Positions 1 through 64,000 of a stretch of 64,000 nt of DNA are shown piece by piece. How positions within the stretch are numbered: position 1 is the stretch's first letter; each line of letters starts with the position of its first letter. Both the position numbers and the translations under genes were made by a program. The notes below the pieces were generated by a model, which searched no databases, was not told the origin of the DNA, and saw nothing but the letters and a program-made list of their open reading frames with translations. The DNA comes from Chloroflexota bacterium (GTDB taxonomy: Bacteria > Chloroflexota > Anaerolineae > Anaerolineales > Villigracilaceae): the NCBI GenBank assembly GCA_016234495.1, contig JACRBI010000052.1, positions 13,789-77,788 of the forward strand, in the 5' to 3' direction.

Positions 1-1
1 G

Positions 2-139
2 CGCAAAAACGTGGATGAATATCTGGATGAGATCACCATCGAGTCATGCGGAAAGAGCCGCGTTTATCTTGGCGGCCTGGCTGAGACACTTCACCGGCGA
101 AACCTGCGTACCCTTTACCGCCAGATGAATGGCGAATGA
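2..139 (+). CDS. 3' end of a protein running in from the left edge (hypothetical)
   Basis: Manual translation of frame 2 gives RKNVDEYLDEITIESCGKSRVYLGGLAETLHRRNLRTLYRQMNGE*, open from the window edge. Confidence 0.5.
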   Translation, partial: RKNVDEYLDEITIESCGKSRVYLGGLAETLHRRNLRTLYRQMNGE

Positions 140-239
140 AGAACCAGAGTTTGAAATAACAAAAGATGTTGCAAGCTCGTTTGGTGAGCCTGCAACATCT
201 TGCATAATGGGGTTATTTTTTTCAACAGGAGAGCATGAA

Positions 240-692
240 TTGAAAACCATTCTTGAAAAATCGCGTTATCTTGCCATCATAGGAGTGATCTCCCTCTTGA
301 TCGCTGCGCTCGCTGCTTTTGCGTGGGGGACGCTGAAAACCATCAACACAGCCCTGCTCGTGATTCAATCCGCGGGAAAAAATGCGGGCATCACGATAAA
401 CCTGATCGAGATCGTGGACAGTTTCCTGATCGCGACAGCCATTTTGATCTTCGCTGCGAGCTTATATGAATTATTCATTGGCACACTGGTACTCCCAGAT
501 TGGATGCTTGCGCACAACTTGTACGAACTCAAAGCCAAGCTGAGCAGTATGATCGTGCTGGTAATGGCTGTAAAGTTTCTGGAAAAATTACTGGAACTTA
601 AAGATACGGAAGCCCTTTTGCAAACAGGAATCGCAACGTCTTTGGTTTCTGCGGTGCTGATCGCGTTTGGATATTTTGGGAAGAAGGATTAA
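240..692 (+). CDS. YqhA/UPF0114-family membrane protein
   Basis: Four hydrophobic segments; ..IEIVDSFLIA..IFAASLYELFI..P.W...NL..LK.KL pattern; TTG start at 240 follows GGAGAG. Confidence 0.75.
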   Translation: MKTILEKSRYLAIIGVISLLIAALAAFAWGTLKTINTALLVIQSAGKNAGITINLIEIVDSFLIATAILIFAASLYELFIGTLVLPDWMLAHNLYELKAKLSSMIVLVMAVKFLEKLLELKDTEALLQTGIATSLVSAVLIAFGYFGKKD

Positions 693-711
693 CTTTTCTT
701 ACAAAGGTCAC

Positions 712-1287
712 ATGCGCAAGTATTATCAATTTTCATCTGGAATGCCCCCCTACCAGCAAGGCGGACTCGATTCACTCTGCGGCTTGTACAGCATCATCAA
801 CGCCGAGCGGATCATCAACCATTCATCCGATGAAGATACCCAGCAATTATTTGATGACCTGATCCATTACCTCTCCCGCCGCGGGTTGTTGACCAAGTTT
901 CTGATCGGCGGAATCATCCACACCGAAATGCTGGTGATCTTGAATAAGGTAGTCGGCAAGAAACGCATCTCGAATGTCGAAATCCCCTGGCGCGGCATCC
1001 CCAACCCCGACCTGACGAAATTCTGGAAATCCATTCAATATTTTTTAGACGGTACACCCGGCCGCGCGGTCATCCTCGGCTTGCAAGGTTATCACGACCA
1101 TTGGACAGTGATCGAAAGCATCACCAACCGCTCGATCCTTTTATATGACTCAGCATTGATCAAACGCCTGCCGCGTTCATCATGCACCACCGCCTACGAC
1201 ACATGGAAGCGCAAGCATCTGCTCCTACCCGCGCAGACATATTTCCTCTCCAACGAAACCCCGGACATCAGTCAGTTTGATTATTAA
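712..1287 (+). CDS. Hypothetical protein with papain-like cysteine peptidase motif order
   Basis: QQGGLDSLCGLYSIINA ... HDHWTVI ... LLYDS (Q, C, H, D order). Confidence 0.6.
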   Translation: MRKYYQFSSGMPPYQQGGLDSLCGLYSIINAERIINHSSDEDTQQLFDDLIHYLSRRGLLTKFLIGGIIHTEMLVILNKVVGKKRISNVEIPWRGIPNPDLTKFWKSIQYFLDGTPGRAVILGLQGYHDHWTVIESITNRSILLYDSALIKRLPRSSCTTAYDTWKRKHLLLPAQTYFLSNETPDISQFDY

Positions 1288-1388
1288 AAGGGAGGTTGCC
1301 TGTCAGTCAAAACGGCATCCCCGCTTGTTAATGCGTTCAGCAAAATAATCAAATGATAAAAAAAATCAAAAATCTTAAAGGTGAAAAT

Positions 1389-1865
1389 ATGTCAAATCTT
1401 GATAAAGTCGAAAAGCTGGCGACAGGCATTAATCGATTGCAGACTGGCTGCATGTTAATCTTCTTCAACCTGCTTTTTACAGGTTTTTGTTTATGGGGAG
1501 TCTACATGTTATATGTGGCAGTGCAATTGGAAACAAAGGGAGTAATTACCGACGGCATTGTCGTCGAAATGAAACCCTCAACCTCCGACGGGACCACAAC
1601 CTACACACCCATTGTCGAATTTCAAGTTAACGGCCAAACCTATTCATTCAAAGGCGGCATTTCGTCCAATCCGCCGAAATACAGCGTGGGAGATCGCGTG
1701 GAAGTGCGTTTCGATCCCGACAACCCCGAGACCGCACAAATAGACAAAAATGTTGAGCGATGGCTCGCGCCAGTCATCCTCATCCCATCCATGATCATCG
1801 TAGCCGTCATTCTAAACTTCTTCTTGATCCGCGCTTGGCGGCGCGGCGAATCGCTGAATACCTAA
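1389..1865 (+). CDS. DUF3592-domain membrane protein
   Basis: TM + TDGIVVE..YTPIVEF..G.V.V.FDPDNP + C-terminal TM. Confidence 0.75.
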   Translation: MSNLDKVEKLATGINRLQTGCMLIFFNLLFTGFCLWGVYMLYVAVQLETKGVITDGIVVEMKPSTSDGTTTYTPIVEFQVNGQTYSFKGGISSNPPKYSVGDRVEVRFDPDNPETAQIDKNVERWLAPVILIPSMIIVAVILNFFLIRAWRRGESLNT

Positions 1866-1892
1866 CTTCGATTGTGATCAACAAACTCCCTC

Positions 1893-1921
1893 TTGACCAA
1901 TCCTCACCCCTCGCATAGAAT
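1893..1921 (+). promoter_or_regulatory. sigma70-type promoter of the aspartate kinase leader
   Basis: TTGACC-17 nt-TAGAAT. Confidence 0.8.
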
Positions 1922-1931
1922 AGCGCCCAAT

Positions 1932-2018
1932 ATGCACAACTACTGTTTCGGCACTATGATGACCATGACCACTACCTCCGGTAAATTCCGTGAGGCCTTT
2001 GTGCTTGGTCAGAAGTAG
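1932..2018 (+). CDS. Thr/Met-rich attenuation leader peptide (28 aa, MHNYCFGTMMTMTTTSGKFREAFVLGQK)
   Basis: Manual translation; TMMTMTTT run; lies between the promoter and a terminator upstream of aspartate kinase; below the ORF track length cut-off. Confidence 0.8.
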   Translation: MHNYCFGTMMTMTTTSGKFREAFVLGQK

Positions 2019-2046
2019 CCGAAATACAGGTTATCTCGAAACACAC

Positions 2047-2077
2047 AACGCCTCACAGAAATGTGGGGCGTTTTTGT
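2047..2077 (+). terminator. Attenuator terminator
   Basis: AACGCCTCACA-GAAA-TGTGGGGCGTT followed by TTTGTT; 5' arm GCCTCAC is also complementary to GTGAGGC at 1990-1996 (antiterminator). Confidence 0.85.
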
Positions 2078-2078
2078 T

Positions 2079-2125
2079 ACCCCACCCCCAACCCCTCTCC
2101 AAGATTTGATCTTGGGGAGGGGAGA
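2079..2125. repeat. CCCTCTCCC/GGGGAGGGG-type palindromic repeat (related copy at about 48148-48200)
   Basis: CCCCTCTCCCAAGAT..ATCTTGGGGAGGGG inverted repeat. Confidence 0.65.
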
Positions 2126-2138
2126 AAAGGAGAATGCC

Positions 2139-3560
2139 ATGTCAAAAACACTCGTCATGAAATTTGGAGGGACATCCGTCGGCTCGGTGGCTGCGCTCGT
2201 CAGCGCCACAGAGATCATTCGCGATGCAAAGAAGGATTGGGACAGAGTCGTCGTCGTGACATCGGCCATGTCTGGAGTGACGAACCTGCTATTAGACTCT
2301 GCCGCATCCGCTTCGCAAGGGAAAGTGGATACACTTCCAGCAGCAGAGTCAGCGCTGAGAGAAAAACACTTCGCCGCCGCCGATGCGCTCATCAAAGATG
2401 AAAAACTTCGCGAGCAGACAAAATCCGAAATCAACGCGCTCATCCTCTCACTCGTGGATTTGTGCAAAGCCATTGCCGTACTCGGCGAAGCCAGCCCGCG
2501 CGCGATGGACGCAGTGGCCTCTCTCGGCGAAAGAATGAGCGTCCGCTTGCTGGGCGCAGTCGCGAATGCGGCAGGCATCCAGGCCAAAGCCATCGACTCG
2601 ACCGAGTTCGTCATCACCAATGCACATTACCAGAACGCGCACCCCGATTTCAAGGTCACGACCGAAAAGACGCGGGAAATTTTGAATCCATTAATGAATG
2701 CGGGCGTCATCCCAATTACAACGGGCTTTATCGGCGCAACGCCTGAAGGCACAATTACAACTTTGGGACGCGGCGGCAGCGATTATTCCGCCGCCATCAT
2801 CGGCGCAGTTCTCCCCGCGGATGATGTCTGGATCTGGACAGATGTGGACGGCGTGATGACCACCGACCCGCGCATTGTGCCGGAAGCGGTCACCCTGCCT
2901 GAGATCAATTACAGCGAAATCGCGGAACTCGCTTATTATGGCGCGAAGGTTTTGCATCCCAAGACCATCCGCCCTGTGCTAGATGCGGGCATTGGCCTGC
3001 GGATTTGCAACACGTTCAACCCCAGTCACCCCGGCACGCGCTTGATTGCCAATGTCAAAAGCAACGGCAAAGTGGATGGAAAAGTCATCAAGGCTGTGAC
3101 CGCCATCCGCAGGCAGAGGTTGATTACCATCGAAGGGCGCGGTATGCTGGGTGTGCCCGGCGTCGCGGCGCGTGCCTTCGGAGCAGTGGCATCCACGGGC
3201 ACAAGCGTTCCGCTCATCACGCAGGCCTCATCGGAACAGTCCATTTGTTTTGCTGTACCATCCGAACTTGCGCCGACAGTTTTATCCGCGCTTGAAAAGG
3301 CCTTCGCCGCTGAAATCACCGATCAGGATATTGACCGCGTCTGGTCCACCGAGGACATTTCGATCATCACCGTCGTCGGTGCAGGGATGCGGCATACGCC
3401 CGGCGTTTCGGGCCGCGTGTTCAGCAAACTCGGCAATGACGGAGTCAACGTGCTTGCCATCGCGCAAGGTTCTTCGGAAGTGTCCATCTCGCTCGTCGTC
3501 GAAGCGGCGGATACGGAGAATGCGGTCAAGGCGTTGCATGAACTTATTGTTGCAGGTTAA
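2139..3560 (+). CDS. lysC: Aspartate kinase with two C-terminal ACT domains
   Basis: VMKFGGTSV, VVVTSAM, TTLGRGGSDYSA, WTDVDGVMTTDPR; AGGAG RBS before ATG 2139. Confidence 0.95.
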   Translation: MSKTLVMKFGGTSVGSVAALVSATEIIRDAKKDWDRVVVVTSAMSGVTNLLLDSAASASQGKVDTLPAAESALREKHFAAADALIKDEKLREQTKSEINALILSLVDLCKAIAVLGEASPRAMDAVASLGERMSVRLLGAVANAAGIQAKAIDSTEFVITNAHYQNAHPDFKVTTEKTREILNPLMNAGVIPITTGFIGATPEGTITTLGRGGSDYSAAIIGAVLPADDVWIWTDVDGVMTTDPRIVPEAVTLPEINYSEIAELAYYGAKVLHPKTIRPVLDAGIGLRICNTFNPSHPGTRLIANVKSNGKVDGKVIKAVTAIRRQRLITIEGRGMLGVPGVAARAFGAVASTGTSVPLITQASSEQSICFAVPSELAPTVLSALEKAFAAEITDQDIDRVWSTEDISIITVVGAGMRHTPGVSGRVFSKLGNDGVNVLAIAQGSSEVSISLVVEAADTENAVKALHELIVAG

Positions 3561-3620
3561 AAAGTTTACAAGTTTGAAAGTTAAAAACCTGCTAACTTTC
3601 AAACGTTTCAACATTCAAAC
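3558..3620. repeat. Compound palindrome of 8-nt AAGTTTGA-like units (family also at 22352-22429, 23972-24037, 27318-27363)
   Basis: AAGTTTACAAGTTTGAAAGTT...AACTTTCAAACGTTTCAACATTCAAAC. Confidence 0.8.
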
Positions 3621-3635
3621 ATTGAAGGAGTCATC

Positions 3636-4691
3636 ATGAATCAAATCCCCGTTGCAGTTCTCGGCGCGACAGGTTCTGTCGGCCAGCGATTTATTTCGTT
3701 GCTGGATAATCATCCGTGGTTCAAGGTGGTCGCGCTCGCGGCGTCTGACCGTTCGGTTGGGCAGCCATACGCCAAAGCCGCGCGCTGGGTGTTGGACGAC
3801 CCGATGCCCGCCTATGCGCGTGACATGGTCATCGTCCCCGCCAGTGTTGACGCGGTGCAGGCGAAGATTGTTTTCTCGGCATTGCACACAGAAATCGCAA
3901 ACGAACTCGAACCGCAGTTTGCCAAAGCTGGAGCGGCGGTCTGCTCGAATGCGTCATCGTATCGGCGCGGCGAAGATGTGCCGCTGCTGCTGCCCGAGAT
4001 CAACGCGGAGCATATTCAACTCGTCAAGCAGCAGCGTAAGAATCATGGCTGGAGCGGGTGCATCGTCACCAACCCGAACTGTACCAGCACAGGTTTAACA
4101 ATTGCACTCAAGGCATTGGACGAATCCTTTGGTGTGAAAAAAGTTTTCATGGTTTCGTTGCAAGCGCTTTCGGGAGCTGGCTACCCTGGCGTGCCGTCGC
4201 TCGACATCATGGATAACATCATTCCCAACGTGGGCAATGGCGGCGAAGAAGAAAAAGTGGAATGGGAGCCGCGCAAGATGCTCGGCAAATTCAACGAGAA
4301 TAAAATTGACATGGCTGATATTCAATTCAGCGCGCACACCAATCGCGTGGCTGTGATAGATGGTCATACCGTGTGTGCGAGCGTGGCATTGGATAAACCC
4401 GTCGAGCCAGAGGTTGCGATTCAAGCGTTACGCGACTATGCCGCAAAACCGTCAGCGAGGGAATTGCCTTCGACGCCCAAACCAGTCATCGAGGTCAGAG
4501 ATGAAGCGGATCGTCCCCAGCCAAGACTCGATCGATTAACAGGGAAAGGCATGACGACGGTGGTTGGCCGCGTGAGGCGCGATCCCATCCTTGATTTGAA
4601 ATTCGTAGTCCTATCCCACAACACGATCCGCGGCGCAGCGGGAGCGTCCATTTACAATGCGGAGTTGTTGGTGAATGAAGGTCTCTTGTAG
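3636..4691 (+). CDS. asd: Aspartate-semialdehyde dehydrogenase (archaeal/fungal-like subtype)
   Basis: VAVLGATGSVGQ, TNPNCTS, QALSGAGYPG, SHNTIRGAAG. Confidence 0.95.
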   Translation: MNQIPVAVLGATGSVGQRFISLLDNHPWFKVVALAASDRSVGQPYAKAARWVLDDPMPAYARDMVIVPASVDAVQAKIVFSALHTEIANELEPQFAKAGAAVCSNASSYRRGEDVPLLLPEINAEHIQLVKQQRKNHGWSGCIVTNPNCTSTGLTIALKALDESFGVKKVFMVSLQALSGAGYPGVPSLDIMDNIIPNVGNGGEEEKVEWEPRKMLGKFNENKIDMADIQFSAHTNRVAVIDGHTVCASVALDKPVEPEVAIQALRDYAAKPSARELPSTPKPVIEVRDEADRPQPRLDRLTGKGMTTVVGRVRRDPILDLKFVVLSHNTIRGAAGASIYNAELLVNEGLL

Positions 4692-4735
4692 GTCACGTTT
4701 TCAACGTGACGTCACGCTACAAGCGTGACCTACAA
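4686..4735. repeat. GTAG-type REP-like palindrome (relatives at 6330-6358, 25370-25398, 29891-29951, 35222-35283, 37821-37850)
   Basis: TTGTAGGTCACG...CGTGACCTACAA perfect 12-bp arms, overlapping the asd stop codon. Confidence 0.7.
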
Positions 4736-4743
4736 TTTCACAC

Positions 4744-4773
4744 TTGACACAATCATGAACCATATGATATAAA
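4744..4773 (+). promoter_or_regulatory. sigma70-type promoter upstream of the SAM riboswitch
   Basis: TTGACA-18 nt-TATAAA with extended TGn. Confidence 0.7.
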
Positions 4774-4792
4774 CCGCAAAATTAAATATTCG

Positions 4793-4911
4793 CTCTTATC
4801 CAGAGAAGCTGAGGGACCGACCCTTTGACGCTTCGGCAACCAAACGAAAGTTCAGGTGCCAAATTCGGCAAATAGGAATGGCGCAAGTCATTCATATCTG
4901 GAAGATGAGAG
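4793..4911 (+). ncRNA. SAM-I (S-box) riboswitch aptamer
   Basis: CTCTTATCCAGAG..GAGGGAC..GACCCT..GGCAACC..GGTGCCAAATTC..GATGAGAG, upstream of methionine genes. Confidence 0.95.
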
Positions 4912-4925
4912 GATGGTGTAGACGT

Positions 4926-4961
4926 ATACCTCTTCTTGTACTTTCAGAAGAGGTATTTTTT
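4926..4961 (+). terminator. Riboswitch-controlled intrinsic terminator
   Basis: ATACCTCTTCT-loop-AGAAGAGGTAT + T run. Confidence 0.85.
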
Positions 4962-5032
4962 CCCCCTAAAGGGGGTAATAACAATATCTCTTCTGAAGGG
5001 CGGATAAACATTATTCAAGAGGAGAAAATAAA

Positions 5033-6322
5033 ATGTCCACAAATGATCGCAAGTTAGGCTTTGCCACCCGCCAGCTTCACGCGGGCTATTCCCCCGACCC
5101 CACTACAGGGAGCCGCGCCGTGCCGTTGTATCAGACAACGAGCTATCAATTCAAGAACACCGAACACGCCGCGAATCTGTTCGCACTCAAAGAGTTGGGA
5201 AATATTTACACGCGTTTGATGAACCCGACCACCGATGTGCTCGAACAGCGCATTGCTTCGCTCGAAGGCGGAGTCGCAGCCCTCGCTTCGAGTTCGGGTC
5301 ATGCCGCGCAGGCGCAGGCGATCTTTACGCTGTGCAACGCGGGCGACCATATCGTGACATCCTCCCGTTTGTACGGCGGGACATACAGCCAGTTCAAGTA
5401 CAGCCTGCCCAAGTTGGGAATCGACGTGACCTTTGTTGACCCCTCCGACCCGAAGAATTTTGAAGCGGCGATCCAGCCGAACACAAAAATCATTTACGGT
5501 GAGACATTGGGCAACCCCGATATTTCCGTCTTCCCGTTTGAGGAAGTTGCGGCGATCGCGAAAAAGCATAATCTCGTATTGTTCATTGATAACACCTTCG
5601 CCACGCCGTACTTGTTCCGTCCGTTTGAATGGGGCGCAAATGTGATCACGCATTCCACAACCAAGTTCATCACCGGCAATGGGACTTCCATCGGCGGCAT
5701 CATCGTGGACGGCGGCAACTACGATTGGACGAGCGCGAAGTTCCCCAACTTCAACACCCCCGACCCGTCTTATCACGGGCTGGTGTACTCCTCCATTGCT
5801 GCGGCGGGACTTCCCCCCTTCGCGATCAAAGCTCGTGTGCATGTGCTGCGTGATATCGGCGCGTGCCAGTCACCGTTCAATTCATGGCAGACCTTGCTCG
5901 GCATCGAAACGCTCAACCTGCGCATGGATCGTCACACGCAGAACGCGCAAGCCGTGGCTGAATTTTTGGAGAAGCACCCGAAGGTCAACTGGGTCAAGTA
6001 TCCCGGGCTCAAGAGTCACCCCGATTACGACCGCGCGAAGAAATATCTTCCAAAGGGCGTCGGCGCGATGATGGGCTTCGGGGTCAAAGGCGGGCTGGAA
6101 GCAGGCAGGAAGTTCATCGAGAGTCTGCAACTGTTCAGCCACGTTGCTAATGTCGGCGACTCGCGCAGCCTTGCCATTCACCCGGGTTCCACCACGCACA
6201 GCCAGTTGACCGAAGAACAGCAGGTCACCGCCGGCGTCAGCCCGGACTTCGTGCGTCTCTCCATCGGTCTCGAGGATATTGATGATATTCTCTGGGATTT
6301 GGATCAGGCGCTCAACGCGTAA
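5033..6322 (+). CDS. metY: O-acetylhomoserine aminocarboxypropyltransferase (sulfhydrylase)
   Basis: [22 protein letters not shown] (PLP Lys), [13 protein letters not shown]. Confidence 0.93.
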
Positions 6323-6375
6323 TTATTATGTAGGGGCGAAGCAATGCTTCGCCCCTACTACAACGCCATAAAATC

Positions 6376-7296
6376 ATGCCTGTAAAAATACCCTCCACCC
6401 TTCCCGCCCGTACTGTTCTCGAAAACGAGAACATCTTCGTCATGGATGAAGACCGCGCCATCCATCAAGACATCCGCGCCCTGCGTGTTGCGATTCTGAA
6501 TCTCATGCCCACCAAGATCGCCACCGAGACGCAGATCCTGCGCCTGCTATCCAACTCCGCGCTTCAAGTTGAAGTGACACTCCTTCACACGGCCACATAC
6601 GAATCCAAAAACACCGACGCCGATCATTTGCTGGAACACTACGTCACATTTGAAGATGTAAAGCATGAAAAATTCGACGGCCTCATCGTCACCGGCGCGC
6701 CTGTCGAGCAGATGCCCTTCGAGGAAGTGGATTACTGGAATGAACTGACTCAGATTCTCGATTGGGCTGAGACGAATGTTGAATCCAATTTTTATATTTG
6801 CTGGGGAGCGCAAGCCGCGCTATTTCACAAATACGGCGTCCCCAAATATGACCTCCCAAATAAGATGTTCGGTGTCTACGAGCACCGCATCCTTTCCTCG
6901 ACCGAAAGCCTGCTGCGCGGTTTCGACGACATTTTCCTCGCCCCGCACTCCCGTCACACCGAGATCCGCCGCGCCGACATTGAAAAGATTCACGACCTGC
7001 AAATCCTCGCCGAGTCAGATGAAGCTGGCGTGTACATCGTCGGCACGAAGGATGGGCGGCATCTCTTCATCACCGGCCACTCGGAATATGATCCGCTCAC
7101 CCTCAAAGGCGAATATGACCGCGATGTGAACAAGGGACTGCCCATCCACGTCCCGCAAAATTATTATCCAAAGAATGACCCAACCCAACCTCCAAATGTT
7201 CGTTGGCGCGGACATGCTAATTTATTGTATGCAAACTGGTTGAATTATTACGTCTATCAAGTCACACCGTACGACCCGAATGAAATCCCAAAATAA
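6376..7296 (+). CDS. metA: Homoserine O-acyltransferase, MetA family (acetyl-type signature)
   Basis: ILNLMP, TGAPVE, ICWGAQA, TGHSEYD. Confidence 0.93.
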
Positions 7297-7309
7297 TGAA
7301 GGGTCACCC

Positions 7310-8353
7310 CTACGCGGTTAATTTGATCAGTGCCGCGCACAACACACCCACCGCTTTTTGATAATCCTCCAAATTGATGTGCTCGTTTGGCGTATGGTCC
7401 AGCGCAGAATCACCGGGACCATAAACAAGAGCGGGACATTTCCACACCGGGGCGACGATGTTTAGGTCAGCGGTTCCTGTTTTATAGACGAAACGCGGCT
7501 CCCCGCCCTGTGAGCGGATTCCGCTTAAGAAAGCACGCACCAGCGGAGTATTTTTCCCGCAATCCCACGCAGGGATGGCGAAACCAATTGGCTCGACCTG
7601 CGTTTGCGGCTCGTGAGTGACCATGTTTAGAATCTCGTACCAATCACTGGGCGAAACGGACACAGGCAATCGGACTCCCACCTTTAATCGCGCCCATTGA
7701 TCAAAATCATTCGAGTCTGAATCCATGCCGCGCAAGGTGAGTAATAATTTATCAAACACCTTTTGCTTTTCAGCGTTGAATGAATCCACGTAGGCTTTGA
7801 CTTTCAGCCACGCATCCACCGCCGCTTCCGCCGCGGTCACTTCTCCGCTCGCCGAATGGACTTGTCCGCGCTTGACCGTCACATTTGCCCACGCGCTTCC
7901 TTTATATCCCAGCGCGACTCGATCCCATTGATTCGGTTCGCCGATGATCGCAAAATCAGGCTTGTATTGGGTCGCCACAAATCTCGCGCCTTCGGAATCG
8001 CGCTCCTCCTCCACCGCGCCGATCACAACGAACTGCCAATCATCTTTCGCGCCAACCTTTGCCACCGCATCTACAAAGCACGCCAGCGGACCTTTCGCAT
8101 CGGCAGAGCCGCGCCCGTACAAAACGCCATCATCCACGCGCACGAGAATCTCCCCCGCCACCGTATCAATGTGACCGAGCAACACCACCTGCCGCGCCCC
8201 CTTCCCCATCACGCCGACAGCATTCCCCGCTTCGTCAATGAACGCATCGTCATAACCCAGTGACTTCATCCGCGCCACGAGCCATTCCACCGCGCCGCGC
8301 TCCTGTCCGGAGGGGCTATATTGGGAGACAAGTCCGATTAGTGTTTCGCTCAT
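7310..8353 (-). CDS. lysK: [LysW]-ornithine/lysine hydrolase (M20 family)
   Basis: LLGHIDTV, GRGSADAKG, VEEE, GEPN..LGYKG, YGPGDSALDHTPNE. Confidence 0.88.
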   Translation of the reverse strand: MSETLIGLVSQYSPSGQERGAVEWLVARMKSLGYDDAFIDEAGNAVGVMGKGARQVVLLGHIDTVAGEILVRVDDGVLYGRGSADAKGPLACFVDAVAKVGAKDDWQFVVIGAVEEERDSEGARFVATQYKPDFAIIGEPNQWDRVALGYKGSAWANVTVKRGQVHSASGEVTAAEAAVDAWLKVKAYVDSFNAEKQKVFDKLLLTLRGMDSDSNDFDQWARLKVGVRLPVSVSPSDWYEILNMVTHEPQTQVEPIGFAIPAWDCGKNTPLVRAFLSGIRSQGGEPRFVYKTGTADLNIVAPVWKCPALVYGPGDSALDHTPNEHINLEDYQKAVGVLCAALIKLTA

Positions 8354-8409
8354 TGTGATTCCTGATTCTGGAAAATGGTTGATGGAGAATGGTTTAAATC
8401 CATTTTCCA

Positions 8410-9585
8410 TTAACCATTTATCTCTTGTGTTAAGGCTTCTGCCAAAACATCAACCAGAAGGTCTATTTGTTCGTACGTGATCACCAGCGGCGGCAATAAA
8501 CGAATCACGGTCATACCTGCATTCAAGGCGATGATCTTTTTCTCCTGCAACGTCTTGAGATATGGCGCGACCTTCTGCTTCATTTCAATACCGATCATCA
8601 AGCCAAGTCCGCGCACTTCGCGGATGTTCGGAGATTGAATTGCGCGCAATTTCTCCATCAAATATGCGCCCTTCGCCGCGGCTTGAGCAGGCAGGTCTTC
8701 GTCGCGCATCACATCCAGCGCCGCATTCGCCGCCGCGCACGAAAGCGGATTCCCGCCAAAGGTGGAGCCATGCACGCCGGGCGTCAGGTTCTTCACGTTG
8801 GGTCCGATCAACACCGCGCCCATCGGCACTCCTCCAGCCAGCGACTTGGCACAGGTCAACAGATCAGGCACAACGTCAAAGTGTTGAACCGCGAACATCT
8901 TGCCCGTGCGTCCAAATCCCGTTTGAATTTCATCCACGATCAACAATGCGCCGCGCTCATCGCAAATATTTCGGGCGGCTTGAATGTATTCGAGCGTAGC
9001 GGGATACACTCCGCCTTCTCCTTGCACCACTTCGAGAATCACTGCGGCGGTTTCTTCGTTCACGGCTTTATCCAACGCTTCGATGTTGTTGTATGAAACA
9101 TGCGAAACGCCGGGCAGAAGCGGCTCAAATCCTTCACGATATTTTTTATTGAATGTCGCCGAGAGCGAGCCGAATGTTCTTCCATGAAATGCGCGCATCG
9201 CGGCGATGAAATTTTTTCGTCTAGTGGAAATTCGAGCGAACTTGAACGCCGCCTCCACCGCTTCAGTGCCCGAGTTGCAAAAGAAGACTCGATCCAAGCC
9301 ATCCATCAGCGACGTAATTTTTTGCATCAACATCGCGCGTTGATCGTTCGGGAAGGTCTCGAACAAAGTCACCAGCGTATTCGCCTGCTTGTAGAGCGCC
9401 TCCGCAATTTTTGGGTGCGCATGACCGAGATTGGCAACGCCGTGCCCCGACGAGCAATCCAAATATTCCACGCCGTCAATATCGAACAACGAAGCGCCTT
9501 GTCCGCGAACGATGGTCAGGGTTTGTTTGGCATACACGCCAGAGGTGTGTTTGTTTTCGATTTCGATTATTTCGTTTGCTTTCAT
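8410..9585 (-). CDS. lysJ: [LysW]-semialdehyde transaminase (class III PLP)
   Basis: [35 protein letters not shown]; operon context. Confidence 0.88.
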
Positions 9586-10403
9586 TGAATCACCGTTCCG
9601 TTTCCTGCCAACGCATTCGATATGGGATTTTGAATTCTTCCATCAGCGATAATGACGCGACTCACGCCGCTTTTGAGCGCTTCCTCTGCGCCTAAAACTT
9701 TTTTCTTCATGCGACCCTGCGCCGCTTCACTCGCCGCCGGCAGTTGACTCTGCGGCAGCAGCCGAATGAGCGTGGTCTCGTCTGGGAAATTTTTCATCAG
9801 CCCCGGCACCGCCGTGAGCAACAGCAGAGTCTCCGCCTTGAGCGCAGACGCCACCATCGCCGCCGCGCGGTCAGCATCCACATTCAACGCCTCGCCTTTT
9901 TCGCTGACCGCCACAGGCGCAATCACTGGCAGGTAACCCATGTTCAGCAACACCATTAACAATTCACCATTAACCCTCTCGATCTTTCCCGTGTAATCAT
10001 CGCGGATAATTTTGCGCTTGCCGTTTTCAATGCTCTGCACAGACTCTTTGCGTATGGCTTGGATTAACTTGCCGTCAAGTCCGCATAGCCCAAACGCGTT
10101 GACTCCCAGCATTTGCAACTGTTCCGTCAACAACGAATTGACCTTGCCATTCACCGCCATCAAAAAGATTTCCAGCGTCTTGCGGTCGGTGTAGCGCGAG
10201 GTATAACCCGAAGGCGAAGTGATCATCTTCGGCGGAGCGCCCAACCCTTCACCAAGCGCGTTCGCTTCAGCCGACCCGCCATGCACAAAGACAAGGCGTT
10301 TGCCCTGTTTCAATAATTCCACGGCGTCGGCACAGATCGCAGAAAAATCCACGCCTTCCGTACCACCAAGTTTAACCACTGTAATAGAAGTATCAGTTAA
10401 CAT
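9582..10403 (-). CDS. lysZ: [LysW]-glutamate/aminoadipate kinase
   Basis: VVKLGG, VHGGS, SPSGYTSRYTD, LNVDADRAA, GRMKKK. Confidence 0.9.
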   Translation of the reverse strand: MLTDTSITVVKLGGTEGVDFSAICADAVELLKQGKRLVFVHGGSAEANALGEGLGAPPKMITSPSGYTSRYTDRKTLEIFLMAVNGKVNSLLTEQLQMLGVNAFGLCGLDGKLIQAIRKESVQSIENGKRKIIRDDYTGKIERVNGELLMVLLNMGYLPVIAPVAVSEKGEALNVDADRAAAMVASALKAETLLLLTAVPGLMKNFPDETTLIRLLPQSQLPAASEAAQGRMKKKVLGAEEALKSGVSRVIIADGRIQNPISNALAGNGTVIQ

Positions 10404-10422
10404 AATTCCTGTTCCTAATTTT

Positions 10423-10498
10423 GAAAGGATGAAGGATGAAATATGAAGGATGAATTTTTGCATTCAGTTTTCATCCTTCATCCTTCTGTCTTCATCCT
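10423..10498. repeat. Compound palindrome of 7-nt GGATGAA units
   Basis: GGATGAAGGATGAA..TTCATCCTTCATCC. Confidence 0.8.
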
Positions 10499-11532
10499 TA
10501 AATTGGATGAAGACCCATAAACTCCAGCCCCGTCGTCTCATCCCAACCCATCATCAAATTGAGACACTGAACCGCCGTCCCAGACGCGCCCTTCATGAGA
10601 TTATCAATCGCGCACATTGCCACGATATGACCGTTGCTCTCATCCAGTTCAAAGCCGAGGTCGGCGTAGTTTGAGCCAGCGAGAATCTTCGGTTCAGGGA
10701 CGCGGTAAATCCCCCGCTGTTCCTTCACCACGCGCACGAAGAGATTTTCATTCGCCACGGCACGATACGCCTTCCACAAATCTTTTGTCGCCACGCCAGA
10801 TTTCACTTTGGCGTGAGCCGTCGCCAAAACGCCGCGCACCAAATCCACAGCGGTCATGGTCAGCGAAACATCTTTAACGCCCATCTCTTGAATCACTTCC
10901 GCCGTGTGACGATGACCAAACGCAGAGAACGTCCGTATCACGTTCGCCCGTTCCGCATGAAGCGAACCAGAATTTCCTTCCGCGCCGCCTTCGGAGGAGC
11001 CAACTTTGATTTCAATAAAGATTGGAGAAGATAAGTCCAACAAATCCGCTTTAACGAGCGGCAATAATGCGAGGTTGCTCGCTGTGGCATTGCATCCCAC
11101 CCCGCTGATGTAACTGGCTTTGGAGATTTCTTCGCGATGAAGTTCAGGCAAGCCGTACACAAACTTATTCAACCACTCAGGCGCGGCGTGTTTTTCACCG
11201 TACCATTTTTCGTAGAAGGCAGAGTCTCTTAAACGGAAGTCCGCCGCAAGGTCAATGATGCGCGGCGCAAGTTTTGCATACTGCTCGATGTTATGTTGCG
11301 CCTGTCCGTGCGGCTGCGCGAGGAAGAGAACATCCACAGGCTCCAGCGCGGCAGGATCGCTAAACTTGAGTTGAGTCCGCTTGCGAAGATTCGGGTGGAC
11401 TTGATACACATATTCGCCCAAATGCGAGCGTGACGTCACCTGCTTGATCTCCACATTGGGATGCCCAAGCAGAAGGCGCAATAATTCCCCGCCGCCATAT
11501 CCCGAACCGCCGATGATGGATACTGTTGTCAT
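10498..11532 (-). CDS. lysY: [LysW]-glutamyl/aminoadipyl-phosphate reductase (ArgC-like)
   Basis: IIGGSGYGGGELLRLL, GCNAT, GSSEGG, IDNLMKGASG. Confidence 0.9.
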   Translation of the reverse strand: MTTVSIIGGSGYGGGELLRLLLGHPNVEIKQVTSRSHLGEYVYQVHPNLRKRTQLKFSDPAALEPVDVLFLAQPHGQAQHNIEQYAKLAPRIIDLAADFRLRDSAFYEKWYGEKHAAPEWLNKFVYGLPELHREEISKASYISGVGCNATASNLALLPLVKADLLDLSSPIFIEIKVGSSEGGAEGNSGSLHAERANVIRTFSAFGHRHTAEVIQEMGVKDVSLTMTAVDLVRGVLATAHAKVKSGVATKDLWKAYRAVANENLFVRVVKEQRGIYRVPEPKILAGSNYADLGFELDESNGHIVAMCAIDNLMKGASGTAVQCLNLMMGWDETTGLEFMGLHPI

Positions 11533-11552
11533 CAATCATTACTCCTAAATAT

Positions 11553-11636
11553 TTAACCACAAAGGGCACGAAGGTCACTAAGGAAGAACAAAAAACTTGG
11601 TTTTCCCTTTGTGCTCTTTGTGTCCTTCGTGGTTAA
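11553..11636. repeat. Compound palindrome of 9-nt CACRRAG-like units (family also at 40582-40653 and, in frame, 41402-41476)
   Basis: AACCACAAAGGGCACGAAGGTCACTAAGG...CCTTTGTGCTCTTTGTGTCCTTCGTGGTT. Confidence 0.8.
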
Positions 11637-12499
11637 TTTTTTTCTTTCGCCGTCTTCACCACATATTCCACAATCTCCCCCGCAATATCAATGCCGCTCA
11701 ACGGCTGCATCGTGTGGAATTCCATCGTGTGATTGATCTCGTTGACGACGAGTCCCTTTTGTGGATGCTCCACCAAATCCACACCGAGCAAGCCGCCGCC
11801 AACCGCCTTCGATGCGCGCAAACAAATATCCTCGATCTCTGGCGTGATGGGACACAACTCACCGCTTCCGCCGCGCGCCGTGTTCGTGATCCAATGCTCC
11901 GAGTTGCGATACATCGCCGTCAAGACGCGGTCTCCGATCATAATCGCGCGGATGTCACGCCCGGGCTTCTCGATGTATTCCTGAATATAAAACACGGAAT
12001 GCTGCACCGATCCCAGAGTGGATTTATGTTCAAGCACCGCTTCCGCCGCATCACGGTCATTGACTTTCGCCAGCAGTCGTCCCCACGAACCGACGACAGG
12101 CTTCAACACAACGGGATACCCAAACGCTTCAATCGCTTCGAGTGCGGCTTCGGGCGTAAACGCCGTCGCATTGTGCGGCTGCGGAACTCCGTCACGCGCA
12201 AGGGCCGCGCTGGTCATCAACTTGTCGCCGCAAATCTCCGCCACCGAAGCAGTGTTCACCGTCGGCACACCGAAGGCATTCAACAAGCGCAAGGCATACA
12301 ATCCGCTGTTGTAACTGATGCTGCGCTCCAGCACCGCATCATATTGCTTCCAACTTTCGGGTTTATCCAAATCAAAATGGATCGCGCGGTCATCGAGTCG
12401 GTCATAGTCAATGCCGCGTTTTTCCATCGCGCCGAAAATCCATTTCTCTTCGACGCGCACGCGGGAATAAAGGACGCCTATCTTGAGTCTTCTTTGCAT
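11633..12499 (-). CDS. lysX: LysW ligase, ATP-grasp (LysX/ArgX)
   Basis: [48 protein letters not shown]. Confidence 0.92.
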
Positions 12500-12511
12500 A
12501 AATTCTCCATT

Positions 12512-12574
12512 GGATGACCGTAGACCGTGGACGATAGACCGTTCCACTGTCCACGGTCTATCGTCCATCGTCGG
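12512..12574. repeat. Compound palindrome of 7-nt GACCGTA-like units (family also at 31405-31458, 31950-32003, 33915-34012, 52093-52152)
   Basis: GACCGTAGACCGTGGACGATAGACCG...CGGTCTATCGTCCATCGTC. Confidence 0.8.
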
Positions 12575-12745
12575 TTATTCACCCCAATCTTCCTGTTCCA
12601 TCGGCGCGAGTTGAATTGCCGCAGGGTCAACAGACGTCACTTCGAGATCCACGCCGCAATCCGAGCAGACAATGATTTCGCCAACTTCGGTTCCAGCCGC
12701 CAATTCAACTTGGGCTTCACATTCAGGGCAGGTTACAGTAGACAT
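12575..12745 (-). CDS. lysW: Amino-group carrier protein LysW (56 aa), missing from the ORF track
   Basis: Manual translation MSTVTCPECEAQVELAAGTEVGEIIVCSDCGVDLEVTSVDPAAIQLAPMEQEDWGE*; two CxxC and C-terminal EDWGE. Confidence 0.95.
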   Translation of the reverse strand: MSTVTCPECEAQVELAAGTEVGEIIVCSDCGVDLEVTSVDPAAIQLAPMEQEDWGE

Positions 12746-12748
12746 GAT

Positions 12749-14107
12749 TTATTCTCCTTTGATTTTTTGTATTTGATTTTTTACCGATTGAAGACTCGTG
12801 CCTCCAACCGTATTTCTTTTATTGATCGATTCCAGCGGATCAAAGACCTGATAAACATCCGCTTCAAACGGACCGAGAGCCTGATACGCTTCGAGCGGCA
12901 TTTTCTCCAACGATACATTTCTCTCCCCCGCCTCGCGGACGGCTTTTCCTGCCAGCGAGTGCGCTTCTCTAAACGGCACGCCTTTCACCACGAGATAATC
13001 TGCCAGGTCGGTCGCCATCATCGTGGAATCAATCGCGCCACGCATTCGCTCAGGCCTGGCAGTGATCGTCCGCAGTGCGCCAGCAATGACAGGCAGAATG
13101 GCAAGCAAAGTATCCGTCGCCGCGAAAACGGGTTGCTTGTCTTCCTGTAAATCCTTGTCGTAGGTGGACGGCAACCCTTTGAGCGTGGCAAGCAGACCCG
13201 TTAACATGCCAATCAGCGTGCCAGATTTTCCGCGCGTGAGTTCAAACACATCGGGGTTTTTCTTCTGCGGCATGAGGCTTGAGCCAGTTGAAAACGCATC
13301 CGACAACTCGAAGAATCCAAACTCGGCGCTGGTGTACAAAACAATCTGCTCGGCGAGTTTGCTTAAGTGAATTCCAATCATCGTGGCGCAGAATAAATAT
13401 TCGGCGGCAAAATCTCGGTCGGATACGGAGTCGAGGCTGTTTTGCGAAGGCTCGGCAAAGCCAAGCGACTTTGCCAACGCGGCGCGGTCAACGGGGATGG
13501 GTGTGCCTGCGAGCGCGCCAGAACCAAGAGGCAAAACCGAAAGGCGCGGAATTAAATCTGTGAGGCGTGCGCGGTCACGTCCCAGCGGATGAAAGTGACT
13601 CAGCCACCAATGCGAAAGCAGAATCGGCTGGGCGCGTTGCAGATGGGTGTAGCCCGGCATGATGGTTGCGCCTGCAAGTTCGGCTTGCTCGACAAGAGTA
13701 GTTTGCAGGTTGAGGATTGCGGAATTTAATTGTGGAATTGTCTGCAACATCCACATTCTGAAATCAGTGGCGACTTGGTCGTTGCGGCTGCGTCCCGTGT
13801 GCAGTTTGCCAGCGGCGGGTCCGATCAATTCGCCGAGTCTTCTTTCAACGGCAGTGTGGATGTCTTCGTCAGCGGGAGCGAAGATGAACTCACCCGAAGC
13901 GAATTCTCCTTTGACAGTATCCAGCCCGAGGGCGATCGATGCGTGCTCCTCATCCGAAAGAATGCCCGACTTGTGAATCGCATCTGCCCAAGCGATAGAA
14001 CCATCCACATCCTGAATTGCCATGCGCTGATCGACAGGCAGGGACGAGTTGAGCGCCCATGCGAGGTCATCTAGTTTTTGTGAAAAGCGTCCGCCCCAAA
14101 GGGTCAT
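12749..14107 (-). CDS. argH: Argininosuccinate lyase
   Basis: LWGGRF, LHTGRSRNDQ, MPGYTHLQRAQP, TGSSLMPQKKNPD. Confidence 0.96.
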   Translation of the reverse strand: MTLWGGRFSQKLDDLAWALNSSLPVDQRMAIQDVDGSIAWADAIHKSGILSDEEHASIALGLDTVKGEFASGEFIFAPADEDIHTAVERRLGELIGPAAGKLHTGRSRNDQVATDFRMWMLQTIPQLNSAILNLQTTLVEQAELAGATIMPGYTHLQRAQPILLSHWWLSHFHPLGRDRARLTDLIPRLSVLPLGSGALAGTPIPVDRAALAKSLGFAEPSQNSLDSVSDRDFAAEYLFCATMIGIHLSKLAEQIVLYTSAEFGFFELSDAFSTGSSLMPQKKNPDVFELTRGKSGTLIGMLTGLLATLKGLPSTYDKDLQEDKQPVFAATDTLLAILPVIAGALRTITARPERMRGAIDSTMMATDLADYLVVKGVPFREAHSLAGKAVREAGERNVSLEKMPLEAYQALGPFEADVYQVFDPLESINKRNTVGGTSLQSVKNQIQKIKGE

Positions 14108-14116
14108 AGTTACCTC

Positions 14117-14172
14117 GTTGATTAGGTACTTAGGGATTAGGAATCGGTTTTCCTAATTACCTAATTCCTAAT
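14117..14172. repeat. Compound palindrome of GATTAG-type 7-8-nt units (family also at 16595-16618, 28302-28372, 49305-49369)
   Basis: GATTAGGTACTTAGGGATTAGG...CCTAATTACCTAATTCCTAATC. Confidence 0.75.
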
Positions 14173-15439
14173 CCCTTTTGAACTTCGAATAATCGGGCTT
14201 CGGCATATCGAGACCTGAAACAGGCAGACCGTTCATCGCGCGGACTTTCATGCTAAGACCAAACAGGCGAATGAACCCTTCGGCGTGACTCTGGTCGTAA
14301 ACATCTTCCTGACCAAAGGTGGCGAAATCTTCGCGATATAAACTGAACGGAGATTTGCGCCCCGCGCTGATGATGTTGCCCTTGTAAAGTTTGAGTCGCA
14401 CCGTGCCAGTGACGGGGCCTTGCGTGGAGTTGACGAAGGCATCCAACGCTTCGCGCAGCGGCGTGAACCACAGTCCGTTGTACGTGAGTTCGGCATATTT
14501 GACAGCGACGACCTGTTTGTAGTGCAGGGTTTCGCGGTCGAGGATGAGCGACTCAAGTTCGCGGTGGGCATACAAAAGAATCGCGCCGCCCGGAGTTTCG
14601 TACACGCCATGCGATTTCATGCCGACGAGTCGATTCTCCACAAGGTCAACGCGGCCAATTCCGTGCGCGCCGCCGATGGCGTTGAGCGTTTCGACAATTT
14701 TAGCGGGCGAAAGTTTTTCACCGTTAACCGCAATCGGATTGCCGCTCTCGAATTCGATCTCAACGTATTCACCTTCATCGGGCGCATTTTCCGGTGAAGT
14801 GGACATCTGGTACATGATCTCTTCGGGTTCGTTCCACGGGTCTTCGAGCAAACCGCCTTCGTGCGAAAGATGCCAGAGGTTTGAGTCGCGGCTGTAAATG
14901 GATTTGATGGTGGCGGTCACAGGGACGTTGTGCTTCGCGGCATAAGCGATTGCATCTTCGCGCGAGCGAATGTCCCACTCGCGCCACGGAGCGATGATCT
15001 TGAGTCGCGGGTCGAGCGCCATGACAGTCAACTCAAAACGAACCTGATCATTGCCCTTGCCTGTCGCGCCGTGTGCAATCGCATCTGCACCTGTCTCGTG
15101 AGCCACATCCACGAGATGTTTTGCGATTAGCGGGCGAGCCACGGAGGTGCCGAGCAAATATTTATGCTCGTACACCGCGCCCATCTTCAACATGGGAAAA
15201 AGATAATCAGCGGCGAATTCCTCCTTCATGTCGTGGATGATGAACTGGCTCGCGCCGCTCTTGATTGCCTTCTGTTCAAGCCCCGCCAAATCTTCGTCAC
15301 CCTGACCCACGTCCGCGCAGAAACACACCACTTCACAGCCGTAGTTTTCCTTCAGCCACGGCACGATCACGGACGTATCCAGCCCGCCCGAATAGGCGAG
15401 GACAACTTTCTTTACTTGCGGTTTTGACTTTAGACTCAT
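14168..15439 (-). CDS. argG: Argininosuccinate synthase
   Basis: [30 protein letters not shown]; AGGAG RBS before ATG 15439. Confidence 0.96.
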
Positions 15440-15542
15440 TTTTACTCCTTGATTTTTTTGAACCGCGAAGCCCGCCAAGGGCGCCAAGAAAAAATCTTTT
15501 TTTCTCTTCGCGCACTTCGCGCACTTTGCGGTAAGTTGACCT

Positions 15543-15584
15543 AAAAAAGAAATAAAAACAGCCCTCCGAGAAGGAGGGCTGTTT
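15543..15584 (-). terminator. Intrinsic terminator (attenuator) in the argG leader
   Basis: Minus strand AAACAGCCCTCC-TTCTC-GGAGGGCTGTTT followed by a T-rich tail. Confidence 0.85.
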
Positions 15585-15605
15585 GGGTTGACCTGTGACT
15601 ATTTG

Positions 15606-15713
15606 CTAATTCACATCTGCGTTCGTTCCGCCGTCAAAACAAAAAACTCCCGACCTTCTCTGAGAAGTGGGCTTCGGACGACGTGTACGCGGGAGTGCAA
15701 AAAAGCTGGACAT
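15606..15713 (-). CDS. Arg-rich candidate leader peptide (35 aa, MSSFFALPRTRRPKPTSQRRSGVFCFDGGTNADVN)
   Basis: Manual translation; five Arg codons (CGT, CGT, CGT, AGA, AGG) between promoter and terminator upstream of argG. Confidence 0.7.
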   Translation of the reverse strand: MSSFFALPRTRRPKPTSQRRSGVFCFDGGTNADVN

Positions 15714-15723
15714 GTTGGGCGGT

Positions 15724-15751
15724 ATTCTACTCGAAATGTGAAATGAGTCAA
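15724..15751 (-). promoter_or_regulatory. sigma70-type promoter of the arg/lysW operon leader
   Basis: Minus strand TTGACT-16 nt-TAGAAT. Confidence 0.7.
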
Positions 15752-15797
15752 TGATTTTCGCAGGGCAATTTTATATTGACGCTACCAATCGTATAGG

Positions 15798-16586
15798 TTA
15801 TTTTAAAATCTGTTTCATCATCTGTGAGATGGATTGATAGACGGGGGATTCGTCGCCGAGGTCAATCAACGGCTTGCCTGAAAATTCAAACTCAGAGAGG
15901 ATGTCATCTGCGGGGACAGTGCCAAGCAGGGGCAGATCCATTTTTTCGACGAAGGATCTCAACTCGGCGGGCATATCGCCCCGCAGCCTGTTGACTACGA
16001 CATAGGCATTCTCGATGCTGATGTCAAGTTCCTTGCGCATGTCGGCGATGCGTTGGGCAGTGACCAGCCCGCGCTGGGTCGGGTCGCTGACAATGAGCAG
16101 GTGCTGCACATCACGAGTGGTGCGGCGGGAGAGGTGTTCCATGCCTGCTTCATTATCAATGACGACATAAGCATAATGTTTGCTCATATCGTCAATCACT
16201 TCGCGCAAATTATGATTGACCGCGCAATAGCATCCCTGGCCTTCGCCGCGTCCCATTGCGATCAGGTCAAAGCGCGAGCCTTCAGCCAAAGATGTGCGGA
16301 TGTGATAATCGAGATATTCACGCTTGCTCGCGCCGCCGGGCATGGTGCCCATGGCCGCGCCGCCGTTGGTCAATGACGACTTGACCTGCTCCAACATCCC
16401 TTCGCGGATTTCGCCAACCGTCCATTCGAGGTCGAGGCCAAGCACCATGTTGAGGTTCGAGGCGGGGTCGGCGTCAATGGCGAGAATGCTGCCTGGTTGA
16501 TTCTGGGCAAGGTATTTGATGACCATGCCTGCGATGGTGGTTTTGCCAACTCCGCCTTTTCCGGCTAACGCAATCGTTGTGGTCAT
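15798..16586 (-). CDS. cooC: CooC/AcsF-type nickel-insertion ATPase
   Basis: GKGGVGKTT, DADP, GCYC, IDNEAGMEHLSR. Confidence 0.9.
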   Translation of the reverse strand: MTTTIALAGKGGVGKTTIAGMVIKYLAQNQPGSILAIDADPASNLNMVLGLDLEWTVGEIREGMLEQVKSSLTNGGAAMGTMPGGASKREYLDYHIRTSLAEGSRFDLIAMGRGEGQGCYCAVNHNLREVIDDMSKHYAYVVIDNEAGMEHLSRRTTRDVQHLLIVSDPTQRGLVTAQRIADMRKELDISIENAYVVVNRLRGDMPAELRSFVEKMDLPLLGTVPADDILSEFEFSGKPLIDLGDESPVYQSISQMMKQILK

Positions 16587-16594
16587 GTGATCTC

Positions 16595-17368
16595 CTAATC
16601 TCTAATATCTAATCTCTTGAGAATCTTTTCAGCCGCATCTTTGAGCGCCGGCACATGGTCATACACGGGGATGTTGAGTCTGTCGGCTTCCTGCACTTTC
16701 ATATCAGCAGCGAGGAAGCCGAGGACGGGCAAGCCGGGAGTTTCTGTTTCCAGAAATTTTGCTTCATCCTCGTTGCGGACCTTGTTGCCGACAAGATATA
16801 AACGTTTGAGTCCGATGTCATTGGCGAGTTTTTTGATCTGCGCGGCGGTACCGAGACTGCGGCGGGTGGGTTCGACGACAATGAGCATTGCATCCACGAA
16901 GTCAACTGTGGCGCGGCCAAGATGTTCGACGCCGGCGTACATGTCGAGGAGAAGCACATTGTCTTTGCGGAAGAGCAGATGCGTGAACAAGGTTTTGAGC
17001 ATCGCGGCTTCGGGGCAGATGCAGCCGGAGCCGCCAAGTTCCACGCTGCCCATTTCGAGCAGGCGCACACCGCGGTGGAGAATGCTAAATCGTTCGGGGA
17101 TGTCATCAACACGCGGGTTGATGGTGAAGAAGCCGCCGACGGTGCCGGGCTTTGCACCTGTGCGTTCTTCGATGAGCGAGTCCATCTCGGCGATGGGATG
17201 GAGTTGGGCACGCAGTTCTTCGGGGAAGCCTAATGCTCCAGCGAGGCAGGGGCTTGGGTCGGCGTCCACAGCTAAAACGTCACGGCCCTGATCCGCATAT
17301 GCCTGCGCAAGAAGCGCTGTCAGTGTAGTCTTCCCCACGCCGCCTTTGCCAGTGATCGCAAGTTTCAT
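16595..17368 (-). CDS. cooC: CooC-type nickel-insertion ATPase (second paralog)
   Basis: GKGGVGKTT, DADP, GSGCICPE, DMYAGVEHLGR. Confidence 0.9.
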   Translation of the reverse strand: MKLAITGKGGVGKTTLTALLAQAYADQGRDVLAVDADPSPCLAGALGFPEELRAQLHPIAEMDSLIEERTGAKPGTVGGFFTINPRVDDIPERFSILHRGVRLLEMGSVELGGSGCICPEAAMLKTLFTHLLFRKDNVLLLDMYAGVEHLGRATVDFVDAMLIVVEPTRRSLGTAAQIKKLANDIGLKRLYLVGNKVRNEDEAKFLETETPGLPVLGFLAADMKVQEADRLNIPVYDHVPALKDAAEKILKRLDIRD

Positions 17369-17572
17369 AACTTCATATTACAACGCATTCTATAAAAGAA
17401 AGCGGGCTATTCATCCTGAATTTGGATGACACTAATAACTTTTATCCATATTTCAAGTGACAATAGGCACAAGGAAGTTGTACAGGCAAAATGCTAGAAT
17501 GATATGAGTAAGAGTTCATATCTTTAGCGGTGTCTTCGCGCAAGTCATCATCCTGTTTGAGGAGGTGTTTGT

Positions 17573-17959
17573 ATGGAGGCCAAATCGTTCGAAGCGCCTG
17601 CGCTTTACGGAGACCATCATGTTTCCGAGGTGAGGCGGATATTGCTTGAGTTGACGGGGGTCAGTGATGTGTATGCGAGCAGCGCCTTTCAAGTTATCGA
17701 AGTCCAGTACGATCCGGAGAAAATCAAAGCCGAGCAGATCAGCGCATGTTTGGAAGCGGCGGGTTATCTCGGCGAAGTTCCGATGCTGACCGAGACAGGC
17801 GTCGCGGCTGAGAAGATTGGCGGAGATCATTTCTTCCGGCATACCGCCGTTTATGAAACTGTCAAAGAGACTGTTTCCTTTGCCCAGCGCGTGGACTATA
17901 GCGGACGCCCGCTCTGGCCCTGCCCGGGCATGGGTCCTGTCAAAATGATTGACGAGTAA
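17573..17959 (+). CDS. HMA-fold protein with atypical YGDHH metal loop; candidate Ni chaperone
   Basis: Pattern ..ALYGDHHV.EV...L..L.GV..V...........YDP.......I...L..AGY; first gene of the CODH/ACS operon. Confidence 0.6.
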   Translation: MEAKSFEAPALYGDHHVSEVRRILLELTGVSDVYASSAFQVIEVQYDPEKIKAEQISACLEAAGYLGEVPMLTETGVAAEKIGGDHFFRHTAVYETVKETVSFAQRVDYSGRPLWPCPGMGPVKMIDE

Positions 17960-17972
17960 CTGGAGGTGAATC

Positions 17973-19985
17973 ATGCCAAAGAAACGAGAGATTAAAGATT
18001 ATTCAACTGACCCAGCCGCACAGCAGATGTTGATCCGCGCGGATGAGTTGGGAATTGGCACAGCTTTTACCCGCGCAGACGCCATGGTTCCGTGCAATAT
18101 CGGTGGCGCTGGGATGTGCTGCAAGCAATGCGGCATGGGTCCCTGCCGTTTGACCAAGAGCGGCGACACCGGCGTATGCGGCGCGACCATCGACACGATT
18201 CAAGCCCGCAACCTGACGCGCGCAATTGCGGCAGGCGGTGCGGCTCACTCCGACCACGGGCGGGACATGGCGTTCCTGTTGAAGGCGGCTGCCGAAGGAA
18301 AAGCCGAAGGCTACATGATCCGCGATGTGGCAAAACTGCGGATGGTGGCTGGCTATTACAACATCAAGGTGGATGGCCGCAAACCCGAAGAAATTGCGAA
18401 TGATCTGGCTGATCTGTATATTTCGCAATTCGGTCAGCAGCGCGGCGAGATCGTCCCTGCCATCCGCGCGCCCAAAAAGAGACAGCAGCTCTGGCGCGAA
18501 CAAAACGTCTGGCCGCGCGGCGTGGATCGTGAAGTGGTCGAGGCGCTGCACCGCACACACATCGGCGACGACCAGGACCCCGCTCACATTTTGAATCATG
18601 CGATTCGCACCGCGCTGGCCGACGGCTGGGGCGGCTCGATGATCGCAACTGACATCTCGGATATTTTGTTCGGCATACCTGCGCCGATTTTAGGTCAGGC
18701 GAATCTCGGCGTTATTAAAGAAGACATGGTCAACGTGGTGGTGCATGGTCACGAACCTTCGATGAGTGAAATGCTGGTCGCAGCGTCACAAGACCCGGAG
18801 ATCATTGATTATGCAAAGGCGGCCGGCGCGAATGGGATTCAACTTTCGGGAATCTGCTGTACCGCAAACGAAATCCTGATGCGGCAGGGCATCCCTGCGG
18901 CGGGCAACTTCCTGCATCAGGAACTCTCGATCATGACGGGCGCAGTCGAAGCGATGGTCGTGGATGTGCAGTGCATCATGCAGGCGCTGGTCGGTTTGGC
19001 GCAGAACTTCCACACCAAGATCATCACCACTTCACCAAAGGTCAAGATCAAGGGCGCGACACATATTGAATTTGACGAACATCACGCGCTAACCGTTGCA
19101 AGGAATATTCTCAAAGTTGCAATTGATAATTTCAAGAACCGCGACAACAACAAAACACGCATTCCGCAAATCAAAGAAGATTTGATCCCCGGCTTCTCGC
19201 ACGAATATATCAACTACATGCTCGGAGGCTCGTACCGCGCATCCTTCCGCCCGTTGAACGACGCCATCATGACCGGGCGCATTCGCGGCGTGGCGGCGAT
19301 TGTCGGATGCAACAATCCGCGCTCGTCGCAGGATTATTTGCATAACGTGGTCGTGAAGGAATTGCTCAAACAGGATGTGCTGGTGGTGCAGACCGGCTGC
19401 GGCGCGATCTCGTCAGCCAAACTCGGTCTCATGTTGGGCGAAGCAGGCCTGAGCGAAGTCGGAAACGGCTTGCGCGAAATCTGCGAAACGGTGGGAATCC
19501 CGCCAGTCCTGCACATGGGTTCGTGCGTTGACAATACCCGCATCCTGACCGTGTTGACTCAAATGGTGGAAGACGGCGGACTCGGCGATGATATTGACCA
19601 GGTTCCGGCGGTCGGTCTTGCTCCCGAATGGATGAGCGAAAAAGCGCTGGCGATCGCGGCGTACGTGGTTGCTTCGGGCGGATATGTCATCTTCGGCGGC
19701 GCATCACCTGTGAGCGGCATGGAACGAGTCGATGACAGCGACGAAGTGCTGCACTACATCAGCGAAGGCTGGGAAAAACTATACGGCGGCAAGCTGGAGT
19801 TTATTCCCGATCCGCAAAAGATGATCGAAGCCACGCTCGCGCACATTGACAAGAAACGCGCCGCGCTTGGCCTGCCTGAATATGACCCTGATAAATTTGG
19901 CAAATCTGGCGACGCAAAGATGAATGCGCTCGAAGCGATGCCAATTGCGCAGAGACGCGAAGCGATTTACGGAGTAGTCGAATAG
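17973..19985 (+). CDS. cooS: Anaerobic Ni-Fe carbon monoxide dehydrogenase catalytic subunit (AcsA/CooS)
   Basis: CCKQCGMGPC, VHGHEP, GICCTANE, DVQCIM, GCNNP, TGCG, MGSCVDN, WMSEKA. Confidence 0.95.
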   Translation: MPKKREIKDYSTDPAAQQMLIRADELGIGTAFTRADAMVPCNIGGAGMCCKQCGMGPCRLTKSGDTGVCGATIDTIQARNLTRAIAAGGAAHSDHGRDMAFLLKAAAEGKAEGYMIRDVAKLRMVAGYYNIKVDGRKPEEIANDLADLYISQFGQQRGEIVPAIRAPKKRQQLWREQNVWPRGVDREVVEALHRTHIGDDQDPAHILNHAIRTALADGWGGSMIATDISDILFGIPAPILGQANLGVIKEDMVNVVVHGHEPSMSEMLVAASQDPEIIDYAKAAGANGIQLSGICCTANEILMRQGIPAAGNFLHQELSIMTGAVEAMVVDVQCIMQALVGLAQNFHTKIITTSPKVKIKGATHIEFDEHHALTVARNILKVAIDNFKNRDNNKTRIPQIKEDLIPGFSHEYINYMLGGSYRASFRPLNDAIMTGRIRGVAAIVGCNNPRSSQDYLHNVVVKELLKQDVLVVQTGCGAISSAKLGLMLGEAGLSEVGNGLREICETVGIPPVLHMGSCVDNTRILTVLTQMVEDGGLGDDIDQVPAVGLAPEWMSEKALAIAAYVVASGGYVIFGGASPVSGMERVDDSDEVLHYISEGWEKLYGGKLEFIPDPQKMIEATLAHIDKKRAALGLPEYDPDKFGKSGDAKMNALEAMPIAQRREAIYGVVE

Positions 19986-20078
19986 TCTGCTAGTCCACTA
20001 GTCCGCTAGTCTTCTAGTCATTGACGAGAGGACTGCGACTAGGAGACCAGAAGACAAGGAGACTAGGAGAGAGACTAA
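19983..20078. repeat. Compound palindrome of 8-nt CTAGTC-type units
   Basis: CTAGTCCACTAGTCCGCTAGTC...GACTAGGAGACCAG..GACTAGG. Confidence 0.75.
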
Positions 20079-20080
20079 CT

Positions 20081-22351
20081 ATGTCAAAATATATCGCAAC
20101 CAGAGCAATTCGCGGCGCAAATGCGCTCGTCACCGAAGCCGATGTGATGCTCAACAAGGCATTGGCTGAAAAAGGCGCAGACACGCCCGTATCCTTCCCA
20201 AACACAGCCTACTACCTCCCCACCATTCTCGGCATGACGGGCAAGTCCATCGAAAAGATCGGCGACTTGAAGGCTGTCATGGATTACACGCGCGGACTTT
20301 TACATCCCGTCCCGGCTGGCAAGCATTGGACTCCCTATCTGGGCGAGACGTTGGACTCAGGCATGGCGACCCTGCTCGCGGCAGAGACGATCGAAGCCAT
20401 CCGCTTCATTTATGGACTTCAGCCTGAATCTGTTTCCGACGACTTTATCCTCTCTGGAGGTACAAGCTACGGCGGCGCAAACGGGCATGGTCATCTCAAT
20501 GGACCGATTGACGACATTCAACTCCGCTCGTGGGGCATTCAACTCGTTGACGGACGTATGCCCGGCTTCGCCGCAATTGTCGGCTGCGCCAAGAACAATG
20601 CGACCGCAGTCAAGATCGTGCGCGAGTTGCAGCGCCGCAACATTTTGACCTTCCTCTCCGGCAATGTGAATGGACGCAGCATCATCCACCAATTGCAGGA
20701 AGAAGGCGTGGAACTTGGCTACAACACTTTCACCGTCCCATTTGGAACTGACACCATCTCGGCGATCTACGCGCTGGGGTTTGCCACCCGTTCCGCGTTG
20801 ACCTTCGGCGGGATGAAACCCGGCATGTCGCGCGAGATTTTGCTCTACAACAAGGAGCGCGTCTTCGCGTTCGTGCTTGCGCTCGGCGAAGTGGACGATT
20901 TGAAATATGCCGCCGCCGCTGGCGCGATCAACTTTGGCTTCCCCGTCATCGCGGATACGGTCATCCCTGAAATTTTGCCAACAGGCATCACGACCTACGA
21001 GCACGTTGTCTCGATGCCGTTCGATGCAATTGACGGCAAGGACGATCTTGAAAAAGCGGAAAGACTCGTGCAGAAGTGCATCGAAATTCGCGGCGTGAAA
21101 GTGAAAGTATCCAACGTGGATGTGCCCGTGCCGTACGGTTCAGCCTTTGAAGGCGAGGTTGTCCGCAAGGCGGATCTGCGCGTGGAATTCGGCGGCAAAC
21201 ACGCCCGCTGTTATGAATATCTGCACATGGCGAAATTAGATGATGTCACCGACGGCAAGATCGAAGTCATCGGACCTGATTTCTCGCAGGTTGCCGCTCA
21301 AGGTTACATGGACATGGGCATCGTCATCAAGGTTGCGGGGCGGCAAATGCAGCAGGATTTTGAGCCTGTGCTGGAGAGGCAAGTCCACTATTTTGTGAAC
21401 GGTGCGAGCGGAATTCAACATGTCGGTCAGCGTGATATCGCGTGGATCCGCATCTCGAATGCTGCGGCAGACAAAGGGTTCAGCCTTGAATCGTTTGGCA
21501 AAATCCTGCATGCCAGATTCCATGAAGACTTCGGCGCGATCGTGGATAAAGTTCAAGTCACCATTGTCACCGATCCCGCGCTCCACGCTGAATGGCTGGA
21601 GAAGGCGCGCGCCGCGTATGACTTCCGCAACAAACGCCTCGCGGACCTGACCGATGACAAAGTGGATGAGTTCTACTCTTGCACGCTCTGTCAATCGTTC
21701 GCGCCGAATCATGTCTGCGTGGTTTCGCCTGAACGCCTCGGCTTGTGCGGCGCATACAACTGGCTGGACTGCAAGGCCTCGTTCAGCATTAATCCAACGG
21801 GACCCAACCAACCGATCAAATTAGGCAAACTGATTGATGACAGAAAAGGCTATTGGCAGGGCACCAATGATTACGCGGCGCTGGGTTCGCATGGTGTGGT
21901 GCAGGAAGTGTCGATGTATTCCATCATGGAAAACCCAATGACCGCCTGCGGATGTTTTGAATGCATCGTGATGCTCATCCCCGAAGCCAACGGTGTGATG
22001 GTGCTCAGCCGCGAAGATACGGCAATGACTCCCGCCGGCATGACCTTCTCCACCCTTGCGGGCATTGCGGGCGGCGGGATGCAAACCCCGGGCGTGATGG
22101 GCGTGGGCAAGTTCTATCTCATCAGTCCCAAGTTCATTTCATCGGACGGCGGTTTCAAGCGCATCGTGTGGATGTCGTCTGTGCTGAAGAACAGCATGGC
22201 AGACGAATTCAAGGCAGTTTGCATCCGCGAAGGCGACCCGGACTTTATGGAAAAGATCGCCGATGATCGCAGTGCGACCACGGTTGATGAGCTGCTTGCG
22301 TGGCTCGAAGCGCACAACCATCCTGCCATGGCGATGGAGCCGATGTTCTAA
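20081..22351 (+). CDS. acsB: Acetyl-CoA synthase (bacterial type, with N-terminal domain)
   Basis: YSCTLCQSFAPNHVC, RLGLCGAYNWLD, PMTACGCFEC, GGGMQTPG. Confidence 0.95.
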   Translation: MSKYIATRAIRGANALVTEADVMLNKALAEKGADTPVSFPNTAYYLPTILGMTGKSIEKIGDLKAVMDYTRGLLHPVPAGKHWTPYLGETLDSGMATLLAAETIEAIRFIYGLQPESVSDDFILSGGTSYGGANGHGHLNGPIDDIQLRSWGIQLVDGRMPGFAAIVGCAKNNATAVKIVRELQRRNILTFLSGNVNGRSIIHQLQEEGVELGYNTFTVPFGTDTISAIYALGFATRSALTFGGMKPGMSREILLYNKERVFAFVLALGEVDDLKYAAAAGAINFGFPVIADTVIPEILPTGITTYEHVVSMPFDAIDGKDDLEKAERLVQKCIEIRGVKVKVSNVDVPVPYGSAFEGEVVRKADLRVEFGGKHARCYEYLHMAKLDDVTDGKIEVIGPDFSQVAAQGYMDMGIVIKVAGRQMQQDFEPVLERQVHYFVNGASGIQHVGQRDIAWIRISNAAADKGFSLESFGKILHARFHEDFGAIVDKVQVTIVTDPALHAEWLEKARAAYDFRNKRLADLTDDKVDEFYSCTLCQSFAPNHVCVVSPERLGLCGAYNWLDCKASFSINPTGPNQPIKLGKLIDDRKGYWQGTNDYAALGSHGVVQEVSMYSIMENPMTACGCFECIVMLIPEANGVMVLSREDTAMTPAGMTFSTLAGIAGGGMQTPGVMGVGKFYLISPKFISSDGGFKRIVWMSSVLKNSMADEFKAVCIREGDPDFMEKIADDRSATTVDELLAWLEAHNHPAMAMEPMF

Positions 22352-22430
22352 ACCAGGTTGGCAAGTTTGAAGGTTGTAAGGTTTGAAAGTTAAACCTGTA
22401 AACTTTTCAACTTGCCAACTTTCAAACCCA

Positions 22431-22928
22431 ATGAAATCCCTCCTCGTCCGTGACCTGATGACCGTCGGTGTGCCAACCTGCAAATGGGACTCTCCGATCG
22501 TGGATATTGCCCGCTTCCTGCTGGAGAAGAACGTCGAAGCAATGTGCGTGCTGGATGCGGAAGGTCATGGCATCGGCGTGGTCAGCGTGGATGAATTGGT
22601 CTGGGCATACGCGCGCGAAGGATATGAAACGCTTATCGCGGAAGACATCATGAGCGAAGGCGTGCCCGAACTGCCAACAGACATTCCCCTCGCCCTCGCC
22701 GCGCAAATGATGAAGGACAAGGGGATTCGAATCGCATACATGCTGCATAACTCCGCAGGCATTATCTATCCTGCGGCTTTTATTTCCTATCGTCATATCT
22801 TAAGACACATGGCCGCGAGAGATGAAAAAGACTTGAAGGATTTAGGTCTCGCGGCAGAACGTAAAACGCCGATCGAGCAATTTATTGAAAGAAGAGACGA
22901 AGCGAGGAAAAGAGCTGGATTAATCTAA
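22431..22928 (+). CDS. CBS-domain protein
   Basis: VRDLMT..VPT, two CBS-like repeats (AEDIMS..VP.L). Confidence 0.75.
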   Translation: MKSLLVRDLMTVGVPTCKWDSPIVDIARFLLEKNVEAMCVLDAEGHGIGVVSVDELVWAYAREGYETLIAEDIMSEGVPELPTDIPLALAAQMMKDKGIRIAYMLHNSAGIIYPAAFISYRHILRHMAARDEKDLKDLGLAAERKTPIEQFIERRDEARKRAGLI

Positions 22929-23010
22929 TGTCATTGCGAGCGCACTTCGCGAAGTAATCCTCTTTTAGTTGGAGATTGCTTCGGCGGAAGCCCACCGCCT
23001 CGCAATGACA
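22929..23010. repeat. TGTCATTGCGAG..CTCGCAATGACA repeat (copies at 51321-51361, 63330-63421)
   Basis: Perfect terminal inverted repeat; internal GAAG(T/C)AATC / GATTGCTTC arms shared between copies. Confidence 0.8.
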
Positions 23011-23031
23011 TAATGACTCAAGGAGGCACCA

Positions 23032-23976
23032 ATGCCCATCGAAATTCCAAAAGATAAATGGCCGGGAAGCATCAAGAAAGTCACACTTGGCGCGACGAGC
23101 GCGGAGGGCGGCACACGCGCAAAGTCTGTCACTGTCGGCGGAGAGACGACCCTGCCGTACCTGCATTTTGAAGCGCCGACTCCCAACAAGCCGGTCATCG
23201 CCATTGAGATCAAATCGCACAGGCCTGATGACTGGTCGCCGCTGCTGGGCGAAGTCTGGGGTGACGCGATGAACGATCCCGCTCAATGGGCGAAGAAAGC
23301 CGAAGAAGCAGGAGCAGACATCATCGTCCTCGCGTTGACGCTGGCAGATTCTCCCGAAGATGCGGTGCGAATCGTCAAATCCGTTTTAGCCGCGACGGGA
23401 CTCCCGCTCATCGTCTGGGGACCGGGACAGGCTGAAAAAGATAACGACCTGCTCGTGCCAATCGCCGAAGCGACCAAAGGCGAAAAGCTCATGCTTGGCA
23501 TTTGCGAGGACAAAAATTACCGCACCATTGTCGCGACCGCGATGGCGAATGGACATGTCATTCAAGCCCGCACGCCGATGGATGTGAACCTTGCCAAGCA
23601 GCTTAATATTTTGATCACCGACATGGGCCTGCCCGCCGACCGCATCATGATGGACCCGACAACCGGCGCGCTTGGCTATGGAATTGAATATGGTTATTCA
23701 GTGATGGAACGATTGCGACTCGCCGCATTGCAGGGCGACTCGATGACTCAACTTCCGATGATCGTCACGCCCGGCTTCGAAGCCTGGAAGGCAAAGGAAT
23801 CCAAGGTCGGCGATGGCGTGCCCGAAGCGTGGGGCGATTGGAAATTCCGCGCCATTCATTGGGAAACGCTGACGGCTGTCGCGCTGGTTGAATCAGGCGC
23901 GGACATTATCGTGCTGCGGCATCCTGAATCGGTGAAACGAGTCAAGGAAACGATTGAAGAACTAATCGCAGTTTGA
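23032..23976 (+). CDS. acsD: Corrinoid iron-sulfur protein small subunit
   Basis: TRAKSVTVGGE, DVNLAKQLN, MDPTTGALGYGIEY. Confidence 0.93.
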   Translation: MPIEIPKDKWPGSIKKVTLGATSAEGGTRAKSVTVGGETTLPYLHFEAPTPNKPVIAIEIKSHRPDDWSPLLGEVWGDAMNDPAQWAKKAEEAGADIIVLALTLADSPEDAVRIVKSVLAATGLPLIVWGPGQAEKDNDLLVPIAEATKGEKLMLGICEDKNYRTIVATAMANGHVIQARTPMDVNLAKQLNILITDMGLPADRIMMDPTTGALGYGIEYGYSVMERLRLAALQGDSMTQLPMIVTPGFEAWKAKESKVGDGVPEAWGDWKFRAIHWETLTAVALVESGADIIVLRHPESVKRVKETIEELIAV

Positions 23977-24048
23977 AAGTTTGCAGGTTCACGGGTTTGA
24001 ACGTTCAAACTTTCAAACCTGCCAACCTTTCAACCCAAGGAGATAACC

Positions 24049-25371
24049 ATGGCATTAAGCGGTATTCAAATCTACAAACTCCTCCCGCAGACCAACTGCA
24101 AGGAATGCGGTTTTCCCACCTGCCTCGCCTTCGCGATGAAACTGGCCGCCAAGCAGGTTGAACTCGGTTCGTGCCCGTACGTCAGCGACGCATCCAAAAA
24201 ACAGCTCGCCGAGTCTGCCGCGCCGCCGATTCGACTCATCACGCTCAAGGCTGGCAGCGAAGTTAAAGCGGGCAACGAAGTCGTGATGTTCCGCCACGAA
24301 AAAACTTTTTACAACAAGCCCGGCTTGTTCGTGCGCGTCAAAGCATCTGACCCCGAGCTAGCCGCGAAAGTTGCAAAGGCGGATGCGTACAAGGTCAATT
24401 ACGTCGGCATGGATTTCACGATTGACGGATTCGCCGTCGAAGCGGATGGCGGGGATTTTGTCAGGGCGGTAAAAGCCGTTCGGGACACGACCAAACGTCC
24501 GTTAATTTTGATCGCAGATGACGCGCCGCTTCTGGACTCCGCCCTGAGTCTGCTCGCTGGCGAATCGGCATTGATCTACGCCGCAGAATCCTCCAGCTAT
24601 GAACCGTTGGCTGATCTTGCAAAGAAACACAAATCCGCGCTCGTCCTCAAAGCAGACTCGTTCGATGCATTCGCCGACCTGACGCAAAAAGTTCAAGCCA
24701 AAGGTGTGGAAGATATGGTGCTTGATCTTGGCGGAAAGAATCTCGGTGAGTGGTTGACGCGTTCAACACAGGCACGCAGACTTGCCATCAAAGCAAATCA
24801 ACGCGCAGTGGGCTACCCGACGATTTTCTTCGCGGGACAAAACGGGCCGGAAAAAGAAGCCGTCTATGCGGCGCAGGCCATCGCAAAATATGCGGGCTTC
24901 GTTGTGCTGGATACCTTCACGCCCGAACTTGCTTACGCGCTGCTGGTCTTGCGCGAAAACATTTACACCGATCCGCAAAAACCAATTCAGGTTCAGCCCG
25001 GCATTTACGAGATCAACTCGCCCAATGCCGACAGCCCGGTCTTGGTCACGACCAACTTCAGCATCACCTACTTCTCGGTTGCCAACGAAGTGGAAGGCTC
25101 GGGCTTACCCGCCTGGCTCGTCGTCACCGACGCGGAAGGCATGTCTGTGTTGACTGCGTGGGCGGCGGGCAAATTCGATGCGGAACGAATTGCCAAAGCC
25201 ATCAAAGGTTTTGACGTTGCCAGCAAGGTCAACAAGAAGCGAATCGTTTTGCCGGGTCATGTGGCTGTCCTTTCCGGCGAACTCGAAGAAGAACTCGCTG
25301 GCTGGGAAATCCGCGTTGGTCCGCGCGAGGCGGTGGATATTCCGGCGTTTATGAAGCAGGCCTTGAATTGA
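24049..25371 (+). CDS. acsC: Corrinoid iron-sulfur protein large subunit
   Basis: LPQTNCKECGFPTCLAFA..CP, VTTNFSITYF, SVLTAWAAGKF. Confidence 0.95.
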   Translation: MALSGIQIYKLLPQTNCKECGFPTCLAFAMKLAAKQVELGSCPYVSDASKKQLAESAAPPIRLITLKAGSEVKAGNEVVMFRHEKTFYNKPGLFVRVKASDPELAAKVAKADAYKVNYVGMDFTIDGFAVEADGGDFVRAVKAVRDTTKRPLILIADDAPLLDSALSLLAGESALIYAAESSSYEPLADLAKKHKSALVLKADSFDAFADLTQKVQAKGVEDMVLDLGGKNLGEWLTRSTQARRLAIKANQRAVGYPTIFFAGQNGPEKEAVYAAQAIAKYAGFVVLDTFTPELAYALLVLRENIYTDPQKPIQVQPGIYEINSPNADSPVLVTTNFSITYFSVANEVEGSGLPAWLVVTDAEGMSVLTAWAAGKFDAERIAKAIKGFDVASKVNKKRIVLPGHVAVLSGELEEELAGWEIRVGPREAVDIPAFMKQALN

Positions 25372-25408
25372 GCAGGGGCGGGGTAACCCCGCCTCTACAA
25401 CCCCGAAC

Positions 25409-27328
25409 ATGCAACACACCGTCTCCTTCACACACGAAGAAAAACAATCCAGCGTCTCGGTTCCAACCGGGACAATGCTGTCTGATGCCGCGCATCTCGC
25501 GGGTGTTGAGATCGGTCAGCCGTGCGGCGGGCAGGGACGCTGTGGCCGTTGCGCGGTGCTGGTGACGGATGGAAATGTTCGGCGGCGAAGCACGCTGAGA
25601 TTATCACCCGCCGATGTTGAGCAGGGATATGCGCTCGCCTGTCAGACCGTTGTGGAAGGCGATGTCCTCATCAATGTCCCGCCGCAGGAAAAGATCGAAC
25701 GGCGGCTCACGACCGACCGTGTCGTTGCGGAAGTCACCATCCCTGCGGATTATGACTTTGACCAGCATCAAAGCATTCACCGTGTCTATCTCGAACTGAC
25801 TCCGCCGACAATGGAGGATCAAACCGACGATTGGGCGCGCCTGCAAACTGCTCTGCGGACTCAAGCGAACATCCCCGAAGTTACCTGCTCGCTGCACTTC
25901 CTGCAAACTTTGGGAAAAACATTGCGCGATGGCGAGTGGCAGGTGACGCTTGTCGTTGACAGGGACATGGAATTCCCCGAAAAACCAGTGCGCCTGATCG
26001 AAGTATTCCCCGGCCGCGTGGACGATTACTCTCCGCTTTGGGGCTGCGCCATCGACATTGGCACAACAACCGTCTCGCTCTGGCTGGTGGATCTGGTCAG
26101 CGGGCATGTCCGGGCGCAGGTCGCGGAATATAACGGGCAGATCGCGCGCGGCGAAGATGTCATTTCGAGAATCATCTATTCGGGCAAGGCAGGCGGCGAA
26201 CAGGAAATGCGTCAGCTCGTGCTGGATACGATCAACGAGTTGGTCGAGACCGCCTGCAAGCGGGTCAATGCCAAACCGGAAGATGTGATGAAGGCAACCA
26301 TCTCAGGCAACAGCACGATGATGCATCTTCTGCTTGGGATTCCTGCGGGGAGTATTCGGCTTTCGCCGTTCATCACCGCCGTCAACCATCCGCCTGTTAT
26401 GCTGGCAAAGGAAGTTGGAATCAACATCCATCACGGAGGCGCGGTGGATTGCCTGCCCGGTGTGGCAAGCTACGTCGGCGCGGATATTACAGCGGGCGTG
26501 CTTTCTTCAGGGTTGGAACACGCGGAGCATGTCTCGCTGTTCATTGACGTTGGCACGAATGGCGAGATGGTTTTGGGCAACCGCGACTGGCTGGTCACTT
26601 GCGCGTGTTCGGCTGGCCCTGCGTTTGAAGGCGCGGGAGTCGTCAATGGGATGCGCGCAACACAAGGCGCAATCGAAGAAGTGTGGATCAATGGCGAGAC
26701 TTTTGAACCGACTTACCGCGTGATTGGCGGGGGCAAGCCGAAGGGAATCTGCGGCTCGGGATTAATCTCCCTGCTTGCAGAGGCGTTTCTGACGGGAGTC
26801 ATTGATAAGGCTGGGAATGTTAATTTGATGGCTGGCAATTCGCGGGTCAGGGAGGGGGCGCATGGCGGGGAGTATGTCCTTGCCTGGGGCGCGGAATCCG
26901 AATCGGGCGAAGATATTGTCCTCACGCGCGTCGACATCGACAACCTCTTGCGCGCCAAAGCCGCCATCTACGCCGGGTTTAGCATTCTGGCAGATACGGT
27001 CGGAGTCCCGCTGGAAATGGCAGATCGCGTTTTGGTGGGCGGGTCGTTTGGAAAATATATCAACGTGGAAAAGGCTGTGCAGATCGGTTTGCTGCCCGAC
27101 ATGGAATGGAGCCGATTTGAATTTCTTGGCAACACTTCGGTGAAAGGCGCGTATGCCGCGCTGCTCGACTGGCGTATGCGCGACCGCATTACCGAGATTG
27201 CGAAACGCATGACGTATATTGAACTTTCTGCGGACAATAGTTTTTACGACGCGTTCACGTCCGCATTATTTTTGCCGCATACGGATATGAATAAGTTTCC
27301 GAGTGTGGCGGCAGCGTTGGAACGTTAA
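25409..27328 (+). CDS. acsV: Reductive activator of corrinoid protein (2Fe-2S + ASKHA; RACo)
   Basis: CGGQGRCGRC..LACQ, IDIGTTT, DVGTNGE, CSAGPAFEG, GICGSG. Confidence 0.88.
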   Translation: MQHTVSFTHEEKQSSVSVPTGTMLSDAAHLAGVEIGQPCGGQGRCGRCAVLVTDGNVRRRSTLRLSPADVEQGYALACQTVVEGDVLINVPPQEKIERRLTTDRVVAEVTIPADYDFDQHQSIHRVYLELTPPTMEDQTDDWARLQTALRTQANIPEVTCSLHFLQTLGKTLRDGEWQVTLVVDRDMEFPEKPVRLIEVFPGRVDDYSPLWGCAIDIGTTTVSLWLVDLVSGHVRAQVAEYNGQIARGEDVISRIIYSGKAGGEQEMRQLVLDTINELVETACKRVNAKPEDVMKATISGNSTMMHLLLGIPAGSIRLSPFITAVNHPPVMLAKEVGINIHHGGAVDCLPGVASYVGADITAGVLSSGLEHAEHVSLFIDVGTNGEMVLGNRDWLVTCACSAGPAFEGAGVVNGMRATQGAIEEVWINGETFEPTYRVIGGGKPKGICGSGLISLLAEAFLTGVIDKAGNVNLMAGNSRVREGAHGGEYVLAWGAESESGEDIVLTRVDIDNLLRAKAAIYAGFSILADTVGVPLEMADRVLVGGSFGKYINVEKAVQIGLLPDMEWSRFEFLGNTSVKGAYAALLDWRMRDRITEIAKRMTYIELSADNSFYDAFTSALFLPHTDMNKFPSVAAALER

Positions 27329-27381
27329 AAGGTTGGAACGTTCCAACTTTTCAACGTGCAAACTTGAAAACGGAGGTTGTT

Positions 27382-28305
27382 ATGTACATCATTGGCGAAA
27401 ATATTCACATCATTTCGGAGAAGGTTAAGGAGGCATTGACCAATCGCGACCGTGAATTCTTCATGGATCTGGCGGTAAGGCAGGTGGAGGCCGGCGCGAA
27501 AGCAGTGGACATCAATCTCGGTCCGCGCAAAAAGGATTGGGCGGAGGTCTTCCCTTGGATCGTTGAAACAGTTGAAACGGTGGTGGATGTGCCGCTTTCG
27601 ATTGACACCACCAACGTGGACGGAATGGAGGCCGCGCTCAAGACCATCAAGAAGAATCAGGCGATCTTGAATTCAACATCGGCGGAGCCTGAGCGGCTGG
27701 AAAAAATCCCCGCGCTGGCGAAGAAATACAACGCCAAGGTCATCGCGCTGACGATGGGCACGAGCGGCATCCCCGTCGAAGCGGATGCGCGTGTCAACAT
27801 CGCGGTGGAGACTCTCATCCCGCACATGATGGAAATCGGCTTCAACATGAGCGACCTCATCATTGACCCGCTCGTGTTGACCACCAGCGGATGCCAGCAA
27901 TATTGCCCGCACCTGATCGAGACCGTCCGCATGTTGCAATATGCGTGGGACCCCGCGCCGCAAATTTCGGTTGGCTTGAGCAATGTGTCCAACGCTGTGC
28001 CGAATGAAAATCGTCCGCTGATCAATCGTGTGTATCTTTCCATGTTGATGGGTGTCGGCTTGCAAATGATGATCGCCAATCCGTTCGACAAAGAGCAGAA
28101 CGATGTCATCAAATGGATCGAGTCGAAAGACATGTCCACGCCGCTCGCAAGAATCTATAACAAGATCGCGGAACGAACCGCAAACAGCGAAGAACCGCAA
28201 ATCGAAGACTTTGACTTGAAAGACCCCGATCAATCTGCCATTTGGAAAACCACGCAGATTTTATTGAACAAGGTCATTTACGCGGATGCGTATCTGAATA
28301 ATTAG
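27382..28305 (+). CDS. acsE: Methyl-THF:corrinoid protein methyltransferase (pterin-binding)
   Basis: IIGENI, DINLG, SIDT, LNS, IDPLV, VGLSNVS. Confidence 0.85.
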   Translation: MYIIGENIHIISEKVKEALTNRDREFFMDLAVRQVEAGAKAVDINLGPRKKDWAEVFPWIVETVETVVDVPLSIDTTNVDGMEAALKTIKKNQAILNSTSAEPERLEKIPALAKKYNAKVIALTMGTSGIPVEADARVNIAVETLIPHMMEIGFNMSDLIIDPLVLTTSGCQQYCPHLIETVRMLQYAWDPAPQISVGLSNVSNAVPNENRPLINRVYLSMLMGVGLQMMIANPFDKEQNDVIKWIESKDMSTPLARIYNKIAERTANSEEPQIEDFDLKDPDQSAIWKTTQILLNKVIYADAYLNN

Positions 28306-28388
28306 TGATTAGTGATTAGAGATTAGTGATTAGTAATTTTCCTTCAATCACCAATTACTAATTACCAATCTCCTCCGAAGGAGTTCCC

Positions 28389-29879
28389 ATGCCCATCTTC
28401 ACCCCCGGACGCCGCTGGCAGCCAGCCTACTCGCCGTTTAAAAAAGAATCGTTTGGCGATCTACTTCTTGAAAATGTGGAGTATGCCATCAAAGGCCCCC
28501 TCTTTGGCTGCCGCATGTGCGGCAACTGCATGTTACAAGAGACAGCGTTCATCTGTCCCATGGAATGCCCGAAGGGACTGCGCAACGGCCCTTGCGGCGG
28601 CTCCACACCCGAACATTGCTACGTGGATAAAACCCGCCCGTGCATCTGGTACAAAATTTACGAGCGCTCATTTGCAATGGGACGCGAGGAAAATTTACTG
28701 GAAGTCCTCCCCCCGCTGGACTGGGAAAAGGTCGGCACCGAAACGTGGAAGGATGTTTTCCGTCAGGTCAAAAAGATCGGCACAGGCAAGGTTGTGGGCG
28801 GCTTGCTCTTCAAGCCTGCCAAAGAACGATACGAAACCTGGGATATGGTCTTTCGCGGCGTGCGCGAACCTGAATGGTGGAAAGGTGACGACAAATACCA
28901 CGCTCCAGCCTACGCCGAGCCTGTCTCTGATCTGGAGAGAGGATTCAAATCTGGAGAATTCGTCGTCGCGTGCGAGATCGCCCCTCCGCTTGGCATGTCC
29001 ACAAAAAAATTGATCGAGAACATCAAACTCGTCAAACCATATGTGACCGCCATCAACTTCACCGACAACGCCTCCGCAACTCCGCGCATGACCTCATGGG
29101 CATGCAGTAAATTCGCAATCGAGAATGGCGCTGAACCCGTCATGCAGATCGCCGCGCGCGACAGAACACGCGCCAGCCTGCAGGGCGAAATCCTCGGCGC
29201 AACCGCCATGGGCGTGCGGAATGTTTTGTGCGTCACCGGCGACAGCCCCGTGCTCGCGCCCCAGCCGCGCGGCCGCATGGACATCAACGACATGGACGCC
29301 ATTCAAATGATCTGGATCCTGCGCCGAATGCGCGATGAAGGCCACTACCTCGATGGGCGCGAAATCAAATTCCCGCCGAAATTTTTCCTCGGCGCAGCAG
29401 GCTCACCCTTCGCGTCCGAGCCGAAATTCCAGGCATTGCGCGAGCAGAAGAAGGTCAACGCAGGCGCGCAATTCTTCCAGACCAATCTCGTCTACGACAT
29501 TGACCGCATGGAAGTCTGGCTCAATGAACTCGCCAAACGCAGCATCCTCGACAAGGTCTACATCATGATCGGCATCACCCCGCTCAAGAGTTTCAAGATG
29601 ACCAAGTTCATGACCCAGGTCCCCGGCGTGGTCGTGCCGCAGCCCATCCTCGACCGCATGGAAGCCGCCGACAAGGCCGGCAACGCGCAGGAGGAAGGTG
29701 TGCAAATCGCGCTTGAACTCGCGCGCAAGATCAAAGCCTACGAGAATCAAGGCATCCACGGACTCCACATCATGCCCGTCGGCTGGGAAGACATCGTCCC
29801 GCGCATCGTCACCGAAGCCGATATGCTGCCAAAAGGATTCGCCAGGCCTGAACCGCAAGGCGATATGGTTCCCGCATAA
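28389..29879 (+). CDS. metF: Methylene-THF reductase with fused N-terminal MetV-like Cys-rich domain
   Basis: N-terminal CRMCGNC..CPMECPKGLRNGPCGG..C..C; C-terminal NFTDN, RDR, TGD, GAQFFQTN. Confidence 0.88.
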   Translation: MPIFTPGRRWQPAYSPFKKESFGDLLLENVEYAIKGPLFGCRMCGNCMLQETAFICPMECPKGLRNGPCGGSTPEHCYVDKTRPCIWYKIYERSFAMGREENLLEVLPPLDWEKVGTETWKDVFRQVKKIGTGKVVGGLLFKPAKERYETWDMVFRGVREPEWWKGDDKYHAPAYAEPVSDLERGFKSGEFVVACEIAPPLGMSTKKLIENIKLVKPYVTAINFTDNASATPRMTSWACSKFAIENGAEPVMQIAARDRTRASLQGEILGATAMGVRNVLCVTGDSPVLAPQPRGRMDINDMDAIQMIWILRRMRDEGHYLDGREIKFPPKFFLGAAGSPFASEPKFQALREQKKVNAGAQFFQTNLVYDIDRMEVWLNELAKRSILDKVYIMIGITPLKSFKMTKFMTQVPGVVVPQPILDRMEAADKAGNAQEEGVQIALELARKIKAYENQGIHGLHIMPVGWEDIVPRIVTEADMLPKGFARPEPQGDMVPA

Positions 29880-29984
29880 ACAATCTTCCCGTAAGGGCGA
29901 CCCGCCCAACAGGAGCAAAACATCCTGATAAACATTGAAGGGTCGCCCCTGCGATTAACACCCAAACTTTCCCCCGGAGGGAAC

Positions 29985-30551
29985 ATGTTTCCTGAACAAA
30001 TAAAAACATTTCGTGAAATGGTCACGCTCAAAGATGGAGCGTACATCCTCCTGCGCCCAATGGTTCCTGAAGACAGACAGCGCCTCGTCGAATATTATTC
30101 ATCCGTAAGCGATGAAGACCTGCGTTACTTCCGCGATCATGTCAAAGATCACCAATTGATTCAGGAATGGTGCGACAATCTGGATTATGGAAAAGTCCTG
30201 CCGCTGCTGGCCCTTGCAAAAGACCGCGTGGTTGGAAGCGCATCCCTGCATTTCTTCGACGGCCCCAAACGCCATGTCGGGGAGGTGCGTCTCTTCCTGG
30301 CCAAAGACTTCCGCAAGCGCGGGCTGGGCATGAAGATGATCCGCGCAATGACCGACCTGGCGCGCAAGCAAGGCTTGAGCATTTTGACCGCCGAGATCAT
30401 CACTGACTTCACAAAATTCGTTAAAGCCTTCGAGCAGTTGGGGTTCAAACCCATGTGCGTATTAAACGATTATTTCATGTTCCCCGACGGCGACTTTTGC
30501 GATATTGTCCTCATGATGATGCACCTCCGCCCGAAGATGGATGAATTTTAA
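29985..30551 (+). CDS. GNAT-family acetyltransferase
   Basis: LRPM..ED, acetyl-CoA loop FRKRGLG, FEQLGF. Confidence 0.8.
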   Translation: MFPEQIKTFREMVTLKDGAYILLRPMVPEDRQRLVEYYSSVSDEDLRYFRDHVKDHQLIQEWCDNLDYGKVLPLLALAKDRVVGSASLHFFDGPKRHVGEVRLFLAKDFRKRGLGMKMIRAMTDLARKQGLSILTAEIITDFTKFVKAFEQLGFKPMCVLNDYFMFPDGDFCDIVLMMMHLRPKMDEF

Positions 30552-30553
30552 GT

Positions 30554-30832
30554 ATGACCCTGCGCAGCACCGTCAAGAAGATAACCGGTCAGGATATCTA
30601 CGCCTGCCAGGCATGTAACGATTGCGATATCGGCACTCTGACAGATATGGATATTCCGCTGTCCAGTCTGATTCAACTCATCCTGCTGAACGACGAAGAA
30701 GCGCTTCAATGCCGCACCCTCTGGTCTGATTCTGCACTACAGGCATCGCGCGGCGCCTGTAAACGCGGCCTCGACCTGAGCGCGGTCATGCTCGCCCTGC
30801 GTGAAGAATCCAAAAAGAAGACGGGGGAATAA
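30554..30832 (+). CDS. Small HdrC-like Fe-S protein (one intact CxxCxxC motif)
   Basis: G.DIYACQACNDC..., later C..ACKRGLDL..VM.ALR. Confidence 0.6.
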   Translation: MTLRSTVKKITGQDIYACQACNDCDIGTLTDMDIPLSSLIQLILLNDEEALQCRTLWSDSALQASRGACKRGLDLSAVMLALREESKKKTGE

Positions 30833-30934
30833 ATCTTCAGCGTGGATGTTTAAGTTCTTATCAACACGCGATCATCCCGCCAGAAACGGGAAAGCCAAAA
30901 TGTTAATTCCAACCAGTGAAGGTGGGGTCAGTTC

Positions 30935-31387
30935 TCAGCTTACTGCTTTCTTCACGAGCGCAATGATCTTCGCCTCCTCGGCGGCGGTCAACTTGATCAA
31001 GGCAAAACTGGCCGCCCACATATTGCCTTCATCAAGGTTCGCATCGTGCTGGAAGCCAAAGGTCGCGTATCTCGTGTTGAACTTGCTCGCGGCCTGGAAG
31101 AAACAAATGACCTTGCCATCCTTGTCCGCATAAGCGGGCATCCCGTACCAGGTTTTTGGCATGAGGTCGGGCGCGGCGTTGGTGACTATCTCATGAATGC
31201 GTTTACAGATGGAACGATCATTTGGATCTTTCATCTGAGCGATTGCGGCAAGCACGGCTTTTTCACCTTCCTCTCGGTTCTTGCTTGCACGCGTTTCCGC
31301 TTTTAACTCTTGTAAGCGTGCTTTCATCGCGGCTTTTTCTACATCCGTCAAGCCTTTGGACTTCTCGGTTTCTTTCTTTACGCTCAT
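30935..31387 (-). CDS. DUF1801/YdhG-like protein
   Basis: [29 protein letters not shown]. Confidence 0.75.
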
Positions 31388-31463
31388 GTTGTCTCCTTCA
31401 AATTTTGACGATTGACCACCGACAACAGTCCATAGTCAATCGTCCATAGTCTACCGTCAGACA

Positions 31464-31922
31464 TTACTCTCCATCATACGCCTTTTGCAGGTCGGCAACA
31501 ATGATCTTTTTCATTTTGAGCATGGCGTGCATTACGCGGCTCGACTTCTCCGGGTCGGGGTCGCCCATCAGCTCGCCTAACTGCTTCGGGACGATCTGCC
31601 ACGACAAGCCATACTTGTCCTTCAGCCAGCCGCACATGGATTCTCCTCCCCCATTTGCAATCAACGCGTTCCAGAAATAATCCACTTCGGCCTGATCTTC
31701 GCAGTTGACGAACATCGAAACCGCCTCGTTGAACTTGAAATGCGGACCCGCGTTCAAGCCTAAAAATTCCTGTCCATCCAACTCAAAAGAAACCGAGAAA
31801 GCCCTGCCATCTGGTCCGCGCGAAACTCCAAGCACCTTTGAGTTTTTAAACAGTGACACATAAAAATTCATCGCCTCTTCGGCTTGCGTATCGAACCATA
31901 AAAACGGGGTGATTTTTTTCAT
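31464..31922 (-). CDS. VOC-family protein (PhnB/3-demethylubiquinone methyltransferase-like)
   Basis: KITPFLWFDTQAEEA, FNEAVS, CGWLKDKYGLSWQIVP. Confidence 0.88.
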   Translation of the reverse strand: MKKITPFLWFDTQAEEAMNFYVSLFKNSKVLGVSRGPDGRAFSVSFELDGQEFLGLNAGPHFKFNEAVSMFVNCEDQAEVDYFWNALIANGGGESMCGWLKDKYGLSWQIVPKQLGELMGDPDPEKSSRVMHAMLKMKKIIVADLQKAYDGE

Positions 31923-31982
31923 TTTGATTCTCCTCTTCAAATTATGATCACAGACGGCAGACCGTCGACTGTACTGCACGGT

Positions 31983-32360
31983 CTATCGTCCACGGTCTGC
32001 GGTCTTCTTTTTATTCTCCGCAATATGCGCTTTGATAACCCTCTCGACCAGCTTCATTGGCAGCGGTTCATCGAGCGGAAGTTTGACCGTGCCTTTGCCG
32101 TCGGCATATTTGGATATTTCCTCCTCGAACGCTTCACTCCCAGCCGGGATCGGGTACAGCGATATGTGCTTTTTCCACCCCGCAAAATGGATCAGATTCC
32201 TGCCGTTCAACTCGAAACAGGCAATCTGATAACTGATCTTTTCCTTCGCTTCAGGCGCTATCTTCTTCACCGCCGCGCAGATTTGCCGAAGCCTTTCGTG
32301 CGTCTCAGGCGGGCAAGCCGCAATATACTCATCAATGGATTGGAAATTGGTCTTCGCCAT
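31983..32360 (-). CDS. DUF1801/YdhG-like protein
   Basis: IDEYI, APEAKEKISYQI, HFAGWKKHISLYP, KGTVKLP. Confidence 0.8.
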   Translation of the reverse strand: MAKTNFQSIDEYIAACPPETHERLRQICAAVKKIAPEAKEKISYQIACFELNGRNLIHFAGWKKHISLYPIPAGSEAFEEEISKYADGKGTVKLPLDEPLPMKLVERVIKAHIAENKKKTADRGR

Positions 32361-32373
32361 AAAAACTCCCAGA

Positions 32374-32955
32374 CTAACGAACAGGCTCGTAGCGCTGATA
32401 CAGCACACCCGTAGGAAGAGCCGCAGACTCGATCAACTTCAAATTGACGCGCATCCCATCCGCGAACAACCTTTTGCCGCCGCCCAACACCAGCGGATAC
32501 ACATGCAGAACATACTCATCCACCAGATCATTCGCTATCAGCGCGTGAACAAGCACACTGCTTCCATCCAGCAAAATATTCTTGCCGGGCTGTTCCTTGA
32601 GCCTGCGAATTTCCCCCACCACATCCCCGCTGATGAGGGTCGAGTTCCGCCAGGCTGCCGCAGATTTCAACGAAGTGGATACGACAACTTTACGAATGGC
32701 ATTCATCGCATCGCCAAACGGATCGTTCACCATCGGCTCGAACGCGCCGCCGTGGATTTGCCATGTTTTCCGCCCAAGCAGCAGGGTGTCGGCTTCGCTA
32801 AACGACTGGAAAAAATGTTGGCCGATATCATCGTGCCAATATGGAATGGTCCAGCCGCCGTGGGCAAAACCAAAATCGACATCTTCGTCCGCGCCGCCGG
32901 GCGCTTGTATCACGCCGTCGAGTGTGATGAATTGAGCCACAATCAGTTTTCGCAT
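32374..32955 (-). CDS. Dihydrofolate-reductase-like (RibD C-terminal) family protein
   Basis: ITLDGV, LLLGRKTW, GSSVLV..L...LVDE..L.V.P..LG.GKRLF. Confidence 0.85.
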   Translation of the reverse strand: MRKLIVAQFITLDGVIQAPGGADEDVDFGFAHGGWTIPYWHDDIGQHFFQSFSEADTLLLGRKTWQIHGGAFEPMVNDPFGDAMNAIRKVVVSTSLKSAAAWRNSTLISGDVVGEIRRLKEQPGKNILLDGSSVLVHALIANDLVDEYVLHVYPLVLGGGKRLFADGMRVNLKLIESAALPTGVLYQRYEPVR

Positions 32956-33049
32956 GGGTTCTCCTTTTACCTGTAAACCGCATCAAAGCGGACAAAACCA
33001 CTCATATTTTAGAACATACTTTCTGTTTTTACAAGAGGCAATTAAAAAC

Positions 33050-33080
33050 AAAACCTCCGCCATATGAAGACGGAGGTTTT
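33050..33080 (-). terminator. Intrinsic terminator after pheA
   Basis: AAAACCTCCG..CGGAGGTTTT. Confidence 0.7.
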
Positions 33081-33082
33081 GG

Positions 33083-33895
33083 CTACCCTTTAAATCTCGG
33101 GTACGAACCCAGCACCCGCAAAGTCATCGCGTATTCGCTCAAGTGGTCGAGCGCGCGCTTGGTGGTTTCCTCATGCGCCGCGCCGATGAAATCAATATAG
33201 AAAAGATATTCCCACGGCTTGCCCTGCAAAGGACGCGACTCGATTTTCGTCAGGTCGATATCCCGCAGCGCAAAAACGGACATGGCTTTGAATAACGAGC
33301 CGGGGACATTTTTCAACGTGAACACGATGGAGGTCTTCGCCTCAGACTCAGGGACAGCTGCTTCTCGTCTGACAGCCAGGAAGCGCGTATAGTTTTCCGG
33401 GTTATCCTCGATGCCTTCTTCCAGAATTTGCATCCCGTATAATTCCGCCGCCCGCTTTGACGCAATGGCCGCCACATCCAGCACGCCTGATTCTTTGAGC
33501 ATCTTCACGCTGCCCGCCGTGTCGTAGACCTGCTCCGCTTTGATGCCGTGCGAGCGCAAATATCCCGCGCACTGCCCCAGCGCCTGCGGATGACTGATGG
33601 CCTTTTTTATGTTTTCCATTTTCACACCGGGGTTGACGATCAGGCAGTGGCGCACGCGCAATAAATATTCGCCCACGATGTGCAGGTCGTGCCGCAGAAG
33701 CAGATCATAATTTTGGTGGATGCTGCCCGCCAGCGAATTTTCAATGGGAGCCAGCGCCGCATCGCTTCCACCGCTGACAACTGAATCAAACATCACGTCG
33801 AACGACTCACACGGGACGGTTTCCACGTTTCCAAAATAATTAAATACCGCCTGTTCGCTGTACGCGCCGGGTTCGCCCTGAAAAGATACTTTCAT
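33083..33895 (-). CDS. pheA: Prephenate dehydratase (PDT + ACT, no chorismate mutase domain)
   Basis: FQGEPGAYS, PIENS, SHPQALGQC, NYTRF, LTKIESRP. Confidence 0.93.
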   Translation of the reverse strand: MKVSFQGEPGAYSEQAVFNYFGNVETVPCESFDVMFDSVVSGGSDAALAPIENSLAGSIHQNYDLLLRHDLHIVGEYLLRVRHCLIVNPGVKMENIKKAISHPQALGQCAGYLRSHGIKAEQVYDTAGSVKMLKESGVLDVAAIASKRAAELYGMQILEEGIEDNPENYTRFLAVRREAAVPESEAKTSIVFTLKNVPGSLFKAMSVFALRDIDLTKIESRPLQGKPWEYLFYIDFIGAAHEETTKRALDHLSEYAMTLRVLGSYPRFKG

Positions 33896-34012
33896 AAAAA
33901 CTCCTTTTTGCCGAAAGTCAAAGGTCAATGGTCGAAAGTCAACTGGCTCATGACGATAGACCACAGACCGTTGACCGTATTCCACCGTCTACCGTCCATT
34001 GTCTGTGGTCGG

Positions 34013-35194
34013 TTACTGCTTTTCAGCCCACTCTACGATCTTGCGGAAACCCGCCTCCACATCTTCATCTGAAGCGGCAATGGTCATGCGGATGAATCCC
34101 TCACCCTGCGAGCCAAATGCAGAACCGGGCACCAGCCCCACACCCGCATCCTCCAAAATCTTTTCGCACATCTCAACAGATGACATCTTCAATGCGCGCA
34201 GGTCAAGGAAAAAATAAAACGCTCCCTGCGGGGGAATCACTTTTACCTTGTCGCTTTCGAGTTCGTGTGACAGGCGCAAGACCAATTCGCGGCGGCGCGC
34301 ATATCCCGCCCGCATGTTCACGGTGACTTCCTGCATGGCGGGGTCGGTCAATGCGAAAGCGGCGGCCTTCTGAATGAAAGGAGCAACGCAGGTGATGGAG
34401 TTTTGCCCGGCTTTCAAGGCGTTCTCGATGATGCGGGCGGACGCAGCAAGAAAGCCCACCCGCCAGCCCGTCATGGCGTAGGATTTGGATAAACTATTTA
34501 CCAGTAAAGTTCTTTCTTTTGCGCCTTCGATCGCCGCAGCGGATGTTGGTTTCTCTTCATAAAATAAACTTCCATAGACTTCATCGCTGACAATCCATAA
34601 ATCATGTTTGGCGGCAAAGTCTTGAAGTTTTTTCAAATACTCGCGTGTGGGATATGCGCCTGTTGGATTGGATGGATAATTCAAGACGATGACGCGGGTT
34701 TTGGGAGTGAGCGCTTTCAGCCACGAATCAAAATGTGGGACGAATCCGTTGTCGGCGGGGGCAGGGACGCGGATCACATTTCCGCGCAGCATGGTTGCCA
34801 TATTGGAATGAGTCGCCCACGACGGATCGGGGATGAGCACATCGTCGCCCGGATTCAAAATGGACTGCATGGCGAGGTAATAGGCGTGGATGCCGCCATG
34901 CGTGATGAGAATTTCGGTGTCGGGATTGTAGGAGATGCCTTCGTCGCGAATCAGTTTGTTTGCAACGGCGGTTCGCAGGTCGGGGTAGCCGCGCGAGGGG
35001 CCGTAATGAGTCAGCCCGCTTTGCATGGCTTTCAGGGCAGCCTCAACGATGGAGGGATGTGTTCCAAAGTCAGGGTCGCCGACCTGCAAGCCGATGATGC
35101 TGCGGCCGCCGGCTTTGAGGGCGAGGATGCGGTCGGCCATGGCAACGGTGGCAGACTGGCGGATTAAATCAAATTGTGTGTTGATGCTTTGCAT
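34013..35194 (-). CDS. PLP-dependent aminotransferase class I/II (aspartate aminotransferase-like)
   Basis: GDPDF, NYPSNPTG, SDEVY, SLSKSYAMTGWRVG. Confidence 0.9.
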   Translation of the reverse strand: MQSINTQFDLIRQSATVAMADRILALKAGGRSIIGLQVGDPDFGTHPSIVEAALKAMQSGLTHYGPSRGYPDLRTAVANKLIRDEGISYNPDTEILITHGGIHAYYLAMQSILNPGDDVLIPDPSWATHSNMATMLRGNVIRVPAPADNGFVPHFDSWLKALTPKTRVIVLNYPSNPTGAYPTREYLKKLQDFAAKHDLWIVSDEVYGSLFYEEKPTSAAAIEGAKERTLLVNSLSKSYAMTGWRVGFLAASARIIENALKAGQNSITCVAPFIQKAAAFALTDPAMQEVTVNMRAGYARRRELVLRLSHELESDKVKVIPPQGAFYFFLDLRALKMSSVEMCEKILEDAGVGLVPGSAFGSQGEGFIRMTIAASDEDVEAGFRKIVEWAEKQ

Positions 35195-35320
35195 GAAAAC
35201 TCTTTCGTTTTTATTTACCGTTAGGGGCGACCCACCCGGCGGCAATTAAAATATCTGACCATGAATGAAGGGTCGCCCTTACTATAAAAGGCGGGTGTTT
35301 AATGGGCGTGAGTGTATCAA

Positions 35321-35364
35321 AGAATCAAAAATCCCGTCAACCGGTTGACGGGATTTTTGATTCT
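35321..35364. terminator. 44-bp perfect palindrome, likely terminator of the histidine kinase gene
   Basis: AGAATCAAAAATCCCGTCAACC|GGTTGACGGGATTTTTGATTCT. Confidence 0.7.
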
Positions 35365-35371
35365 CCTTTTA

Positions 35372-36631
35372 TCATGCGAACGGGTGGACAGAATCTTCTT
35401 CGAGTTTTTTCTGCTCGACCGGCAAAACAAAAGTGAAGGTGCTGCCAATGCCTTCCTTGCTGTCAACCCAGATGCGTCCGTCATGCAATTCAACCATGAC
35501 CTTGGCGACGGAGAGACCAAGCCCCATGCCGCCGTGCCTGCGCGTGAGATGTGATTCAACCTGATAGAAGCGTTCAAAGACGTAGGGCAGGTCCTTGGCG
35601 GGGATGCCCACGCCATTATCTTCGACCGCCACTTGAACGTAATCCGGCTGCTGTTCGCCGCGAATGATGACATGCCCGCCTTCGTTTGTAAACGTGAGGG
35701 CGTTCTTCACCAGGTTGCTTAATACGATGGCTGTCTTGCTGCCATCGGCATCTACAAAAAGGTCATCGCCGCGGTTTATTTCCACTTTCAAGGCCACGCC
35801 TTTTTGAAAGGCAATATCACGGAAGGAGGCAGAGACATCCTCGATGATGCGCGCGATGGAAACTTTGCGCTGACGGATGCGCGCGCCGCCCGTCTGGTAA
35901 TTATCAACACTCGCGAGGCTTTCAATGATCTCTTTCAGCTTGGCGGCGTTGCGGATGATGGAGTCGACCTGCTCGGCATGGTCATTGCCGACGAGTTCGC
36001 GCAGAAACGTCGCATGACCGAGGATCAAGCCGAGGGGCGTGCGAAGCTCGTGCGATGTGATCGCGATAAATTCATTCTTCAGCCGTTCAAGGTCACGCGA
36101 CTCATTTTGGGAAGAAACCACGCTGCCTTCCAGTAAATCATTTTGCATGGCGGTCGTTGCCAGCGAAGCCAGAGTCTCGATGACGGTGACATCTTCGTCG
36201 GTGTAATGACCGTCGGCTTTATTGAACACTTCAAACACGCCGACCGGTCTCCCGTGTAATAAAAGCGGAACTCCCAGCAGCGAGCGGGTGACCGAGCCGG
36301 CCATCTCGTCAATTTTGCTATAATGACGGTTATCGTTCTTGACATCATCGATCGCTAGCGGCTTGACATGCAGGAACACCCAGCCAGCGGCGCTTTCATT
36401 CAATGGGACTTTGGCAAGCGTGATCGCGTCGCGGTGAAACCAGGGTACAAATTTAAAGTAAAGTTCCCGCGCTACATCATCGTATTCCATTAACGAAGCG
36501 GACTCGCTTTCCGTCAATTCGGCGGCGGCAGAAAGAATCGACCTCATATAAGTTTCAAGGTCCACCATTGTGCTGAGATTACGCGTTACTTCAAGAAGGC
36601 GTGCAAGGAGTTTGGATTGATCCACAGCCAT
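35372..36631 (-). CDS. GAF-domain sensor histidine kinase (cytoplasmic, orphan here)
   Basis: N-terminal GAF; SHELRTPL, NLVKNALTF, DNGVGI, GGMGLGL. Confidence 0.9.
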   Translation of the reverse strand: MAVDQSKLLARLLEVTRNLSTMVDLETYMRSILSAAAELTESESASLMEYDDVARELYFKFVPWFHRDAITLAKVPLNESAAGWVFLHVKPLAIDDVKNDNRHYSKIDEMAGSVTRSLLGVPLLLHGRPVGVFEVFNKADGHYTDEDVTVIETLASLATTAMQNDLLEGSVVSSQNESRDLERLKNEFIAITSHELRTPLGLILGHATFLRELVGNDHAEQVDSIIRNAAKLKEIIESLASVDNYQTGGARIRQRKVSIARIIEDVSASFRDIAFQKGVALKVEINRGDDLFVDADGSKTAIVLSNLVKNALTFTNEGGHVIIRGEQQPDYVQVAVEDNGVGIPAKDLPYVFERFYQVESHLTRRHGGMGLGLSVAKVMVELHDGRIWVDSKEGIGSTFTFVLPVEQKKLEEDSVHPFA

Positions 36632-36732
36632 TTTTAACCTATAGTAAGATTATACATCACAGGTATATCTGAAATGAAAATTGGGCTGAACATACAAGGA
36701 AATTGCAATTAAATTTCAAGGAGAGCATTTTC

Positions 36733-37818
36733 ATGGCAAATAAAAAAGTACGAGTCGCCATTATTGGCGTGGGGAATTGCGCGTCGTCGCTGGTGCAGGG
36801 TGTGCAGTTTTACAAAAACGCAAAACAGGATGAGACTATCCCGGGCATCATGCACACCCAGCTTGGCGATTATCATGTCGGCGATGTTGAGTTCACCATC
36901 GGCATTGACGTGAATGTCAACAAGGTCGGCAAAGACCTTTCCGAAGCCATCTTCGCCGAGCCAAATAACACCTACAAATTTGCGGATGTCCCTCACCTCA
37001 ATGCGCCTGTCGTGCGCGGCATGACCCATGACGGCCTCGGAAAATATTTAAGCGCGATCATCACCAAGGCGCCCGGCCCCACCGCAGATATTGTGAGACT
37101 GCTAAAAGAAACAAAGACAGACGTCATCATCAACTTCCTGCCCGTCGGTTCTGAAATGGCGACCAAATGGTATGTCGAGCAGGCGCTCGAAGCGGGCTGC
37201 GCTTTTGTAAATGCGATCCCCGTCTTCATCGCATCCTCTGAATATTGGGGCAAGCGTTTCCGCGACGCAGGCCTGCCCATCCTCGGCGACGACATCAAGA
37301 GTCAGGTCGGGGCGACCATTGTTCATCGTGTGCTGACCAGCCTGTTCGTAGATAGAGGCGTGAAGATCGACCGCACCTACCAGCTCAACTTTGGCGGCAA
37401 TACCGACTTCCTCAACATGCTCGAACGCGAACGTTTGGAAAGCAAAAAGATTTCCAAGACCAATGCCGTCACCAGCATGATTCCCTATGAGATTGACCCG
37501 TCCAACGTCCACGTTGGGCCGAGCGATCACGTGCCGTGGCTGACCGACCGCAAGTGGTGTTACATCCGCATGGAAGGCACCACCTTCGGCAACGTTCCTC
37601 TCAACATGGAATTGAAACTCGAAGTGTGGGACAGCCCCAACTCGGCCGGCGTGATGATCGATGCCGTGCGCTGCGCCAAAATCGCACTCGACCGCGAACT
37701 CGCTGGACCGATCGTCGGTCCGTCATCTTATTTTTTCAAGACGCCGCCGCAACAATTCCGCGATGACATCTGCCGCGAAAAAGTGGAAGATTTTATTTCA
37801 GGCAGAAGCGACGAATAA
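36733..37818 (+). CDS. ino1: myo-Inositol-1-phosphate synthase
   Basis: [43 protein letters not shown]. Confidence 0.93.
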
Positions 37819-37870
37819 CTAGTAAGGACACGGCATGCCGTGTCCTTACTTTATTGGTAGAATTCGGCGC

Positions 37871-39031
37871 ATGATAAAAACCCGAATCATCCTTACCCTT
37901 AGCCTGCTCGCTTTGCTATCGGCATCCTGCCAACCCGCAGCACGCTTCGCGACCGCAGATCCGCAAATGGCAATGACCGCCGCGATCCAAACTGCTTTTG
38001 CCGAGATCAGCCAGCCAACTCAAACACCCGTCCCCACCGAAACACCCATCCCCACCGCTACAATTCCGCGCACGCCGCCGGCGCTGCCACCTGCTTTTTC
38101 AACAAATGTCCTACATCCGCTTGACACGCCACATGCCTACATTCAGGATGCTTGTCAACATCTCAAAGCCAAATGGGACCCGAACAATGCCGCGCCCGGC
38201 ACAATTGTGCTGGTGATCATGTTCCACGGCATCCTCAAAGATTCGAGTTCCGCTGACGCCAACGACATCACCGTCAAGGACTTCGACAAATTAATGGGCA
38301 GCCTGAAGGAGCTTGGCTTTGAAGCGATCAACGCCACACAGCTTGCCGATTTTCTGGATTCAAATGCGCTCATCCCTAAACGCTCTGTGGTGTTGACCTA
38401 CGATGACCGACACCGCGCCGAAGCCTACGAACATTTCCGCCCATATTATGAACAATGGGGCTGGCCGGTCATCAACGGCTGGATCAGCGCCTTTGGCGGC
38501 GACGACCAATTCCTGCAAGAAAACGTGAATCTCTCCAAAGAAGGCTGGGTGGATTATCAGGCGCATGGCGTGATACACAACACCAACATCGGCCCGGATT
38601 CAACCGACGAATTCATCCGCAGTGAACTGCAAGGCTCGATTGATAATCTGCAAAAGTATTTTGAAAAGACGCCGGTCGCATACATTTGGCCCGGCGGAGG
38701 ATTCACACCGCGCGGGGCGCAAGTTGCGAGGGAAGTCGGCTATCGCGTGGGCTTCACCATCAATCCGCGTGGACCGATCATGTTTAACTGGATTCCACTC
38801 TCAGATGAGTCAGATCCGGGCCGCCCCTTCTTCATCCCCGAAGGGCCGGTCAATGATCCGCGTTTAACTTTGCCGCGCTACTGGCCGTCGCAGGTGCTGG
38901 CGCAGCTGGATACGATCCGCGTTATGGGCAAGGATGCCGCCGCGTATGCCGAGCTAAACAAAGCCACCGAACTGGAATATTATGATATTGTCTGTTCGCC
39001 CGCTCTTGGCGCAATTCCAGGCATGCCGTAA
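37871..39031 (+). CDS. Polysaccharide-deacetylase-like lipoprotein
   Basis: Lipobox LLSASC; MFHG, LTYDD, QAHG..H, WPGG. Confidence 0.72.
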   Translation: MIKTRIILTLSLLALLSASCQPAARFATADPQMAMTAAIQTAFAEISQPTQTPVPTETPIPTATIPRTPPALPPAFSTNVLHPLDTPHAYIQDACQHLKAKWDPNNAAPGTIVLVIMFHGILKDSSSADANDITVKDFDKLMGSLKELGFEAINATQLADFLDSNALIPKRSVVLTYDDRHRAEAYEHFRPYYEQWGWPVINGWISAFGGDDQFLQENVNLSKEGWVDYQAHGVIHNTNIGPDSTDEFIRSELQGSIDNLQKYFEKTPVAYIWPGGGFTPRGAQVAREVGYRVGFTINPRGPIMFNWIPLSDESDPGRPFFIPEGPVNDPRLTLPRYWPSQVLAQLDTIRVMGKDAAAYAELNKATELEYYDIVCSPALGAIPGMP

Positions 39032-39066
39032 ATTTCCCGCTACAAATATCGTTTACAATCAATGTC

Positions 39067-40149
39067 ATGATAAAGCAAGAAACTCCAATAACCCATATCG
39101 CATTTCGCGTTACAAGCATCCTGACGATCATCTTTATTCTTATCTCCTGCGAACCATTTACCACAACTTCCCTGCAGCAGAATGCAGCCAGCACCACACC
39201 ATCAATCACCGTTGACACGCCCGCTGTGCCGGCGCTTCCCGCCGCATATCAATCTCAATTTCTAAACGCGCTGGATGTGCCGCATAGTTACATTGAAGAT
39301 ACCTGCCAGTATTTGCGCAACAAATGGAATCCTGCGAACGCAAAGCCCGGCACGGTGGTCATGGTCATCATGTTCAAGGAGATTTCCAATCCGCTTGATT
39401 TCCACAAGATCATGCTCGAACTTCAAACCCAGGGTTTTCAAGCGATCAGTACAAAAAAATTCCTTGCATTTATGGAGCGCAATATCAAGATCCCTCCGCG
39501 CTCGGTGTTGCTGATTCAGGATGGGAGTTATGAAGCGCGCAACTTTGACAAGACCTTCCGCGAATATTGGGAAGTATTGGATTGGCCGGTGGTCAACGGC
39601 TGGGTAAGCGAGCCCGGCGCATCCGAAGCTCTCTGGAACGAAAATATTGAACTGGAAAAAGAAGGCTGGGTGGATCATCAGGCAGCAGGCGTGATAAGCG
39701 ACACCATCTTATCTGACGATTCTTCCAAGGCAGTCATCACCCGCGAATTAGACGGCTCGCTGAGCGCATTTGCCGAGCATTACGGCAAGACTCCCTATGC
39801 CTTCATCTGGCCCAACGGCGGGTTTGGACTGCGTCCGGTTCAGGCGGCGCGTCAATTGGGCTACCAGCTTGGGTTCACATCCAACATGCGCGGACCCGTG
39901 ATGTACAACTGGGTTCCGCTTGCAGATCAATTAGACTCGGAGCGCCCGTCGTATATCCCCGAAGGGCCGATCAACGACCCGTTGATGACTCTGCCCCGTT
40001 ACCCGGCGGACGAGGCGCTCAACGCGATTGACGCAGTCCGCGTATCCGGTGACGAATCTGCTGCCTATCAGGAAGCCAACAAAGCCGTTGAAATTAATTA
40101 CTACGATCTGATTTGCAAATCCACACACGGGCCGATTCCAAACCCATAA
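39067..40149 (+). CDS. Paralogous deacetylase-like lipoprotein with degenerate catalytic motifs
   Basis: Lipobox ILISC; shares KWNP.NA.PGT.V.VIMF, WPVVNGW, EGP.NDP..TLPRY with the upstream gene. Confidence 0.68.
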   Translation: MIKQETPITHIAFRVTSILTIIFILISCEPFTTTSLQQNAASTTPSITVDTPAVPALPAAYQSQFLNALDVPHSYIEDTCQYLRNKWNPANAKPGTVVMVIMFKEISNPLDFHKIMLELQTQGFQAISTKKFLAFMERNIKIPPRSVLLIQDGSYEARNFDKTFREYWEVLDWPVVNGWVSEPGASEALWNENIELEKEGWVDHQAAGVISDTILSDDSSKAVITRELDGSLSAFAEHYGKTPYAFIWPNGGFGLRPVQAARQLGYQLGFTSNMRGPVMYNWVPLADQLDSERPSYIPEGPINDPLMTLPRYPADEALNAIDAVRVSGDESAAYQEANKAVEINYYDLICKSTHGPIPNP

Positions 40150-40163
40150 AGGAGATTTCAGCC

Positions 40164-40508
40164 ATGTCTGATTGTATTTTCTGCAAGATCATCAAAGGCG
40201 ACATCCCAGGCACAATCGTATTTCGCGATGAACAGGTGACCGCCTTCCGCGACCTGCACCCCGCCGCGCCGACACACATCCTGCTCGTACCGAACAGGCA
40301 CATCGACTCGGTCAACATGCTTGCAAGCGGGGACGAGCCATTGATCGGTCACCTTTTCACAACAGCAAAACAGATCGCCGCGCAGGAGGGAATCGCCGAG
40401 GGCGGCTACCGCCTGATCATCAACACCAACGCCAACGCCGGTCAAACCGTCTTCCACATCCACTTGCATCTTTTGGGCGGCGCGCCCATGCAGCACCCAA
40501 TGGGATAA
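40164..40508 (+). CDS. Histidine triad (HIT) nucleotide-binding protein
   Basis: DCIFCKI, FHIHLHLLGG. Confidence 0.92.
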   Translation: MSDCIFCKIIKGDIPGTIVFRDEQVTAFRDLHPAAPTHILLVPNRHIDSVNMLASGDEPLIGHLFTTAKQIAAQEGIAEGGYRLIINTNANAGQTVFHIHLHLLGGAPMQHPMG

Positions 40509-40515
40509 AATACCC

Positions 40516-40550
40516 AGCGATCAGCAAAATCTGCTGGTCGCTTTTTTGTT
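40516..40550 (+). terminator. Intrinsic terminator
   Basis: AGCGATCAGCA..TGCTGGTCGCT + T run. Confidence 0.7.
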
Positions 40551-40683
40551 ACATGATGATGTTATCCAGCAGAAAAGCATTCGCCACAGAGATCACGGAG
40601 TCCACAGAGTTTTTAAAATAAAGTTCTCCGTGCCCTTTGTGATCTCTGTGGTAAAACTTGCTCTAATAACTCAAGGAGATTTT

Positions 40684-42135
40684 ATGCCCGAACGAGAAAT
40701 ATATTTATTATCCCCGCGCGCACTCAGCCCTGAGACCATTGCGGTTGCGTTCGCAAAAACATCACGCGCGCCGGAATCATTCCGCGAGATCGCGGCGGAG
40801 TTAAGCGACGAGAAGTCGGCCCAGTTCCACGAGAAATGGGTTGTGGGCTATGGTCACGCCTCTGTTGCCGAACATGCCGTCCTGCATTATGCCTTTGAAA
40901 ATGTTTCGCGCATCGCCATCGAAACCATCGAAAGCAGCCGCCTCGCATCCTACACCGAAAAATCCACGCGCTATCAAAAATGGGGAGCGGACGATTTCAC
41001 GATTCCGCCCGAACTGGACGGACATCCCCTGCGCGATGAGTTCATCTCGACTGTGCGCTTCCTTTTCTCGACCTATGCTGAGTCGCTCGACCCGTTGAAG
41101 AATCTCATCCTCGGCAGGAGTCCGCGCCGCGAGAATGAAACTGACGAAGCCTACGACCGCCGCATCCGCTCGCAATACGTGGACAGATGCCGCTTCATCC
41201 TGCCCGCCGCCGCCAATGCCAACGTCGGCATGACAGCCAACGCGCGCGTAATCGAGATGGTCATCCGCAAGATGCTGTCGCATCCATTGGCTGAAGTGCG
41301 CCAGATCGGTGAAAAGATGAAGGAAGTAGCAAAAGCCGAAACGCCGACGCTGGTCAAGTACGCAGATGCTGTGCCGTATTTTGTGAAAACAACTCAAGAG
41401 CTTAACCACAGAGAGCACGAAGATCACGGAGAAAAACAAAAAAGAATCTCTGTGGACTCTGTGAGCTCAGTGGTGAAAAATGATTGGTGCGAGTTGATTG
41501 ATTACAACAAAGACGGCGAAAACAAAATCCTTGCGGCGGCAATCTATCGCTTCGATGAAATGGCATACGCGGATGCGCTGGCATATGTAAATTCATTAAA
41601 CCAAAACGACCGGGAGAATTTAGCCGCGACCCTGCTTGACAAACTTGGCAGATACGACGTGCCTCTACGCGAGATGGAATATTCCACCTACACCTTTGAC
41701 CTCGTCATGGATCAGGGCGCGTACGCCGAGTTCAAACGTCACCGCATGATGACGCAGACACCGCAGAGACTTTCGACGCGGCTGGGGTACGCGATTCCGC
41801 TGCTCGTAACAGAAGCAGGCTTCGGGTTAAAGTATGAAGCGGCGATGCAATCCGCAATTCAGATGTACGAAAAGTTATATGCGTTCAACCCCGATGTCGC
41901 GCAATATATTGTTCCCAATGGATTCAACCGCCGCGTGCTGGCGCAATTCAATTTGCGTGAGGCGTTTGCGTTCTGTCAACTGCGGAGCGCGGCCAACGCG
42001 CATTTTTCGATCCGACGAGTCGCGCAGAAAATGTACGAGGAAATGGCGCGTGTTCATCCGCTGTTGACGAAGTATATGAAGTTACACAAGGAAACCTGGC
42101 AAGAGCTGGAGAAAAATTATTTTACGCAGGTGTAA
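40684..42135 (+). CDS. thyX: Tandem-domain FAD-dependent thymidylate synthase (ThyX/Thy1-like)
   Basis: YGHASVAEH, SYTEKSTRY, RFILP; second domain FKRHR, NLRE..FCQLR...AHFSIR. Confidence 0.75.
   Translation: MPEREIYLLSPRALSPETIAVAFAKTSRAPESFREIAAELSDEKSAQFHEKWVVGYGHASVAEHAVLHYAFENVSRIAIETIESSRLASYTEKSTRYQKWGADDFTIPPELDGHPLRDEFISTVRFLFSTYAESLDPLKNLILGRSPRRENETDEAYDRRIRSQYVDRCRFILPAAANANVGMTANARVIEMVIRKMLSHPLAEVRQIGEKMKEVAKAETPTLVKYADAVPYFVKTTQELNHREHEDHGEKQKRISVDSVSSVVKNDWCELIDYNKDGENKILAAAIYRFDEMAYADALAYVNSLNQNDRENLAATLLDKLGRYDVPLREMEYSTYTFDLVMDQGAYAEFKRHRMMTQTPQRLSTRLGYAIPLLVTEAGFGLKYEAAMQSAIQMYEKLYAFNPDVAQYIVPNGFNRRVLAQFNLREAFAFCQLRSAANAHFSIRRVAQKMYEEMARVHPLLTKYMKLHKETWQELEKNYFTQV
41402..41476. 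repeat. Palindromic repeat inside the thyX reading frame
   Basis: AACCACAGAGAGCACGAAGATCACGGAGA..TCTCTGTGGACTCTGTGAGCTCAGTGGT; same family as 11553 and 40582. Confidence 0.8.
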
Positions 42136-42193
42136 GAAAAGGCGCAGACCTCCGAGGTTTCGCCGTTTTTTGGCGCCTCGGAGGTCTTTTTAT

Positions 42194-43174
42194 TTAATCG
42201 TCTTCTTCCTTCTTGACCCCAAAAATCGCATCGATCTTTTCAAGCATCTCAGGTGTAATTTTATCCACCACATCGGCCGCTTTCATATTTTCATGCACCT
42301 GTGACACGCGGCTCGCGCCGGTGATGACCGTGCTCACAAACGGATTCTTCAAACACCAAGCCAGCGCCAATTGTGAAAGGGTGCAGCCGAGTTCGTTTGC
42401 AATGGGCTCAAGCGCCTTCACTTTTTCGATCCGCGCCTGATCCTTCAAACGGTTTTGCAGCCACTCGTAACCTTTGAGCGCCCCGCGGCTATCGCTGGGA
42501 ATGCCGTTGTTGTATTTGCCCGTCAACAACCCCGAAGCCAGCGGACTCCAAATCGTCGAGCCGTAGCCATATTCCTTGTAAAAGCGGACATAATCGCCCT
42601 GCATCCGTCCCTGCTCGAACAAATTGTATTGCGGCTGTTCCACCACCGGCTTGTGCAAATGATGGCGTTCAGCAATTTGAATCGCTTCGATGATTTCAGA
42701 AGCCGCCCACTCCGATGTGCCCCAATACATGGCTTTGCCCCACTCAATAATATTGTGCATCGCCCAGACGGTTTCTTCAACGGGAGTGGTCGAGTCGGGG
42801 CGGTGACAGTAGATCAGATCCACATAATCCAACTGCAATCTTTCAAGCGAGCCGTTAATGCCTTCGATGAGCCGTTTGCGATTGAGCGTATTCTTTTCAT
42901 TCACACCGTCATGCAGTCCCCAATAAATTTTTGTGGAAACCAGATAACTGCCCCTGCGCCAGTTCAACTGTTTGAGAGCCGCGCCCATCACGGTTTCCGA
43001 TTTTCCGCCCGCGTACACTTCAGCATTATCAAAAAAATTCACGCCTGAATCATAAGCCGCGGCCATCATCTCAGCCGCAGCTTTTACATCAGCCTGATTA
43101 CTGAACGTCACCCACGAGCCAAACGAAAGTTCACTGACCTGAATCCCCGTCCTGCCGAGAAAACGATATTTCAT
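42194..43174 (-). CDS. Aldo/keto reductase (Kv beta-like)
   Basis: [39 protein letters not shown]. Confidence 0.9.
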
Positions 43175-43239
43175 TGTGCCTCCAATTTTTTTGTATGGCA
43201 AGATTTATCTTGCGGTACTCTCTCCATTATAATCATCCC

Positions 43240-44157
43240 ATGCGAAAAAACCTGCTTCTCCTGATCTTGCTGATCTCCGCATGTGCCTCCCCCAACGCCC
43301 AACCCACAGACGTTTCGCTTCGCCCTTACCTTACCAGCACGCCGAGCCTGACAGCCGCGCCGAACGTGATCGTCATTGACGTGACACCGATTCCAACTTC
43401 AACCCCATTTATTTACACCATCAAATCAGGCGATACGATCAGCAAACTCGCCGAGCAATTTAAAATCTCGCAGGATGAATTAAGGGCGGCGAATCCTGAT
43501 GTCTCTCCGAACAGCATGACCATCGGATCAACTCTTCTCATCCCAGACAGTTCCGCCGCGAAAGCAGACGGGTCGACTCCGACGCCCGCGCCTGCTCCTG
43601 TCACCCAGACAGTCTGCCACCCTTCAGCAGACGGCGGCCTGTGGTGTTTCGCGCTCATCCAAAATGACACGACTGAATTTCTTGAGAATGTCTCCGCGCA
43701 GATCACGCTGCTGGACGAAGGCAATAACGCGCTCACGAGTCAAACCGCGTTCATGCCATTGGATATCATTCCGCCAAATTCGTCGCTGCCGGTTTACGTT
43801 TTCTTCGCCGGCGAATTTCCCGCAGACGTGAATATTCAAGTTCAAGTATTGAGCGCCAACCAACTGCCGCCAAACAATGAGCGCTATTTGCCGGCGACGA
43901 TTCAAAATGCGGTGGCGCAGATCAATGGCCGCAGCGCCCAACTCAGCGGACAGATTCTCCTGCCGGTCGAATCAAAAGCCGCAACAATTGTCTGGGTCGT
44001 GGCTGTGGCTTTCGACAAAGATGGCCGCGTGGTTGGCATCCGGCGCTGGGAGGGCGGAGCGATTCAGCCTGGGGGGAATCTCTCTTTCAGTTTTTTTGTA
44101 TCAAGCCTCGGGTCGGAAATTGATGCGCTGGAGTTCCTCGTCGAAGCAAGGCCGTAG
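43240..44157 (+). CDS. LysM-domain lipoprotein with C-terminal Ig-like (FxLYD-like) domains
   Basis: Lipobox LISAC; YTIKSGDTISKLAEQF..S.DEL.AANP. Confidence 0.8.
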   Translation: MRKNLLLLILLISACASPNAQPTDVSLRPYLTSTPSLTAAPNVIVIDVTPIPTSTPFIYTIKSGDTISKLAEQFKISQDELRAANPDVSPNSMTIGSTLLIPDSSAAKADGSTPTPAPAPVTQTVCHPSADGGLWCFALIQNDTTEFLENVSAQITLLDEGNNALTSQTAFMPLDIIPPNSSLPVYVFFAGEFPADVNIQVQVLSANQLPPNNERYLPATIQNAVAQINGRSAQLSGQILLPVESKAATIVWVVAVAFDKDGRVVGIRRWEGGAIQPGGNLSFSFFVSSLGSEIDALEFLVEARP

Positions 44158-44168
44158 ATTAATTCCTT

Positions 44169-44471
44169 CTACAATTTATCGTCAGTATTATCTTTTTTCA
44201 ATTCTTTATAATTCCCCAAGCGGACGACAAAGCCCAAAATAAAAACGCCGAAAATCAAAAGGAGCAGGCAGCCAAAGCCGAGCAGGGATAAGGTCAGCGA
44301 GAGAGGCGGACCTGACGGTTGGTCAGCGTTGTCAATTACGGGGGTTGGAGCAGGTTCAGTAGACAGTGGAATCACTTGAACAGAAATTGAACGCGGGGAG
44401 GCAAAAATGGTTTGCCCGGGCAAAAGGAATAACCCGATTAATAGCACCAGCATGATTATCTTTACTCGCAT
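44169..44471 (-). CDS. Hypothetical small membrane protein
   Basis: Signal peptide-like N-terminus, Pro-rich linker, C-terminal TM; AGGAG RBS. Confidence 0.55.
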   Translation of the reverse strand: MRVKIIMLVLLIGLFLLPGQTIFASPRSISVQVIPLSTEPAPTPVIDNADQPSGPPLSLTLSLLGFGCLLLLIFGVFILGFVVRLGNYKELKKDNTDDKL

Positions 44472-44661
44472 ATGAATTAACTCCTTTGAGGATGCCCGCC
44501 CACTATATCACCAAACGAAAATCAGCATATATTGATTATGACAAAATTGGGATGTTTCCGTAACATTCATCCACCCCCAAATCTCAGCGTGATTTAATGT
44601 CAGCATGTAAAATGAACCTAGGTTTTTAAGCTCATTTATGATTCCAGCGCAAGAAGGAATC

Positions 44662-44921
44662 TTCACCGCGAAGAAGCGAAGATCGCGAAGAAGAATTTAA
44701 ATTATTCGATTTTAGAGTTCATGTAGCGAGTTCGAAAGAGTGTTTTATTTTGCTACGAATTGCGCGGATTTTCGCTAATTTTTCCATAAAAAATCCGCGC
44801 GAATTAGCGAAATTCGCGGCAATGGTTTGGAACCCTAAACTCAAGTAAATTAACGAAGGTTTTTAATTTCTGGCTGGATTCTTCAAAATCTTAAGACCTT
44901 CTTCGTATGCTTCGCGGTAAA
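44662..44921. repeat. Nested palindromic repeats (outer CGCGAAG family, inner CGAATT/CGCGGATT family)
   Basis: Outer arms ACCGCGAAGAAGCGAAG / CTTCGTATGCTTCGCGGT; inner element about 44749-44822. Confidence 0.6.
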
Positions 44922-44986
44922 AGAGGCTTTTACAGTAGAGTCATTTATCGGCTCTGAAAGTCAAAGAAATTTTATTTGGAGGAACA

Positions 44987-45472
44987 ATGCAACGAAACAA
45001 ATTCATTCTCGGCGGGTTGCTGATACTGGCGGCGGTGGTTTATCTCATCGTTTCGTCCACACAGGCAAGCGCCGAATATTTCATGACCGTTGATGAAATG
45101 ATTGCCAAAGGGGATGTGGCTGTCGGTCAAAGCGCGCGCCTTTCCGGCGCGGTGATCGGCGATACGGTTAAATACGATCCCGCCACGCTCGAACTCACCT
45201 TTGACGTGGCGCATGTCTCCGGCGACAATAACGAGATCGAAGCGCAGGGCGGTCTGGCAAAAGTGCTGGCTGACGCAGTCGCCGACCCCAGCCGTCAGCG
45301 TGTGCCGGTGCTGTACATCGGGCCAAAACCTGACCTGCTGCGCGGCGAAGCGCAAGCCATCATGACCGGCACGCTTGGCAGCGATGGGATTTTCTACGCT
45401 GACGAGCTCCTGCTCAAATGTCCAACCAAATATCAGGAAGCAGTACCCGACCAAGCAGAAGCAAATAATTAG
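44987..45472 (+). CDS. ccmE: Heme chaperone CcmE, CxxxY variant
   Basis: N-terminal TM; ELLLKCPTKYQE. Confidence 0.88.
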   Translation: MQRNKFILGGLLILAAVVYLIVSSTQASAEYFMTVDEMIAKGDVAVGQSARLSGAVIGDTVKYDPATLELTFDVAHVSGDNNEIEAQGGLAKVLADAVADPSRQRVPVLYIGPKPDLLRGEAQAIMTGTLGSDGIFYADELLLKCPTKYQEAVPDQAEANN

Positions 45473-45565
45473 GAAACAGAACCTGACGGGATGAACCTGT
45501 CAGGTTTTGTTTCTCAAACCATTCGAGAAATAATCTTAGGGCTAATAAAAAAAGAAGGACATCTT

Positions 45566-47638
45566 ATGATCGCAGAATTTGGATATGGAATTGCGCTGGT
45601 AAGTTTTATCGTTGCGGTGTACAGCATAGTCGCGGCAGTTTACGGCGCGGCCGCTCCGCGAAAATCCGCCTCCCTTGTGGAAAGCGCGCGGCGCGCCATG
45701 CTGTTGACGTTCCCGCTGATCACGCTCTCTGCGGCGGCATTAATTTATTTACTGGTGAATAATCATTTTGAAGTTTCCTTCGTCTACGAAGTAACCAGCA
45801 TCAGTATGCCCACCTACCTCAAAGTGACCGCCTGGTGGGGCGGACAGGCCGGCTCGCTCCTGTTCTGGTCCTGGCTGCTCGCGGCTTTCGCTTCCGCAGT
45901 CACCCTCCGCAAATGGGACCGCGATATTGAATTCCTGCCGTGGGTCATCATGATCAGCTCGGTCACGCTCGTGTTCTTCCTTGGCATGGTGATCTTCTAC
46001 GAGAATCCATTCACACGCTTCTGGCTTGTAAATGGAAATGTCGAACCGCACATGTTTGCACCCGCCAATGCGACTGTCTTTACACCGCAGGATGGAAATG
46101 GATTGAATCCGCTCTTGCGCCACCCGGGCATGGTCATTCATCCGCCCATGCTGTATCTTGGCTTTGTCTCTTACGTTATCCCCTACGCCTTCGCCATGGC
46201 GGCGCTCATCACAGGCCGCACCGACGACCGCTGGATCCGCCTGACGCGCCGCTGGTCTTTGTGGGCCTGGCTCTTCCTCTCCTTCGGCCTCGTGCTCGGC
46301 GGACGTTGGGCGTACGATGTGCTCGGCTGGGGTGGTTACTGGGGCTGGGACCCGGTTGAGATCGCGGCCTTCATGCCTTGGCTGACCGGCACAGCATTCT
46401 TACATTCCGTCATGATCCAGGAAAAACGCGGTCTGCTCAAACACTGGAACATGATCCTCGTCATCCTGACGTACGCGCTCGTCATCTTTGGTACATTTCT
46501 CACACGCTCGGGCGTGTTGTCATCTGTCCATGCTTTCGCAAACAGCCCGATCGGTCCGCTCTTTATGACCTTCGTCTCCGCCACATTGATCGCGTCCATT
46601 GCTCTGGTCATCTACCGCTGGCCTGACCTGCGCGGCGAGACGGAAATGAAATCCATGCTTTCGCGCGAGGCTTTATTCCTGCTCAACAACCTGCTGTTCA
46701 TGAGCGTGCTGGTGATCTGCTTCTGGGGCGTGATCTTCCCGCTCATCTCTGAATTATTCACCGGCCAAAAAGTGACCGTCGGCCCGCCGTTTTATGAACG
46801 CGCCACCGCCCCGATCTTTGCCGCGTTGATGTTCCTGATGGGAGTCGCTCCGCTTTCTGCGTGGGGACATTCCACCTTGAAGACGCTTGGCCGCGCGATG
46901 TGGAAATCGGCGCTCGCCGCGCTGGTCGTGACCGTTGTCCTGTTTGCCACCTACACAAAGAATTTTATCGCGCTGATAGGCTTCTTCCTGATCGCGCTGG
47001 TACTGCTCGTCACCTTCCAGGAATTTTGGCGCGGCACGCGGGCAAGACAACGATCGCAAAAAGAAAACTTCTTCACTTCCCTCTCGCGCCTGATGGGACG
47101 CAACCGCCGACGCTATGGCGGATACATCATCCACATCAGCATGATGTTGATGGCCATCGGCATTCTCGGAATTGAAATCTTCCAGACCTCCACCCAGGGT
47201 TCGCTGGCTCAGGGCGAAGCGCTGGATATTTCAGGGTACACCATAAAATATCGTGAACTCGCTTCGTGGGATGATCAGGGCAAGGGTGTGAACTTCACCC
47301 GCGCCTCACTCGATGTTTATGAAAATGGCATCTATCTCGGCGAACTTAATCCGCGCATTGATTTCTACTTTGACTCACAACAAAACATGACCATCCCGGG
47401 CAACCGTTCAACCCTCAGGGATGATTTGTATATCCTCCTTGTAGACTGGCAGCCGGTATCCAACATGGGCGCGACCTTCAAGATTTTTGTCAACCCGCTG
47501 GTCAACTGGCTTTGGATCGGCAGCCTGCTCTTTCTGCTCGGCGTGATCTTCGCCGCCTGGCCCGACCGCGACGCAACCGAGGAAACCTCGCGCCGCGGTG
47601 TTACACGGCAGGCAAGTCAAGCCAGCGCAGCGGATTAA
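45566..47638 (+). CDS. ccmF: Cytochrome c synthetase CcmF
   Basis: GLNPLL.HPGM..HPP, WAYDVLGWGGYWGWDPVE (WWD domain), SVHAF. Confidence 0.95.
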   Translation: MIAEFGYGIALVSFIVAVYSIVAAVYGAAAPRKSASLVESARRAMLLTFPLITLSAAALIYLLVNNHFEVSFVYEVTSISMPTYLKVTAWWGGQAGSLLFWSWLLAAFASAVTLRKWDRDIEFLPWVIMISSVTLVFFLGMVIFYENPFTRFWLVNGNVEPHMFAPANATVFTPQDGNGLNPLLRHPGMVIHPPMLYLGFVSYVIPYAFAMAALITGRTDDRWIRLTRRWSLWAWLFLSFGLVLGGRWAYDVLGWGGYWGWDPVEIAAFMPWLTGTAFLHSVMIQEKRGLLKHWNMILVILTYALVIFGTFLTRSGVLSSVHAFANSPIGPLFMTFVSATLIASIALVIYRWPDLRGETEMKSMLSREALFLLNNLLFMSVLVICFWGVIFPLISELFTGQKVTVGPPFYERATAPIFAALMFLMGVAPLSAWGHSTLKTLGRAMWKSALAALVVTVVLFATYTKNFIALIGFFLIALVLLVTFQEFWRGTRARQRSQKENFFTSLSRLMGRNRRRYGGYIIHISMMLMAIGILGIEIFQTSTQGSLAQGEALDISGYTIKYRELASWDDQGKGVNFTRASLDVYENGIYLGELNPRIDFYFDSQQNMTIPGNRSTLRDDLYILLVDWQPVSNMGATFKIFVNPLVNWLWIGSLLFLLGVIFAAWPDRDATEETSRRGVTRQASQASAAD

Positions 47639-47656
47639 TAAGCCCCGGAGTCGTTC

Positions 47657-48148
47657 ATGAAAAAGATTTTTTACACTCTCACTTTTATACTTATTCTTGG
47701 CGTGATGTTCACCGGTGCGGCGTTCGCGCAGGGTGAACTCCCCACTGATGACGAAGTGAACGCAGTCGCACATCAACTGTATTGCCCCGTCTGCCAGAAC
47801 ACGCCGCTCGATGTCTGCCCGACGGACGCCTGCCGTGACTGGCGCGAACAGATCCGCGGGATGCTGGCGGAAGGAAAAACCGAAGATGAGATCCTGCAAT
47901 ATTTTGTCGATCAATTCGGTGACCGGGTTCTATCGGCACCGCCGGTCAGCACGAAATTCAACTGGATCATTTACATCATCCCGCCGCTGATCATCCTCGC
48001 AGGCGCGATCATCCTCTTCCGCTCGCTCAAAGAGTGGACAACGCCCAAAGCAACAGAAGCAGCTGCGGTCGAAGATGGAAGCGGCTCGTCATCCCCATCA
48101 GATGATTATGTGGCGCGTCTTGAGGAAGAGTTGAAGAAACAGAAATAA
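47657..48148 (+). CDS. ccmH: CcmH/CycL thiol oxidoreductase
   Basis: LYCPVCQN, I..ML.EG.TEDEI..YFV..FG..VL. Confidence 0.88.
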   Translation: MKKIFYTLTFILILGVMFTGAAFAQGELPTDDEVNAVAHQLYCPVCQNTPLDVCPTDACRDWREQIRGMLAEGKTEDEILQYFVDQFGDRVLSAPPVSTKFNWIIYIIPPLIILAGAIILFRSLKEWTTPKATEAAAVEDGSGSSSPSDDYVARLEEELKKQK

Positions 48149-48216
48149 ACCCCTCTCCCCTTGCCCCTCTCCCAAAATGGGAGGGGGGTTGGGGTGAGGG
48201 ATTTTTGGAGAATGTT

Positions 48217-48786
48217 ATGACTGAAGAAACAACAAATACAAAACGCGGCTTATCCATTTGGGTGCAAGTTGCCGTCTGGGTCTTTGTGGTGGGCTTGCTC
48301 GGGCTGGTGGCATTTGGCTTGAGACGCGCGCAAAACCCGATGGCAGTCGTTGGAGACCGCGTCCCGGACTTCGACCTTGTTTTTTATGAAGGCTATGAAT
48401 ACAACGGTCAAAAAGAAATGAAACTTTCCGACCTGCAAGGCAAGATTGTGCTGATCAACATCTGGGCTTCGTGGTGCAAACCCTGCGAACAGGAAGCGCC
48501 CGACCTTGAGGAAGCCTGGCAGTTTTACAAAGACAGCGATGACGTGGTCTTCATTGGCGTTGATTACGTGGATACGCCGGCCGGCGCAAATGAATACCTG
48601 ACAAAGTTCAACATCAGTTTTCCAAATGCGCCTGACTTGAAATCGAACATTTCGAGCATCTTAAACCGCCAGATGGGCGTGCCTGAAACTTATATCATTG
48701 ACCGCGAAGGTGTCCTGCAAAATATAAAGATCGGACCCTTTACGTCTGTGGATGAGATCATCTCTGTCATTGAAAGTGTTCGGTAG
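48217..48786 (+). CDS. ccmG: TlpA/CcmG-like membrane-anchored thioredoxin
   Basis: INIWASWCKPCEQE, GVPETY. Confidence 0.82.
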   Translation: MTEETTNTKRGLSIWVQVAVWVFVVGLLGLVAFGLRRAQNPMAVVGDRVPDFDLVFYEGYEYNGQKEMKLSDLQGKIVLINIWASWCKPCEQEAPDLEEAWQFYKDSDDVVFIGVDYVDTPAGANEYLTKFNISFPNAPDLKSNISSILNRQMGVPETYIIDREGVLQNIKIGPFTSVDEIISVIESVR

Positions 48787-48798
48787 GGAAAATCAAAC

Positions 48799-49305
48799 AT
48801 GGAATTAGGTTCAATCTTTCTTATTCTCGCTGTTGCCGTACTCATCGGCATTTATTTATATGTGCCATTCACTGCCCGCGCCCGCCGTGGACGCGCGAGC
48901 GAAACGCTGGAAGTCTCCGCCTTGAAAGCGGAACGCGACCGGGTGATCAACTCGCTGCAAGAATTGGATTTTGACCACAACCTCGGCAAGATCCCCGCCG
49001 AGGATTATCCTGCCCAGCGCGCGCTGCTCCTGCAAAAAGGCGCGGACATCCTGCGCAAACTGGATGAGCTGACTTCGGGAGCGGCTTCTGACAGCAACGT
49101 GGAATCACGGATCGAACAGGCTGCTGCCGCAGTCCGCGCCGATTCATCCGCCACGGTTAAGCCGCTCGACGATGACGATCTCGAATCAATGATCGCCGCG
49201 CGCCGCAAAGAGCACAAGAGCAAGTCCGCTGGTTTTTGCCCGAAATGCGGCAAGCCGGTGCTCGTCACTGATAAATTCTGCCCGTCCTGTGGGAAAGCTT
49301 TGTAA
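48799..49305 (+). CDS. CcmI-like N-terminal region with C-terminal zinc ribbon
   Basis: TM; L.ELDFD..LGKI..EDY; CPKCG..DKFCPSCG. Confidence 0.65.
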   Translation: MELGSIFLILAVAVLIGIYLYVPFTARARRGRASETLEVSALKAERDRVINSLQELDFDHNLGKIPAEDYPAQRALLLQKGADILRKLDELTSGAASDSNVESRIEQAAAAVRADSSATVKPLDDDDLESMIAARRKEHKSKSAGFCPKCGKPVLVTDKFCPSCGKAL

Positions 49306-49391
49306 TTAGCCAGTTAGCGATTGGCGATTAGCAGTTAGCCAATCGCTAAACGCCAACAGCCAAACGCTAAAAATAATCTTTGAGGAATTTA

Positions 49392-51317
49392 ATGAAACTA
49401 CGCCATATCGTTTTAATTACCGCAATCGCAATTTTTCTCGCCGCGTGCAACTTCACCCTCGCCGAGGATGTCACTCCCCCGCCGAATTATGTGCCGCCCG
49501 CCCCTGCGCCAACCATGGGACCATTGTTCCCGCCAAACACACCGGACGTTGAAAACGGCGCGGCGATCTATGTTGAAAAATGCGAACCCTGCCACGGCGT
49601 CACTGGCTTGGGCGACGGTCCGCAAGGTTTACAGCTGCCGGTTTCGGTTGCCGCAATCGGCTTGCCCGCCACCGCGCAAAAGGCATTGCCCTCCGACTGG
49701 TACATTCAGGTAACGCAAGGCAACCTCGAGCGCTTCATGCCGCCGTTCGCAAGTTTGAACGATCAGGAACGTTGGGACGTGGTTGCCTATGCATTAACCC
49801 TGCACACCAGCCCCGATCAAATCGCGCAAGGCAAAACACTCATTGAAGATAGCTGCGCCGATTGCGCGAAAACTTTCAGCAGCCTCGAGATGATGTCGGC
49901 GCTTTCCGAGAATGACCTGATCCAGTTGATGAAAAACGGTCAGGGTGATATCCCCGCTTTTGGAAAATCCTTTACCGATGAAGAAGCCGCCGCCGCTGCC
50001 GCTTATCTGCGGACTTTGACCTTCGCGGCTCCGCCCGCGCCGGTAGCTGTTGCCGCCACCGAGACACCCGTCAGCACTGAGGCGGCGACAACCCCGTCCG
50101 CTGAGACCACGCCAGTTGATGGCACGCAGGCCGCAGTCACGCCAGAAGCGGGTACTGAAGCCGCTGTCACACCTGTTGACGGCACACCTGCCGCAGCGAC
50201 GGAAACCCCAGTCGAAGCGACATTGGCAGAAGGCATGGGCAGTGTCAGCGGTTCGCTGGATAACCAGACGGGCAAGCCGCTGCCAGCCGATATGAAAGTG
50301 ACTCTGCGCGCCATGGAACACGGCAGCGACCCAAGCACCGGGCCGAAAGAGCTTGAGACGTTTGAAGGGCCGGTCAATGCCGATGGGACTTTTGTTTTCA
50401 ATAATGTTCCAGTGCCTGAAAACCGCATTTACATTGCAGATGTGGATGTGAACGGCTCAATTTATCAATCTGGTTTTACGATTGTGAAGGCCGGCGAAAC
50501 GGATCTGGTCATTCCGCCGATCACCATCTTCGAAGGCACATCCGATTATTCGACCTTGCAGATCACATCCCTGCAAATCTACTTTGACTTTGCTGTTGAA
50601 GGTTCGGCGCAGATGTTCTCGGTGTATTCGATTGCGAACATCACCGACAAGACCGTGACAGTGCAGATGACAGGGGCGCAGGATATTCCATTCATTGCCT
50701 TCGCAGAAGGTGCGGAGCCGCTTGGTTTTCAAGCCACGCAGGATACGGCGGCGTTCGTTCAAACAGCAGACGGCTTTGCCATGCCGCCCAGCACATCCAC
50801 CTACGGCCTGATCGCGTTCTCCTCACTCGTCAAAACTGAAAAAATGGAAATCTCGCAAGCCGCGCTGCTGCCCATTGACAATGTCAGCCTGTTCCTGCCC
50901 GAAGGCATGGAAGCAACAGGTGATGGATTAACAGATGAAGGAGTTCAACAGCAGAATGGCGTGAACTATCACGTGTACTCAGCAGGCAGCCTGGAAAAGG
51001 ATGAAAGCGTCAAGTTCACTGTGACCGGCAAGCCGATCTCGGTGGAAGTGAATCCGGATGTTTTGCAGAACAAGACGCTCCTGATCGGCGTCGGCGCGCT
51101 TGGGCTGGTCCTCGTTCTGGCAGGTGTTTGGTTGTTCCTGCGCGAACCAAAGAAAGTGGACGAAACCGACGACGAAGAGAATGAATTTGATGATCCCGAG
51201 TCGCTCATGGATGCCATCATCGCGCTGGACGATCTGCACCGCAGCGGCAAACTGTCTGATGAAGCCTATCAAAAGCGGCGTGACGAGTTAAAGAGCGCGT
51301 TGAAGAGAAGGTCATAA
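49392..51317 (+). CDS. Lipoprotein c-type cytochrome with Ala/Thr/Pro linker, large exported domain and C-terminal TM
   Basis: Lipobox FLAAC; one CEPCH heme motif; MPPF distal Met. Confidence 0.75.
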   Translation: MKLRHIVLITAIAIFLAACNFTLAEDVTPPPNYVPPAPAPTMGPLFPPNTPDVENGAAIYVEKCEPCHGVTGLGDGPQGLQLPVSVAAIGLPATAQKALPSDWYIQVTQGNLERFMPPFASLNDQERWDVVAYALTLHTSPDQIAQGKTLIEDSCADCAKTFSSLEMMSALSENDLIQLMKNGQGDIPAFGKSFTDEEAAAAAAYLRTLTFAAPPAPVAVAATETPVSTEAATTPSAETTPVDGTQAAVTPEAGTEAAVTPVDGTPAAATETPVEATLAEGMGSVSGSLDNQTGKPLPADMKVTLRAMEHGSDPSTGPKELETFEGPVNADGTFVFNNVPVPENRIYIADVDVNGSIYQSGFTIVKAGETDLVIPPITIFEGTSDYSTLQITSLQIYFDFAVEGSAQMFSVYSIANITDKTVTVQMTGAQDIPFIAFAEGAEPLGFQATQDTAAFVQTADGFAMPPSTSTYGLIAFSSLVKTEKMEISQAALLPIDNVSLFLPEGMEATGDGLTDEGVQQQNGVNYHVYSAGSLEKDESVKFTVTGKPISVEVNPDVLQNKTLLIGVGALGLVLVLAGVWLFLREPKKVDETDDEENEFDDPESLMDAIIALDDLHRSGKLSDEAYQKRRDELKSALKRRS

Positions 51318-51375
51318 TCATGTCATTGCCTCGCCGCGAAGATCACGCTCCTCGCAACGACGTATGGAATCATTA

Positions 51376-52074
51376 ATGATCGAAGTCAAAAAACTCGTCA
51401 AACGCTTTGGGCTAAAAACAATCCTGCGCGGACTGAATTTTTCAGTTGAGCCCGGTGAGTTTGTGGCATTGCTCGGCCCCAATGGCGCCGGCAAAACGAC
51501 ATTCCTGCGCATTCTTGCCACGCTCTCGCGCCCGTCGCTGGGCGATGTGAAGATTGCAGGCCACCACCTCCCCGCTGACGCCGCGCAAGTCCGCGCCAAA
51601 TTGGGCGTTGTCTCCCACATGCCTTTGCTATATCCAGACCTGACAGCCGAAGAAAACCTGCGCTTCTATGCCCGCATGTACGGCATAGGAAATATGGAAG
51701 CCCGCATCAGCGAAGTATTGGAAATGGTCGGGCTGGAAAATCGCCGCAAGGATTTAGTCCGCACCTTTTCACGCGGAATGCAGCAGCGACTCGCCATTGG
51801 GCGCGCGGTCATCCACGACCCGGAAGTGATGCTGTTCGATGAGCCTTATACCGGTCTGGATCAGGATGCCTCCGAAATGCTGGATGAGGTGCTGCGCTCC
51901 GTTGCCGCTGAAGGCCGCACCGTGGTCATGACCTCGCACGATCTGGCCCGCGCCGAAGACCTGGCCACCCGCTTTGACATTCTCTCGCGCGGCGTGATCA
52001 CAGCCTCTGCAACGCAAAAAGAATTAAAACAGACAAACCTGCTTGCGTTTTACAAACAGGCACTGGCGGATTGA
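51376..52074 (+). CDS. ccmA: Heme export ABC ATPase
   Basis: GPNGAGKTT, FSRGMQQRL, LFDEP. Confidence 0.9.
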   Translation: MIEVKKLVKRFGLKTILRGLNFSVEPGEFVALLGPNGAGKTTFLRILATLSRPSLGDVKIAGHHLPADAAQVRAKLGVVSHMPLLYPDLTAEENLRFYARMYGIGNMEARISEVLEMVGLENRRKDLVRTFSRGMQQRLAIGRAVIHDPEVMLFDEPYTGLDQDASEMLDEVLRSVAAEGRTVVMTSHDLARAEDLATRFDILSRGVITASATQKELKQTNLLAFYKQALAD

Positions 52075-52820
52075 TGATGGATAAAAAAACAGCGACCATA
52101 GACAGTAGACCGCAGACGATGAACCGCCCATCGTCCATCGTCCATCGTCCATCTTTTGTAAAAGCTACTTTGGCCATTGTGCAAAAAGACCTCTCGGCTG
52201 AGTTTCGTTCATTTGAATTGATCTCCGCCATGCTTGTCTTCTCGCTTTTGGTCATCATTATCTTCAACTTCGCGTTGGAATTGGATATCAAAGTGCGCGA
52301 GTCGGTTACTTCCGGCGTATTGTGGACGACCTTCGCATTTGCGGGCACGCTCGGGCTTAACCGATCCATGTCCGTGGAAAAAGACCGCGGCTGCATGGAC
52401 GGCCTGTTACTCGCACCGGTAGACCGCTCCGTCATTTATTTTGGCAAGGCTATCAGCAATCTTATCTTCATGCTCATTGTGGAAGTAATTGTCCTGCCCG
52501 TTTACAGCATGTTGTATAACGTAAACCTGTTTCGGCTTGACCTGCTCGGGGTGATCCTGCTCGGGTCCATCGGGTATGCGGCCGTTGGCACGCTGCTCTC
52601 GACCATGTCGGCGCAGACGCGCACGCGCGAAGTATTGCTGCCCATTTTGTTATTCCCAGTGGCAATGCCCGTTCTGTTGGCATCGGTCAAAGCCTGCAAC
52701 GGCTTGCTGACCGGCGCAGAATTTTCCGAAGTGCTCACGCCGCTAAATCTTCTCATCGTTTACGATGTCATCTTTATCGCCATCGCATTCATGGTGTTTG
52801 ACTTTGTAGTGGAGGAGTGA
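52074..52820 (+). CDS. ccmB: Heme export permease
   Basis: KDL.AEFRS, EKDRGCMDGLLLAP, LLPILLFP; TGATG coupling to ccmA. Confidence 0.9.
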   Translation: MMDKKTATIDSRPQTMNRPSSIVHRPSFVKATLAIVQKDLSAEFRSFELISAMLVFSLLVIIIFNFALELDIKVRESVTSGVLWTTFAFAGTLGLNRSMSVEKDRGCMDGLLLAPVDRSVIYFGKAISNLIFMLIVEVIVLPVYSMLYNVNLFRLDLLGVILLGSIGYAAVGTLLSTMSAQTRTREVLLPILLFPVAMPVLLASVKACNGLLTGAEFSEVLTPLNLLIVYDVIFIAIAFMVFDFVVEE

Positions 52821-52892
52821 TCTAGGAGAGAGTAAGAAGTAATACGCAGTTGAAATTGCTAACCGCTAATCGCTATATTTACAGGAGTTACC

Positions 52893-53588
52893 ATGCAAAA
52901 TAAACCCGTTCTATTAACCATTCTCGATGCAGCCTCCATTATTGTCCTCGGCATCGCCACGTATCTTGCGCTCGTGTTCGCCCCCACCGAAGCAGTGATG
53001 GGACAAGTTCAGCGTGTTTTCTATTTCCACATCGGCACAGCCTGGGTGGGATTGCTCGGATTCGTGATTGCGGCAGTGGCCGGCGTCGCATATCTCATTA
53101 CAAAAGATTCGCGCTGGGATCGCTTCGAAGTCGCTGCGGTGGAAGTAAGCACTGTCTTCTTCTTCATTACCATCGTGCTTGGCTCGATCTGGGCGCGCCC
53201 CGCCTGGAACACCTGGTGGACGTGGGATCCGCGCCTGACGACCGCCGCCATTACAGAGCTGATCTACATCGCCTACTTCATGCTCCGCAAGGGAATTGAA
53301 GACCCCGAAAAGCGCGCGCGCTTCGGCGCTGTCTACACATTATTGGGCGGTATCAGCGCGCCGATCACCTTCATGGTCATCCGTCTCTTCCGCACCATCC
53401 ATCCGATCGTCATCGGGTCGGCAAATGCCAATCAGGAAAAAATGAGCATGACCGGCGATATGAAGATCGCCTTCTTCTTTGGGCTGTTCGCCTTCACAGT
53501 CATCTTCATTGATTTGATCTGGCACCGCATCCGCCTCGGCAGTCTCGAAGAAAAAGTTGAACAGTTGAAACTCAAAGTTTCAATGTAA
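52893..53588 (+). CDS. ccmC: Heme delivery protein CcmC
   Basis: FYFH, WARPAWNTWWTWDPRLT, RTIHP. Confidence 0.93.
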   Translation: MQNKPVLLTILDAASIIVLGIATYLALVFAPTEAVMGQVQRVFYFHIGTAWVGLLGFVIAAVAGVAYLITKDSRWDRFEVAAVEVSTVFFFITIVLGSIWARPAWNTWWTWDPRLTTAAITELIYIAYFMLRKGIEDPEKRARFGAVYTLLGGISAPITFMVIRLFRTIHPIVIGSANANQEKMSMTGDMKIAFFFGLFAFTVIFIDLIWHRIRLGSLEEKVEQLKLKVSM

Positions 53589-53607
53589 TGATTATTAGGA
53601 GATAAAT

Positions 53608-53796
53608 ATGTTACTTGAAACCACCCCCGACACTTCCGGCTACATGATCGCAGGCTATGTTTTTTCCTTTGTTGTGATGGGCATTTACGTTTTTAGCATG
53701 TATCTTCGGAATGCCAATCTCAAGCGGGATGCCGAAACACTGGAATCTTTACAAGCGGAGGAAGCTAAAAAAGCATCCAGCCCTAAAAAGAAATAA
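53608..53796 (+). CDS. ccmD: CcmD-like small membrane protein
   Basis: 62 aa; YMIAGY TM followed by a charged tail; directly after ccmC. Confidence 0.7.
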   Translation: MLLETTPDTSGYMIAGYVFSFVVMGIYVFSMYLRNANLKRDAETLESLQAEEAKKASSPKKK

Positions 53797-54007
53797 GAAC
53801 TGGACTTTCGCTTGGCATGGTTTGAACGCTTCGCGTTCAGACCTCGAAGCAAAATCGGGAGATTTTCCACTCCAAACAAAAGTTTCATAAGAAAATCCTG
53901 CTCCTTCTGTTTTGGGAGCAGGAAATATGACAAATTCAATCCATTTAAAGTTGAGAATTGCTGTTATCAGAAAGTCCGCTTATAATGTAGGCGGACTTTT
54001 TGATCGT

Positions 54008-55615
54008 ATGACTCGCCGCTGGCTGCTCGGCCTCTTATCCATTCTGATTGCCTTAACCGGCACAGCTTTTACGCGTGCCCTTGCCGCCAACCCTCCGCCT
54101 GGCCCAGACCGTTTTACAGTCATCACCGTGGACTACACCGCCTTCGAATGGTATTTTGCCACCTGGAAGGGATCGAATGTTGTCTGTTCTGTGAAGACAG
54201 ATCACGAAGGTCCCCCCAACCCGGAGGAAGTATATCGGGATTGCGAACTGGCGGTCTACAATAAGTGGGTCTCCCAGCCGCCGTGCATTTACAGAGATTC
54301 AAGTTTGTGCGATGGGTACTACACTTTCCCCGTAAATAGTTGGGCTGCCCAAAAAGAGATTCCGATGCAGCTCCCACCCCCGGCTGCATGGATTTCGCTG
54401 GAAGACTGCCAGCCGGTGCTGAGCACGTCCACCAATATATGCGAAACCACACCGACGCTCGTGATCGCCGGTTACGAACCTGTTCAGAATGAGCGAATCA
54501 TCCGAATCGAAGGGACATATAATGGTCAGCCTTTCGACTGCGACCAGACCGATGTATGCAAATTCCACATCCCTGAAACGGATGTAAAAGGCGTAAGGGT
54601 GGAGTTCTGGGCTTATTCATCTTATGGCGATAGCAGCCTGATTTACAGTGCGCAAGTCCGTGTGCAAAAAGCAAGCGAGAATGATCCCGACCAGGCCTAT
54701 TGGTATGTGGATGTTCTATCTTCGCAATGGGTTGGACAGGCTGTAGCCATGTGCTCCGACTCATGGAATGTGTTCCCGCCGGTTGGCGGACCTCCCGCCT
54801 GGCTGACCACGCCCAAACAAAGCGAAGAACTCAGCAGCGACATTCCCTACACCTACCTCGCGAAAAATTTAATCCTGCAAGGCGCGGTGGATGCAAGTTC
54901 CTGCACCGATGGCGGAATTTCTCCGGACGGCATGGTGAATCAATGCGGGCTGGAAATGGCGCGCGAAGCAGTGACCAACTGGCAAAATCAATTTGATGAA
55001 TTGATCTTAACCACCGCCCGCGAAACAAGCGTACCCGCGCGATTACTTAAAAATCTATTCGCAAGAGAAAGCCAGTTTTGGCCGGGCAGTGGTCAGGCTC
55101 CGGGTGATACGGGTCTGGGTCAACTGACAGAGAACGGCGCAGATACCACCCTGTTCTGGAATCCATCTTTTTATAATCAGTTTTGTGTGCTGGCATTGCC
55201 GGGCGAAACTTGCGGCAAAGGCTACATGCACCTGACCCCGGAAGAAAGACAGGCGCTGCGCCTCGCGCTGGTGACAAGCGTTAACGCAACCTGCAAAGAT
55301 TGTCCGCTTGGGATCGACCTGGCGCGCGCAGATTTTTCAGTCGGCGTTTTTGCGCACAGCATGATCGGAAGCTGCAAGCAGGCGGGACAGGTCATCACAA
55401 ATTACACCGGCAAATCGCCAGGCGATGTAGCCTCCTATGAAGACCTGTGGAAGTTCTCCCTCGTCAATTACAACGCCGGCGGAGGGTGCCTGGCAGAGGT
55501 CATCACCCGCTCGCTTGGCGAAGGCAACACGATTCTCACGTGGGACAACACTTCGCCATTTATCAGCGGCGCATGTGCCGGCGCGCTGGACTATGTGAAC
55601 GACATCAGCAAATGA
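54008..55615 (+). CDS. Exported Cys-rich protein with C-terminal lytic transglycosylase (SLT)-like domain
   Basis: Signal peptide; ARESQF (catalytic E-S), GLGQL, NYNAG. Confidence 0.65.
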   Translation: MTRRWLLGLLSILIALTGTAFTRALAANPPPGPDRFTVITVDYTAFEWYFATWKGSNVVCSVKTDHEGPPNPEEVYRDCELAVYNKWVSQPPCIYRDSSLCDGYYTFPVNSWAAQKEIPMQLPPPAAWISLEDCQPVLSTSTNICETTPTLVIAGYEPVQNERIIRIEGTYNGQPFDCDQTDVCKFHIPETDVKGVRVEFWAYSSYGDSSLIYSAQVRVQKASENDPDQAYWYVDVLSSQWVGQAVAMCSDSWNVFPPVGGPPAWLTTPKQSEELSSDIPYTYLAKNLILQGAVDASSCTDGGISPDGMVNQCGLEMAREAVTNWQNQFDELILTTARETSVPARLLKNLFARESQFWPGSGQAPGDTGLGQLTENGADTTLFWNPSFYNQFCVLALPGETCGKGYMHLTPEERQALRLALVTSVNATCKDCPLGIDLARADFSVGVFAHSMIGSCKQAGQVITNYTGKSPGDVASYEDLWKFSLVNYNAGGGCLAEVITRSLGEGNTILTWDNTSPFISGACAGALDYVNDISK

Positions 55616-55642
55616 AAGCGGACGCAGGCGCGTCCGCTTTTT
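55615..55642. terminator. Bidirectional terminator between convergent genes
   Basis: AAAGCGGACGC..GCGTCCGCTTT. Confidence 0.75.
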
Positions 55643-55669
55643 GATTCGATCTGGGTAGAAAAAATAACC

Positions 55670-56803
55670 TTAATGCACGTGGGTGCAGGGATCTTCTTCC
55701 AGCGGCAGGTTCTTCATCGCAAATCCAAAAGCCATAATGCCAGCCGAGAAGAGACCAATCGTCACGGCCAGTTCCAGAACATGCGGAACGTACGGTTCGC
55801 CCGCCATGCTGACCAAGCCGATATTCAGCCGGTACAGAATCAGCCCAAGCAGGGTCAGCAGGCCGGCGCGGAAGATCCACGGGGAACTCTTGCGGAATTT
55901 CGGGACGAGCAGGATTGCAATCGGCAGGATGATCCCAATCAGGTTTTCCAGAATAAACATGTTGCCCTGGAATGTGCCGCTGAAGATCAGCCCCAATTCA
56001 CCGGCATAGGCGAGGTCGCCCACTTTGATGAGCAGGAGCAATCCCAGCGTAATCAACATGCCGCGGGCGAGTCCCTGAAAAATTTCGTTGCGGACCTGTC
56101 CGCCAAAGACCTGATGTGAAATTGCGCATTCGAAGATCACCATACCAAAACCGACGGCAATGGCCGAGACAAGGAAGATCAACGGAAGCAGGGATGTGTA
56201 CCAAAGCGGATGCATCTTGAAGGGCACAATCAGAAACAGCGACCCCAAAGAGGATTGGTGCATGGTCGAGAGGGTCACGCCGAGAATCACCACCGGGATG
56301 GAAATTTTCTTTACGAACTGCAGCAGGCTTGTCCAGCCGAGCTTCTCGAGCAAGGGCGGGCTGAATTCCAGAAACAAAACCGCAGTGTAGGTCATCACGC
56401 ACATGCCAACCTCAAACAGCGGGGAATGGAGGTTCCAGTAAACGAGCATGTGCCAGATGCGCTGCGGTTGTCCTAAATCCACCAGCAAGGCGAGGATCAC
56501 CATCAGGTAGCCGAGGAAACCGGTCAGCAGGGCCGGGCGCAGTATGGGGCGATACTTCTCGATGTGGAAAATGTGAACGGTCGCCGCGAGAACGAAAGCG
56601 CCAGCCGAGATCGGCACGCCCACGAGCAGATCAAAACTGATCCAGATTCCCCACGGGCGCGAGTCGCTCAAATTGGACACATGGCTAAATCCATCCACCC
56701 AGCGGAACATGGCCGCGAAGGCGCCCAGCGCGGCAAGAAACACCAGGATGAGCGTGCCAATGGAAACCTGTTTCTTGACAACGGGAAGGGTGATGCTCGT
56801 CAT
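55670..56803 (-). CDS. NrfD/HybB/PsrC-family quinol-interacting membrane subunit
   Basis: PWGIWI.FD, VDLGQP.R.W, SPLFEV..C, LSTMHQSSLG. Confidence 0.9.
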   Translation of the reverse strand: MTSITLPVVKKQVSIGTLILVFLAALGAFAAMFRWVDGFSHVSNLSDSRPWGIWISFDLLVGVPISAGAFVLAATVHIFHIEKYRPILRPALLTGFLGYLMVILALLVDLGQPQRIWHMLVYWNLHSPLFEVGMCVMTYTAVLFLEFSPPLLEKLGWTSLLQFVKKISIPVVILGVTLSTMHQSSLGSLFLIVPFKMHPLWYTSLLPLIFLVSAIAVGFGMVIFECAISHQVFGGQVRNEIFQGLARGMLITLGLLLLIKVGDLAYAGELGLIFSGTFQGNMFILENLIGIILPIAILLVPKFRKSSPWIFRAGLLTLLGLILYRLNIGLVSMAGEPYVPHVLELAVTIGLFSAGIMAFGFAMKNLPLEEDPCTHVH

Positions 56804-57672
56804 GACTTCACCTCCTCTTCCGGAGTGGATGTCTTATTTTTGGTGCGCTGATAAACGGCAGACATCGCCCCGCCCACCCCGAAGAATATGGCCGGCACAA
56901 TGTTCAACGCCCATTGAGTGCGATCCGGCAGCGGCTGGGGATCGAGACCCGGCAGGCCAATCGCTTCAAACGGGACACCAGAAAGAATCAGCACCGAAGT
57001 CCCGCCGCCCTCGAATTCGCCATAGACCCGGTCTTCGAAATATTTGCCGGGGTTGACGGAAATTCGCATCTTGGCAATTTCCAGCAGATCGCCGCGCCTG
57101 CCAAAAAGCAAAGCCTGTTTGGGGCAAATATCGGCGCAGGCCGGGCCAGCCTCGCGGTGGTAACACATCTCACATTTGCGAATGAAAGGATACGCCAGCG
57201 ACCAATCATAGCGCGGGACGCCGAAGGCGCAGGCTTGCATACAATAGCGGCAGCCGATGCACTTGTACGCGTCGTAAACCACCGGGCCGTTTTCTATTTT
57301 GTGCAGCGCGCCAACCGGGCACGAGGCCGCGCAGGCCGGGTCTACGCAGTGCATACATTGATATTTGCGGAAAGACTTTTGCGCGCCATCCTCAGATTGG
57401 TACAATTTGATCAACGTGAAGGTGTTCCCGCTCAGGTCGTCCACATTTTCTTCGGGGAGCTTGTTGTAGGCTTTGCAGGCGCGTTCACATTCGCGGCAGC
57501 CGCTGCATTGCGTTGCGTCGTAAAGCAGCGCCCAATGTTCTTCGAGCGGAAGTTCTTCATTGGATGAAGCGCCTGCTGAAACACAAGCATTGGCTGTCAA
57601 AGCCAGGCTGCCGAGACCGGCCCCGGCAATCTTCAAGAATTCGCGGCGGGAGAGATTGGATTTATTTTGCAT
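56800..57672 (-). CDS. Tat-exported 4x[4Fe-4S] subunit (HybA/NrfC-like) with C-terminal TM
   Basis: SRREFLK; CSGCRECERAC, CMHCVDPACAASC, CIGCRYCMQAC, CEMC..CADIC. Confidence 0.9.
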   Translation of the reverse strand: MQNKSNLSRREFLKIAGAGLGSLALTANACVSAGASSNEELPLEEHWALLYDATQCSGCRECERACKAYNKLPEENVDDLSGNTFTLIKLYQSEDGAQKSFRKYQCMHCVDPACAASCPVGALHKIENGPVVYDAYKCIGCRYCMQACAFGVPRYDWSLAYPFIRKCEMCYHREAGPACADICPKQALLFGRRGDLLEIAKMRISVNPGKYFEDRVYGEFEGGGTSVLILSGVPFEAIGLPGLDPQPLPDRTQWALNIVPAIFFGVGGAMSAVYQRTKNKTSTPEEEVKS

Positions 57673-57676
57673 GACG

Positions 57677-58897
57677 TTATTCCTTCCCCTGCGGGTCATT
57701 CTGCTTTGTGGATTTGGAACGGGTCAACCTTGCGCGGAGGCTGGAGAGTACACCCCAAAGTTTTTCTCCCTTTGAGCTGCCTTCCATCTTGCGCGCAGTG
57801 GTGAATTCGAAGACGCCGATGATCGCAGCGACACCCACCAGCCAGTAAGCCCAACTCCAACTACGTTTGGGAGCGGCGACCAGTTTGTTCAAGTCAGTTT
57901 CAGTCAACGCTGGGAAATCTTCGTTCTCCCACGCAATGGTATCCAGTTCTTCGGCAGTGTAGCCGAGAGCCACAAAATCGGCGCGCAGTTTCTCGTCCAT
58001 GATGTGACAGTCGGTGCATTGCGGCGCAGTTTCGAGGCGCGAAACGCGATGGACGACCGGCCAGTTCATCTGGTCTTTGACAAAACTACCCAGCGCTTCA
58101 TGGCTGGTGCCCGTCCGTTCACCCACACTGGCCGAAACCTCGGAGGTGCAGTCGAAGCCCTTGAAGAAGGTGCTGGTATCTTCGTGCTGATAATTGAACA
58201 GGAATGTGTGCGGCACATCCAGGGTGTGGCAGGAGACGCAGGGGATGTTTTCCTGGAGGTGCATTTTGCCGAGAGACTCTTCCATCTCCCCCAAGTCTTC
58301 CGCGCTGTGACAACTTTTGCACATGTCATCCGGGTTATCGAACAACACCTTCTGGCTGTGCGGGTCGTGGCAGTTCACACAGCGGACTTCGTTGGGCGTG
58401 GTATGCCCGGATAAACGAACTTCACCCAGAGTGGTCGGGTGACATGTCCCGCAGTATTCCTCATCTGAGCGCACTGGAATTTCCGCGGGGGGATGCTCCG
58501 CGCTGCCCTGCCCGTGACAGGCCTCGCACGAAACGCCTTCGGCAATGTATTGTTCAGTGTTCGGGTCGTACGTTGCCTTGTGGCACAGGAGGCACTCGTC
58601 AGCATATTCCATGTTAGCCCAGCCTTCCTGAAAAACAGAGTCGTCGAAGGAGTGGGCATGCGGACTTTCCAGCCAGGCATCATGTTTATCCGGGTGGCAT
58701 TCGACGCAGGCCTTTTCGGGTGGAGCGGCTGTCGGCGGCGGAGTGGACTCTGCTACGGGTTGGGAAATGCCGGTTGTCTGCGCGGCAGGCCGGAGGTCGG
58801 TTTGAGCCGATGCAGTGCCGACGAGCAGGATCATGCTTAACAGTCCGATCAGCAATGCGGTGAGAAAAATCTTATTACGATTGAGTCGCATGTTCAT
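57677..58897 (-). CDS. Octaheme c-type cytochrome with signal peptide and C-terminal TM anchor
   Basis: 8 CxxCH: CVECH, CLLCH, CEACH, CGTCH, CVNCH, CKSCH, CVSCH, CTDCH. Confidence 0.9.
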   Translation of the reverse strand: MNMRLNRNKIFLTALLIGLLSMILLVGTASAQTDLRPAAQTTGISQPVAESTPPPTAAPPEKACVECHPDKHDAWLESPHAHSFDDSVFQEGWANMEYADECLLCHKATYDPNTEQYIAEGVSCEACHGQGSAEHPPAEIPVRSDEEYCGTCHPTTLGEVRLSGHTTPNEVRCVNCHDPHSQKVLFDNPDDMCKSCHSAEDLGEMEESLGKMHLQENIPCVSCHTLDVPHTFLFNYQHEDTSTFFKGFDCTSEVSASVGERTGTSHEALGSFVKDQMNWPVVHRVSRLETAPQCTDCHIMDEKLRADFVALGYTAEELDTIAWENEDFPALTETDLNKLVAAPKRSWSWAYWLVGVAAIIGVFEFTTARKMEGSSKGEKLWGVLSSLRARLTRSKSTKQNDPQGKE

Positions 58898-58932
58898 TTT
58901 GCGAACCTCGAAGAACAGGATGTAAAAATTAT

Positions 58933-59850
58933 TTATGAACTGACTGTCAGCGGGTTGGCCATCTCTGAAGTCAGGAACGTCCAAAAGGCGGCTTGTGATT
59001 TTGACTCGGGGCGGCGGCTGTTGTGGCCGATGTAAATATTGCGGCAGATGTTCAAATCGCGCACACGGATGCGGGCAACTTTGCCGGGGCAGATTCGGTC
59101 AACGACCATTTGCGAAACAAATCCAACTCCGAGCCCTTCCTGGACAGAAAGAGCAATCGCTTCAGAATTTCCGAGAGTGATGAGGATACGCAGGTCTGAG
59201 ATCGAAACCTTGTGCTGTTTGAGCGCCTCGGTGACGGCGTGGAATGTGCCGGAAGAGGATTCGCGCATGATGAAGTCTGCATCGAGCAATTCTTCTGCTT
59301 CTATCTCCTCGCGCTGCGCCCATGGGTGACCCAACGGGGTGATGAGGACGATCGGGTCACAGATGAACGAAACAGCTTCGATATCCGGGTAGTTGGCGTA
59401 GTCCATGCTGAAGAGCGCAAAGTGGACTTCCCCATCCACCAGATTTTGCAGGGCGTCGGTCTGGGGCGTGACCTGACAGGTGACCCGCACCTGGGGATGC
59501 CTGTGATGAAAGCTGGTCAACAAGTGCGGGAGGATGTATTTTCCGGGCGTGGTGCTGCACCCAACGATCAGGTGTCCGAAAATCCCTCCTTTTAGTGAAG
59601 CCATTGTTTCGTCAATCCGCATGGACAGCATGACAGCCTCTCTTGCCAGTGGCAGCAAAGCCATGCCGGCATCGGTCAGTTCCAGGTTTCGGCCATTTCG
59701 GAAAAATAACTGCGTGTCGAAATGGCGTTCCAACCCCTGAATGTGCTGGCTGACGCTGGGCTGGGTCATATGCAGCTGCTGGGCGGCCTGAGTGAAATTT
59801 AGCGCCTCTGCCGCGACTACAAAAACGTTGAGTTGATGGACATCTAACAT
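58933..59850 (-). CDS. LysR-family transcriptional regulator (CysL-like)
   Basis: NFTQAA..LHMTQPSVSQHI..LE, LF.R.GR..ELT.AG, RE.SSGT. Confidence 0.92.
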   Translation of the reverse strand: MLDVHQLNVFVVAAEALNFTQAAQQLHMTQPSVSQHIQGLERHFDTQLFFRNGRNLELTDAGMALLPLAREAVMLSMRIDETMASLKGGIFGHLIVGCSTTPGKYILPHLLTSFHHRHPQVRVTCQVTPQTDALQNLVDGEVHFALFSMDYANYPDIEAVSFICDPIVLITPLGHPWAQREEIEAEELLDADFIMRESSSGTFHAVTEALKQHKVSISDLRILITLGNSEAIALSVQEGLGVGFVSQMVVDRICPGKVARIRVRDLNICRNIYIGHNSRRPESKSQAAFWTFLTSEMANPLTVSS

Positions 59851-59919
59851 GGTTATACCTTTCTTGTGAATATTAACACAAAACACATAAGTCTACAAAG
59901 AGTTTAATGGTGTTTCATA

Positions 59920-59970
59920 ATAGTTTAATCTTATTGTACCTGATAAGCAAAAACTATAAGTAAACATTAT
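59920..59970. promoter_or_regulatory. Candidate LysR operator (inverted pair of 15-bp T-N11-A boxes plus a third box)
   Basis: ATAGTTTAATCTTAT (59920-59934), ATAAGCAAAAACTAT (59943-59957), ATAAGTAAACATTAT (59956-59970). Confidence 0.55.
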
Positions 59971-60036
59971 CAATATCACTTGATTGTAGTGTATATTGCT
60001 TATATAATTTGTGAAAAGTTGTACAAGAAGAGGATT

Positions 60037-61491
60037 ATGAAAACCATGAGGCTATTTCGACAGATAAGTTTATTCATCACCACCGCCCTGTTATTTTCAA
60101 GCTGTGCCCCGGCCAGCCCTGTGGATGCCTCCGCCAATCAAACCACTGCCCAACTGGCGGACGTAAAACTTTCCATTCCGGCCGTACTCCAGCCCGAAAT
60201 GGGAACTGGCGAAGGCGCCGGACCGAATGAATGCCTGAACTGCCACTCGGATAAGGATCGCCTGATCGAAACCGCCAAGCCGGTGGTGGAAGCAGCCGAA
60301 AGCGAGTCAAAAGGCGTTGGCTGAGGGGGCGAGGTGGCTCCGTTGGAGCCATGGGAGAAAGTGCTCGTTGACCTCAAGAAGTTCCCCGAGACGGTGCATG
60401 GTCACATTGAATGCACGGCTTGTCATCAGGGAAGCCAATCGTCAGATAAGGAAACAGCCCATAAGGATATGACCGCCCGTCCGAGCGAGGGAGACCCCAA
60501 CGCCTGCGGCGAATGTCACCCGGATGTGGCCGGAGTTTTCTCCAGCAGCCTGCATTCCGATTTGCAGGGATATTGGACAGCCCTGGATGCGCGTTCCGCG
60601 CCGGAGAATCACCCGCCGCTTGAGCAGGCTTTCAATAATCATTGCTCACGCTGTCACACCTCCTGCGGCGACTGCCATGTGTCGCAGCCTGCCAGCGTGG
60701 GTGGCGGCTTTTTCGAAGGACACGTGTTCGCCCGCACCCCGCCAATGACGCGCTCCTGCACGGCCTGCCACGGCAGCCGCGTGGGCAATGAATTCCTCGG
60801 CAAAAATGAGGGCTTCCCCGGCGACGTTCACTTCCGCGACGGGCGCATGAACTGCGTGGATTGCCACAGCGGACATGAACTTCACGGTCAGCCGGCTGAA
60901 TGCACGCAATGTCATACCAGCCCGGAAGCCATGACGATGAAGCCGGCCGATCATCGCTACGATGGCGTGCAGTCCCCCACTTGCGAGTCATGCCACCCCA
61001 ACACCACGGTCGGCAAGGACAACATTGAAATGCACACCGTCCACGGCGCGGATTTATCCTGTCAGATCTGCCATTCGATCACGTACACCAGCTGCGACGG
61101 ATGCCATGTGGCGATCAGCGAAAAGACAGGCAAGCCGTATTTCGAAACCGAGGCAACTTACTTCACCTTCCTGATCGGAAAGAATCCGTTGATCAGTTAC
61201 ACCCGTCCCTACAAGTTTGTGCCGCTGCGGCATGTGCCGGTCGCCGAGGATAGTTTCTCTTTCTACGGCGAGGACCTGCTCCCGAATTTCAACGCAGCCT
61301 CCACCTGGGTCTATGCCACCCCGCACAACATCCAAAGGAACACCCCGCAGGCCGCCTCGTGCAATGCTTGTCATGGCAATGCAAGCTTGTTCCTGACCGC
61401 AGACAAAGTTAATCCCGAGGAGTTGGAAGCCAATCAAAATGTGATCGTTGAGAGAATTCCTGCTCCCGTCGAAGAATCAACACCCAAATAA
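60037..61491 (+). CDS. Probable selenocysteine-containing dodecaheme cytochrome c lipoprotein (484 aa, in-frame TGA at 60322-60324 = residue 96)
   Basis: Track ORFs 59980..60324 and 60334..61491 share a frame and are separated only by TGA (..SKGVG-U-GGEVAPLEPWEK..); lipobox LLFSSC upstream; 1 + 11 CxxCH motifs. Confidence 0.82.
60334..60352 (+). promoter_or_regulatory. Candidate bacterial SECIS hairpin
   Basis: GTGGCTCC-GTT-GGAGCCAT stem-loop starting about 10 nt after the TGA, G-first loop. Confidence 0.7.
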
Positions 61492-61506
61492 CAAGGAGAT
61501 CGAGAA

Positions 61507-63222
61507 ATGACCAAGAAACTGTATTTGCCCATCGTTCTATTGCTGGCACTCAGCATTTTACTGGGAGCCTGCGGAACGCCCGCTGTCGCCACTGAACCGC
61601 CAGTTGTGCAGACCGAACCACCAGTCATAGCCACTGAACCGCCTGTTATCGCCCCCGATGCCCAGGCCCTGTTCACCGACCTCATCGCCAGTCTCCCCGC
61701 AGACAAGGGCTATGGTTCGGTCAAGTCTGCCGCGTTGAATGAAGAACTCGCAGACAAGGCGCCCTTCCTGCTCGACGTGCGCGAAACCGCCGAAGTTGAG
61801 AAGGATGGCTACATCGAAGGCTCGGTCAACATCCCGGTGCGCGAAGTGCTCAACAACCTCGACAAACTGCCCGGCCTCGACGAACCCATCGTAGTCACTT
61901 GCGCCTCCGGTCACCGCGGCGGCATGGTGATGGCATCCCTTAAACTGCTGGGCTACACAAACGTCCGCAACCTGAACGGCGGTTTGAATGCGTGGAAGAA
62001 AGCCGAACTGCCAGTTGTGACCGGCTCCATGCCCGCAGCCCCGGCCGTCGTCGGCACAGCCATCATCGCCGACCAGGCACTATTCGACATGCTCAATGAT
62101 TTCCTCTCGACCCTGCCCGAGGGATTCAACGCTGTAAAATCTGACAAACTCTCTGAAGAACTTGCCAGCGGCACCCTGCCCGCGATCATTGACGTGCGCA
62201 GCAAAGCCGAATGGGACAAGGATGGATACATCGAAGGCTCTGTAAACATTCCGTTCAGCGACCTGTTTGCAAACCTCGACCAGATTCCCGCGGATAAAGA
62301 CGCGCGCATCATCGTGCTGTGCGCATCCGGCCACCGCGGCGGAATCACCATGATGGCCCTGCGCCTGATGGGCTACACAAACGTCATCAACCTGAATGGC
62401 GGCTTGAACGGCTGGAAGTCGGCTGGCCTGCCCGTAAAAGGCTTGGTCGCCGAGATGGCAGCCTTCATCACCAGCCTGCCCGCCGATGCCGGTTTCTACA
62501 GCATCAAATCAGACAAGCTCAACGAACTGCTGGTCGAAACCCCGCCCTTCATTGTGGACGTGCGCGAAGCCTCCGAACTCGAAGCCAATGGCTACATCGC
62601 CGGCGCGATCAACATCCCGATCCGCGAACTGCTGAAGAACCTCGACAAACTGCCGGGCAAGGATCAGAAAATCATCATCACCTGCGCATCCGGTCATCGC
62701 GGCTCACTCGGCATGATGTCGCTGCGCCTGCTGGGATATACGGACGTCGTCAACCTCAACGGCGGAATGAACGGCTGGATCAAGGCTGAATTCCCGGTCG
62801 AGAAGACCGCTCCCGCCGCCCCGACGGCTGGCACCGCTCCCGAAGTGGATGCCGACAAACTGGCTGCTCTCGACGCTTACCTGAGCGCCCTGCCTGAAGG
62901 TTTTGGCGCCGTAAAATCCCCCGATTTCAACACCGAGCTCGTTGCCGGGACAATTCCCTTCATCCTCGACGTTCGCACCCAGGAAGAATGGGACGCTGAC
63001 GGCCACATCGACGGCGCTGTGCTGGTTTCGATCAACGACCTGGCCGCCAACCTGGCCAAACTTCCCGCCGACAAGGCTGCGCCCATCGTTGTCACCTGCA
63101 AGTCCGGGCACCGCGGCGCCATGGCGCAAATGTACCTGCAATTCCTCGGCTACACCAGCATCCGCAACTTAAACGGCGGCATGAACGGCTGGATCGCCGC
63201 CGAACTGCCTGTCGTCAAGTAA
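61507..63222 (+). CDS. Lipoprotein with four tandem rhodanese (sulfurtransferase) domains
   Basis: Lipobox LLGAC; four LDVR/IDVR..E..GYI.G.. blocks with loops CASGHR x3 and CKSGHR; NLNGG.N.W. Confidence 0.9.
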   Translation: MTKKLYLPIVLLLALSILLGACGTPAVATEPPVVQTEPPVIATEPPVIAPDAQALFTDLIASLPADKGYGSVKSAALNEELADKAPFLLDVRETAEVEKDGYIEGSVNIPVREVLNNLDKLPGLDEPIVVTCASGHRGGMVMASLKLLGYTNVRNLNGGLNAWKKAELPVVTGSMPAAPAVVGTAIIADQALFDMLNDFLSTLPEGFNAVKSDKLSEELASGTLPAIIDVRSKAEWDKDGYIEGSVNIPFSDLFANLDQIPADKDARIIVLCASGHRGGITMMALRLMGYTNVINLNGGLNGWKSAGLPVKGLVAEMAAFITSLPADAGFYSIKSDKLNELLVETPPFIVDVREASELEANGYIAGAINIPIRELLKNLDKLPGKDQKIIITCASGHRGSLGMMSLRLLGYTDVVNLNGGMNGWIKAEFPVEKTAPAAPTAGTAPEVDADKLAALDAYLSALPEGFGAVKSPDFNTELVAGTIPFILDVRTQEEWDADGHIDGAVLVSINDLAANLAKLPADKAAPIVVTCKSGHRGAMAQMYLQFLGYTSIRNLNGGMNGWIAAELPVVK

Positions 63223-63239
63223 ACCCAAACTCACAAACC

Positions 63240-63273
63240 AACTGCCCGCGAGTTTCCTCGCGGGCAGTTTTTT
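63240..63273 (+). terminator. Intrinsic terminator ending the multiheme-rhodanese operon
   Basis: AACTGCCCGCGAG-TTTC-CTCGCGGGCAGTT + T run. Confidence 0.85.
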
Positions 63274-63442
63274 ATCAAATTGGTGAATTTTTCTACAATC
63301 ATTTGAATTGTGCTAAACTAGGCACTTGATGTCGTTACGAGGAGCACAGCGACGAAGCAATCTCCACTTTGGTAACAGAATGTTTGCGAATGTAGATTGC
63401 TTCGCTCCGCTCGCAATGACATATTGATTTCAGGAGGCCCTC

Positions 63443-64000
63443 ATGCTTTCACTCATCGAAAAGGTACTCTTCGTCATTGCGACACTCGCCTCACTCTACT
63501 TCACGTATCGCGGTGTTGCGCTCATCATGCAGCGCATCGGCAACGGTCAGGGAAAAATAGATGGGTCGCTGGCAATCAAACGGGTCGGAGAACTCATCGT
63601 CAAAGTGGGATTGTTCCAGCCCGTTTTTCGTTTCAGATTATGGCCGAGTATTTTACACGGGCTGATCGGATGGGGATTCCTTTCTTTTCTTTTGATCAAT
63701 CTCGCGGATCTGATCTACGCCTATACAGGGTTCAAACTTCTGGAGCATACTGGCCTGTTTGGTGACTTGTACCGCCTGCTCGCGGATTTTGCGAATGTCA
63801 TCATCATCGTCGGCATTGTGGCGATGGCAATCCGCCGCTTCATTCTTCGACCTGCGACTCTGTCCACGCGCGAGACGACTCTGCTCAACCCGAAAGCGCG
63901 GATCGGCATCACACGCGACTCAGCCATCGTTGCGACGTTCATCTTCGTCCATAACTCGATGCGCTTATTGGGAGAATCGTTTGGGATAGCGCTGGCCGGT
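63443..64000 (+). CDS. Partial membrane protein resembling the N-terminal TM region of FadF/HdrE-D-like Fe-S oxidoreductases
   Basis: AGGAGG RBS; manual translation MLSLIEKVLF..LFQPVFRFRLWPSILHGLIGWGF..LLADFAN..RRFI.RP; open to the window end. Confidence 0.6.
   Translation, partial: MLSLIEKVLFVIATLASLYFTYRGVALIMQRIGNGQGKIDGSLAIKRVGELIVKVGLFQPVFRFRLWPSILHGLIGWGFLSFLLINLADLIYAYTGFKLLEHTGLFGDLYRLLADFANVIIIVGIVAMAIRRFILRPATLSTRETTLLNPKARIGITRDSAIVATFIFVHNSMRLLGESFGIALAG

Follow-up and report, generated by a model that had tools for sequence, protein, structure and literature searches.

The window (the whole 64-kb stretch of DNA that was analysed) carries, close to its beginning, an aspartate kinase gene followed by asd, and ahead of them a promoter, a short upstream open reading frame (uORF) with a run of Thr and Met codons, and an intrinsic terminator. 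The features discussed here, in window coordinates, are as follows.

1893..1898, + strand: -35 hexamer TTGACC, with a 17-nt spacer to the -10 hexamer
1916..1921, + strand: -10 hexamer TAGAAT
1922..1931, + strand: GC-rich discriminator and predicted start-site region AGCGCCCAAT, kept in relatives
1932..2018, + strand: leader peptide ORF MHNYCFGTMMTMTTTSGKFREAFVLGQK, 28 sense codons and a TAG stop (ATG 1932-1934, stop 2016-2018)
1938..1981, + strand: region 1, the 5′ strand of the anti-antiterminator hairpin in the minimum free energy (MFE) fold, with the apical CCUCCGG at 1975-1981
1953..1976, + strand: regulatory run ACT ATG ATG ACC ATG ACC ACT ACC (T M M T M T T T)
1988..2004, + strand: region 2, CCGUGAGGC..UUUGUGC, whose partner is either region 1 or region 3; position 1991 covaries with 2055
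2016..2033, + strand: small hairpin over the stop codon, at the tip of the antiterminator, 73% paired
2044..2057, + strand: region 3, CACAAC-GCCUCACA, common to the antiterminator and the 5′ arm of the terminator
2047..2076, + strand: intrinsic terminator, with an 11-bp stem (2047-2057 with 2062-2072), a GAAA loop (2058-2061) and a T run (2071-2075)
2092..2122, + strand: spacer palindrome CCCCUCUCCAAGAU-UUG-AUCUUGGGGAGGGG, -25.8 kcal/mol, lineage-specific
2127..2132, + strand: Shine-Dalgarno sequence AAGGAG of aspartate kinase, kept as (A)AGGAG in relatives
2139..3560, + strand: aspartate kinase, 473 aa, first regulated gene (Pfam AA_kinase and two ACT domains)
3636..4691, + strand: asd, aspartate-semialdehyde dehydrogenase, second regulated gene (Pfam Semialdhyde_dh and Semialdhyde_dhC)
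4793-4911: SAM-I riboswitch before metY-metA, found by the Rfam search of the window
5033-6322: metY, homocysteine synthase-like
6376-7296: metA, homoserine O-acetyltransferase

The two genes directly downstream of the leader are well identified, the monofunctional aspartate kinase matching NCBIfam TIGR00657 with 414.7 bits (above the cut-off) and asd matching asd_EA with 424 bits, and their synteny is retained in nearly all relatives. Together they form the common entry to Thr, Met, Ile and Lys synthesis. The metY-metA pair that follows has its own SAM-I riboswitch and is thus a separate regulatory unit, outside the control of the leader.

The TTGACC-17-TAGAAT promoter reported in an earlier note on this DNA is present at 1893-1898 and 1916-1921, and with 10 of 12 matches it is the top one of nine promoter-like sites in the first 9 kb. 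Relatives were collected with the aspartate kinase as query and one genome per species, which gave 80 loci, all from Anaerolineales or Villigracilaceae-like MAGs, with a protein identity of 77-93%. In the 70 loci with a recognisable promoter, the -35 box invariably reads TTGAC[ACGT], the spacer is 17 nt long in 66 and the -10 box is TAGAAT in 60, the remainder having TATAAC, TAAAAT or TATAAA. The stretch between the -10 box and the ATG is kept among relatives as ACCGCCCAA(T), and ACCGCCCAAT, which lies in this interval, is GC-rich and conserved. The ATG follows the -10 box by 10 nt in the window and by 10-11 nt in 64 of the 70 loci (range 8-14), an interval too short to accommodate a Shine-Dalgarno-like sequence in any of the 70 leaders. 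Judging from this geometry, transcription would start at about 1928-1930, that is 2-4 nt before the ATG, which would leave a 5′ UTR of 2-4 nt. Because the ATG is too near the promoter for a Shine-Dalgarno site, translation of the leader ORF probably starts on a leaderless or near-leaderless mRNA.

Transcript data come from a relative, Ca. Villigracilis affinis (L001), since the window sequence itself was matched only in DNA metagenomes, and they consist of assembled low-depth metatranscriptome contigs, which give no exact ends. In this relative the leader is transcribed, and RNA coverage begins at 2790-2797 (ATG at 2783, -10 box at 2767-2772), so that the RNA contigs begin 7-14 nt inside the ORF. 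Within the 185 nt upstream of the predicted start, no RNA contig was found in five metatranscriptome runs. The contigs continue past the terminator. A common contig end at L001 position 2939 was considered as a possible 3′ end and discarded, as it reflects strain divergence and the loose ends continue.

The 28-codon ORF with the run T-M-M-T-M-T-T-T that had been proposed for this leader is indeed there, except that its ATG lies at 1932 and not at 1933 as first given. The run occupies codons 8-15 of the ORF, eight consecutive Thr/Met codons, and its 23-nt motif is found a single time in the 64 kb, against an expectation of 0. No further copies of the element were found within the window, and a scan of it for other single-amino-acid leader peptides returned nothing convincing. 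Conservation of the uORF upstream of lysC orthologues, a check suggested together with the original claim, was found across the Anaerolineales: all but about five of the approximately 70 loci with sufficient upstream sequence have a uORF ending in ...M-T-M-T-T-T(T)-S-G..., and wherever a promoter could be recognised, in 70 of 70 loci, reading from the first ATG downstream of the -10 box leads in frame and without a stop through the run. Across these 70 leaders the ORF is 24-33 aa long and its N-terminus differs in sequence and length; in one of them (L018) the first ATG sits within the run itself. At the final three positions of the run, Thr is found in 60, 64 and 70 of the 70 leaders, and the Thr positions vary synonymously, ACC, ACT, ACA and ACG all being used. 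Two to three internal Met codons are present in 62 of the 70 leaders and none in five, while Ile is absent from 45.

Just 3′ of the run, a 1-nt indel occurs in about eight loci (nine with L186, from a later scan), which gives the C-terminus SRLSVRNLCL... in place of the usual SGTHREAFVLGQK and leaves the nucleotide sequence retained. Since the indel shifts the frame and the nucleotides are kept all the same, conservation downstream of the run is at the RNA level; the run itself is conserved at the codon level. Taken from the comparison of these leaders, codon identity in the run and RNA conservation after it are the signature of a leader peptide; neither an incidental ORF nor a small protein with a function of its own would be expected to leave it.

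The leader RNA is strongly structured: the segment 1928-2080 folds at -56.5 kcal/mol, compared with -34.9 +/- 3.6 kcal/mol for 200 shuffled sequences (z = -6.0), none of which folded as well. In the MFE fold, 1938-1981 is paired with 1988-2032, and the apical helix between regions 1 and 2 (1975-1981 with 1988-1995, U1991 being bulged) is 93.6% paired in our alignment of 71 leaders (A1); this helix is nearly invariant and therefore receives no covariation support. The named structures were tested on the same alignment against slid 3′ partners. The GAAA-capped terminator with its U tail, one of the elements initially claimed, is found at 2047-2076; its stem alone amounts to -17.3 kcal/mol and is 99.4% paired in the 71 leaders, against 28-66% for the slid partners. 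The U run, mostly of 4-5, accompanies it in essentially all 71 leaders and reads GTTTGC in three distant ones. The antiterminator joins 1989-1996 with 2050-2057 and 1999-2003 (TTGTG) with 2044-2048 (CACAA), with a small internal loop between the two helices, and it is 88.7% paired in the 71 leaders against 18-68% when slid. RNAalifold, applied to the alignment, recovered the terminator and a portion of the 1:2 hairpin and nothing else, so that the antiterminator was tested as a named structure and not as an RNAalifold prediction. The small hairpin at 2016-2033 shows double changes in four of its five pairs, in a part of the alignment that is gappy, and no aptamer-like multi-helix core beyond the three alternative helices is conserved in the alignment. 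The spacer palindrome at 2092-2122 was rejected as a conserved part of the attenuator, given that relatives carry different palindromes or an unstructured spacer, the latter being 23-34 nt long in about 24 of them.

The complementarity between GTGAGGC (1990-1996) and GCCTCAC (2050-2056), one of the elements behind the first proposal of an attenuator, is present and undergoes a compensatory change that is coupled to the terminator. At position 2055 (alignment column 146), 53-54 leaders have A and 17 have G. As part of the terminator, the pair 2055-2064 is A-U in 53 leaders and G-C in 16; as part of the antiterminator, the pair 1991-2055 is U-A in 53, C-G in 15, U-G in two and mismatched in one. 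Accordingly, 52 leaders carry the triple U-A-U at 1991/2055/2064 and 15 carry C-G-C; the other four are intermediates, two of them wobble-compatible and two with a single mismatch. Parsimony on a neighbour-joining tree of the aspartate kinases requires at least 7-8 changes per column, so the switches of the triple are not one inherited event. In this covariation one and the same base goes on pairing with either of two partners, which speaks directly for two helices that exclude each other; the coupled covariation is essentially confined to one base triple.

Folding with and without a ribosome gave a picture of the same alternatives. In the absence of a ribosome, the window RNA up to region 3 folds at -37.0 kcal/mol, with the 5′ half of the ORF paired to its 3′ half, region 2 sequestered and region 3 free. 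When a 30-nt footprint is placed at any of six positions in the run, the long 2:3 antiterminator forms (-26.2 kcal/mol for the segment), and a ribosome moved to the stop codon gives instead the terminator together with the apical 1:2 hairpin (-34.9 kcal/mol for the leader 1930-2080). The folding of alternative structures, also recommended in the earlier note, thus came out in favour of its proposal, the antiterminator being, with a ribosome placed on the run, the MFE structure of the nascent RNA in the window and in 69 of the 70 leaders. In the free state, region 2 is sequestered upstream in 49 of the 70 leaders and the equilibrium fold is already the antiterminator in the other 21, in which the off state would depend on the order of folding.

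From these observations the following sequence of events can be proposed. Transcription would start a few bases before the ATG at 1932, and the 28-codon ORF would be translated without a Shine-Dalgarno sequence. With charged tRNA(Thr) and tRNA(Met) in ample supply, the ribosome would reach the stop codon at 2016, where region 2 (1988-2004) would be covered or re-paired with region 1 (1975-1981 and the lower stem); region 3 (2044-2057) would then be free, the terminator at 2047-2072 would form and RNA polymerase would halt at the U tract. If charged tRNA were scarce, the ribosome would stall in the run at 1953-1976 and keep region 1 open, regions 2 and 3 would form the long antiterminator, no terminator could form, and aspartate kinase and asd would be transcribed. 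If translation were absent altogether, the 5′ hairpin would form and transcription would terminate. What the data show is the anatomy of the leader, the conservation of it and of its reading frame, and the coupled covariation; the start site, translation of the ORF, stalling and the response to Thr or Met starvation are predictions.

A degenerate pattern covering regions 1-3 was run against a collection with a single genome per species, about 186,000 species in all, and returned 102 stretches, one of which (L021) was already among the first 80 loci, leaving 101 newly fetched. An nhmmer search with the leader profile confirmed 54 of these 101, all of them directly upstream of aspartate kinase and with one copy per contig, including a contig of 4.9 Mb. 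The other 47 pattern matches come from unrelated, mostly GC-rich phyla, and they are attributed to chance as nhmmer gave them no support. The complete architecture is kept in 70 or more species-level relatives and the element is found in more than 120 related Chloroflexota genomes, and a homologous leader could be followed down to about 53% aspartate kinase identity (L195, with a 118-residue N-terminal query).

In more distant relatives the aspartate kinase gene is preceded by leaders of other designs. Pelolinea (L216) keeps the arrangement of -10 box, N10 and ATG with a run that contains Thr only. Two other Anaerolineae (L199 and L201) have uORFs led by a Shine-Dalgarno sequence, rich in Met and Thr (7-8 Met codons) and followed by terminators, and sequence-dissimilar Thr/Met-rich uORFs, such as AMMMATMMMTTGMGTMTTG and VMTTTTTMG, occur before aspartate kinase in distant Anaerolineae and in Caldilineaceae, likewise with terminators behind them. 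In the Caldilineaceae L241 and L253, a SAM-I aptamer directly abuts the Thr/Met uORF and is accompanied by a clear antiterminator/terminator pair. In five more Chloroflexota, aspartate kinase is preceded by a SAM-I riboswitch alone. Constrained folding of the distant leaders showed a clear antiterminator in L195, L241 and L253 and no clear one in L199, L201, L203 and L216, and we do not claim the full attenuation mechanism for the latter four. By the evidence of these leaders and riboswitches, aspartate kinase is repeatedly under Thr-related and Met-related control in Chloroflexota.

In regards to known RNA families, a permissive Rfam search of the leader region returned only sub-threshold matches, the Thr_leader model (RF00506) with 17.5 bits (E = 1.1) and Phe_leader with 21.3 bits, both against a gathering score of 55, and at the gathering score the only match in the whole window was the SAM riboswitch elsewhere. 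The leader was therefore rejected as a known RNA family, a lysine riboswitch or a T-box, for which there was no Rfam match. Membership in Thr_leader was likewise rejected, as the score is below the gathering score, the second amino acid is Met and not Ile, there is no thrABC, and the element belongs to Anaerolineales and not to Gammaproteobacteria.

The leader has a codon cluster, a terminator and a predicted antiterminator that excludes it, and by its sequence it is thus built as leader-peptide transcription attenuators are. We consider it, with a probability of about 0.82, to be a ribosome-mediated attenuator that acts on the aspartate kinase-asd operon and takes Thr, and probably also Met, as inputs under an OR logic. 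The attenuation and Thr sensing parts of the earlier proposal are well supported by the conserved uORF, the pairing and the covariation. Met as a second input, such that stalling on either codon type would relieve termination, is likely but less certain, since ATG has no synonymous codon and the conservation of Met codons is thus inseparable from a constraint at the RNA level. The same mechanism could in principle sense Thr only, the ATG codons being kept for AUGACC pairing in the 5′ hairpin or as back-up in-frame starts; in keeping with this, Thr is the invariant part of the run (its final three positions, in 60-70 of 70 leaders), Met is missing from the run in five of the 70 leaders and in Pelolinea, in the MFE fold GACCAU is paired with UGGUC and the AUGACC repeats with UGGUCA, the first ATG of L018 lies within the run, and the neighbouring Met biosynthesis genes are separately under a SAM riboswitch. 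However, 62 of the 70 leaders have 2-3 Met codons set among the Thr codons, and one particular RNA pairing hardly explains why unrelated uORFs (L199 and L201) are even richer in Met. A SAM riboswitch at the same gene in other Chloroflexota would also lead one to expect a Met-related input, and this recurrence of a Met-derived input at aspartate kinase is an indirect reason to read the Met codons of the window as a real one. Moreover, metY-metA lies downstream of asd in 42 of 55 Met-containing leaders and in none of the three Met-less ones with enough downstream sequence (Fisher p = 0.018, uncorrected for phylogeny), a link that is weak and confounded by phylogeny. On balance, we regard sensing of Thr only as unlikely.

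It is far less plausible that the leader is a switch that binds a ligand or a protein (a riboswitch, or a TRAP/PyrR-like protein acting on the ACC/AUG triplet repeats) and that the ORF is incidental. The RNA 3′ of the run is highly conserved in nucleotides and an array of ACC triplets might in principle serve to bind a protein, but the frame is kept in 70 of 70 leaders despite a variable N-terminus, with the ATG fixed beside the promoter, and the Thr codons change synonymously. The distant leaders, in addition, retain the amino-acid bias and not the sequence, no Rfam family matches (the top sub-threshold ones are themselves leader-peptide models), and the helices expected of an aptamer core are not seen in the alignment. 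Just as improbable, in our opinion, is that the hairpin does not terminate transcription and that the uORF acts through the translation or mRNA stability of aspartate kinase, or encodes a functional micropeptide. Intrinsic termination in these uncultured Chloroflexota is a prediction, and the RNA contigs of relatives run beyond the hairpin; read-through transcripts are, however, expected of an attenuator, and the hairpin is a textbook terminator, in which a GC-rich stem of 11 bp is closed by a tetraloop and followed by a U run, as is seen in essentially all 71 leaders. Control of translation is hard to reconcile with the position of the aspartate kinase Shine-Dalgarno site, which lies in a hypervariable spacer (23-135 nt), outside any conserved pairing, and a micropeptide with a C-terminus that is not conserved in frame.

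Leader-peptide attenuation is a textbook mechanism, known mainly from Proteobacteria and, more sporadically, from Actinobacteria, Firmicutes and Deinococcus. The Chloroflexota concerned here, abundant in wastewater plants and groundwater, are filamentous bacteria of which most are uncultured, and to our knowledge almost nothing is known of their gene regulation. Our data would extend leader-peptide attenuation to this phylum with strong comparative support, the mechanism itself not being new, and would imply that leaderless translation and intrinsic termination both operate in these organisms; the twists of interest are the Met codons, the leaderless start and the phylum. In the literature that could be searched, we found no description of a Thr/Met or aspartate kinase leader peptide or of attenuation in Chloroflexi, nor of Met codons as regulatory codons, with most subscription journals outside the search, so that this absence is no proof. 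The attenuator family has apparently not been described before, and within the searchable literature it would be the first attenuator found with Met regulatory codons. The broader proposition, for which we see even chances, is that of an undescribed family of leaderless two-input attenuators in which one ribosome reads Thr and Met, as one of several interchangeable solutions in Chloroflexota. If this is true, the charging of tRNA(Met), and not SAM, would signal the methionine status to the common genes of the aspartate pathway, and the interchangeable solutions would be the Thr/Met uORF, the SAM-I riboswitch alone and, in Caldilineaceae, the SAM-I aptamer fused before a Thr/Met uORF, where the riboswitch could control whether the leader peptide is translated and thereby combine both signals. 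In practical terms, the element is a compact part of about 150 nt, and its recognition adds an unannotated gene of 24-33 codons and a cis-regulatory RNA to the annotation of well over 100 genomes.

One of the closest known systems is thrL of E. coli, in which Thr and Ile codons of a leader peptide and mutually exclusive helices precede thrABC. As in the enterobacterial thrL, the leader described here has a short ORF with a run of Thr and of a second pathway-related amino acid, predicted anti-antiterminator, antiterminator and terminator helices that exclude one another, and the first enzyme of the aspartate pathway under its putative control. It differs from thrL in that there is no homology of sequence or structure, Met takes the place of Ile, the target is a monofunctional aspartate kinase with asd and not thrABC, the start codon lies 10 nt after the -10 box and has no Shine-Dalgarno sequence, and the phylum is Chloroflexota. 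In the trp and ilv attenuators of E. coli, termination follows when there is no translation or full translation and read-through when the ribosome stalls, and ilv has several alternative amino-acid inputs. The leader of the window would share this three-state logic, as well as the use of several amino acids with ilv, and would differ from both in its regulatory amino acids.

As for the position of the start codon, 14 leader peptides in Deinococcus deserti have it at or beside the transcription start (PMC4007540), and the actinobacterial ilvB, leuA and trp leaders have it at or next to the transcription start (PMC1262725). In both groups the leader peptides are enriched in the cognate amino acid and lie before biosynthesis or tRNA-synthetase genes (PMC4007540, PMC1262725), and the survey of Actinobacteria found no conserved RNA element for threonine or methionine operons (PMC1262725). 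The placement of the ATG in our leader, with a start predicted from the promoter geometry, would be similar to theirs, whereas the genes, the amino acids and the phylum differ. Finally, the SAM-I (S-box) control found in other Chloroflexota acts on the same gene, with read-out by an intrinsic terminator and a Met-derived input as proposed here. The aptamer of the SAM-I riboswitch, however, senses SAM directly and independently of translation, whereas the leader of the window is proposed to sense tRNA charging through the ribosome, and to add Thr to the signal.

The methionine genes next to the aspartate kinase-asd operon of the window are regulated separately from it. Between asd and the metY-like and metA genes, a 340-nt gap holds a SAM-I riboswitch that scores well over its gathering score, and the methionine genes, having a riboswitch of their own, are therefore controlled apart from aspartate kinase-asd.

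Window 4793-4911, + strand: SAM-I (S-box) riboswitch, 76.9 bits (gathering score 44.4)
Window 1922-1931, + strand: discriminator A[CG]CGCCCAAT, between the -10 box and the leader ATG
Window 2092-2122, + strand: spacer palindrome CCCCTCTCC..GGAGAGGGG, -25.8 kcal/mol

The discriminator is GC-rich and strongly conserved across the 70 loci of relatives with a recognisable promoter before the Thr/Met uORF, and this conservation may be due to start-site selection or to promoter control of the stringent type. Downstream of the terminator, the spacer that leads to the ribosome-binding site of aspartate kinase is hypervariable, ranging from 23 to 135 nt in the window and the first 80 relatives (L001-L080). 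The spacers of these relatives hold further palindromes, unrelated to that of the window and to one another (AGACCTGACAGGT..ACCTGTCAGGTCT, AGACTTCGGAAGTCT and CTTCTCTTTCAGAGAAG), and the spacer palindromes look like REP- or MITE-like insertions.

Several other leader elements were found in the aspartate kinase loci of more distant genomes:

L241 1951-2282: SAM-I aptamer and Thr/Met-rich uORF upstream of aspartate kinase, Caldilineaceae
L253 2125-2452: the same arrangement, also Caldilineaceae
L199 and L201, roughly 100-215 nt ahead of the aspartate kinase gene: uORFs extremely rich in Met and Thr, Anaerolineae
L198 1126-1360: T-box leader, distant Anaerolineales/Chloroflexota locus
L200 613-845: T-box leader, distant Anaerolineales/Chloroflexota locus

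Both T-box leaders are elsewhere in the locus, at a distance of over 1 kb on the upstream side of aspartate kinase. The L199 and L201 uORFs (example peptide from this set, AMMMATMMMTTGMGTMTTG) are preceded by a Shine-Dalgarno sequence and followed by a terminator; they share no sequence similarity with the leader in the window, and neither locus yielded a clear antiterminator in simple constrained folding.

In the two Caldilineaceae loci the uORF, with the peptide runs VMTTTTTMG and VMTTGTTMTT, immediately adjoins the aptamer, and the terminator lies 3′ of the uORF, its 5′ arm being able to pair with GGGCGAUGAGAG within it. Translation of the leader peptide might be gated by the riboswitch. 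A tandem of this kind, aptamer and uORF side by side, is not known to have been described. In five loci from other Chloroflexota (L202, L205, L206, L208 and L215), a lone SAM-I riboswitch with a terminator precedes the aspartate kinase orthologue, and the sensor placed on this gene differs between lineages within the phylum.

Follow-up and report, generated by a model that had tools for sequence, protein, structure and literature searches.

RESULTS AND DISCUSSION

Organization of the operon

The window analyzed here is a 64-kb stretch of DNA, derived from a metagenome, from an uncultured groundwater Chloroflexi bacterium of the Anaerolineales (Chloroflexota). Its minus strand carries eight intact genes between positions 7310 and 15439, in the order argG-argH-lysW-ligase-lysY-lysZ-lysJ-lysK (Table 1). 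A sequence-only reading had described this array, and profile matches confirmed its genes, strand, and coordinates. That reading was also correct that lysW is missing from the open reading frame (ORF) track, since its 56 aa fall below the 60-aa default. The encoded carrier has a zinc ribbon with two CxxC pairs (CPEC…CSDC) and ends in EDWGE. The junctions had been called short or overlapping, which holds for lysZ/lysJ and lysJ/lysK (overlapping) and for argH/lysW (3 nt, with no promoter-like gap), but not for argG/argH (60 nt), lysW/ligase (~75 nt), or ligase/lysY and lysY/lysZ (~95 nt each), the last two of which contain REP-like palindromes. The ATG of argG is preceded by AAGGAG, and the mechanical ORF extends to a TTG at 15487. 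The ligase probably starts at MQRRLKIG (ORF to 12568), the lysZ ORF reaches 10463 with homologues beginning MLTDTS, and lysK starts at 8410 or 8353, with a terminator-like hairpin beside the gene at 7299-7311.

Table 1. Features of the arg-LysW operon and its leader region (positions in the window).
Feature	Coordinates	Strand	Evidence
Sigma-70-type promoter of leader and operon, TTGACT-16 nt-TAGAAT	15724..15751	-	10/12 matches
Leader peptide ORF, 35 codons, MSSFFALPRTRRPKPTSQRRSGVFCFDGGTNADVN	15606..15713	-	conservation, coding signature
Hairpin 1 (segments 1:2; CCCACTTCTC…GAGAAGGTCGGG), then U-run	15636..15671	-	92-97% of cells paired
Intrinsic terminator T2, attenuator terminator (AAACAGCCCTCC-TTCTC-GGAGGGCTGTTT + T-run), just upstream of argG	15540..15584	-	97% paired, 60 loci
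REP-like imperfect palindrome, between terminator and argG ribosome-binding site	15463..15531	-	varies between species
argG, argininosuccinate synthase	14168..15439	-	NF001770, 637 bits
argH, argininosuccinate lyase	12749..14107	-	TIGR00838, 558 bits
lysW/argW, amino-group carrier protein, 56 aa	12575..12745	-	TIGR01206, 64 bits (cut-off 53)
ArgX-type LysW ligase (ATP-grasp, GSWGR motif), predicted	11633..12499	-	TIGR02144, 346 bits
lysY/argC-like [LysW]-glutamyl/aminoadipyl-phosphate reductase	10498..11535	-	TIGR01850, 374 bits
lysZ/argB-like [LysW]-amino-acid kinase	9582..10403	-	NF010659, 388 bits
lysJ/argD-like [LysW]-semialdehyde aminotransferase	8410..9585	-	NF042418, 501 bits
lysK/argE-like [LysW]-ornithine/lysine hydrolase (M20 peptidase)	7310..8410	-	NF003367, 384 bits

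The eight-gene order was colinear in 80/80 related species loci of sufficient length; therefore, the array is not a product of chance. Each related locus has exactly one lysW. In 11 relatives argF also lies inside the operon, between the ligase gene and lysY; it is absent from the operon in the window.

An arginine-codon leader and proposed attenuator

The sequence-only reading had noted an Arg-rich leader, and we recovered it as a 35-codon ORF (MSSFFALPRTRRPKPTSQRRSG…) with the conserved core …PRTRRPKP…. Its regulatory Arg codons (CGT; 15687-15689, 15681-15683, and 15678-15680) are CGT in 56-59 of 59 loci, and variation falls mostly at third codon positions (entropy 7.4/6.0/11.6; 59 loci). 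The leader is kept in 62/66 related loci, as is a promoter of the form TTGAC[AT]-N16-18-TA[GA]AAT at the same place, and the Arg-codon attenuator is conserved in ~60 species. Searches of Rfam returned no family matching the leader region.

Downstream of the Arg codons, segment 2 can pair either within hairpin 1 or, as an antiterminator, with the 5' arm of the terminator. The antiterminator was 86% paired, compared to 34-70% in slid controls, with five pairs changed on both sides, and T2 showed compensatory changes in seven pairs (60 loci). Equilibrium folding predicted the terminator whether or not the Arg codons were masked; therefore, the switch must be kinetic. When nascent transcripts were folded with a ribosome on the third Arg codon, segment 2 captured the terminator 5' arm in 46/59 loci, compared to 6/59 with no ribosome and 0/59 with the ribosome further on. 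The REP-like palindrome downstream of T2 is probably not part of the switch, and in several relatives argG begins directly after T2.

The operon thus seems to be switched on via a short, arginine-rich leader peptide. Transcription would start ~4-5 nt before the leader ORF. Under a shortage of charged tRNA-Arg, a ribosome stalled on the PRTRR CGU codons would cover segment 1, leaving segment 2 free to pair with the terminator 5' arm, so that RNA polymerase could read into argG. With plentiful arginine, the ribosome would move over segment 2, the terminator would form, and transcription would stop.

This arrangement resembles the trp, his, thr, leu, and pheA attenuators of proteobacteria in having a short ORF with end-product codons upstream of the first biosynthetic gene, and a four-segment RNA in which antiterminator and terminator exclude each other. 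It differs in that the leader would sense arginine, in that the ORF runs through hairpin 1, in its regulatory codons (R-x-R-R rather than a long run), and in its start, which lies 8-10 nt past the -10 box (10 nt in the window) with no Shine-Dalgarno sequence. To our knowledge, no Arg-codon attenuator for arginine biosynthesis has been described. For the lysine pathway of Thermus thermophilus, leader-peptide attenuation was reportedly described by Tsubouchi et al. in J Biol Chem in 2005. Leaders paralogous to the one studied here, alike in promoter and 5' end, have Lys codons (…AKAKRKP…) before the AAA (aminoadipate) genes of relatives, and Thr/Met codons, with no Lys run, before ask-asd in the window and ~12 relatives.

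Specificity of the LysW ligase

To assess the substrate of the ligase we used the five-residue specificity motif defined in PMC12998189 and PMC10433800. The window ligase reads I-M-T-T-M and lacks the F-I-T-N-S of the strictly AAA-specific Thermus LysX (PMC12998189), differing from it at 4/5 residues. Among lysW-adjacent ligases, 84/85 copies read (I/V)-M-T-T-(M/L/I/V/A) at 4/5 signature positions, exactly I-M-T-T-M in 74; the remaining copy has T at the first position. A second ligase, found in relatives, reads F-I-T-N-S in 22/22. The window motif is identical to neither of the published ArgX motifs (I-Y-V-G-F in Sulfolobus, L-M-A-A-L in Halorubrum) and is most like the haloarchaeal one, which belongs to a glutamate-specific enzyme. 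In vitro, Natrinema ArgX, whose last two motif residues are Ala-Leu, was specific for glutamate, and deletion mutants established that the pathway serves arginine specifically (PMC10433800). Since swaps of motif residues in the Natrinema enzyme left specificity unswitched (PMC10433800), the motif predicts specificity imperfectly. Over its whole sequence, the window ligase shares 53% identity with Thermus LysX (PDB 3VPD; 315 bits) and 44% with haloarchaeal ArgX, and a rough neighbor-joining tree placed it among bacterial F-I-T-N-S sequences. From its motif, we predict that it is a glutamate-LysW ligase.

The AAA module in relatives

At least one third of the relatives encode the second ligase, usually after homocitrate synthase (TIGR02146, 416 bits), both homoaconitase subunits, and homoisocitrate dehydrogenase. 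This module has its own Lys-codon leader and includes neither lysW nor lysZYJK, and its position is fluid: co-oriented with the operon, inverted, 5 kb away, or reduced to the ligase alone. The earlier claim that no such AAA gene is adjacent stood throughout the 64-kb window, which also has no second ligase, but failed for many close relatives. The module adjoins the operon in close relatives, such as L006, L007, and L014, whose ligases are 93-94% identical to that of the window. In the metagenome-assembled genome JAIXKJ01, one contig carries the arg-LysW operon (L060) and another the AAA module together with its ligase (L086), with no lysW within 20 kb of the module. Neither an AAA gene nor a second ligase was found within 10 kb in 40/61 related loci. 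Because the AAA genes and a dedicated ligase either adjoin the operon or lie on another contig without lysW, arginine and lysine synthesis probably draw on the same carrier and four downstream enzymes in this clade, as in Sulfolobus. Control by arginine alone would be awkward for a core shared with lysine.

Proposed pathway and alternatives

We consider it likely, judging from sequence comparison, that this is an arginine-regulated Anaerolineales operon in which ornithine is made on LysW and arginine is finished by ArgG and ArgH, with a core that probably also serves lysine. By analogy, the ATP-grasp, ArgX-type ligase would link glutamate, through its amino group, to the gamma-carboxyl of the C-terminal Glu of LysW (EDWGE). 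LysZ would phosphorylate the bound glutamate, LysY reduce it to the semialdehyde, LysJ transaminate this, and LysK release ornithine. ArgF, presumably encoded elsewhere in the window's genome, would convert ornithine to citrulline, and ArgG and ArgH would convert citrulline to arginine. For the lysine branch, a Thermus-type ligase (F-I-T-N-S) from an AAA module would use the same carrier and LysZ/Y/J/K, a two-ligase, one-carrier logic seen in relatives and presumed for the window.

Support for the arginine assignment of the LysW module, already proposed in the sequence-only reading, is good but indirect, and comes from several independent lines of evidence: the ligase motif together with the separate AAA-type paralogue of relatives, the Arg-codon attenuator, argF within the operon of 11 relatives, and colinearity with the haloarchaeal operon. 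It is very improbable, in our view, that the genes are what their annotations imply ('lysine biosynthesis protein LysX', '[LysW]-aminoadipate kinase'), i.e., a Thermus-like AAA lysine cluster whose argG-argH neighborhood has no functional meaning. NCBIfam equivalog names, the source annotations, and the overall closest similarity, which is to Thermus lysine enzymes, would fit such a cluster. However, the AAA motif is absent from this ligase and occurs instead in a separate F-I-T-N-S paralogue, which accompanies AAA genes behind a Lys leader. The Arg-codon leader directly precedes argG, and argH and lysW are not separated by a promoter-like gap; moreover, the cluster includes argF in 11 species, and its order, kept in 80, is that of the haloarchaeal arginine operon.

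Alternatively, a bifunctional ligase like that of Thermococcus kodakarensis could by itself load both glutamate and aminoadipate, so that one operon would provide ornithine and lysine. The substitution F182I alone allows Thermus LysX to load glutamate and accept both substrates, Thermus LysZ and LysY are promiscuous (PMC12998189), and the window enzyme retains Thr203, as do LysX and the bifunctional type. Yet the known bifunctional motif, Y-I-T-N-A, retains Asn258, whereas the window has Thr-Met at 258/259, a pair similar to the small-plus-hydrophobic one in glutamate-specific enzymes (G-F, A-L), and the clade keeps a dedicated F-I-T-N-S ligase that would be redundant if the first handled aminoadipate; we therefore regard a bifunctional enzyme as quite unlikely. 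Less easily set aside, although still doubtful, is a route in which LysW and LysZ/Y/J/K make ornithine alone and lysine comes from diaminopimelate (DAP), with no AAA module or second ligase in the genome. The empty 64-kb window, the 40/61 related loci lacking these genes nearby, Arg codons as the sole control of the operon, and the working precedent of haloarchaea (PMC10433800) all agree with it. The sequence-only reading had taken the missing AAA genes as evidence for arginine only, an argument undercut by the AAA genes and AAA-type ligase lying beside the operon in at least one third of the clade's species and on another contig in at least one genome. The closeness of relatives in which the module adjoins the operon, its fluid position, and JAIXKJ01, whose operon is window-like, likewise count against an arginine-only system, and the lack of a Lys run in the aspartokinase leader agrees with a lysine source other than aspartate. 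The further proposal of the sequence-only reading, that the module replaces ArgA/J-B-C-D-E, reaches beyond the 64 kb of this genome covered here. The observations of that reading were confirmed, and its interpretation as a whole was partly supported.

Relation to known LysW systems

The list of known systems in that reading (Thermus, Sulfolobus, and Thermococcus) omitted the closest precedent, which is the haloarchaeal ArgW pathway (Natrinema gari J7-2; PMC10433800). Haloferax volcanii HVO_0049 to HVO_0041 (PMC8305020) and the Halorubrum salinarum locus (L085) both read argG-argH-argW-argX-argC-argB-argD-argE-argF, i.e., the same eight genes in the same order. Since genetics has shown the haloarchaeal operon to be arginine-specific (PMC10433800), this colinearity supports an arginine role for the LysW module. 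The two systems also share a carrier ending in EDWGE, a ligase that dedicates the pathway to glutamate (predicted for the window), and, in that ligase, four motif features: position 182 is aliphatic, 192 is Met, 258 is a residue other than Asn, and 259 is hydrophobic. In contrast, the window's host is bacterial, its proteins are just 35-49% identical to the haloarchaeal ones, and its ligase reads I-M-T-T-M rather than L-M-A-A-L. Haloarchaeal argF is terminal, whereas it is absent from the window operon and mid-operon in some relatives; the window operon has a leader-peptide attenuator; and haloarchaea use DAP and have neither the AAA-lysine module nor the second ligase of the window's clade.

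In Sulfolobus, LysX and ArgX are described as working with a single carrier and the same LysZ/Y/J/K (Ouchi et al., 2013, Nat Chem Biol, as cited in PMC10433800 and PMC12998189). Two paralogous ligases with differing motifs, one lysW, and one downstream set, with the lysine branch supplied by AAA genes, are likewise seen in relatives and presumed for the window. Unlike Sulfolobus, however, the host is bacterial, the window itself shows one ligase only, with I-M-T-T-M in place of I-Y-V-G-F, and the core is joined to argG-argH under an Arg-codon attenuator rather than belonging to LysM-regulated lys genes.

The most similar proteins are those of Thermus, whose carrier also has EDWGE and whose ligase also has GSWGR; F-I-T-N-S recurs unchanged in the second ligase of the relatives, and their AAA genes follow a Lys-codon leader. 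The LysW-mediated AAA lysine pathway of T. thermophilus was reportedly described by Horie et al. in 2009. The window differs in that its ligase is clustered with argG-argH rather than hcs and its regulatory codons are Arg rather than Lys, and Thermus makes arginine via a separate acetylated pathway. Our literature search found no report of a LysW-carrier arginine system in Bacteria. Proof of the LysW-borne ornithine route has so far come only from archaea, and here the route appears to be present in a bacterium.

An intact eight-gene operon and its relatives

Annotation of the whole window bore out the sequence-only reading, which had placed a LysW/arg cluster of eight genes at 7310-15439: all eight are intact, lie on the minus strand and give full-length family matches (see the table). 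Their junctions range from a 4-nt overlap up to ~95 nt, and REP-like palindromes occupy both of the longest gaps. These palindromes are imperfect, a third lies between the leader terminator and argG, and relatives carry palindromes of different sequence in the same places. In the source metagenome, word depth over 10150-10717 jumped to 700-1800 vs. ~30-40 for the surrounding genes, which suggests a short multi-copy repeat.

The criteria for a LysW-type carrier were a length of ~54 aa, a zinc ribbon at the N-terminus and, at the C-terminus, EDWGE with Glu as the last residue. The window's LysW has a CPEC…CSDC zinc ribbon and a C-terminal EDWGE, and matches TIGR01206 (64 bits; cut-off 53.2) and PF21344. 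The adjoining ligase belongs to the RimK/LysX family of ATP-grasp enzymes (matches to TIGR02144 and PF22626), and GSWGR, the motif that recognises EDWGE, was present in 85 of 85 lysW-adjacent ligase copies. Homologues of ArgB, ArgC, ArgD and ArgE complete the cluster, namely a kinase (NF010659, 388 bits), a reductase (TIGR01850, 374 bits), an aminotransferase (NF042418, 501 bits) and an M20 hydrolase (NF003367, 384 bits).

Relatives were scanned with one genome per species, giving 80 loci in which gene order was judged by tblastn with the window proteins as queries. The order argG-argH-lysW-ligase-lysY-lysZ-lysJ-lysK was kept in every locus that was long enough, with occasional intergenic insertions. 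In 11 species argF (TIGR00658, 398 bits; cut-off 281) lies inside the operon, between the ligase gene and lysY, so that three arginine-specific genes are embedded among the carrier genes. The genomic and regulatory context of the ligase is thus that of an ArgX, with argG-argH upstream in 80 species, argF inside in 11 and an Arg-codon leader in front. Other insertions also occur: a gene of the 23S rRNA intervening-sequence family, in opposite orientation, separates lysY from lysZ; several species (L008, L019, L022 and L043, where L numbers denote loci of related species) have 4-6 kb inserted between lysZ and lysJ; lysZ is followed by purH in the L007 lineage; and L093 also has an insertion within the operon.

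The best matches of the window ligase (85-96% identity) come from Anaerolineales/Chloroflexota MAGs, including Candidatus Villigracilis. Elsewhere, the window encodes aspartokinase, aspartate-semialdehyde dehydrogenase and cytochrome c maturation genes, and a SAM riboswitch (RF00162, 77 bits) precedes O-acetylhomoserine sulfhydrylase and metA. A Wood-Ljungdahl CODH/ACS cluster adjoins the operon; it comprises the CODH catalytic subunit, ACS alpha/beta, the delta and gamma corrinoid subunits, the AcsV activator, a methyltransferase, a MetF-like reductase and two MinD/ParA-like ATPases, possibly maturation factors of the CooC/AcsF type. The host is probably an anaerobe with the capacity to fix or oxidise C1 units.

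Positions of operon genes, leaders and neighbouring features (window coordinates, or locus:coordinates for related species)
Feature	Position	Strand	Remarks
argG	14168-15439	minus	full-length family match
argH	12749-14107	minus	full-length family match
lysW	12575-12745	minus	56 aa, MSTVTCPECEAQVELAAGTEVGEIIVCSDCGVDLEVTSVDPAAIQLAPMEQEDWGE; full-length family match
ATP-grasp ligase (LysX family)	11633-12499	minus	full-length family match
lysY (ArgC family)	10498-11535	minus	full-length family match
lysZ (ArgB family)	9582-10403	minus	full-length family match
lysJ (ArgD family)	8410-9585	minus	full-length family match
lysK (M20 hydrolase)	7310-8410	minus	full-length family match
Promoter TTGACT-16 nt-TAGAAT	15751-15724	minus	upstream of argG
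Arg leader ORF	15713-15606	minus	35 codons, MSSFFALPRTRRPKPTSQRRSG…; 10 nt past promoter, no Shine-Dalgarno
Hairpin 1 and U-run	15671-15636	minus
Strong terminator and T-run	15584-15556 plus T-run	minus	after hairpin 1
Common leader 5' end	15714-15723, 1923-1932		also about 100 leaders in related loci
REP-like palindrome	10404-10497		lysY-lysZ gap
REP-like palindrome	11540-11630		ligase-lysY gap
REP-like palindrome	15463-15531		terminator-argG
ask-asd leader	1893-2140	plus	MHNYCFGTMMTMTTTSGKF…, then terminator
ask promoter TTGACC-17 nt-TAGAAT	within 1893-2140	plus
ask leader ORF	ATG at 1933	plus	28 codons, MHNYCFGTMMTMTTTSGKFREAFVLGQK; near-leaderless
ask leader terminator	about 2050-2078	plus	REP-like palindrome after it
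SAM riboswitch	4793-4911	plus
O-acetylhomoserine sulfhydrylase	5033-6322		downstream of SAM riboswitch
metA, homoserine O-acetyltransferase	6376-7296		downstream of SAM riboswitch
Wood-Ljungdahl cluster	15798-29879
argF inside operon	L049:11009-11941		argG-argH-lysW-ligase-argF-lysY-lysZ-lysJ-lysK; also L032, L035, L038, L040, L052, L055, L056, L057, L060, L065
23S rRNA intervening-sequence-family gene	L002/L003/L075:12097-12543	opposite	between lysY and lysZ
Insertion site within operon	L093:15255-16370
Lys-codon leaders	L058:1087-1385, L014:1506-1762, L086:5177-5430		about 16 other loci
Stand-alone second ligases	L001:5609, L007:5276		shorter leader

Two kinds of ligase

LysX is the aminoadipate-LysW ligase, EC 6.3.2.43, and ArgX the glutamate-LysW ligase, EC 6.3.2.60. 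In this family, substrate choice is set by five residues, 182, 192, 203, 258 and 259 in Thermus numbering, which read F182-I192-T203-N258-S259 in the aminoadipate (AAA)-specific LysX of Thermus, I-Y-V-G-F in the glutamate-specific ArgX of Sulfolobus and Y-I-T-N-A in the bifunctional Thermococcus enzyme; F182I alone suffices for Thermus LysX to admit glutamate (PMC12998189). The glutamate-specific ArgX of Natrinema has a motif ending in A-L, and motif swaps in Natrinema did not switch specificity, making the motif an imperfect predictor (PMC10433800). Aligned to Thermus LysX, the window ligase reads I-M-T-T-M and keeps only T203 of the Thermus residues. The motif resembles the glutamate type (no Asn258, a hydrophobic 259 and a non-aromatic 182) but is identical to that of no characterised ArgX. 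It is similar in kind to both Sulfolobus I-Y-V-G-F and the L-M-A-A-L of Halorubrum ArgX, and its aliphatic 182, Met 192, missing Asn 258 and hydrophobic 259 recall the haloarchaeal enzymes.

Among the 85 lysW-adjacent ligases, 84 have I or V, then M-T-T, then M, L, I, V or A (exactly I-M-T-T-M in 74), and the one exception begins with T. Of the 61 loci whose upstream sequence was long enough, 21 had a second ligase, ~52% identical to the lysW-adjacent one; its motif was F-I-T-N-S in all 22 copies. It usually stands last, after genes for homocitrate synthase (hcs; TIGR02146, 416 bits, with a C-terminal regulatory domain), the large and small subunits of homoaconitase (hacAB) and homoisocitrate dehydrogenase (hicdh), a block that is the aminoadipate route to lysine. 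Judged by these motifs, the simplest reading is that the F-I-T-N-S enzyme would load aminoadipate and the lysW-adjacent enzyme glutamate.

In a rough neighbour-joining tree, bacterial F-I-T-N-S sequences lay close to the window-type ligase and haloarchaeal ArgX stood apart, but the resolution was too low to tell whether the window-type ligase and haloarchaeal ArgX arose independently or share an ancestor. A LysX-family ligase of Paenibacillus campi (representatives P0137/P0278) has the ArgX-like motif L-M-T-G-F, and further representatives whose motifs fit x-M-x-(G/A)-(L/F/I) belong to high-GC organisms. LysW ligases of the glutamate type, or of another non-AAA type, may be commoner in Bacteria than annotation implies.

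A predicted attenuator with Arg codons

The arrangement of promoter, leader ORF and terminator upstream of argG was kept in 62 of 66 loci, with the peptide consensus MF.LFALPR(T/S)RRPKPTS…; the clustered Arg codons of PR(T/S)RR, likewise in 62 of 66, are those expected of an attenuator's short ORF. Variation in the leader is concentrated at the third codon position (entropy 11.6, vs. 7.4 at the first and 6.0 at the second), and each of the three Arg residues is encoded by CGT in 56-59 of 59 loci, both of which support translation of the ORF. The terminator is 97% paired over 60 sequences, with compensatory changes in seven pairs. The 3' arm of hairpin 1 (segment 2; GAGAAGGTCGGG) is complementary to the 5' arm and loop of the terminator (CCCTCCTTCTC), and this alternative helix, the putative antiterminator, is 86% paired vs. 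34-70% with slid partners, five of its pairs varying on both sides.

To follow the nascent transcript, we folded transcripts ending before the 3' arm of the terminator at 59 loci. With a ribosome on the third Arg codon, segment 2 captured the 5' arm of the terminator in 46 of the 59 loci, compared with 6 when no ribosome was present and none when the ribosome had moved on over segment 2. In silico, then, the leader combines a terminator with a mutually exclusive antiterminator that depends on the position of the ribosome. Only this nascent-transcript analysis discriminated ribosome positions; folding the full leader to equilibrium while masking its Arg codons left the terminator in place in most loci and did not. 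Since the terminator wins at equilibrium regardless, the switch would need to be kinetic, as in other attenuators. The predicted logic would be that of a classical attenuator sensing charged tRNA-Arg.

At the gathering threshold, Rfam placed no family in the leader, its sole match in the window being the SAM riboswitch, and a permissive search of the leader returned sub-threshold noise only. A T-box and other known leader families were ruled out for the Arg leader, as there was no Rfam match. The window sequence was found in none of the RNA runs searched; a relative's operon was present in wastewater metatranscriptomes.

Related leaders with Lys or Thr/Met codons

Ahead of the AAA block, relatives have a promoter of the type seen with the Arg leader and an identical 5' end (…CGCCCAATATG), followed by the leader peptide MFRDRASILMEAKAKRKP… with its own hairpin and terminator; this leader looks like a paralogous attenuator with Lys codons. 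A lysine riboswitch was sought before these genes and was not found, the Lys-codon leader being present instead. The shorter leader of stand-alone second ligases encodes …(S/T)KRKP…. A third leader of the same design precedes the window's own aspartokinase-asd genes, and the true start of ask is probably ATG 2140, not 2061. Its Thr/Met run, MTMTTTTSG, is kept upstream of ask in about 12 relatives, with no Lys run, and it looks like a Thr/Met-codon attenuator. That it has no Lys codons hints weakly at a source of lysine other than aspartate.

An 8-10-nt 5' end, (A/T)(C/G)CGCCCAA(T/C), is common to the three leader classes; it stands immediately before the ATG and contains no Shine-Dalgarno sequence, which points to near-leaderless initiation or to a conserved signal for starting regulatory ORFs in the clade. 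From the codons they carry, these leaders would form one family, the aminoadipate genes being marked by Lys codons, argG…lysK by Arg codons and ask-asd by Thr/Met codons, and by the cell's own regulation the operon would therefore belong to arginine.

A carrier probably shared by arginine and lysine

A single lysW is present per locus. Even in loci where the AAA block and second ligase adjoin the operon, lysW and the lysZ/Y/J/K set each occur once, and the aminoadipate branch must therefore use them. This gene content argues that the carrier and LysZ/Y/J/K are probably common to arginine and lysine. The alternative, that the carrier system serves arginine alone, fits the window taken by itself: annotation of its 64 kb gave no homocitrate synthase, homoaconitase, homoisocitrate dehydrogenase, DAP gene, argF, carAB or argJ, and the ligase thus lacks the clustering with AAA genes that goes with a Thermus-type LysX. 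However, the AAA block has no fixed position in relatives, where it may lie directly upstream, be inverted, stand 5 kb off or be represented by the ligase only. In MAG JAIXKJ01, the operon (L060) is on contig 8 and 10 kb around it hold no AAA gene; contig 1 (L086) carries Lys-leader-hcs-hacAB-hicdh-ligase and lacks a lysW within 20 kb of this block. A window-like arrangement does not, therefore, imply an arginine-only system, and we consider such a system unlikely.

The source is a groundwater metagenome, of which run X1 contains 89% of the window's sampled words. Mapping this run on a relative's AAA region revealed several related strains at overlapping depths, so that no AAA region could be linked to the window's genome. 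In assembly DASTJG01, two different operon copies on two contigs (L053 and L081) suggest a mixed bin or strain heterogeneity, a caution for any MAG-based gene census.

Combining a shared carrier with the ligases and leaders gives a fuller reading that we hold tentatively. Anaerolineales, including Ca. Villigracilis, would run a Sulfolobus-like pathway in which ornithine/arginine and lysine are both made on one LysW by one LysZ/Y/J/K set, with flux divided by two paralogous ligases and control exerted by two paralogous attenuators differing essentially in their Arg or Lys codons. The acetylated arginine and DAP lysine pathways would both be absent, and the glutamate ligase would have arisen from a Thermus-type LysX within Bacteria, independently of archaeal ArgX, or else the bacterial operon would be the source of the haloarchaeal arg operon.

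Relation to known systems and implications

The organisms in which LysW-dependent ornithine/arginine synthesis has been demonstrated are, to our knowledge, all archaea (Sulfolobus, Thermococcus and haloarchaea); bacteria are known to use the carrier for lysine (Thermus, Deinococcus) and for secondary metabolites. Full-text literature searches yielded no LysW-dependent arginine pathway for Chloroflexi or any other bacterium; the GapMind papers mention LysW for archaea and Thermus only, and a study of Thermoflexus noted an incomplete 'LysW pathway' without interpretation.

By organisation, the haloarchaeal ArgW pathway is closest. The Halorubrum salinarum operon, argG-argH-argW-argX-argC-argB-argD-argE-argF, is colinear with the window over its first eight genes, the window lacking the terminal argF, and Haloferax has the same order (HVO_0049 to HVO_0041; PMC8305020). 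Deletion mutants of Natrinema showed its ArgW pathway to be arginine-specific (PMC10433800). The haloarchaeal proteins are only 35-49% identical to those of the window. By logic, Sulfolobus is closest, with two ligases, one carrier and common downstream enzymes. By sequence, the closest are the lysine enzymes of Thermus, which explains the 'lysine biosynthesis' names in NCBIfam and in the source annotations. The carrier chemistry is already known; what appears to be new is that the host is bacterial, that the carrier genes are joined to argG-argH and in some species also to argF, that the ligase has a distinct motif, that the system coexists with an AAA module and that a predicted Arg-codon attenuator is present.

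If true, the ligases would provide a natural pair, 52% identical and of differing predicted specificity, for study of the five-residue motif, and the operon would be a possible bacterial counterpart to the syntenic haloarchaeal one. It would also allow a test, in a bacterium, of the proposal that the separate routes to lysine and to arginine were preceded by a bifunctional carrier pathway (PMC12998189). The Arg-, Lys- and Thr/Met-codon leaders, with one promoter and 5' end, would constitute a compact, testable family of attenuators. As far as we know, regulation in this phylum is almost unstudied. Widespread environmental and wastewater Chloroflexi would make arginine, and probably lysine, on a protein carrier, and annotations such as 'lysine biosynthesis protein LysX' and '[LysW]-aminoadipate kinase', together with pathway predictors, would lead to false predictions of arginine auxotrophy or to a mis-assigned pathway.

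Follow-up and report, generated by a model that had tools for sequence, protein, structure and literature searches.

A conserved leader upstream of argG in Anaerolineae with the features of an arginine-codon transcription attenuator

In the 64-kb stretch of Chloroflexota DNA that was analysed (the window), argG is preceded on the minus strand by a short leader which we consider, at a probability of about 80%, to be a ribosome-mediated leader-peptide transcription attenuator that would sense charged arginyl-tRNA and control the operon argG-argH-lysWXYZJK. Arginine-sensing attenuation through the leader ORF had been proposed in a first-pass annotation of this DNA, and the comparative and in-silico evidence presented here supports that proposal.

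Results

The leader in the window

The leader is situated in the minus-strand intergenic region between a gene for a CooC/MinD-like ATPase (15798-16586) and argG (ATG at 15439), and its parts are listed in Table 1. The promoter matches the consensus at 10 of 12 positions, and a promoter scan of the region found three promoter-like sites against 0.7 expected. The leader ORF is devoid of a Shine-Dalgarno sequence and its ATG lies about 10 nt past the -10 box; it is thus predicted from the sequence to be nearly leaderless, with a 5' UTR of 2-4 nt. Among its Arg codons, R9 and the pair R11-R12 are the candidates for a regulatory role, and T10 (ACA), which stands between them, is not an Arg codon.

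The promoter, the 35-codon ORF, the U-rich tract and the strong terminator of the first-pass annotation were all located on the minus strand exactly where it had placed them. The same is true of the three short segments on which it had built its pairing scheme, CTTCTC (15667-62), GAGAAGG (15660-54) and CCTTCTC (15574-68), of which the first two form a small hairpin through GAGAAG(G). The long-range pairing was recovered independently, as the complementarity of GAGAAGGTCGGG to the terminator 5' arm and loop emerged as an inverted repeat (I1).

Table 1. Features of the leader and of the downstream genes in the window; the roles given for the RNA segments are predicted.
Feature	Position	Strand	Details
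Sigma-70-type promoter	15724..15751	minus	-35 TTGACT 15751-15746; 16-nt spacer; -10 TAGAAT 15729-15724
GC-rich conserved stretch	10 nt separating -10 box from leader ATG	minus	ACCGCCCAAC
Leader ORF	ATG 15713 to TAG 15606	minus	35 aa, 35 codons plus stop; peptide MSSFFALPRTRRPKPTSQRRSGVFCFDGGTNADVN
Candidate regulatory Arg codons	15678..15689	minus	CGT (R9) 15689-87; CGT CGT (R11-R12) 15683-78
Further Arg codons	15659-54	minus	AGA AGG, inside the RNA motif (segment 2)
Segment 1, 5' side of protector (anti-antiterminator)	15664..15695	minus	CUCCCG 15695-90; CGUCGUC 15683-77; CCCACUUC 15671-64
Segment 2, central switch element	15647..15660	minus	GAGAAGGUCGGGAG; partner segment 1 or segment 3
U-rich tract, then GACGGCG	15629..15646	minus	UUUUUUGUUUU; U-tract 15646-15636, directly 3' of CGGGAG
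Segment 3	15568..15594	minus	GUCAACCCAAACAGCCCUCC plus loop UUCUC; terminator 5' arm and partner of segment 2
Intrinsic terminator, helix 3:4	15543..15584	minus	12-bp stem AAACAGCCCTCC-TTCTC-GGAGGGCTGTTT 15584-15556, then T-run TTATTTCTTTTTT
Operon argG-argH-lysWXYZJK	7310..15439	minus	NCBIfam equivalog matches
argG	14168-15439	minus	NCBIfam equivalog
argH	12749-14107	minus	NCBIfam equivalog
lysW	12575-12745	minus	NCBIfam equivalog
lysX	11633-12568	minus	NCBIfam equivalog
argC/lysY	10498-11535	minus	NCBIfam equivalog
lysZ	9582-10463	minus	NCBIfam equivalog
lysJ	8410-9585	minus	NCBIfam equivalog
lysK	7310-8410	minus	NCBIfam equivalog

Conservation of the leader among Anaerolineae

When one genome per species was scanned, 80 argG loci were obtained, all from Anaerolineae MAGs or isolates and all from distinct species. 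The leader architecture was found upstream of argG in 68 of these, with argG itself 70-95% identical to that of the window. The element is absent from seven loci of the 80 (L073-L076 and L078-L080), which include Ardenticatenaceae and Promineifilum MAGs, and five were left unscored: two cut by contig ends (L006, L026), two in which the Arg-Arg pair is lost (L025, L034) and one that is unclear (L066). Five features are common to the 68, namely a promoter placed about 10 nt ahead of an ATG devoid of a Shine-Dalgarno sequence, a short ORF with the Arg-Arg pair, the RNA motif some 25 nt beyond the pair, a covarying terminator and, downstream, the operon argG-argH-lysWXYZJK. By sequence comparison, the leader is a conserved unit beyond what chance would produce.

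A promoter of the form TTGAC-16/17 nt-TAnAAT with at least 8 of 12 matches is present in 61 of the 68 relatives, and in 46 of those exactly 10 nt separate the end of the -10 box from the leader ATG. A GGAG, GAGG or AGGA motif precedes none of the 68 leader starts, as against 51 of the 68 argG starts. The leader ORFs of the relatives comprise 17-37 codons, include Arg-Arg and contain up to six Arg codons. Further downstream, the motif (A/G)GAAGGT(C/T)GGG is nearly invariant across the 68 leaders, TTTTTGTTTGGATGATGG in the region of the U-tract is kept in the main group of relatives, and a GC-rich terminator, GCCCTCCTTC...GGAGGGC with a T-run, lies 21-218 nt upstream of argG.

A covariance model (R1) was built from 29 close sequences. 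In each locus it returned one full-length match, invariably next to argG on its upstream side and on the same strand, including many distant sequences on which it had not been trained; its single match in the window is at 15550-15698 on the minus strand. Neither a regular expression nor the covariance model found a further copy of the leader in the window or at other places in the loci. A search of metagenomes with the pattern CGTCGT-N18-30-GAAGGTYGGG proved too unspecific, since only one of 120 loci (L198) carried a real leader, and thus tells nothing about a wider regulon. No Rfam family matched at its gathering score, the best being Phe_leader, which covered just the terminator and scored 29.6 bits where 55 is the threshold, and three leader peptides had no match in NCBIfam or Pfam at E-values up to 10.

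Translation up to the arginine codons

The conservation of Arg codons upstream of argG in Anaerolineae, which the first-pass annotation had put forward as a check of its proposal, was borne out by the 68 of 80 loci that carry the Arg-Arg pair, synonymous variants included. The pair is invariant in the 68 leaders, mostly within RxRR or RRPRR. It is encoded by CGT CGT in most, by CGA CGA in L049, L062 and L067-71, by CGG CGG in L033 and by CGT CGC in several. CGT accounts for 168 of the 231 Arg codons in the leaders of the relatives, compared with 19 of 153 in the genes of the window, which favour CGC (86 of 153). The distance from the ATG to the pair takes eight different lengths between 24 and 45 nt, every one of which is a multiple of three.

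Beyond the pair the constraint appears to change in nature. The distance from the Arg-Arg codons to the motif of segment 2 falls into all three classes modulo three, ranging from 21 to 37 nt, mostly 24-26 nt, and 21-28 nt in 60 of the 68. The motif stands in frames 0, 1 and 2 in 19, 29 and 20 leaders, respectively, and is read as QRRSG, EKVG or REGR depending on the frame. Across the 68 leaders the peptide past the pair is conserved neither in frame nor in length, and, measured from the motif's end, the stop codon may come as much as 15 nt earlier or as much as 43 nt later. These signatures point to translation up to the Arg codons and to constraint at the level of RNA thereafter.

All five Arg codons named in the first-pass annotation are present in the ORF, but AGA AGG is not conserved as codons. 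Since the motif of segment 2 falls in all three frames, the AGA and AGG are accidents of frame, and both were rejected as regulatory codons because they vary between relatives. Only R9, R11 and R12 are kept, and on these comparisons they alone are candidate regulatory codons. The stop codon's position was likewise rejected as critical, as it also varies between relatives. The leader has no conserved Lys codon.

Competing helices

RNAalifold gave no structure on the alignment of 68 sequences, which was too gappy; the 29-sequence alignment, pair counts and duplex tests on individual sequences were used instead. The terminator helix 3:4 is paired in 96.8% of alignment cells and has six pairs with compensatory change, and none of 500 shuffles was as good. 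The antiterminator helix 2:3 is paired in 93.8% of cells, compared with 45-75% in slid controls, and has three compensatory pairs; one of 500 shuffles matched it, a count which, like the other shuffle and permutation counts given here, overstates independence, because the compared sequences share phylogeny. Co-changes on both sides of 2:3 include GAGAAAG/CTTTCTC (L011), GAGAG/CTCTC (L018) and GGGG/CCCC (L060, L064). Across the 68 leaders, segment 2 pairs with its own terminator arm at -16.1 kcal/mol, compared with -13.8 +/- 0.24 kcal/mol for permuted partners (0 of 5000 permutations). The alternative 2:3 and 3:4 pairing suggested by the first-pass annotation is thus matched by covariation in both helices among the relatives.

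The putative protector helix 1:2 consists of CUUC:GAAG, CCC:GGG and a basal stem formed by CGUCGUC[C] with GACGGCG (GGAUGAUG in most relatives). Among the 29 relatives, 90.8% of the cells in this helix are paired, as against 35-51% in slid controls, and the test of own against permuted duplexes gave 0 of 5000, while its changes are one-sided only. Segment 1 overlaps the Arg codons, and in the predicted folds GACGGCG closes the basal stem with those codons. The first-pass annotation had drawn 1:2 as CTTCTC with GAGAAG; the predicted helix includes that pairing, but is larger and takes in both CCC:GGG and the Arg-codon basal stem.

In the window, the terminator folds at -21.8 kcal/mol (z = -7.4 against shuffled sequences) and the antiterminator at -30.0 kcal/mol (z = -2.3). 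The latter joins CCUUCUC (15574-68) to GAGAAGG (15660-54) and CCC (15578-76) to GGG, and its helix runs on through the U-tract, which pairs with a conserved A-rich GUCAACCCAAAC upstream of the terminator. This pairing explains the presence of a U-tract within the leader, which may in addition act as a pause site. The 1:2 hairpin of the window (-17.5 kcal/mol, z = 0.23) is no more stable than shuffled sequences, its support being comparative, and the minimum-energy fold of the free RNA already contains 2:3. The OFF state in the window must thus rest on the order of co-transcriptional folding. A large hairpin between the terminator and argG (15532-15462) was considered as a part of the switch and rejected, as it varies between relatives.

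Simulation of the switch

The switch was simulated on transcripts cut before the 3' arm of the terminator, with a ribosome footprint of 28 nt masked and an antiterminator scored where at least six pairs formed between segments 2 and 3. The antiterminator was predicted in 12 of the 68 free RNAs, in 59 of the 68 with the footprint at the last Arg-Arg pair and in 25 of the 68 with the footprint at the stop codon. When the A site was moved codon by codon, the fraction of leaders with an antiterminator was 0.85-0.87 at positions -1 to +3 around the second Arg codon and fell to 0-0.06 at +6 to +14. The Arg codons are thus the last positions at which a stalled ribosome would still free segment 2, and in the simulation their placement is what an attenuation model requires.

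The downstream operon and its surroundings

The order leader-argG-argH-lysW-lysX-argC is kept in 54 loci. The upstream neighbour differs between loci, and the CooC gene is found there in no relative. This gene order, together with the lack of a conserved Lys codon in the leader, makes it plausible that the LysW genes serve arginine, and that the operon directs arginine synthesis by the LysW carrier-protein route.

Other modes of arginine control were sought in the same region. No T-box was matched by Rfam in an 801-nt region at E-values up to 10, and no specifier structure was seen there. No ARG box was found at 15700-15800 with up to three mismatches to an E. coli-type consensus that may not fit Chloroflexota, and window-wide counts with the same consensus are at the level of chance. 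A search for RNA runs that include the window's own locus gave none. Sparse metatranscriptome contigs of relatives span the leader at low depth and do not define its ends; one relative's contig bridges the leader, the terminator and argG, again at low depth and with DNA carry-over possible.

Discussion

A model for arginine-dependent attenuation

In the model that we favour, transcription would start a few nucleotides upstream of the leader ATG and a ribosome would load on the nearly leaderless ORF. With ample arginine, this ribosome would pass the R-x-R-R stretch and move over or beyond segment 2, which, being covered or retaken by segment 1, would leave the 3:4 terminator to form and RNA polymerase to stop before argG. 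When arginine is scarce, the ribosome would stall at CGU CGU with its footprint over segment 1, the basal stem of the Arg codons and CCCAC included, so that segment 2 (GAGAAGGUCGGG and the U-tract) would be free to pair with the emerging 5' arm and loop of the terminator. Formation of 2:3 would then block the terminator, and the operon would be transcribed. We infer the transcription start, translation of the ORF, the stalling, any pausing at the U-tract and the response to arginine.

Some points count against an attenuator. The Arg codons number only two or three, the ORF has no Shine-Dalgarno sequence, and efficient leaderless initiation in Chloroflexota has to be assumed. As few as two regulatory codons are known from trpL. 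When the regulatory codons of the ilvB and leuA attenuators predicted for Actinobacteria were mutated, no response was seen (PMC1262725).

Alternative explanations

The boldest elaboration, which would make the leader more than a counter of codons, is that its nearly leaderless ORF encodes a conserved P-R-x-R-R-P-x-P nascent chain that arrests in response to arginine and that, with the first ribosome necessarily coupled to RNA polymerase, it serves in place of ArgR as the sole arginine regulator of Anaerolineales. We regard it as improbable.

Another possibility, also improbable, is that the RNA switch is the same and its sensor is the nascent P-R-x-R-R-P-x-P peptide together with Pro codons, arrest being caused by free arginine or by a metabolite related to it. 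Nascent-peptide arrest, and not the sensing of uncharged tRNA-Arg, is how the fungal arginine attenuator peptide and bacterial SpeFL and TnaC act. In the close group of relatives the flanks of the Arg-Arg pair are indeed conserved (LPRTRRPKP), with Pro13 kept through the synonymous codons CCG, CCC, CCT and CCA, and several distant leaders have PPP or RRPRP. Outside the close group, however, the flanks are free (RRT, RRI, RRF, RRM, RRK, RRE, RRL). Moreover, the Pro-rich stretches fall on segment 1, whose C-rich sequence has to pair with the G-rich segment 2, and can thus be explained by constraint on the RNA. The sign of the response is also wrong for a biosynthetic operon, since arrest induced by arginine would here turn the operon ON at high arginine.

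Somewhat less probable again is an untranslated ORF whose conserved motifs form a riboswitch or an RNA switch like those of TRAP/PyrR, in which binding of a protein or metabolite would select the antiterminator or the terminator. The sequence of segment 2 and of the terminator arm is kept far beyond what pairing needs, and this reading would also accommodate the lack of a Shine-Dalgarno sequence and of double-sided covariation in 1:2. It does not account for ATG-to-RR spacers that are multiples of three in all eight lengths, for Arg codons whose variation is synonymous and leaves the amino acid unchanged or for an ATG fixed 10 nt past the -10 box; nor is there an Rfam match, or any aptamer-like conserved core of several helices besides the three competing ones.

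A translated ORF coupled to the terminator could instead report general translation capacity or ribosome-RNA polymerase coupling, or regulation could work by way of Rho or of mRNA stability, and not by intrinsic termination, like that of the Salmonella speF leader orf34, where two consecutive Arg codons work through RNase G and Rho (PMC6386406). The small number of Arg codons, two or three, would suit such a role, as would the use of CGU, which is read by the major tRNA-Arg. We nevertheless judge it less probable still than an untranslated switch, as the Arg-Arg pair is invariant, relatives have up to six Arg codons with no other amino acid enriched, the terminator is strong, intrinsic and covarying, and the genes under control make arginine.

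Finally, it is very improbable that there is no regulation at all, with the ORF fortuitous or encoding a small protein, the terminator merely closing a small RNA or a transcript from upstream and argG having its own promoter further downstream: the spacer between terminator and argG admittedly reaches 218 nt in the loci where it is long and holds a large hairpin in the window, but it shrinks to as little as 26 nt in several relatives and thus has no room for a promoter, a scan of the region found no promoter-like site between terminator and argG, the upstream genes vary while the leader always accompanies argG, and the C-terminal half of the peptide is unconserved in frame and length.

Significance and comparison with known systems

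Leader-peptide attenuation is textbook knowledge for Trp, His, Leu, Thr, Phe and Ile/Val. The control of arginine genes has been viewed as the territory of the ArgR repressor and of T-boxes, the latter being the only RNA-level control listed for these genes alongside attenuators for other amino acids (PMC1262725). No Arg-codon attenuator of an arg operon was reported in the non-subscription literature that was searched, so that one may have been published. A conserved Arg-codon attenuator would be a new specificity for leader-peptide attenuation and would extend it to the phylum Chloroflexota, in which gene regulation has received little study; such an attenuator would also tie the LysW carrier-protein gene set to the synthesis of arginine rather than lysine. 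A new RNA family could be built on the alignment and the covariance model, and an ORF with no Shine-Dalgarno sequence about 10 nt past a -10 box offers a natural test case for nearly leaderless translation coupled to transcription.

The leader resembles trpL, hisL, leuL, thrL, pheL and ilvL of Proteobacteria in that tandem codons for the end product of the pathway stand in a short ORF, the 1:2, 2:3 and 3:4 helices are predicted to exclude one another and an intrinsic terminator precedes the first structural gene, and, as in these classical attenuators, a U-rich tract and possible pause site follows the putative 1:2 hairpin. It differs from them in its arginine specificity, its nearly leaderless ORF lacking a Shine-Dalgarno sequence and its Chloroflexota host, and it shares no sequence or model similarity with classical leaders such as the Rfam Phe_leader (RF01859) beyond the sub-threshold match to the terminator.

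The short polycysteine ORFs of mycobacteria, which are attenuators responding to cysteine (bioRxiv 10.1101/834739), are likewise leaderless or nearly leaderless first cistrons of a biosynthetic operon, enriched in cognate codons, in which the progress of the ribosome governs downstream expression. In contrast to these, the amino acid here is arginine, the terminator and antiterminator are intrinsic and covarying, and the predicted 5' UTR is 2-4 nt instead of zero. Salmonella speF orf34 (PMC6386406) also has two consecutive Arg codons, at which the speed of the ribosome reports arginine and switches mRNA structures. That leader, however, has no sequence relationship to the present one and controls an ornithine decarboxylase of polyamine metabolism through Rho-dependent termination, sequestration of the ribosome-binding site and RNase G decay. 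With Arg T-boxes and with ArgR and its ARG boxes, the leader would share the feedback control of arginine genes. Arg T-boxes also sense the charging of tRNA-Arg and also use a terminator and an antiterminator, whereas in the leader described here the sensing would be carried out by the translating ribosome.

Leaders lacking the tandem arginine pair

In addition to the 68 argG loci of related Anaerolineae scored as carrying the leader, there are two variants in which the tandem Arg codons have been lost: L025, where they now read CGT CAT (R-H), and in L034, where the stretch has become CGA ACC CGA ACT (RTRT). Both retain the RNA elements along with two Arg codons that stand apart from each other. 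These variants could serve as natural tests of the number of Arg codons required.

Repeats around the terminator and in the argG operon

The intergenic spaces of the window contain two hairpins of similar build. That preceding argG has a folding energy of -41.8 kcal/mol (z = -5.9) and is built from the sub-repeats GCGCGAAGT GCGCGAAGA ... CTTGGCGCC CTTGGCGGG. Other palindromic inserts occupy the same spot in relatives, for example GTAACGCAGGCTTAAGCCTGCGTTAC in L001 and CCCTCACCC...GGGAGAGGGG in L004, L006 and L017, and, taken with the window hairpins, they have the appearance of an intergenic hairpin family of the REP or MITE type. The window hairpins do not belong to the attenuator; the one preceding argG was considered as a part of the switch and rejected, as it varies between relatives. 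The terminator is also flanked by a direct repeat. Its upstream copy falls within the antiterminator partner, which is conserved, whereas the downstream one was seen in the window only and may be due to chance.

Features of the window discussed in the text
Feature	Position	Strand	Location or remark
Long imperfect hairpin, 9-nt internal sub-repeats	15462-15532	-	between terminator and argG SD
Hairpin of similar build, ACGAAGGACACAAAGAGCACAAAGG ... CCTTAGTGACCTTCGTGCCCTTTGTGG	11536-11632	-	between lysX and argC
8-nt direct repeat AGGTCAAC (family D4)	15587-15594 and 15535-15542	-	one copy either side of terminator
Discriminator, 10 nt	15714-15723	-	from -10 box to leader ATG
Terminator stem (helix 3:4)	15556-15584	-	3' arm contains GGAGGG
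Segment 2 (central switch element)	15647-15660	-	contains GAAGG
Two CooC/MinD-like ATPase genes	15798-17368	-	directly upstream of leader
Large divergent ORF (670 aa)	17973-19985	+	past the ATPase genes
SAM riboswitch (RF00162)	4793-4911	+	76.9 bits, E = 4.9e-16
429-aa ORF	5033-6322		downstream of RF00162 match

Genomic surroundings

Beyond the two ATPase genes adjoining the leader are large divergent ORFs of 670 aa and 776 aa; their translation, judged by eye, suggests a CO dehydrogenase/acetyl-CoA synthase cluster. Neither the ATPase genes nor this putative cluster was found at this position in relatives, and they are unrelated to the attenuator. In several relatives (L012, L013, L016, L023, L025 and L037) a second LysX/RimK-like paralogue, with ~52% identity to the LysX of the window, directly precedes the leader. 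It is encoded on the same strand as argG, ~1-1.3 kb before that gene, and could be another carrier-protein ligase of different specificity. Elsewhere in the window, a SAM riboswitch precedes a 429-aa ORF.

Conserved sequence in the promoter and the switch

The discriminator is GC-rich and conserved, reading ACCGCCCAAY in most relatives, which is unusual for a promoter of amino-acid biosynthesis genes. Within the switch, the two terminator arms and segment 2 have kept their sequence across the 68 genomes beyond the needs of pairing alone. Segment 2 (GAAGG) and the terminator 3' arm (GGAGGG) carry Shine-Dalgarno-like sequences, and the terminator 5' arm, CCCUCCUUC, is one that we take to be similar to the anti-Shine-Dalgarno end of 16S rRNA.

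Follow-up and report, generated by a model that had tools for sequence, protein, structure and literature searches.

In Wolinella, PsrABC/PhsABC and the Sud sulfur transferase join an NrfD-anchored FeS module to an extracytoplasmic rhodanese-type sulfur carrier. The NrfBCD proteins of Escherichia coli combine a pentahaem wire, NrfB, with NrfC and NrfD, and electrons pass on to NrfA. In Desulfovibrio, the NhcABCD and HmcABC(DEF) complexes contain a multihaem cytochrome c, a 4x[4Fe-4S] protein and a 10-TMH NrfD-like subunit, with the redox proteins on the outer face (PMC8076601), while in the Ohc complex (OhcBAC) a periplasmic cytochrome with eight haems is joined by a membrane-associated FeS protein, and OhcC has been described as a haem-b membrane protein (PMC4641369). 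Mutagenesis of E. coli HybB ties residues R89, Y99, E148 and H184 to the coupling of catalysis with ion translocation (PMC8076601). Geobacter sulfurreducens possesses MccSep (ExtKL, GSU2937-2936), a Sec-containing multihaem polysulfide reductase with the rhodanese ExtH in its gene cluster, whose electron donor is still unidentified (PMC13510729).

The locus described here comes from a groundwater member of the Anaerolineae (Chloroflexota), an anaerobe with a Wood-Ljungdahl cluster in its genome, and lies in a window of 64,000 nucleotides, the whole stretch of DNA that was analysed. Three genes on the minus strand (58897-55670), encoding an octaheme cytochrome, an FeS protein and an NrfD protein, form the module; a LysR gene separates them from the right arm, which encodes a Sec-cytochrome and a rhodanese. 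The features are as follows.

55615..55640, no strand: GC-rich hairpin AAAGCGGACGC-AGGC-GCGTCCGCTTT, between convergent nrfD and a 567-aa gene
55670..56803, minus: HybB/HmcC-type member of the NrfD family, 377 aa, an integral membrane subunit (about 10 TMH) interacting with quinone/quinol
56800..57672, minus: HybA/HmcB-type ferredoxin-like subunit of 290 aa, 4x[4Fe-4S], exported by the Tat route, membrane helix at the C-terminus
57677..58897, minus: octaheme c-type cytochrome, 406 aa, with 8 CxxCH, a Sec-pathway signal peptide and a C-terminal membrane anchor
58933..59850, minus: LysR-type regulator (Pfam HTH_1 and LysR_substrate)
59930..59947, no strand: palindrome CTTAT-N8-ATAAG in the divergent promoter region, candidate LysR operator
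59980..60008, plus: TTGATT-17-TATAAT ahead of the Sec-cytochrome gene, sigma-70-like promoter by consensus match only
60037..61491, plus: lipoprotein dodecahaem c-type cytochrome with in-frame UGA, 12 CxxCH, Sec at residue 96
60334..60350, plus: SECIS-like hairpin GGCUCC-GUU-GGAGCC, beginning 11 nt downstream of the UGA
61507..63222, plus: tetra-rhodanese lipoprotein (four Pfam Rhodanese domains, 277 bits)
63240..63269, plus: strong intrinsic terminator (13-bp stem and T run) ending the right-arm operon

The sequence-only reading had described the module as three tightly linked genes with no molybdopterin, hydrogenase or NrfA subunit, and both statements were borne out. The gene calls and junction sequences are as claimed, with a 4-nt gap (TAA-CGTC-ATG) between the octaheme and FeS genes and an ATGA overlap (TCATGA) between the FeS and NrfD genes; Pfam and NCBIfam searches over the flanking ORFs and most of the window's large ORFs detected nothing of the molybdopterin, hydrogenase or NrfA type. 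The 4-nt FeS/NrfD overlap also occurs in relatives L003, L004 and L005. Downstream, the hairpin at 55615..55640 is likely a bidirectional terminator closing the module operon. No tRNA was found in the window. The locus directly adjoins a ccm (cytochrome maturation) cluster.

The FeS protein has the twin-arginine motif SRREFLK. Its ligand cysteines fall into four groups, CxxCxxCxxxC, CxxCx4CxxxCP, CxxCxxCxxxC and CxxCx8CxxxCP, at residues 56, 106, 138 and 167; they number 16, enough for 4x[4Fe-4S]. Its Tat signal and four Cys groups are those of the four-cluster proteins of CISM-type enzymes, and Pfam Fer4_11 matches it with 62.5 bits. Among NCBIfam models it scores 250.3 bits for HmcB (cut-off 420) and 238 bits for HybA (cut-off 263), and it shares 36% identity with E. 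coli HybA. The NrfD protein falls within Pfam PF03916 (90.5 bits over residues 42-327, cut-off 25.8) and shows about 10 hydrophobic segments by hydropathy. Its sequence is devoid of haem-c and Cys-cluster motifs, although the absence of haem b is not provable from sequence. It scores 291.6 bits for HmcC (cut-off 550) and 288.9 bits for HybB NF008133 (cut-off 450), and is 36% identical to E. coli HybB, whose R89, Y99, E148 and H184 are all conserved, as R89, Y99, E146 and H182. By profile and identity, the two proteins are members of the HybAB/HmcBC branch, below every equivalog cut-off.

The octaheme cytochrome has its CxxCH motifs at residues 64, 102, 124, 149, 173, 193, 220 and 294, following a signal peptide that ends GTASA/QT, and terminates in a hydrophobic helix and a basic, cytoplasmic tail. 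The eight motifs are invariant in 105 homologues and the three-gene order is retained in more than 100 loci, so the arrangement is not a product of chance. Seven non-motif histidines are also invariant (80, 135, 165, 180, 213, 230 and 283). Together with H82 or M205, these distal residues suffice for eight haems; an open coordination site is therefore not evident, and all eight haems can, on residue conservation, be six-coordinate. The family is found almost only in Chloroflexota; its profile matches electron carriers of the MtrA/DmsE/NrfB type, and high-molecular-weight cytochrome c (2e84) only at E=0.009.

On the right arm, the Sec codon of the dodecahaem cytochrome is TGA at 60322-60324. 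A TGA occupies this place in all 75 of 75 Sec-cytochrome loci, and the peptide SExxG[VE]G-U-GG[ED]VAPLEPWEKV is kept on either side of it. Unsplit homologues have Cys, Trp, Leu or Ser at the Sec position, and the Cys-type homologues P0225, P0230 and P0236 read GxGCGGEV. The 17-mer of the SECIS-like hairpin, GTGGCTCCGTTGGAGCC, is identical in 73 distinct sequences, synonymous sites included, while flanking codons vary; given this invariance, there is zero covariation to count. Because of the universal TGA, the Cys homologues and the invariant hairpin 11 nt downstream, the right-arm cytochrome is, on comparative grounds, a genuine selenoprotein. At least 573 species genomes carry its locus. The adjoining lipoprotein has one active-site loop C[AK]SGHRG per rhodanese domain (residues 132, 272, 393 and 531) and scores above the cut-off for the NCBIfam NF041203 and PspE models; we propose it as a carrier of sulfane sulfur or selenium.

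The regulator gene is conserved in the locus across species. It lies 35 nt upstream of the octaheme gene, co-directional with it and divergent from the Sec-cytochrome gene, and because of this spacing and shared strand it probably heads the octaheme operon. Its best NCBIfam match is 'selenium metabolism-associated LysR' (225 bits, cut-off 250). Across the window and about 2.9 Mb of fetched loci, CTTAT-N6-10-ATAAG occurs 23 times, and 15 of these sites fall within the short stretch immediately preceding the Sec-cytochrome gene.

Our comparison across species highlights a persistent association between the module and the right arm. In samples anchored on the octaheme, homologues at 39% identity or above whose contig extends far enough lie, without exception, beside a Sec-multihaem gene, usually with rhodanese and LysR (L001-L008, L091-L106). 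When the sample was anchored on the multihaem gene instead (80 species), the rhodanese was adjacent to it in 76 of 80, and a cytochrome/FeS/NrfD module lay within 10 kb in 53 of the 69 loci that could be assessed for it. The other 16 have no module within 10 kb, but in 11 of these the 10 kb are filled by the ccm cluster, and related genomes have a paralogous module beyond that cluster, as demonstrated on one contig for L044/L111. The link persists with varied flanks, with LysR relocated to the right arm's distal end, and in L006, where cytochrome and rhodanese genes are fused. It also persists where a QrcCD/DsrO-like pair replaces the HmcBC-like FeS/NrfD pair; in most species, in fact, the right arm is paired with a non-orthologous QrcCD-like FeS/NrfD module, and the window carries the rare HmcBC-type variant. 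In L056, L066 and L100, PhsA-like Mo enzymes, YeeE/TsuA-like transporters and an ArsR (TsoR/BigR-like) regulator are found beside the Sec-cytochrome gene, and in L056 and L066 a related FeS/NrfD pair serves the PhsA-like Mo subunit with the right arm still adjoining.

These patterns bear on the earlier suggestion that the catalytic partner is encoded across the LysR gene, with the octaheme as the wire. The Sec multihaem and rhodanese genes do lie beyond LysR; the regulator itself, 35 nt away on the same strand, is more than a mere spacer. A module joined to another catalytic subunit without the right arm was sought and not found among the homologues of at least 39% identity, which supports the partnership, and we propose the Sec-cytochrome as the module's catalytic partner on the strength of gene linkage and analogy. 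The proposed role of the octaheme as electron wire to that cytochrome likewise gains support from its carrier-like profile, the lack of an evident open haem site and the right-arm linkage.

Taken together, it appears somewhat more probable than not that the locus encodes a six-gene extracytoplasmic respiratory unit, with the module as its membrane half, in which a chain from menaquinone through FeS clusters and octaheme to selenocytochrome acts on rhodanese-carried sulfane sulfur. The NrfD subunit, presumed haem-free, with 10 helices and intact proton-pathway residues, would exchange electrons and protons with the menaquinone pool, and the Tat-exported subunit would relay electrons through its four [4Fe-4S] clusters at the outer membrane face. 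The membrane-anchored octaheme would then pass them to the Sec-containing lipoprotein dodecahaem cytochrome, whose substrate may be sulfane sulfur (polysulfide or S0-derived persulfide), possibly selenium, handed over by the four-domain rhodanese. Binding of LysR at the conserved CTTAT-N8-ATAAG operator may control both arms. The sulfur theme follows from the four rhodanese active-site loops and from the PhsA-like, YeeE/TsuA-like and ArsR neighbours in L056, L066 and L100. AlphaFold models were only moderate (pLDDT 69 and 65), and nothing significant came out of the fold searches. A search for RNA runs turned up none with useful coverage. We infer the octaheme-selenocytochrome contact, the substrate and the direction of electron flow, which most likely runs from menaquinol to acceptor, i.e., sulfur or polysulfide respiration.

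The direction is uncertain because the nearest characterised relatives, HybAB (Hyd-2) and HmcBC (Hmc/Nhc) for the window type of module and QrcCD/DsrOP for the common one, run towards quinone reduction (PMC8076601). The same assembly could thus operate in reverse, the rhodanese and Sec-cytochrome oxidising sulfide, polysulfide or thiosulfate while the module reduces menaquinone and conserves energy. The conserved HybB proton-pathway residues fit such a role, polysulfide reduction driven by menaquinol is endergonic (PMC8076601), and the haem-based sulfur oxidisers TsdA and SoxAX are mechanistic mirror images (PMC13510729). However, the L056, L066 and L100 neighbours are of reductive, PhsA-like type, the sole characterised Sec-multihaem enzyme is a reductase, the host genotype is anaerobic with a Wood-Ljungdahl pathway, and neither a terminal oxidase nor a nitrate reductase was seen in the window; oxidation by the same proteins is a serious contender that we consider unlikely. 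Selenium as the substrate is decidedly improbable. The rhodanese would then be a selenium carrier, with selenite reduced or Se0/selenide carried for respiration, detoxification or selenium supply, as the top LysR model might suggest, together with a 'rhodanese-related (seleno)protein' model that the rhodanese passes and weak matches to the Geobacter selenite/tellurite-operon proteins ExtM, ExtN and ExtH. The LysR match is below its cut-off, though, and such models may merely reflect adjacency to selenoprotein genes, while MccSep, which reduces selenite too, prefers polysulfide about sevenfold (PMC13510729). The PhsA/YeeE neighbours, moreover, point to sulfur. Selenium is scarce in most groundwater, which contrasts with the number of species genomes that carry the locus.

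A further reading, which we rate very improbable, treats the module as a general quinol:multihaem-cytochrome oxidoreductase or extracellular electron outlet, and its proximity to the Sec-cytochrome as nothing but the gathering of cytochrome genes close to ccm. Such clustering of cytochrome genes could indeed inflate the apparent linkage: the window locus abuts a ccm cluster, and modules that are more distant paralogues (29-38% identity) lack the right arm and adjoin other small multihaem cytochromes or immediately precede ccmF. The resemblance of the octaheme to MtrA/DmsE-type conduits would also suit an outlet. Yet the clade at 39% identity or more is never found away from the Sec-cytochrome, even where flanking ccm genes are missing (L003, L005, L006, L007), and the divergent promoter with its shared candidate LysR operator is conserved. 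That the module type has been swapped and the partner kept argues for a selected functional pairing.

Compared with Hmc/Nhc, the window presents the same set of cytochrome, FeS and NrfD-like subunits, and HmcB and HmcC are the best NCBIfam matches of its FeS and NrfD proteins, yet far below the cut-offs. The Desulfovibrio cytochromes are 9- or 16-haem proteins of c3 type with soluble cytochrome c3 as partner, whereas the window cytochrome has 8 haems, its own C-terminal anchor and an unrelated, essentially Chloroflexota-restricted family, and is partnered by Sec-cytochrome and rhodanese. An Hmc complex was rejected on the unmatched HmcB/HmcC cut-offs, 8 haems rather than the 16 of HmcA and the lack of the cytoplasm-facing HmcDEF subunits, the operon ending in a hairpin after nrfD with a convergent next gene; an Nhc complex was rejected on 8 haems against the nine-haem NhcA and no fourth gene (NhcD). 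Hyd-2 is matched in the HybA-type Tat signal, four clusters and C-terminal helix, in the proton-coupling residues and in the identity of both subunits, but a cytochrome stands in place of HybOC. A HybB equivalog was rejected because the score is below cut-off and no [NiFe] hydrogenase genes occur in the locus or the scanned window ORFs. Ohc resembles the window in its octaheme and FeS proteins; it was rejected because the window membrane subunit is of the NrfD family rather than a haem-b protein and the octaheme belongs to another family. PsrABC/PhsABC with Sud shares the NrfD-anchored FeS module and the extracytoplasmic rhodanese-type carrier, and in L056, L066 and L100 the right arm has as its neighbour a PhsA-like enzyme whose anchor is HmcB/HybB-like; the window lacks a molybdopterin subunit and has the octaheme and Sec-dodecahaem pair where PsrA/PhsA would be.

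The best functional analogy is with NrfBCD and MccACD/SirACD, with which the locus would share the electron path: first an FeS/NrfD quinol dehydrogenase, then a multihaem wire with no catalytic role, and finally, outside the membrane, the multihaem enzyme that performs the catalysis. The window partner is unrelated to NrfA or MccA, and the NrfBCD sequences are only distantly related to those of the window; NrfBCD itself was rejected (NrfC 84.9, cut-off 377.6; NrfB 28.5, cut-off 184; no TIGR03148 NrfD match; no NrfA gene). MccSep and the window cytochrome are both extracytoplasmic multihaem c-type cytochromes, incorporate a Sec (essential or conserved) through an in-frame UGA with a downstream hairpin, have Cys-type homologues and share their cluster with a rhodanese-like lipoprotein. 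They differ in having 5 and 12 haems, and in Sec lying within a C-terminal Ig-like domain in MccSep and near the N-terminus here. MccSep chains 9wt8 and 9wt9 are absent from the PDB matches of the Sec-cytochrome profile up to E=10, and membership of the MccSep family was rejected on the lack of sequence similarity, the 12 haem motifs, Sec at residue 96 and the absence of an extra invariant Cys. MccSep has a His/Cys-ligated haem 2, for which the window cytochrome offers no extra conserved Cys; this and the lack of detectable similarity mean that MccSep chemistry is not simply transferable. Unlike MccSep, the window locus encodes a quinone-coupled module alongside its Sec-cytochrome. Tentatively, and with chances we put just short of even, this is a previously undescribed respiratory system of the Anaerolineae, with a second, independently evolved Sec-multihaem family, unrelated to MccSep, as its terminal enzyme, fed with sulfane sulfur by a tethered tetra-rhodanese and linked to menaquinone by octaheme, FeS and NrfD proteins; if so, it would be the first complete gene-encoded quinone-to-substrate path for haem/selenium-based sulfur (polysulfide or S0) respiration.

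The sequence-only reading had described three tightly linked genes, joined by a 4-nt gap and an ATGA overlap, and the sequence bears this out as claimed:

58897-57677, minus strand: octaheme cytochrome of 406 aa, with a signal peptide and eight CxxCH motifs
57672-56800, minus strand: iron-sulfur (FeS) protein of 290 aa, starting four nt past the octaheme TAA
56803-55670, minus strand: NrfD protein of 377 aa (Pfam NrfD, 90 bits)
55615-55640: GC-rich hairpin 3′ of the NrfD gene; the neighbouring gene beyond it is convergent

The octaheme motifs lie at residues 64, 102, 124, 149, 173, 193, 220, and 294, and the protein ends in a hydrophobic helix followed by a lysine/arginine-rich tail. Signal peptide, CxxCH motifs, terminal helix, and basic tail together indicate an exported, C-terminally tethered cytochrome. 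The FeS protein carries a twin-arginine motif (SRREFLK), four cysteine groups with capacity for four [4Fe-4S] clusters, and a C-terminal helix, and the NrfD protein displays about ten hydrophobic segments. Since both the 4-nt overlap between FeS stop and NrfD start (ATGA) and the gene order are kept in relatives, the arrangement is no accident. When the neighbours and most large window ORFs were scanned with Pfam and NCBIfam, no molybdopterin subunit, hydrogenase, or NrfA was found, in agreement with the same reading. A role as hydrogenase or Mo-enzyme anchor was rejected because no such subunit was found in the window; a PhsA-linked relative exists in other genomes.

Scores of the FeS and NrfD proteins against NCBIfam models, with cut-offs

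FeS protein, HmcB: 250 bits (cut-off 420)
FeS protein, HybA: 238 bits (cut-off 263)
NrfD protein, HmcC: 292 bits (cut-off 550)
NrfD protein, HybB: 289 bits (cut-off 450)
NrfD protein, QrcD: 115 bits (below cut-off)
NrfD protein, DsrP: 60 bits (below cut-off)
NrfD protein, TtrC: 21 bits (below cut-off)

The NCBIfam model for E. coli NrfD gave no match to the window NrfD protein. Judged by sequence, both proteins belong to the HybAB/HmcBC branch, and the pair is orthologous to no named complex. Assignment to Hmc, Nhc, Ohc, Nrf, or Qrc was rejected, as every equivalog cut-off was missed or the defining subunit is absent. Direct alignment with HybA and HybB of E. coli K-12 gave 36% identity in each case. 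Replacement of HybB residues R89, Y99, E148, and H184 impairs hydrogen oxidation in a protonophore-sensitive manner (review PMC8076601), and equivalents of all four are present in the aligned window protein. This identity, together with the four residues, points to a HybA/HybB-like pair with an intact proton pathway.

A catalytic partner had been proposed across the LysR gene, where two genes form the right arm of the locus:

60037-61491, plus strand: selenocysteine (Sec) cytochrome bearing a lipoprotein signal and twelve CxxCH motifs; a TGA lies in frame at 60322-60324
61507-63222, plus strand: rhodanese, a lipoprotein of four domains with a C[AK]SGHRG loop in each

Linkage between module and right arm was tested from both sides, using loci anchored on the octaheme and on the right-arm cytochrome. 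A single-sequence locus search returned 2 relatives only, and alignment-based searches were needed for a wider set. Around octaheme homologues of at least 39% identity on sufficiently long contigs (loci L001-L008 and L091-L106), the right-arm cytochrome adjoins in every case, usually with the rhodanese and LysR genes. A distant octaheme clade (29-38% identity, about 50 loci) comprises octaheme/FeS/NrfD modules without the right arm, adjoining other small multihaem cytochromes or standing directly upstream of ccmF, a gene of the cytochrome c maturation (ccm) cluster. Paralogous modules of QrcCD type (29-38%) were observed directly upstream of ccmF and divergent from it at L108, L111, L113, L116, L119, L121, L132, L133, and L155, followed by the ccm cluster, a homologue of the 567-aa protein encoded at window 53912-55615, and the Sec-cytochrome. 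This Anaerolineae gene order looks like a "cytochrome island" layout.

The right-arm cytochrome family comprises more than 2000 protein clusters and occurs in at least 573 species genomes. Its best 80 loci are all from Chloroflexota, with the rhodanese immediately downstream in 76 of 80 species. A cytochrome/FeS/NrfD module lies within 10 kb of the cytochrome in 53 of 69 assessable loci: the window type accounts for only three, an HmcBC-like pair plus a different cytochrome for two, and a shorter octaheme of the same family, joined to DsrO/QrcC-like FeS and QrcD-like NrfD proteins, for about 46. These types suggest that one right arm is served by two non-orthologous membrane modules. Flanking genes vary from locus to locus, the LysR gene standing before the octaheme or after the rhodanese. 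At L006 (5515-8571, minus strand), Sec-cytochrome and rhodanese are fused in one 1018-aa ORF, accompanied by a 90-aa ORF at 8581-8853; this fusion is read as Rosetta-stone evidence that the two would work together.

The remaining 16 loci have no module within 10 kb; a complete ccm cluster takes up the upstream 10 kb at 11 of these. In related genomes the paralogous module lies just past ccmF, as seen on a single contig for L044/L111. The notion that such "pattern D" loci are truly module-free was rejected as largely a 10-kb flank effect, with ccm filling the flank and the paralogous module beyond. Neither anchoring yielded the pattern that the sequence-only reading had set as its refutation, a module with a different catalytic subunit and without the right arm. 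Co-occurrence from both sides thus favours the partner placed across the LysR gene, with which the octaheme would be in physical contact.

The TGA codon of the Sec-cytochrome is present in 75 of 75 related loci, within a peptide conserved on both sides (SExxG[VE]G-U-GG[ED]VAPLEPWEKV). A hairpin, GGCTCC-GTT-GGAGCC, begins 11 nt past the UGA (element 60322-60350, including the TGA), the spacing known to be required in the minimal E. coli SECIS. The 17-mer forming it, GTGGCTCCGTTGGAGCC, is identical in 73 distinct sequences, synonymous positions included, while neighbouring codons vary. In-frame TGA and invariant hairpin argue that the twelve-haem cytochrome is a selenoprotein, and on these sequence features the family is a genuine selenoprotein family. 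In unsplit homologues the Sec position is occupied by Cys, less often by Trp (TGG, one base from TGA), Leu, or Ser; copies of these last three kinds (L071, about 10306, and proteins P0235, P0193, P0205, and P0182) may be decayed or functionally shifted. Gene callers break the Sec-cytochrome into two pieces, roughly 95 and 385 aa long, and in thousands of metagenome records the post-UGA fragments are mis-annotated as "hypothetical" or "sulfurtransferase". Many are named "thiosulfate/3-mercaptopyruvate sulfurtransferase" by JGI (e.g., P0130, P0144, and P0147), yet contain haem motifs only; the name was probably carried over from fused or adjacent rhodanese genes. An AlphaFold2 model of a Cys-type homologue reached a pLDDT of 65, and Foldseek found no match to it.

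Homologue searches place the octaheme family almost exclusively in Chloroflexota/Anaerolineales, with the eight haem motifs and C-terminal anchor preserved in every member. Outside the motifs, seven His residues never vary, and H82 or M205 commonly supplies an eighth ligand, so all eight haems can be six-coordinate; nothing in the sequence suggests an open catalytic site. The octaheme profile matches DmsE/MtrA-type decahaems, NrfB, and other multihaem proteins. Among the best PDB matches, both with uninformative deposited names, are 6r2q chain A, which we take to be MtrA, and 6i5b, presumably OcwA. The AlphaFold2 model was of moderate confidence (pLDDT 69), and Foldseek returned only weak, non-significant HAO/NrfB matches (E about 0.01). 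Between haems 7 and 8, the window-type octaheme carries about 50 extra residues (residues about 231-290; 58207-58028, minus strand). The shorter form, which partners QrcCD-like subunits, lacks this insert, suggesting that the insert may be an adaptation for docking the HmcBC-like pair.

A strong terminator follows the rhodanese gene. The divergent intergenic region contains promoter-like sites and a palindrome, CTTAT-N8-ATAAG, at 59930-59947. In at least 14 further loci (e.g., L003:8898, L012:9890, and L067:9754), a CTTAT-N7-8-ATAAG palindrome flanked by ATAG/CTATAAG half-sites lies a short way upstream of the Sec-cytochrome. The palindrome is rare elsewhere and is a plausible candidate LysR operator. 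The best NCBIfam match of the LysR protein, below cut-off, is the "selenium metabolism-associated" LysR model.

The host comes from a groundwater metagenome, for which a search for RNA runs usable in a co-expression analysis of the window found none. A Wood-Ljungdahl cluster at 15798-29879 (two CooC-like ATPases, CODH, ACS beta subunit, corrinoid protein subunits, RACo, methyltransferase, and MTHFR) indicates an anaerobe with the capacity for the acetyl-CoA pathway. The 567-aa protein (plus strand) is secreted and Cys-rich and matches SLT (lytic transglycosylase) only faintly; in related genomes its homologue is always found with ccmC on one side and the respiratory locus on the other. Inside the ccm cluster, 49380-51317 (plus strand) encodes a 645-aa protein that combines class-I cytochrome c domains with a large non-haem domain, a long linker rich in Thr, Pro, and Ala, and a membrane helix at the C-terminus, its position likewise kept in related genomes. 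A SAM riboswitch at 4793-4911 (plus strand; Rfam RF00162, 76.9 bits) precedes genes for a Cys/Met PLP enzyme (5033-6322) and homoserine O-succinyltransferase (6376-7296).

In the proposed chain, electrons would pass from menaquinol through NrfD, the four [4Fe-4S] clusters, and the octaheme to the Sec-dodecahaem cytochrome, which would reduce sulfane sulfur offered by the rhodanese. Lipid or helix anchors would tie every extracytoplasmic part to the membrane, suiting the Chloroflexota envelope, generally assumed to lack an outer membrane. We lean modestly towards such a coupled chain of module and right arm, inferring its substrate, direction of electron flow, and octaheme/Sec-cytochrome contact. 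The proposal draws on a combination of features resembling that of MccSep, the polysulfide reductase of Geobacter, on the anaerobic Wood-Ljungdahl host, and on sulfur-gene neighbours. At L056:2958-9571, L066:820-7501, and L100:13240-18462, a sulfur-metabolism set stands directly beside the Sec-cytochrome/rhodanese pair, consisting of a PhsA-like molybdoenzyme that scores 587 bits with the thiosulfate reductase model and has an HmcB-like FeS/HybB-like NrfD anchor of its own, two YeeE/TsuA-like sulfur-transport proteins, an ArsR regulator resembling TsoR/BigR, and a three-haem anchored cytochrome. The serious rival is the reverse direction, sulfur oxidation feeding menaquinone, for the nearest characterised relatives of both FeS/NrfD module types are quinone reducers. 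Selenium as the substrate (MccSep also reduces selenite; PMC13510729) and a general-purpose electron outlet are lesser rivals to reduction of sulfane sulfur.

MccSep, reported in August 2026, is a pentahaem cytochrome that contains a single selenocysteine and ligates one haem through His/Cys; it is essential for S0 respiration, and its electron donor is unidentified (PMC13510729). It is the sole selenium-dependent multihaem sulfur reductase characterised so far and is encoded in the ext cluster with a rhodanese-like lipoprotein, ExtH. The window right arm similarly combines a multihaem cytochrome, selenocysteine, and rhodanese, but its cytochrome differs in haem number, Sec position, and absence of the extra conserved Cys; homology was rejected, as sequence profiles found no relation. 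Our literature search found no description of a Sec-multihaem cytochrome in Anaerolineae. These bacteria rank with the most abundant and least understood of groundwater, sediments, and wastewater sludge, and what they can respire has mostly been guessed at from lists of genes. The locus unites a Sec-multihaem cytochrome unlike MccSep with a rhodanese and an entire quinone-coupling module, all under a single regulator, and so offers a directly testable electron path. Hmc/Nhc, NrfBCD, MccACD, and Qrc already show the architecture of cytochrome c, four-cluster protein, and NrfD (PMC8076601), so the module represents no new category. What appears new is an octaheme family with its own anchor, its docking onto two different, non-orthologous FeS/NrfD pairs, which informs how NrfD-type modules get recruited, and its dedicated coupling to an undescribed selenocytochrome/rhodanese pair widespread in Anaerolineae.
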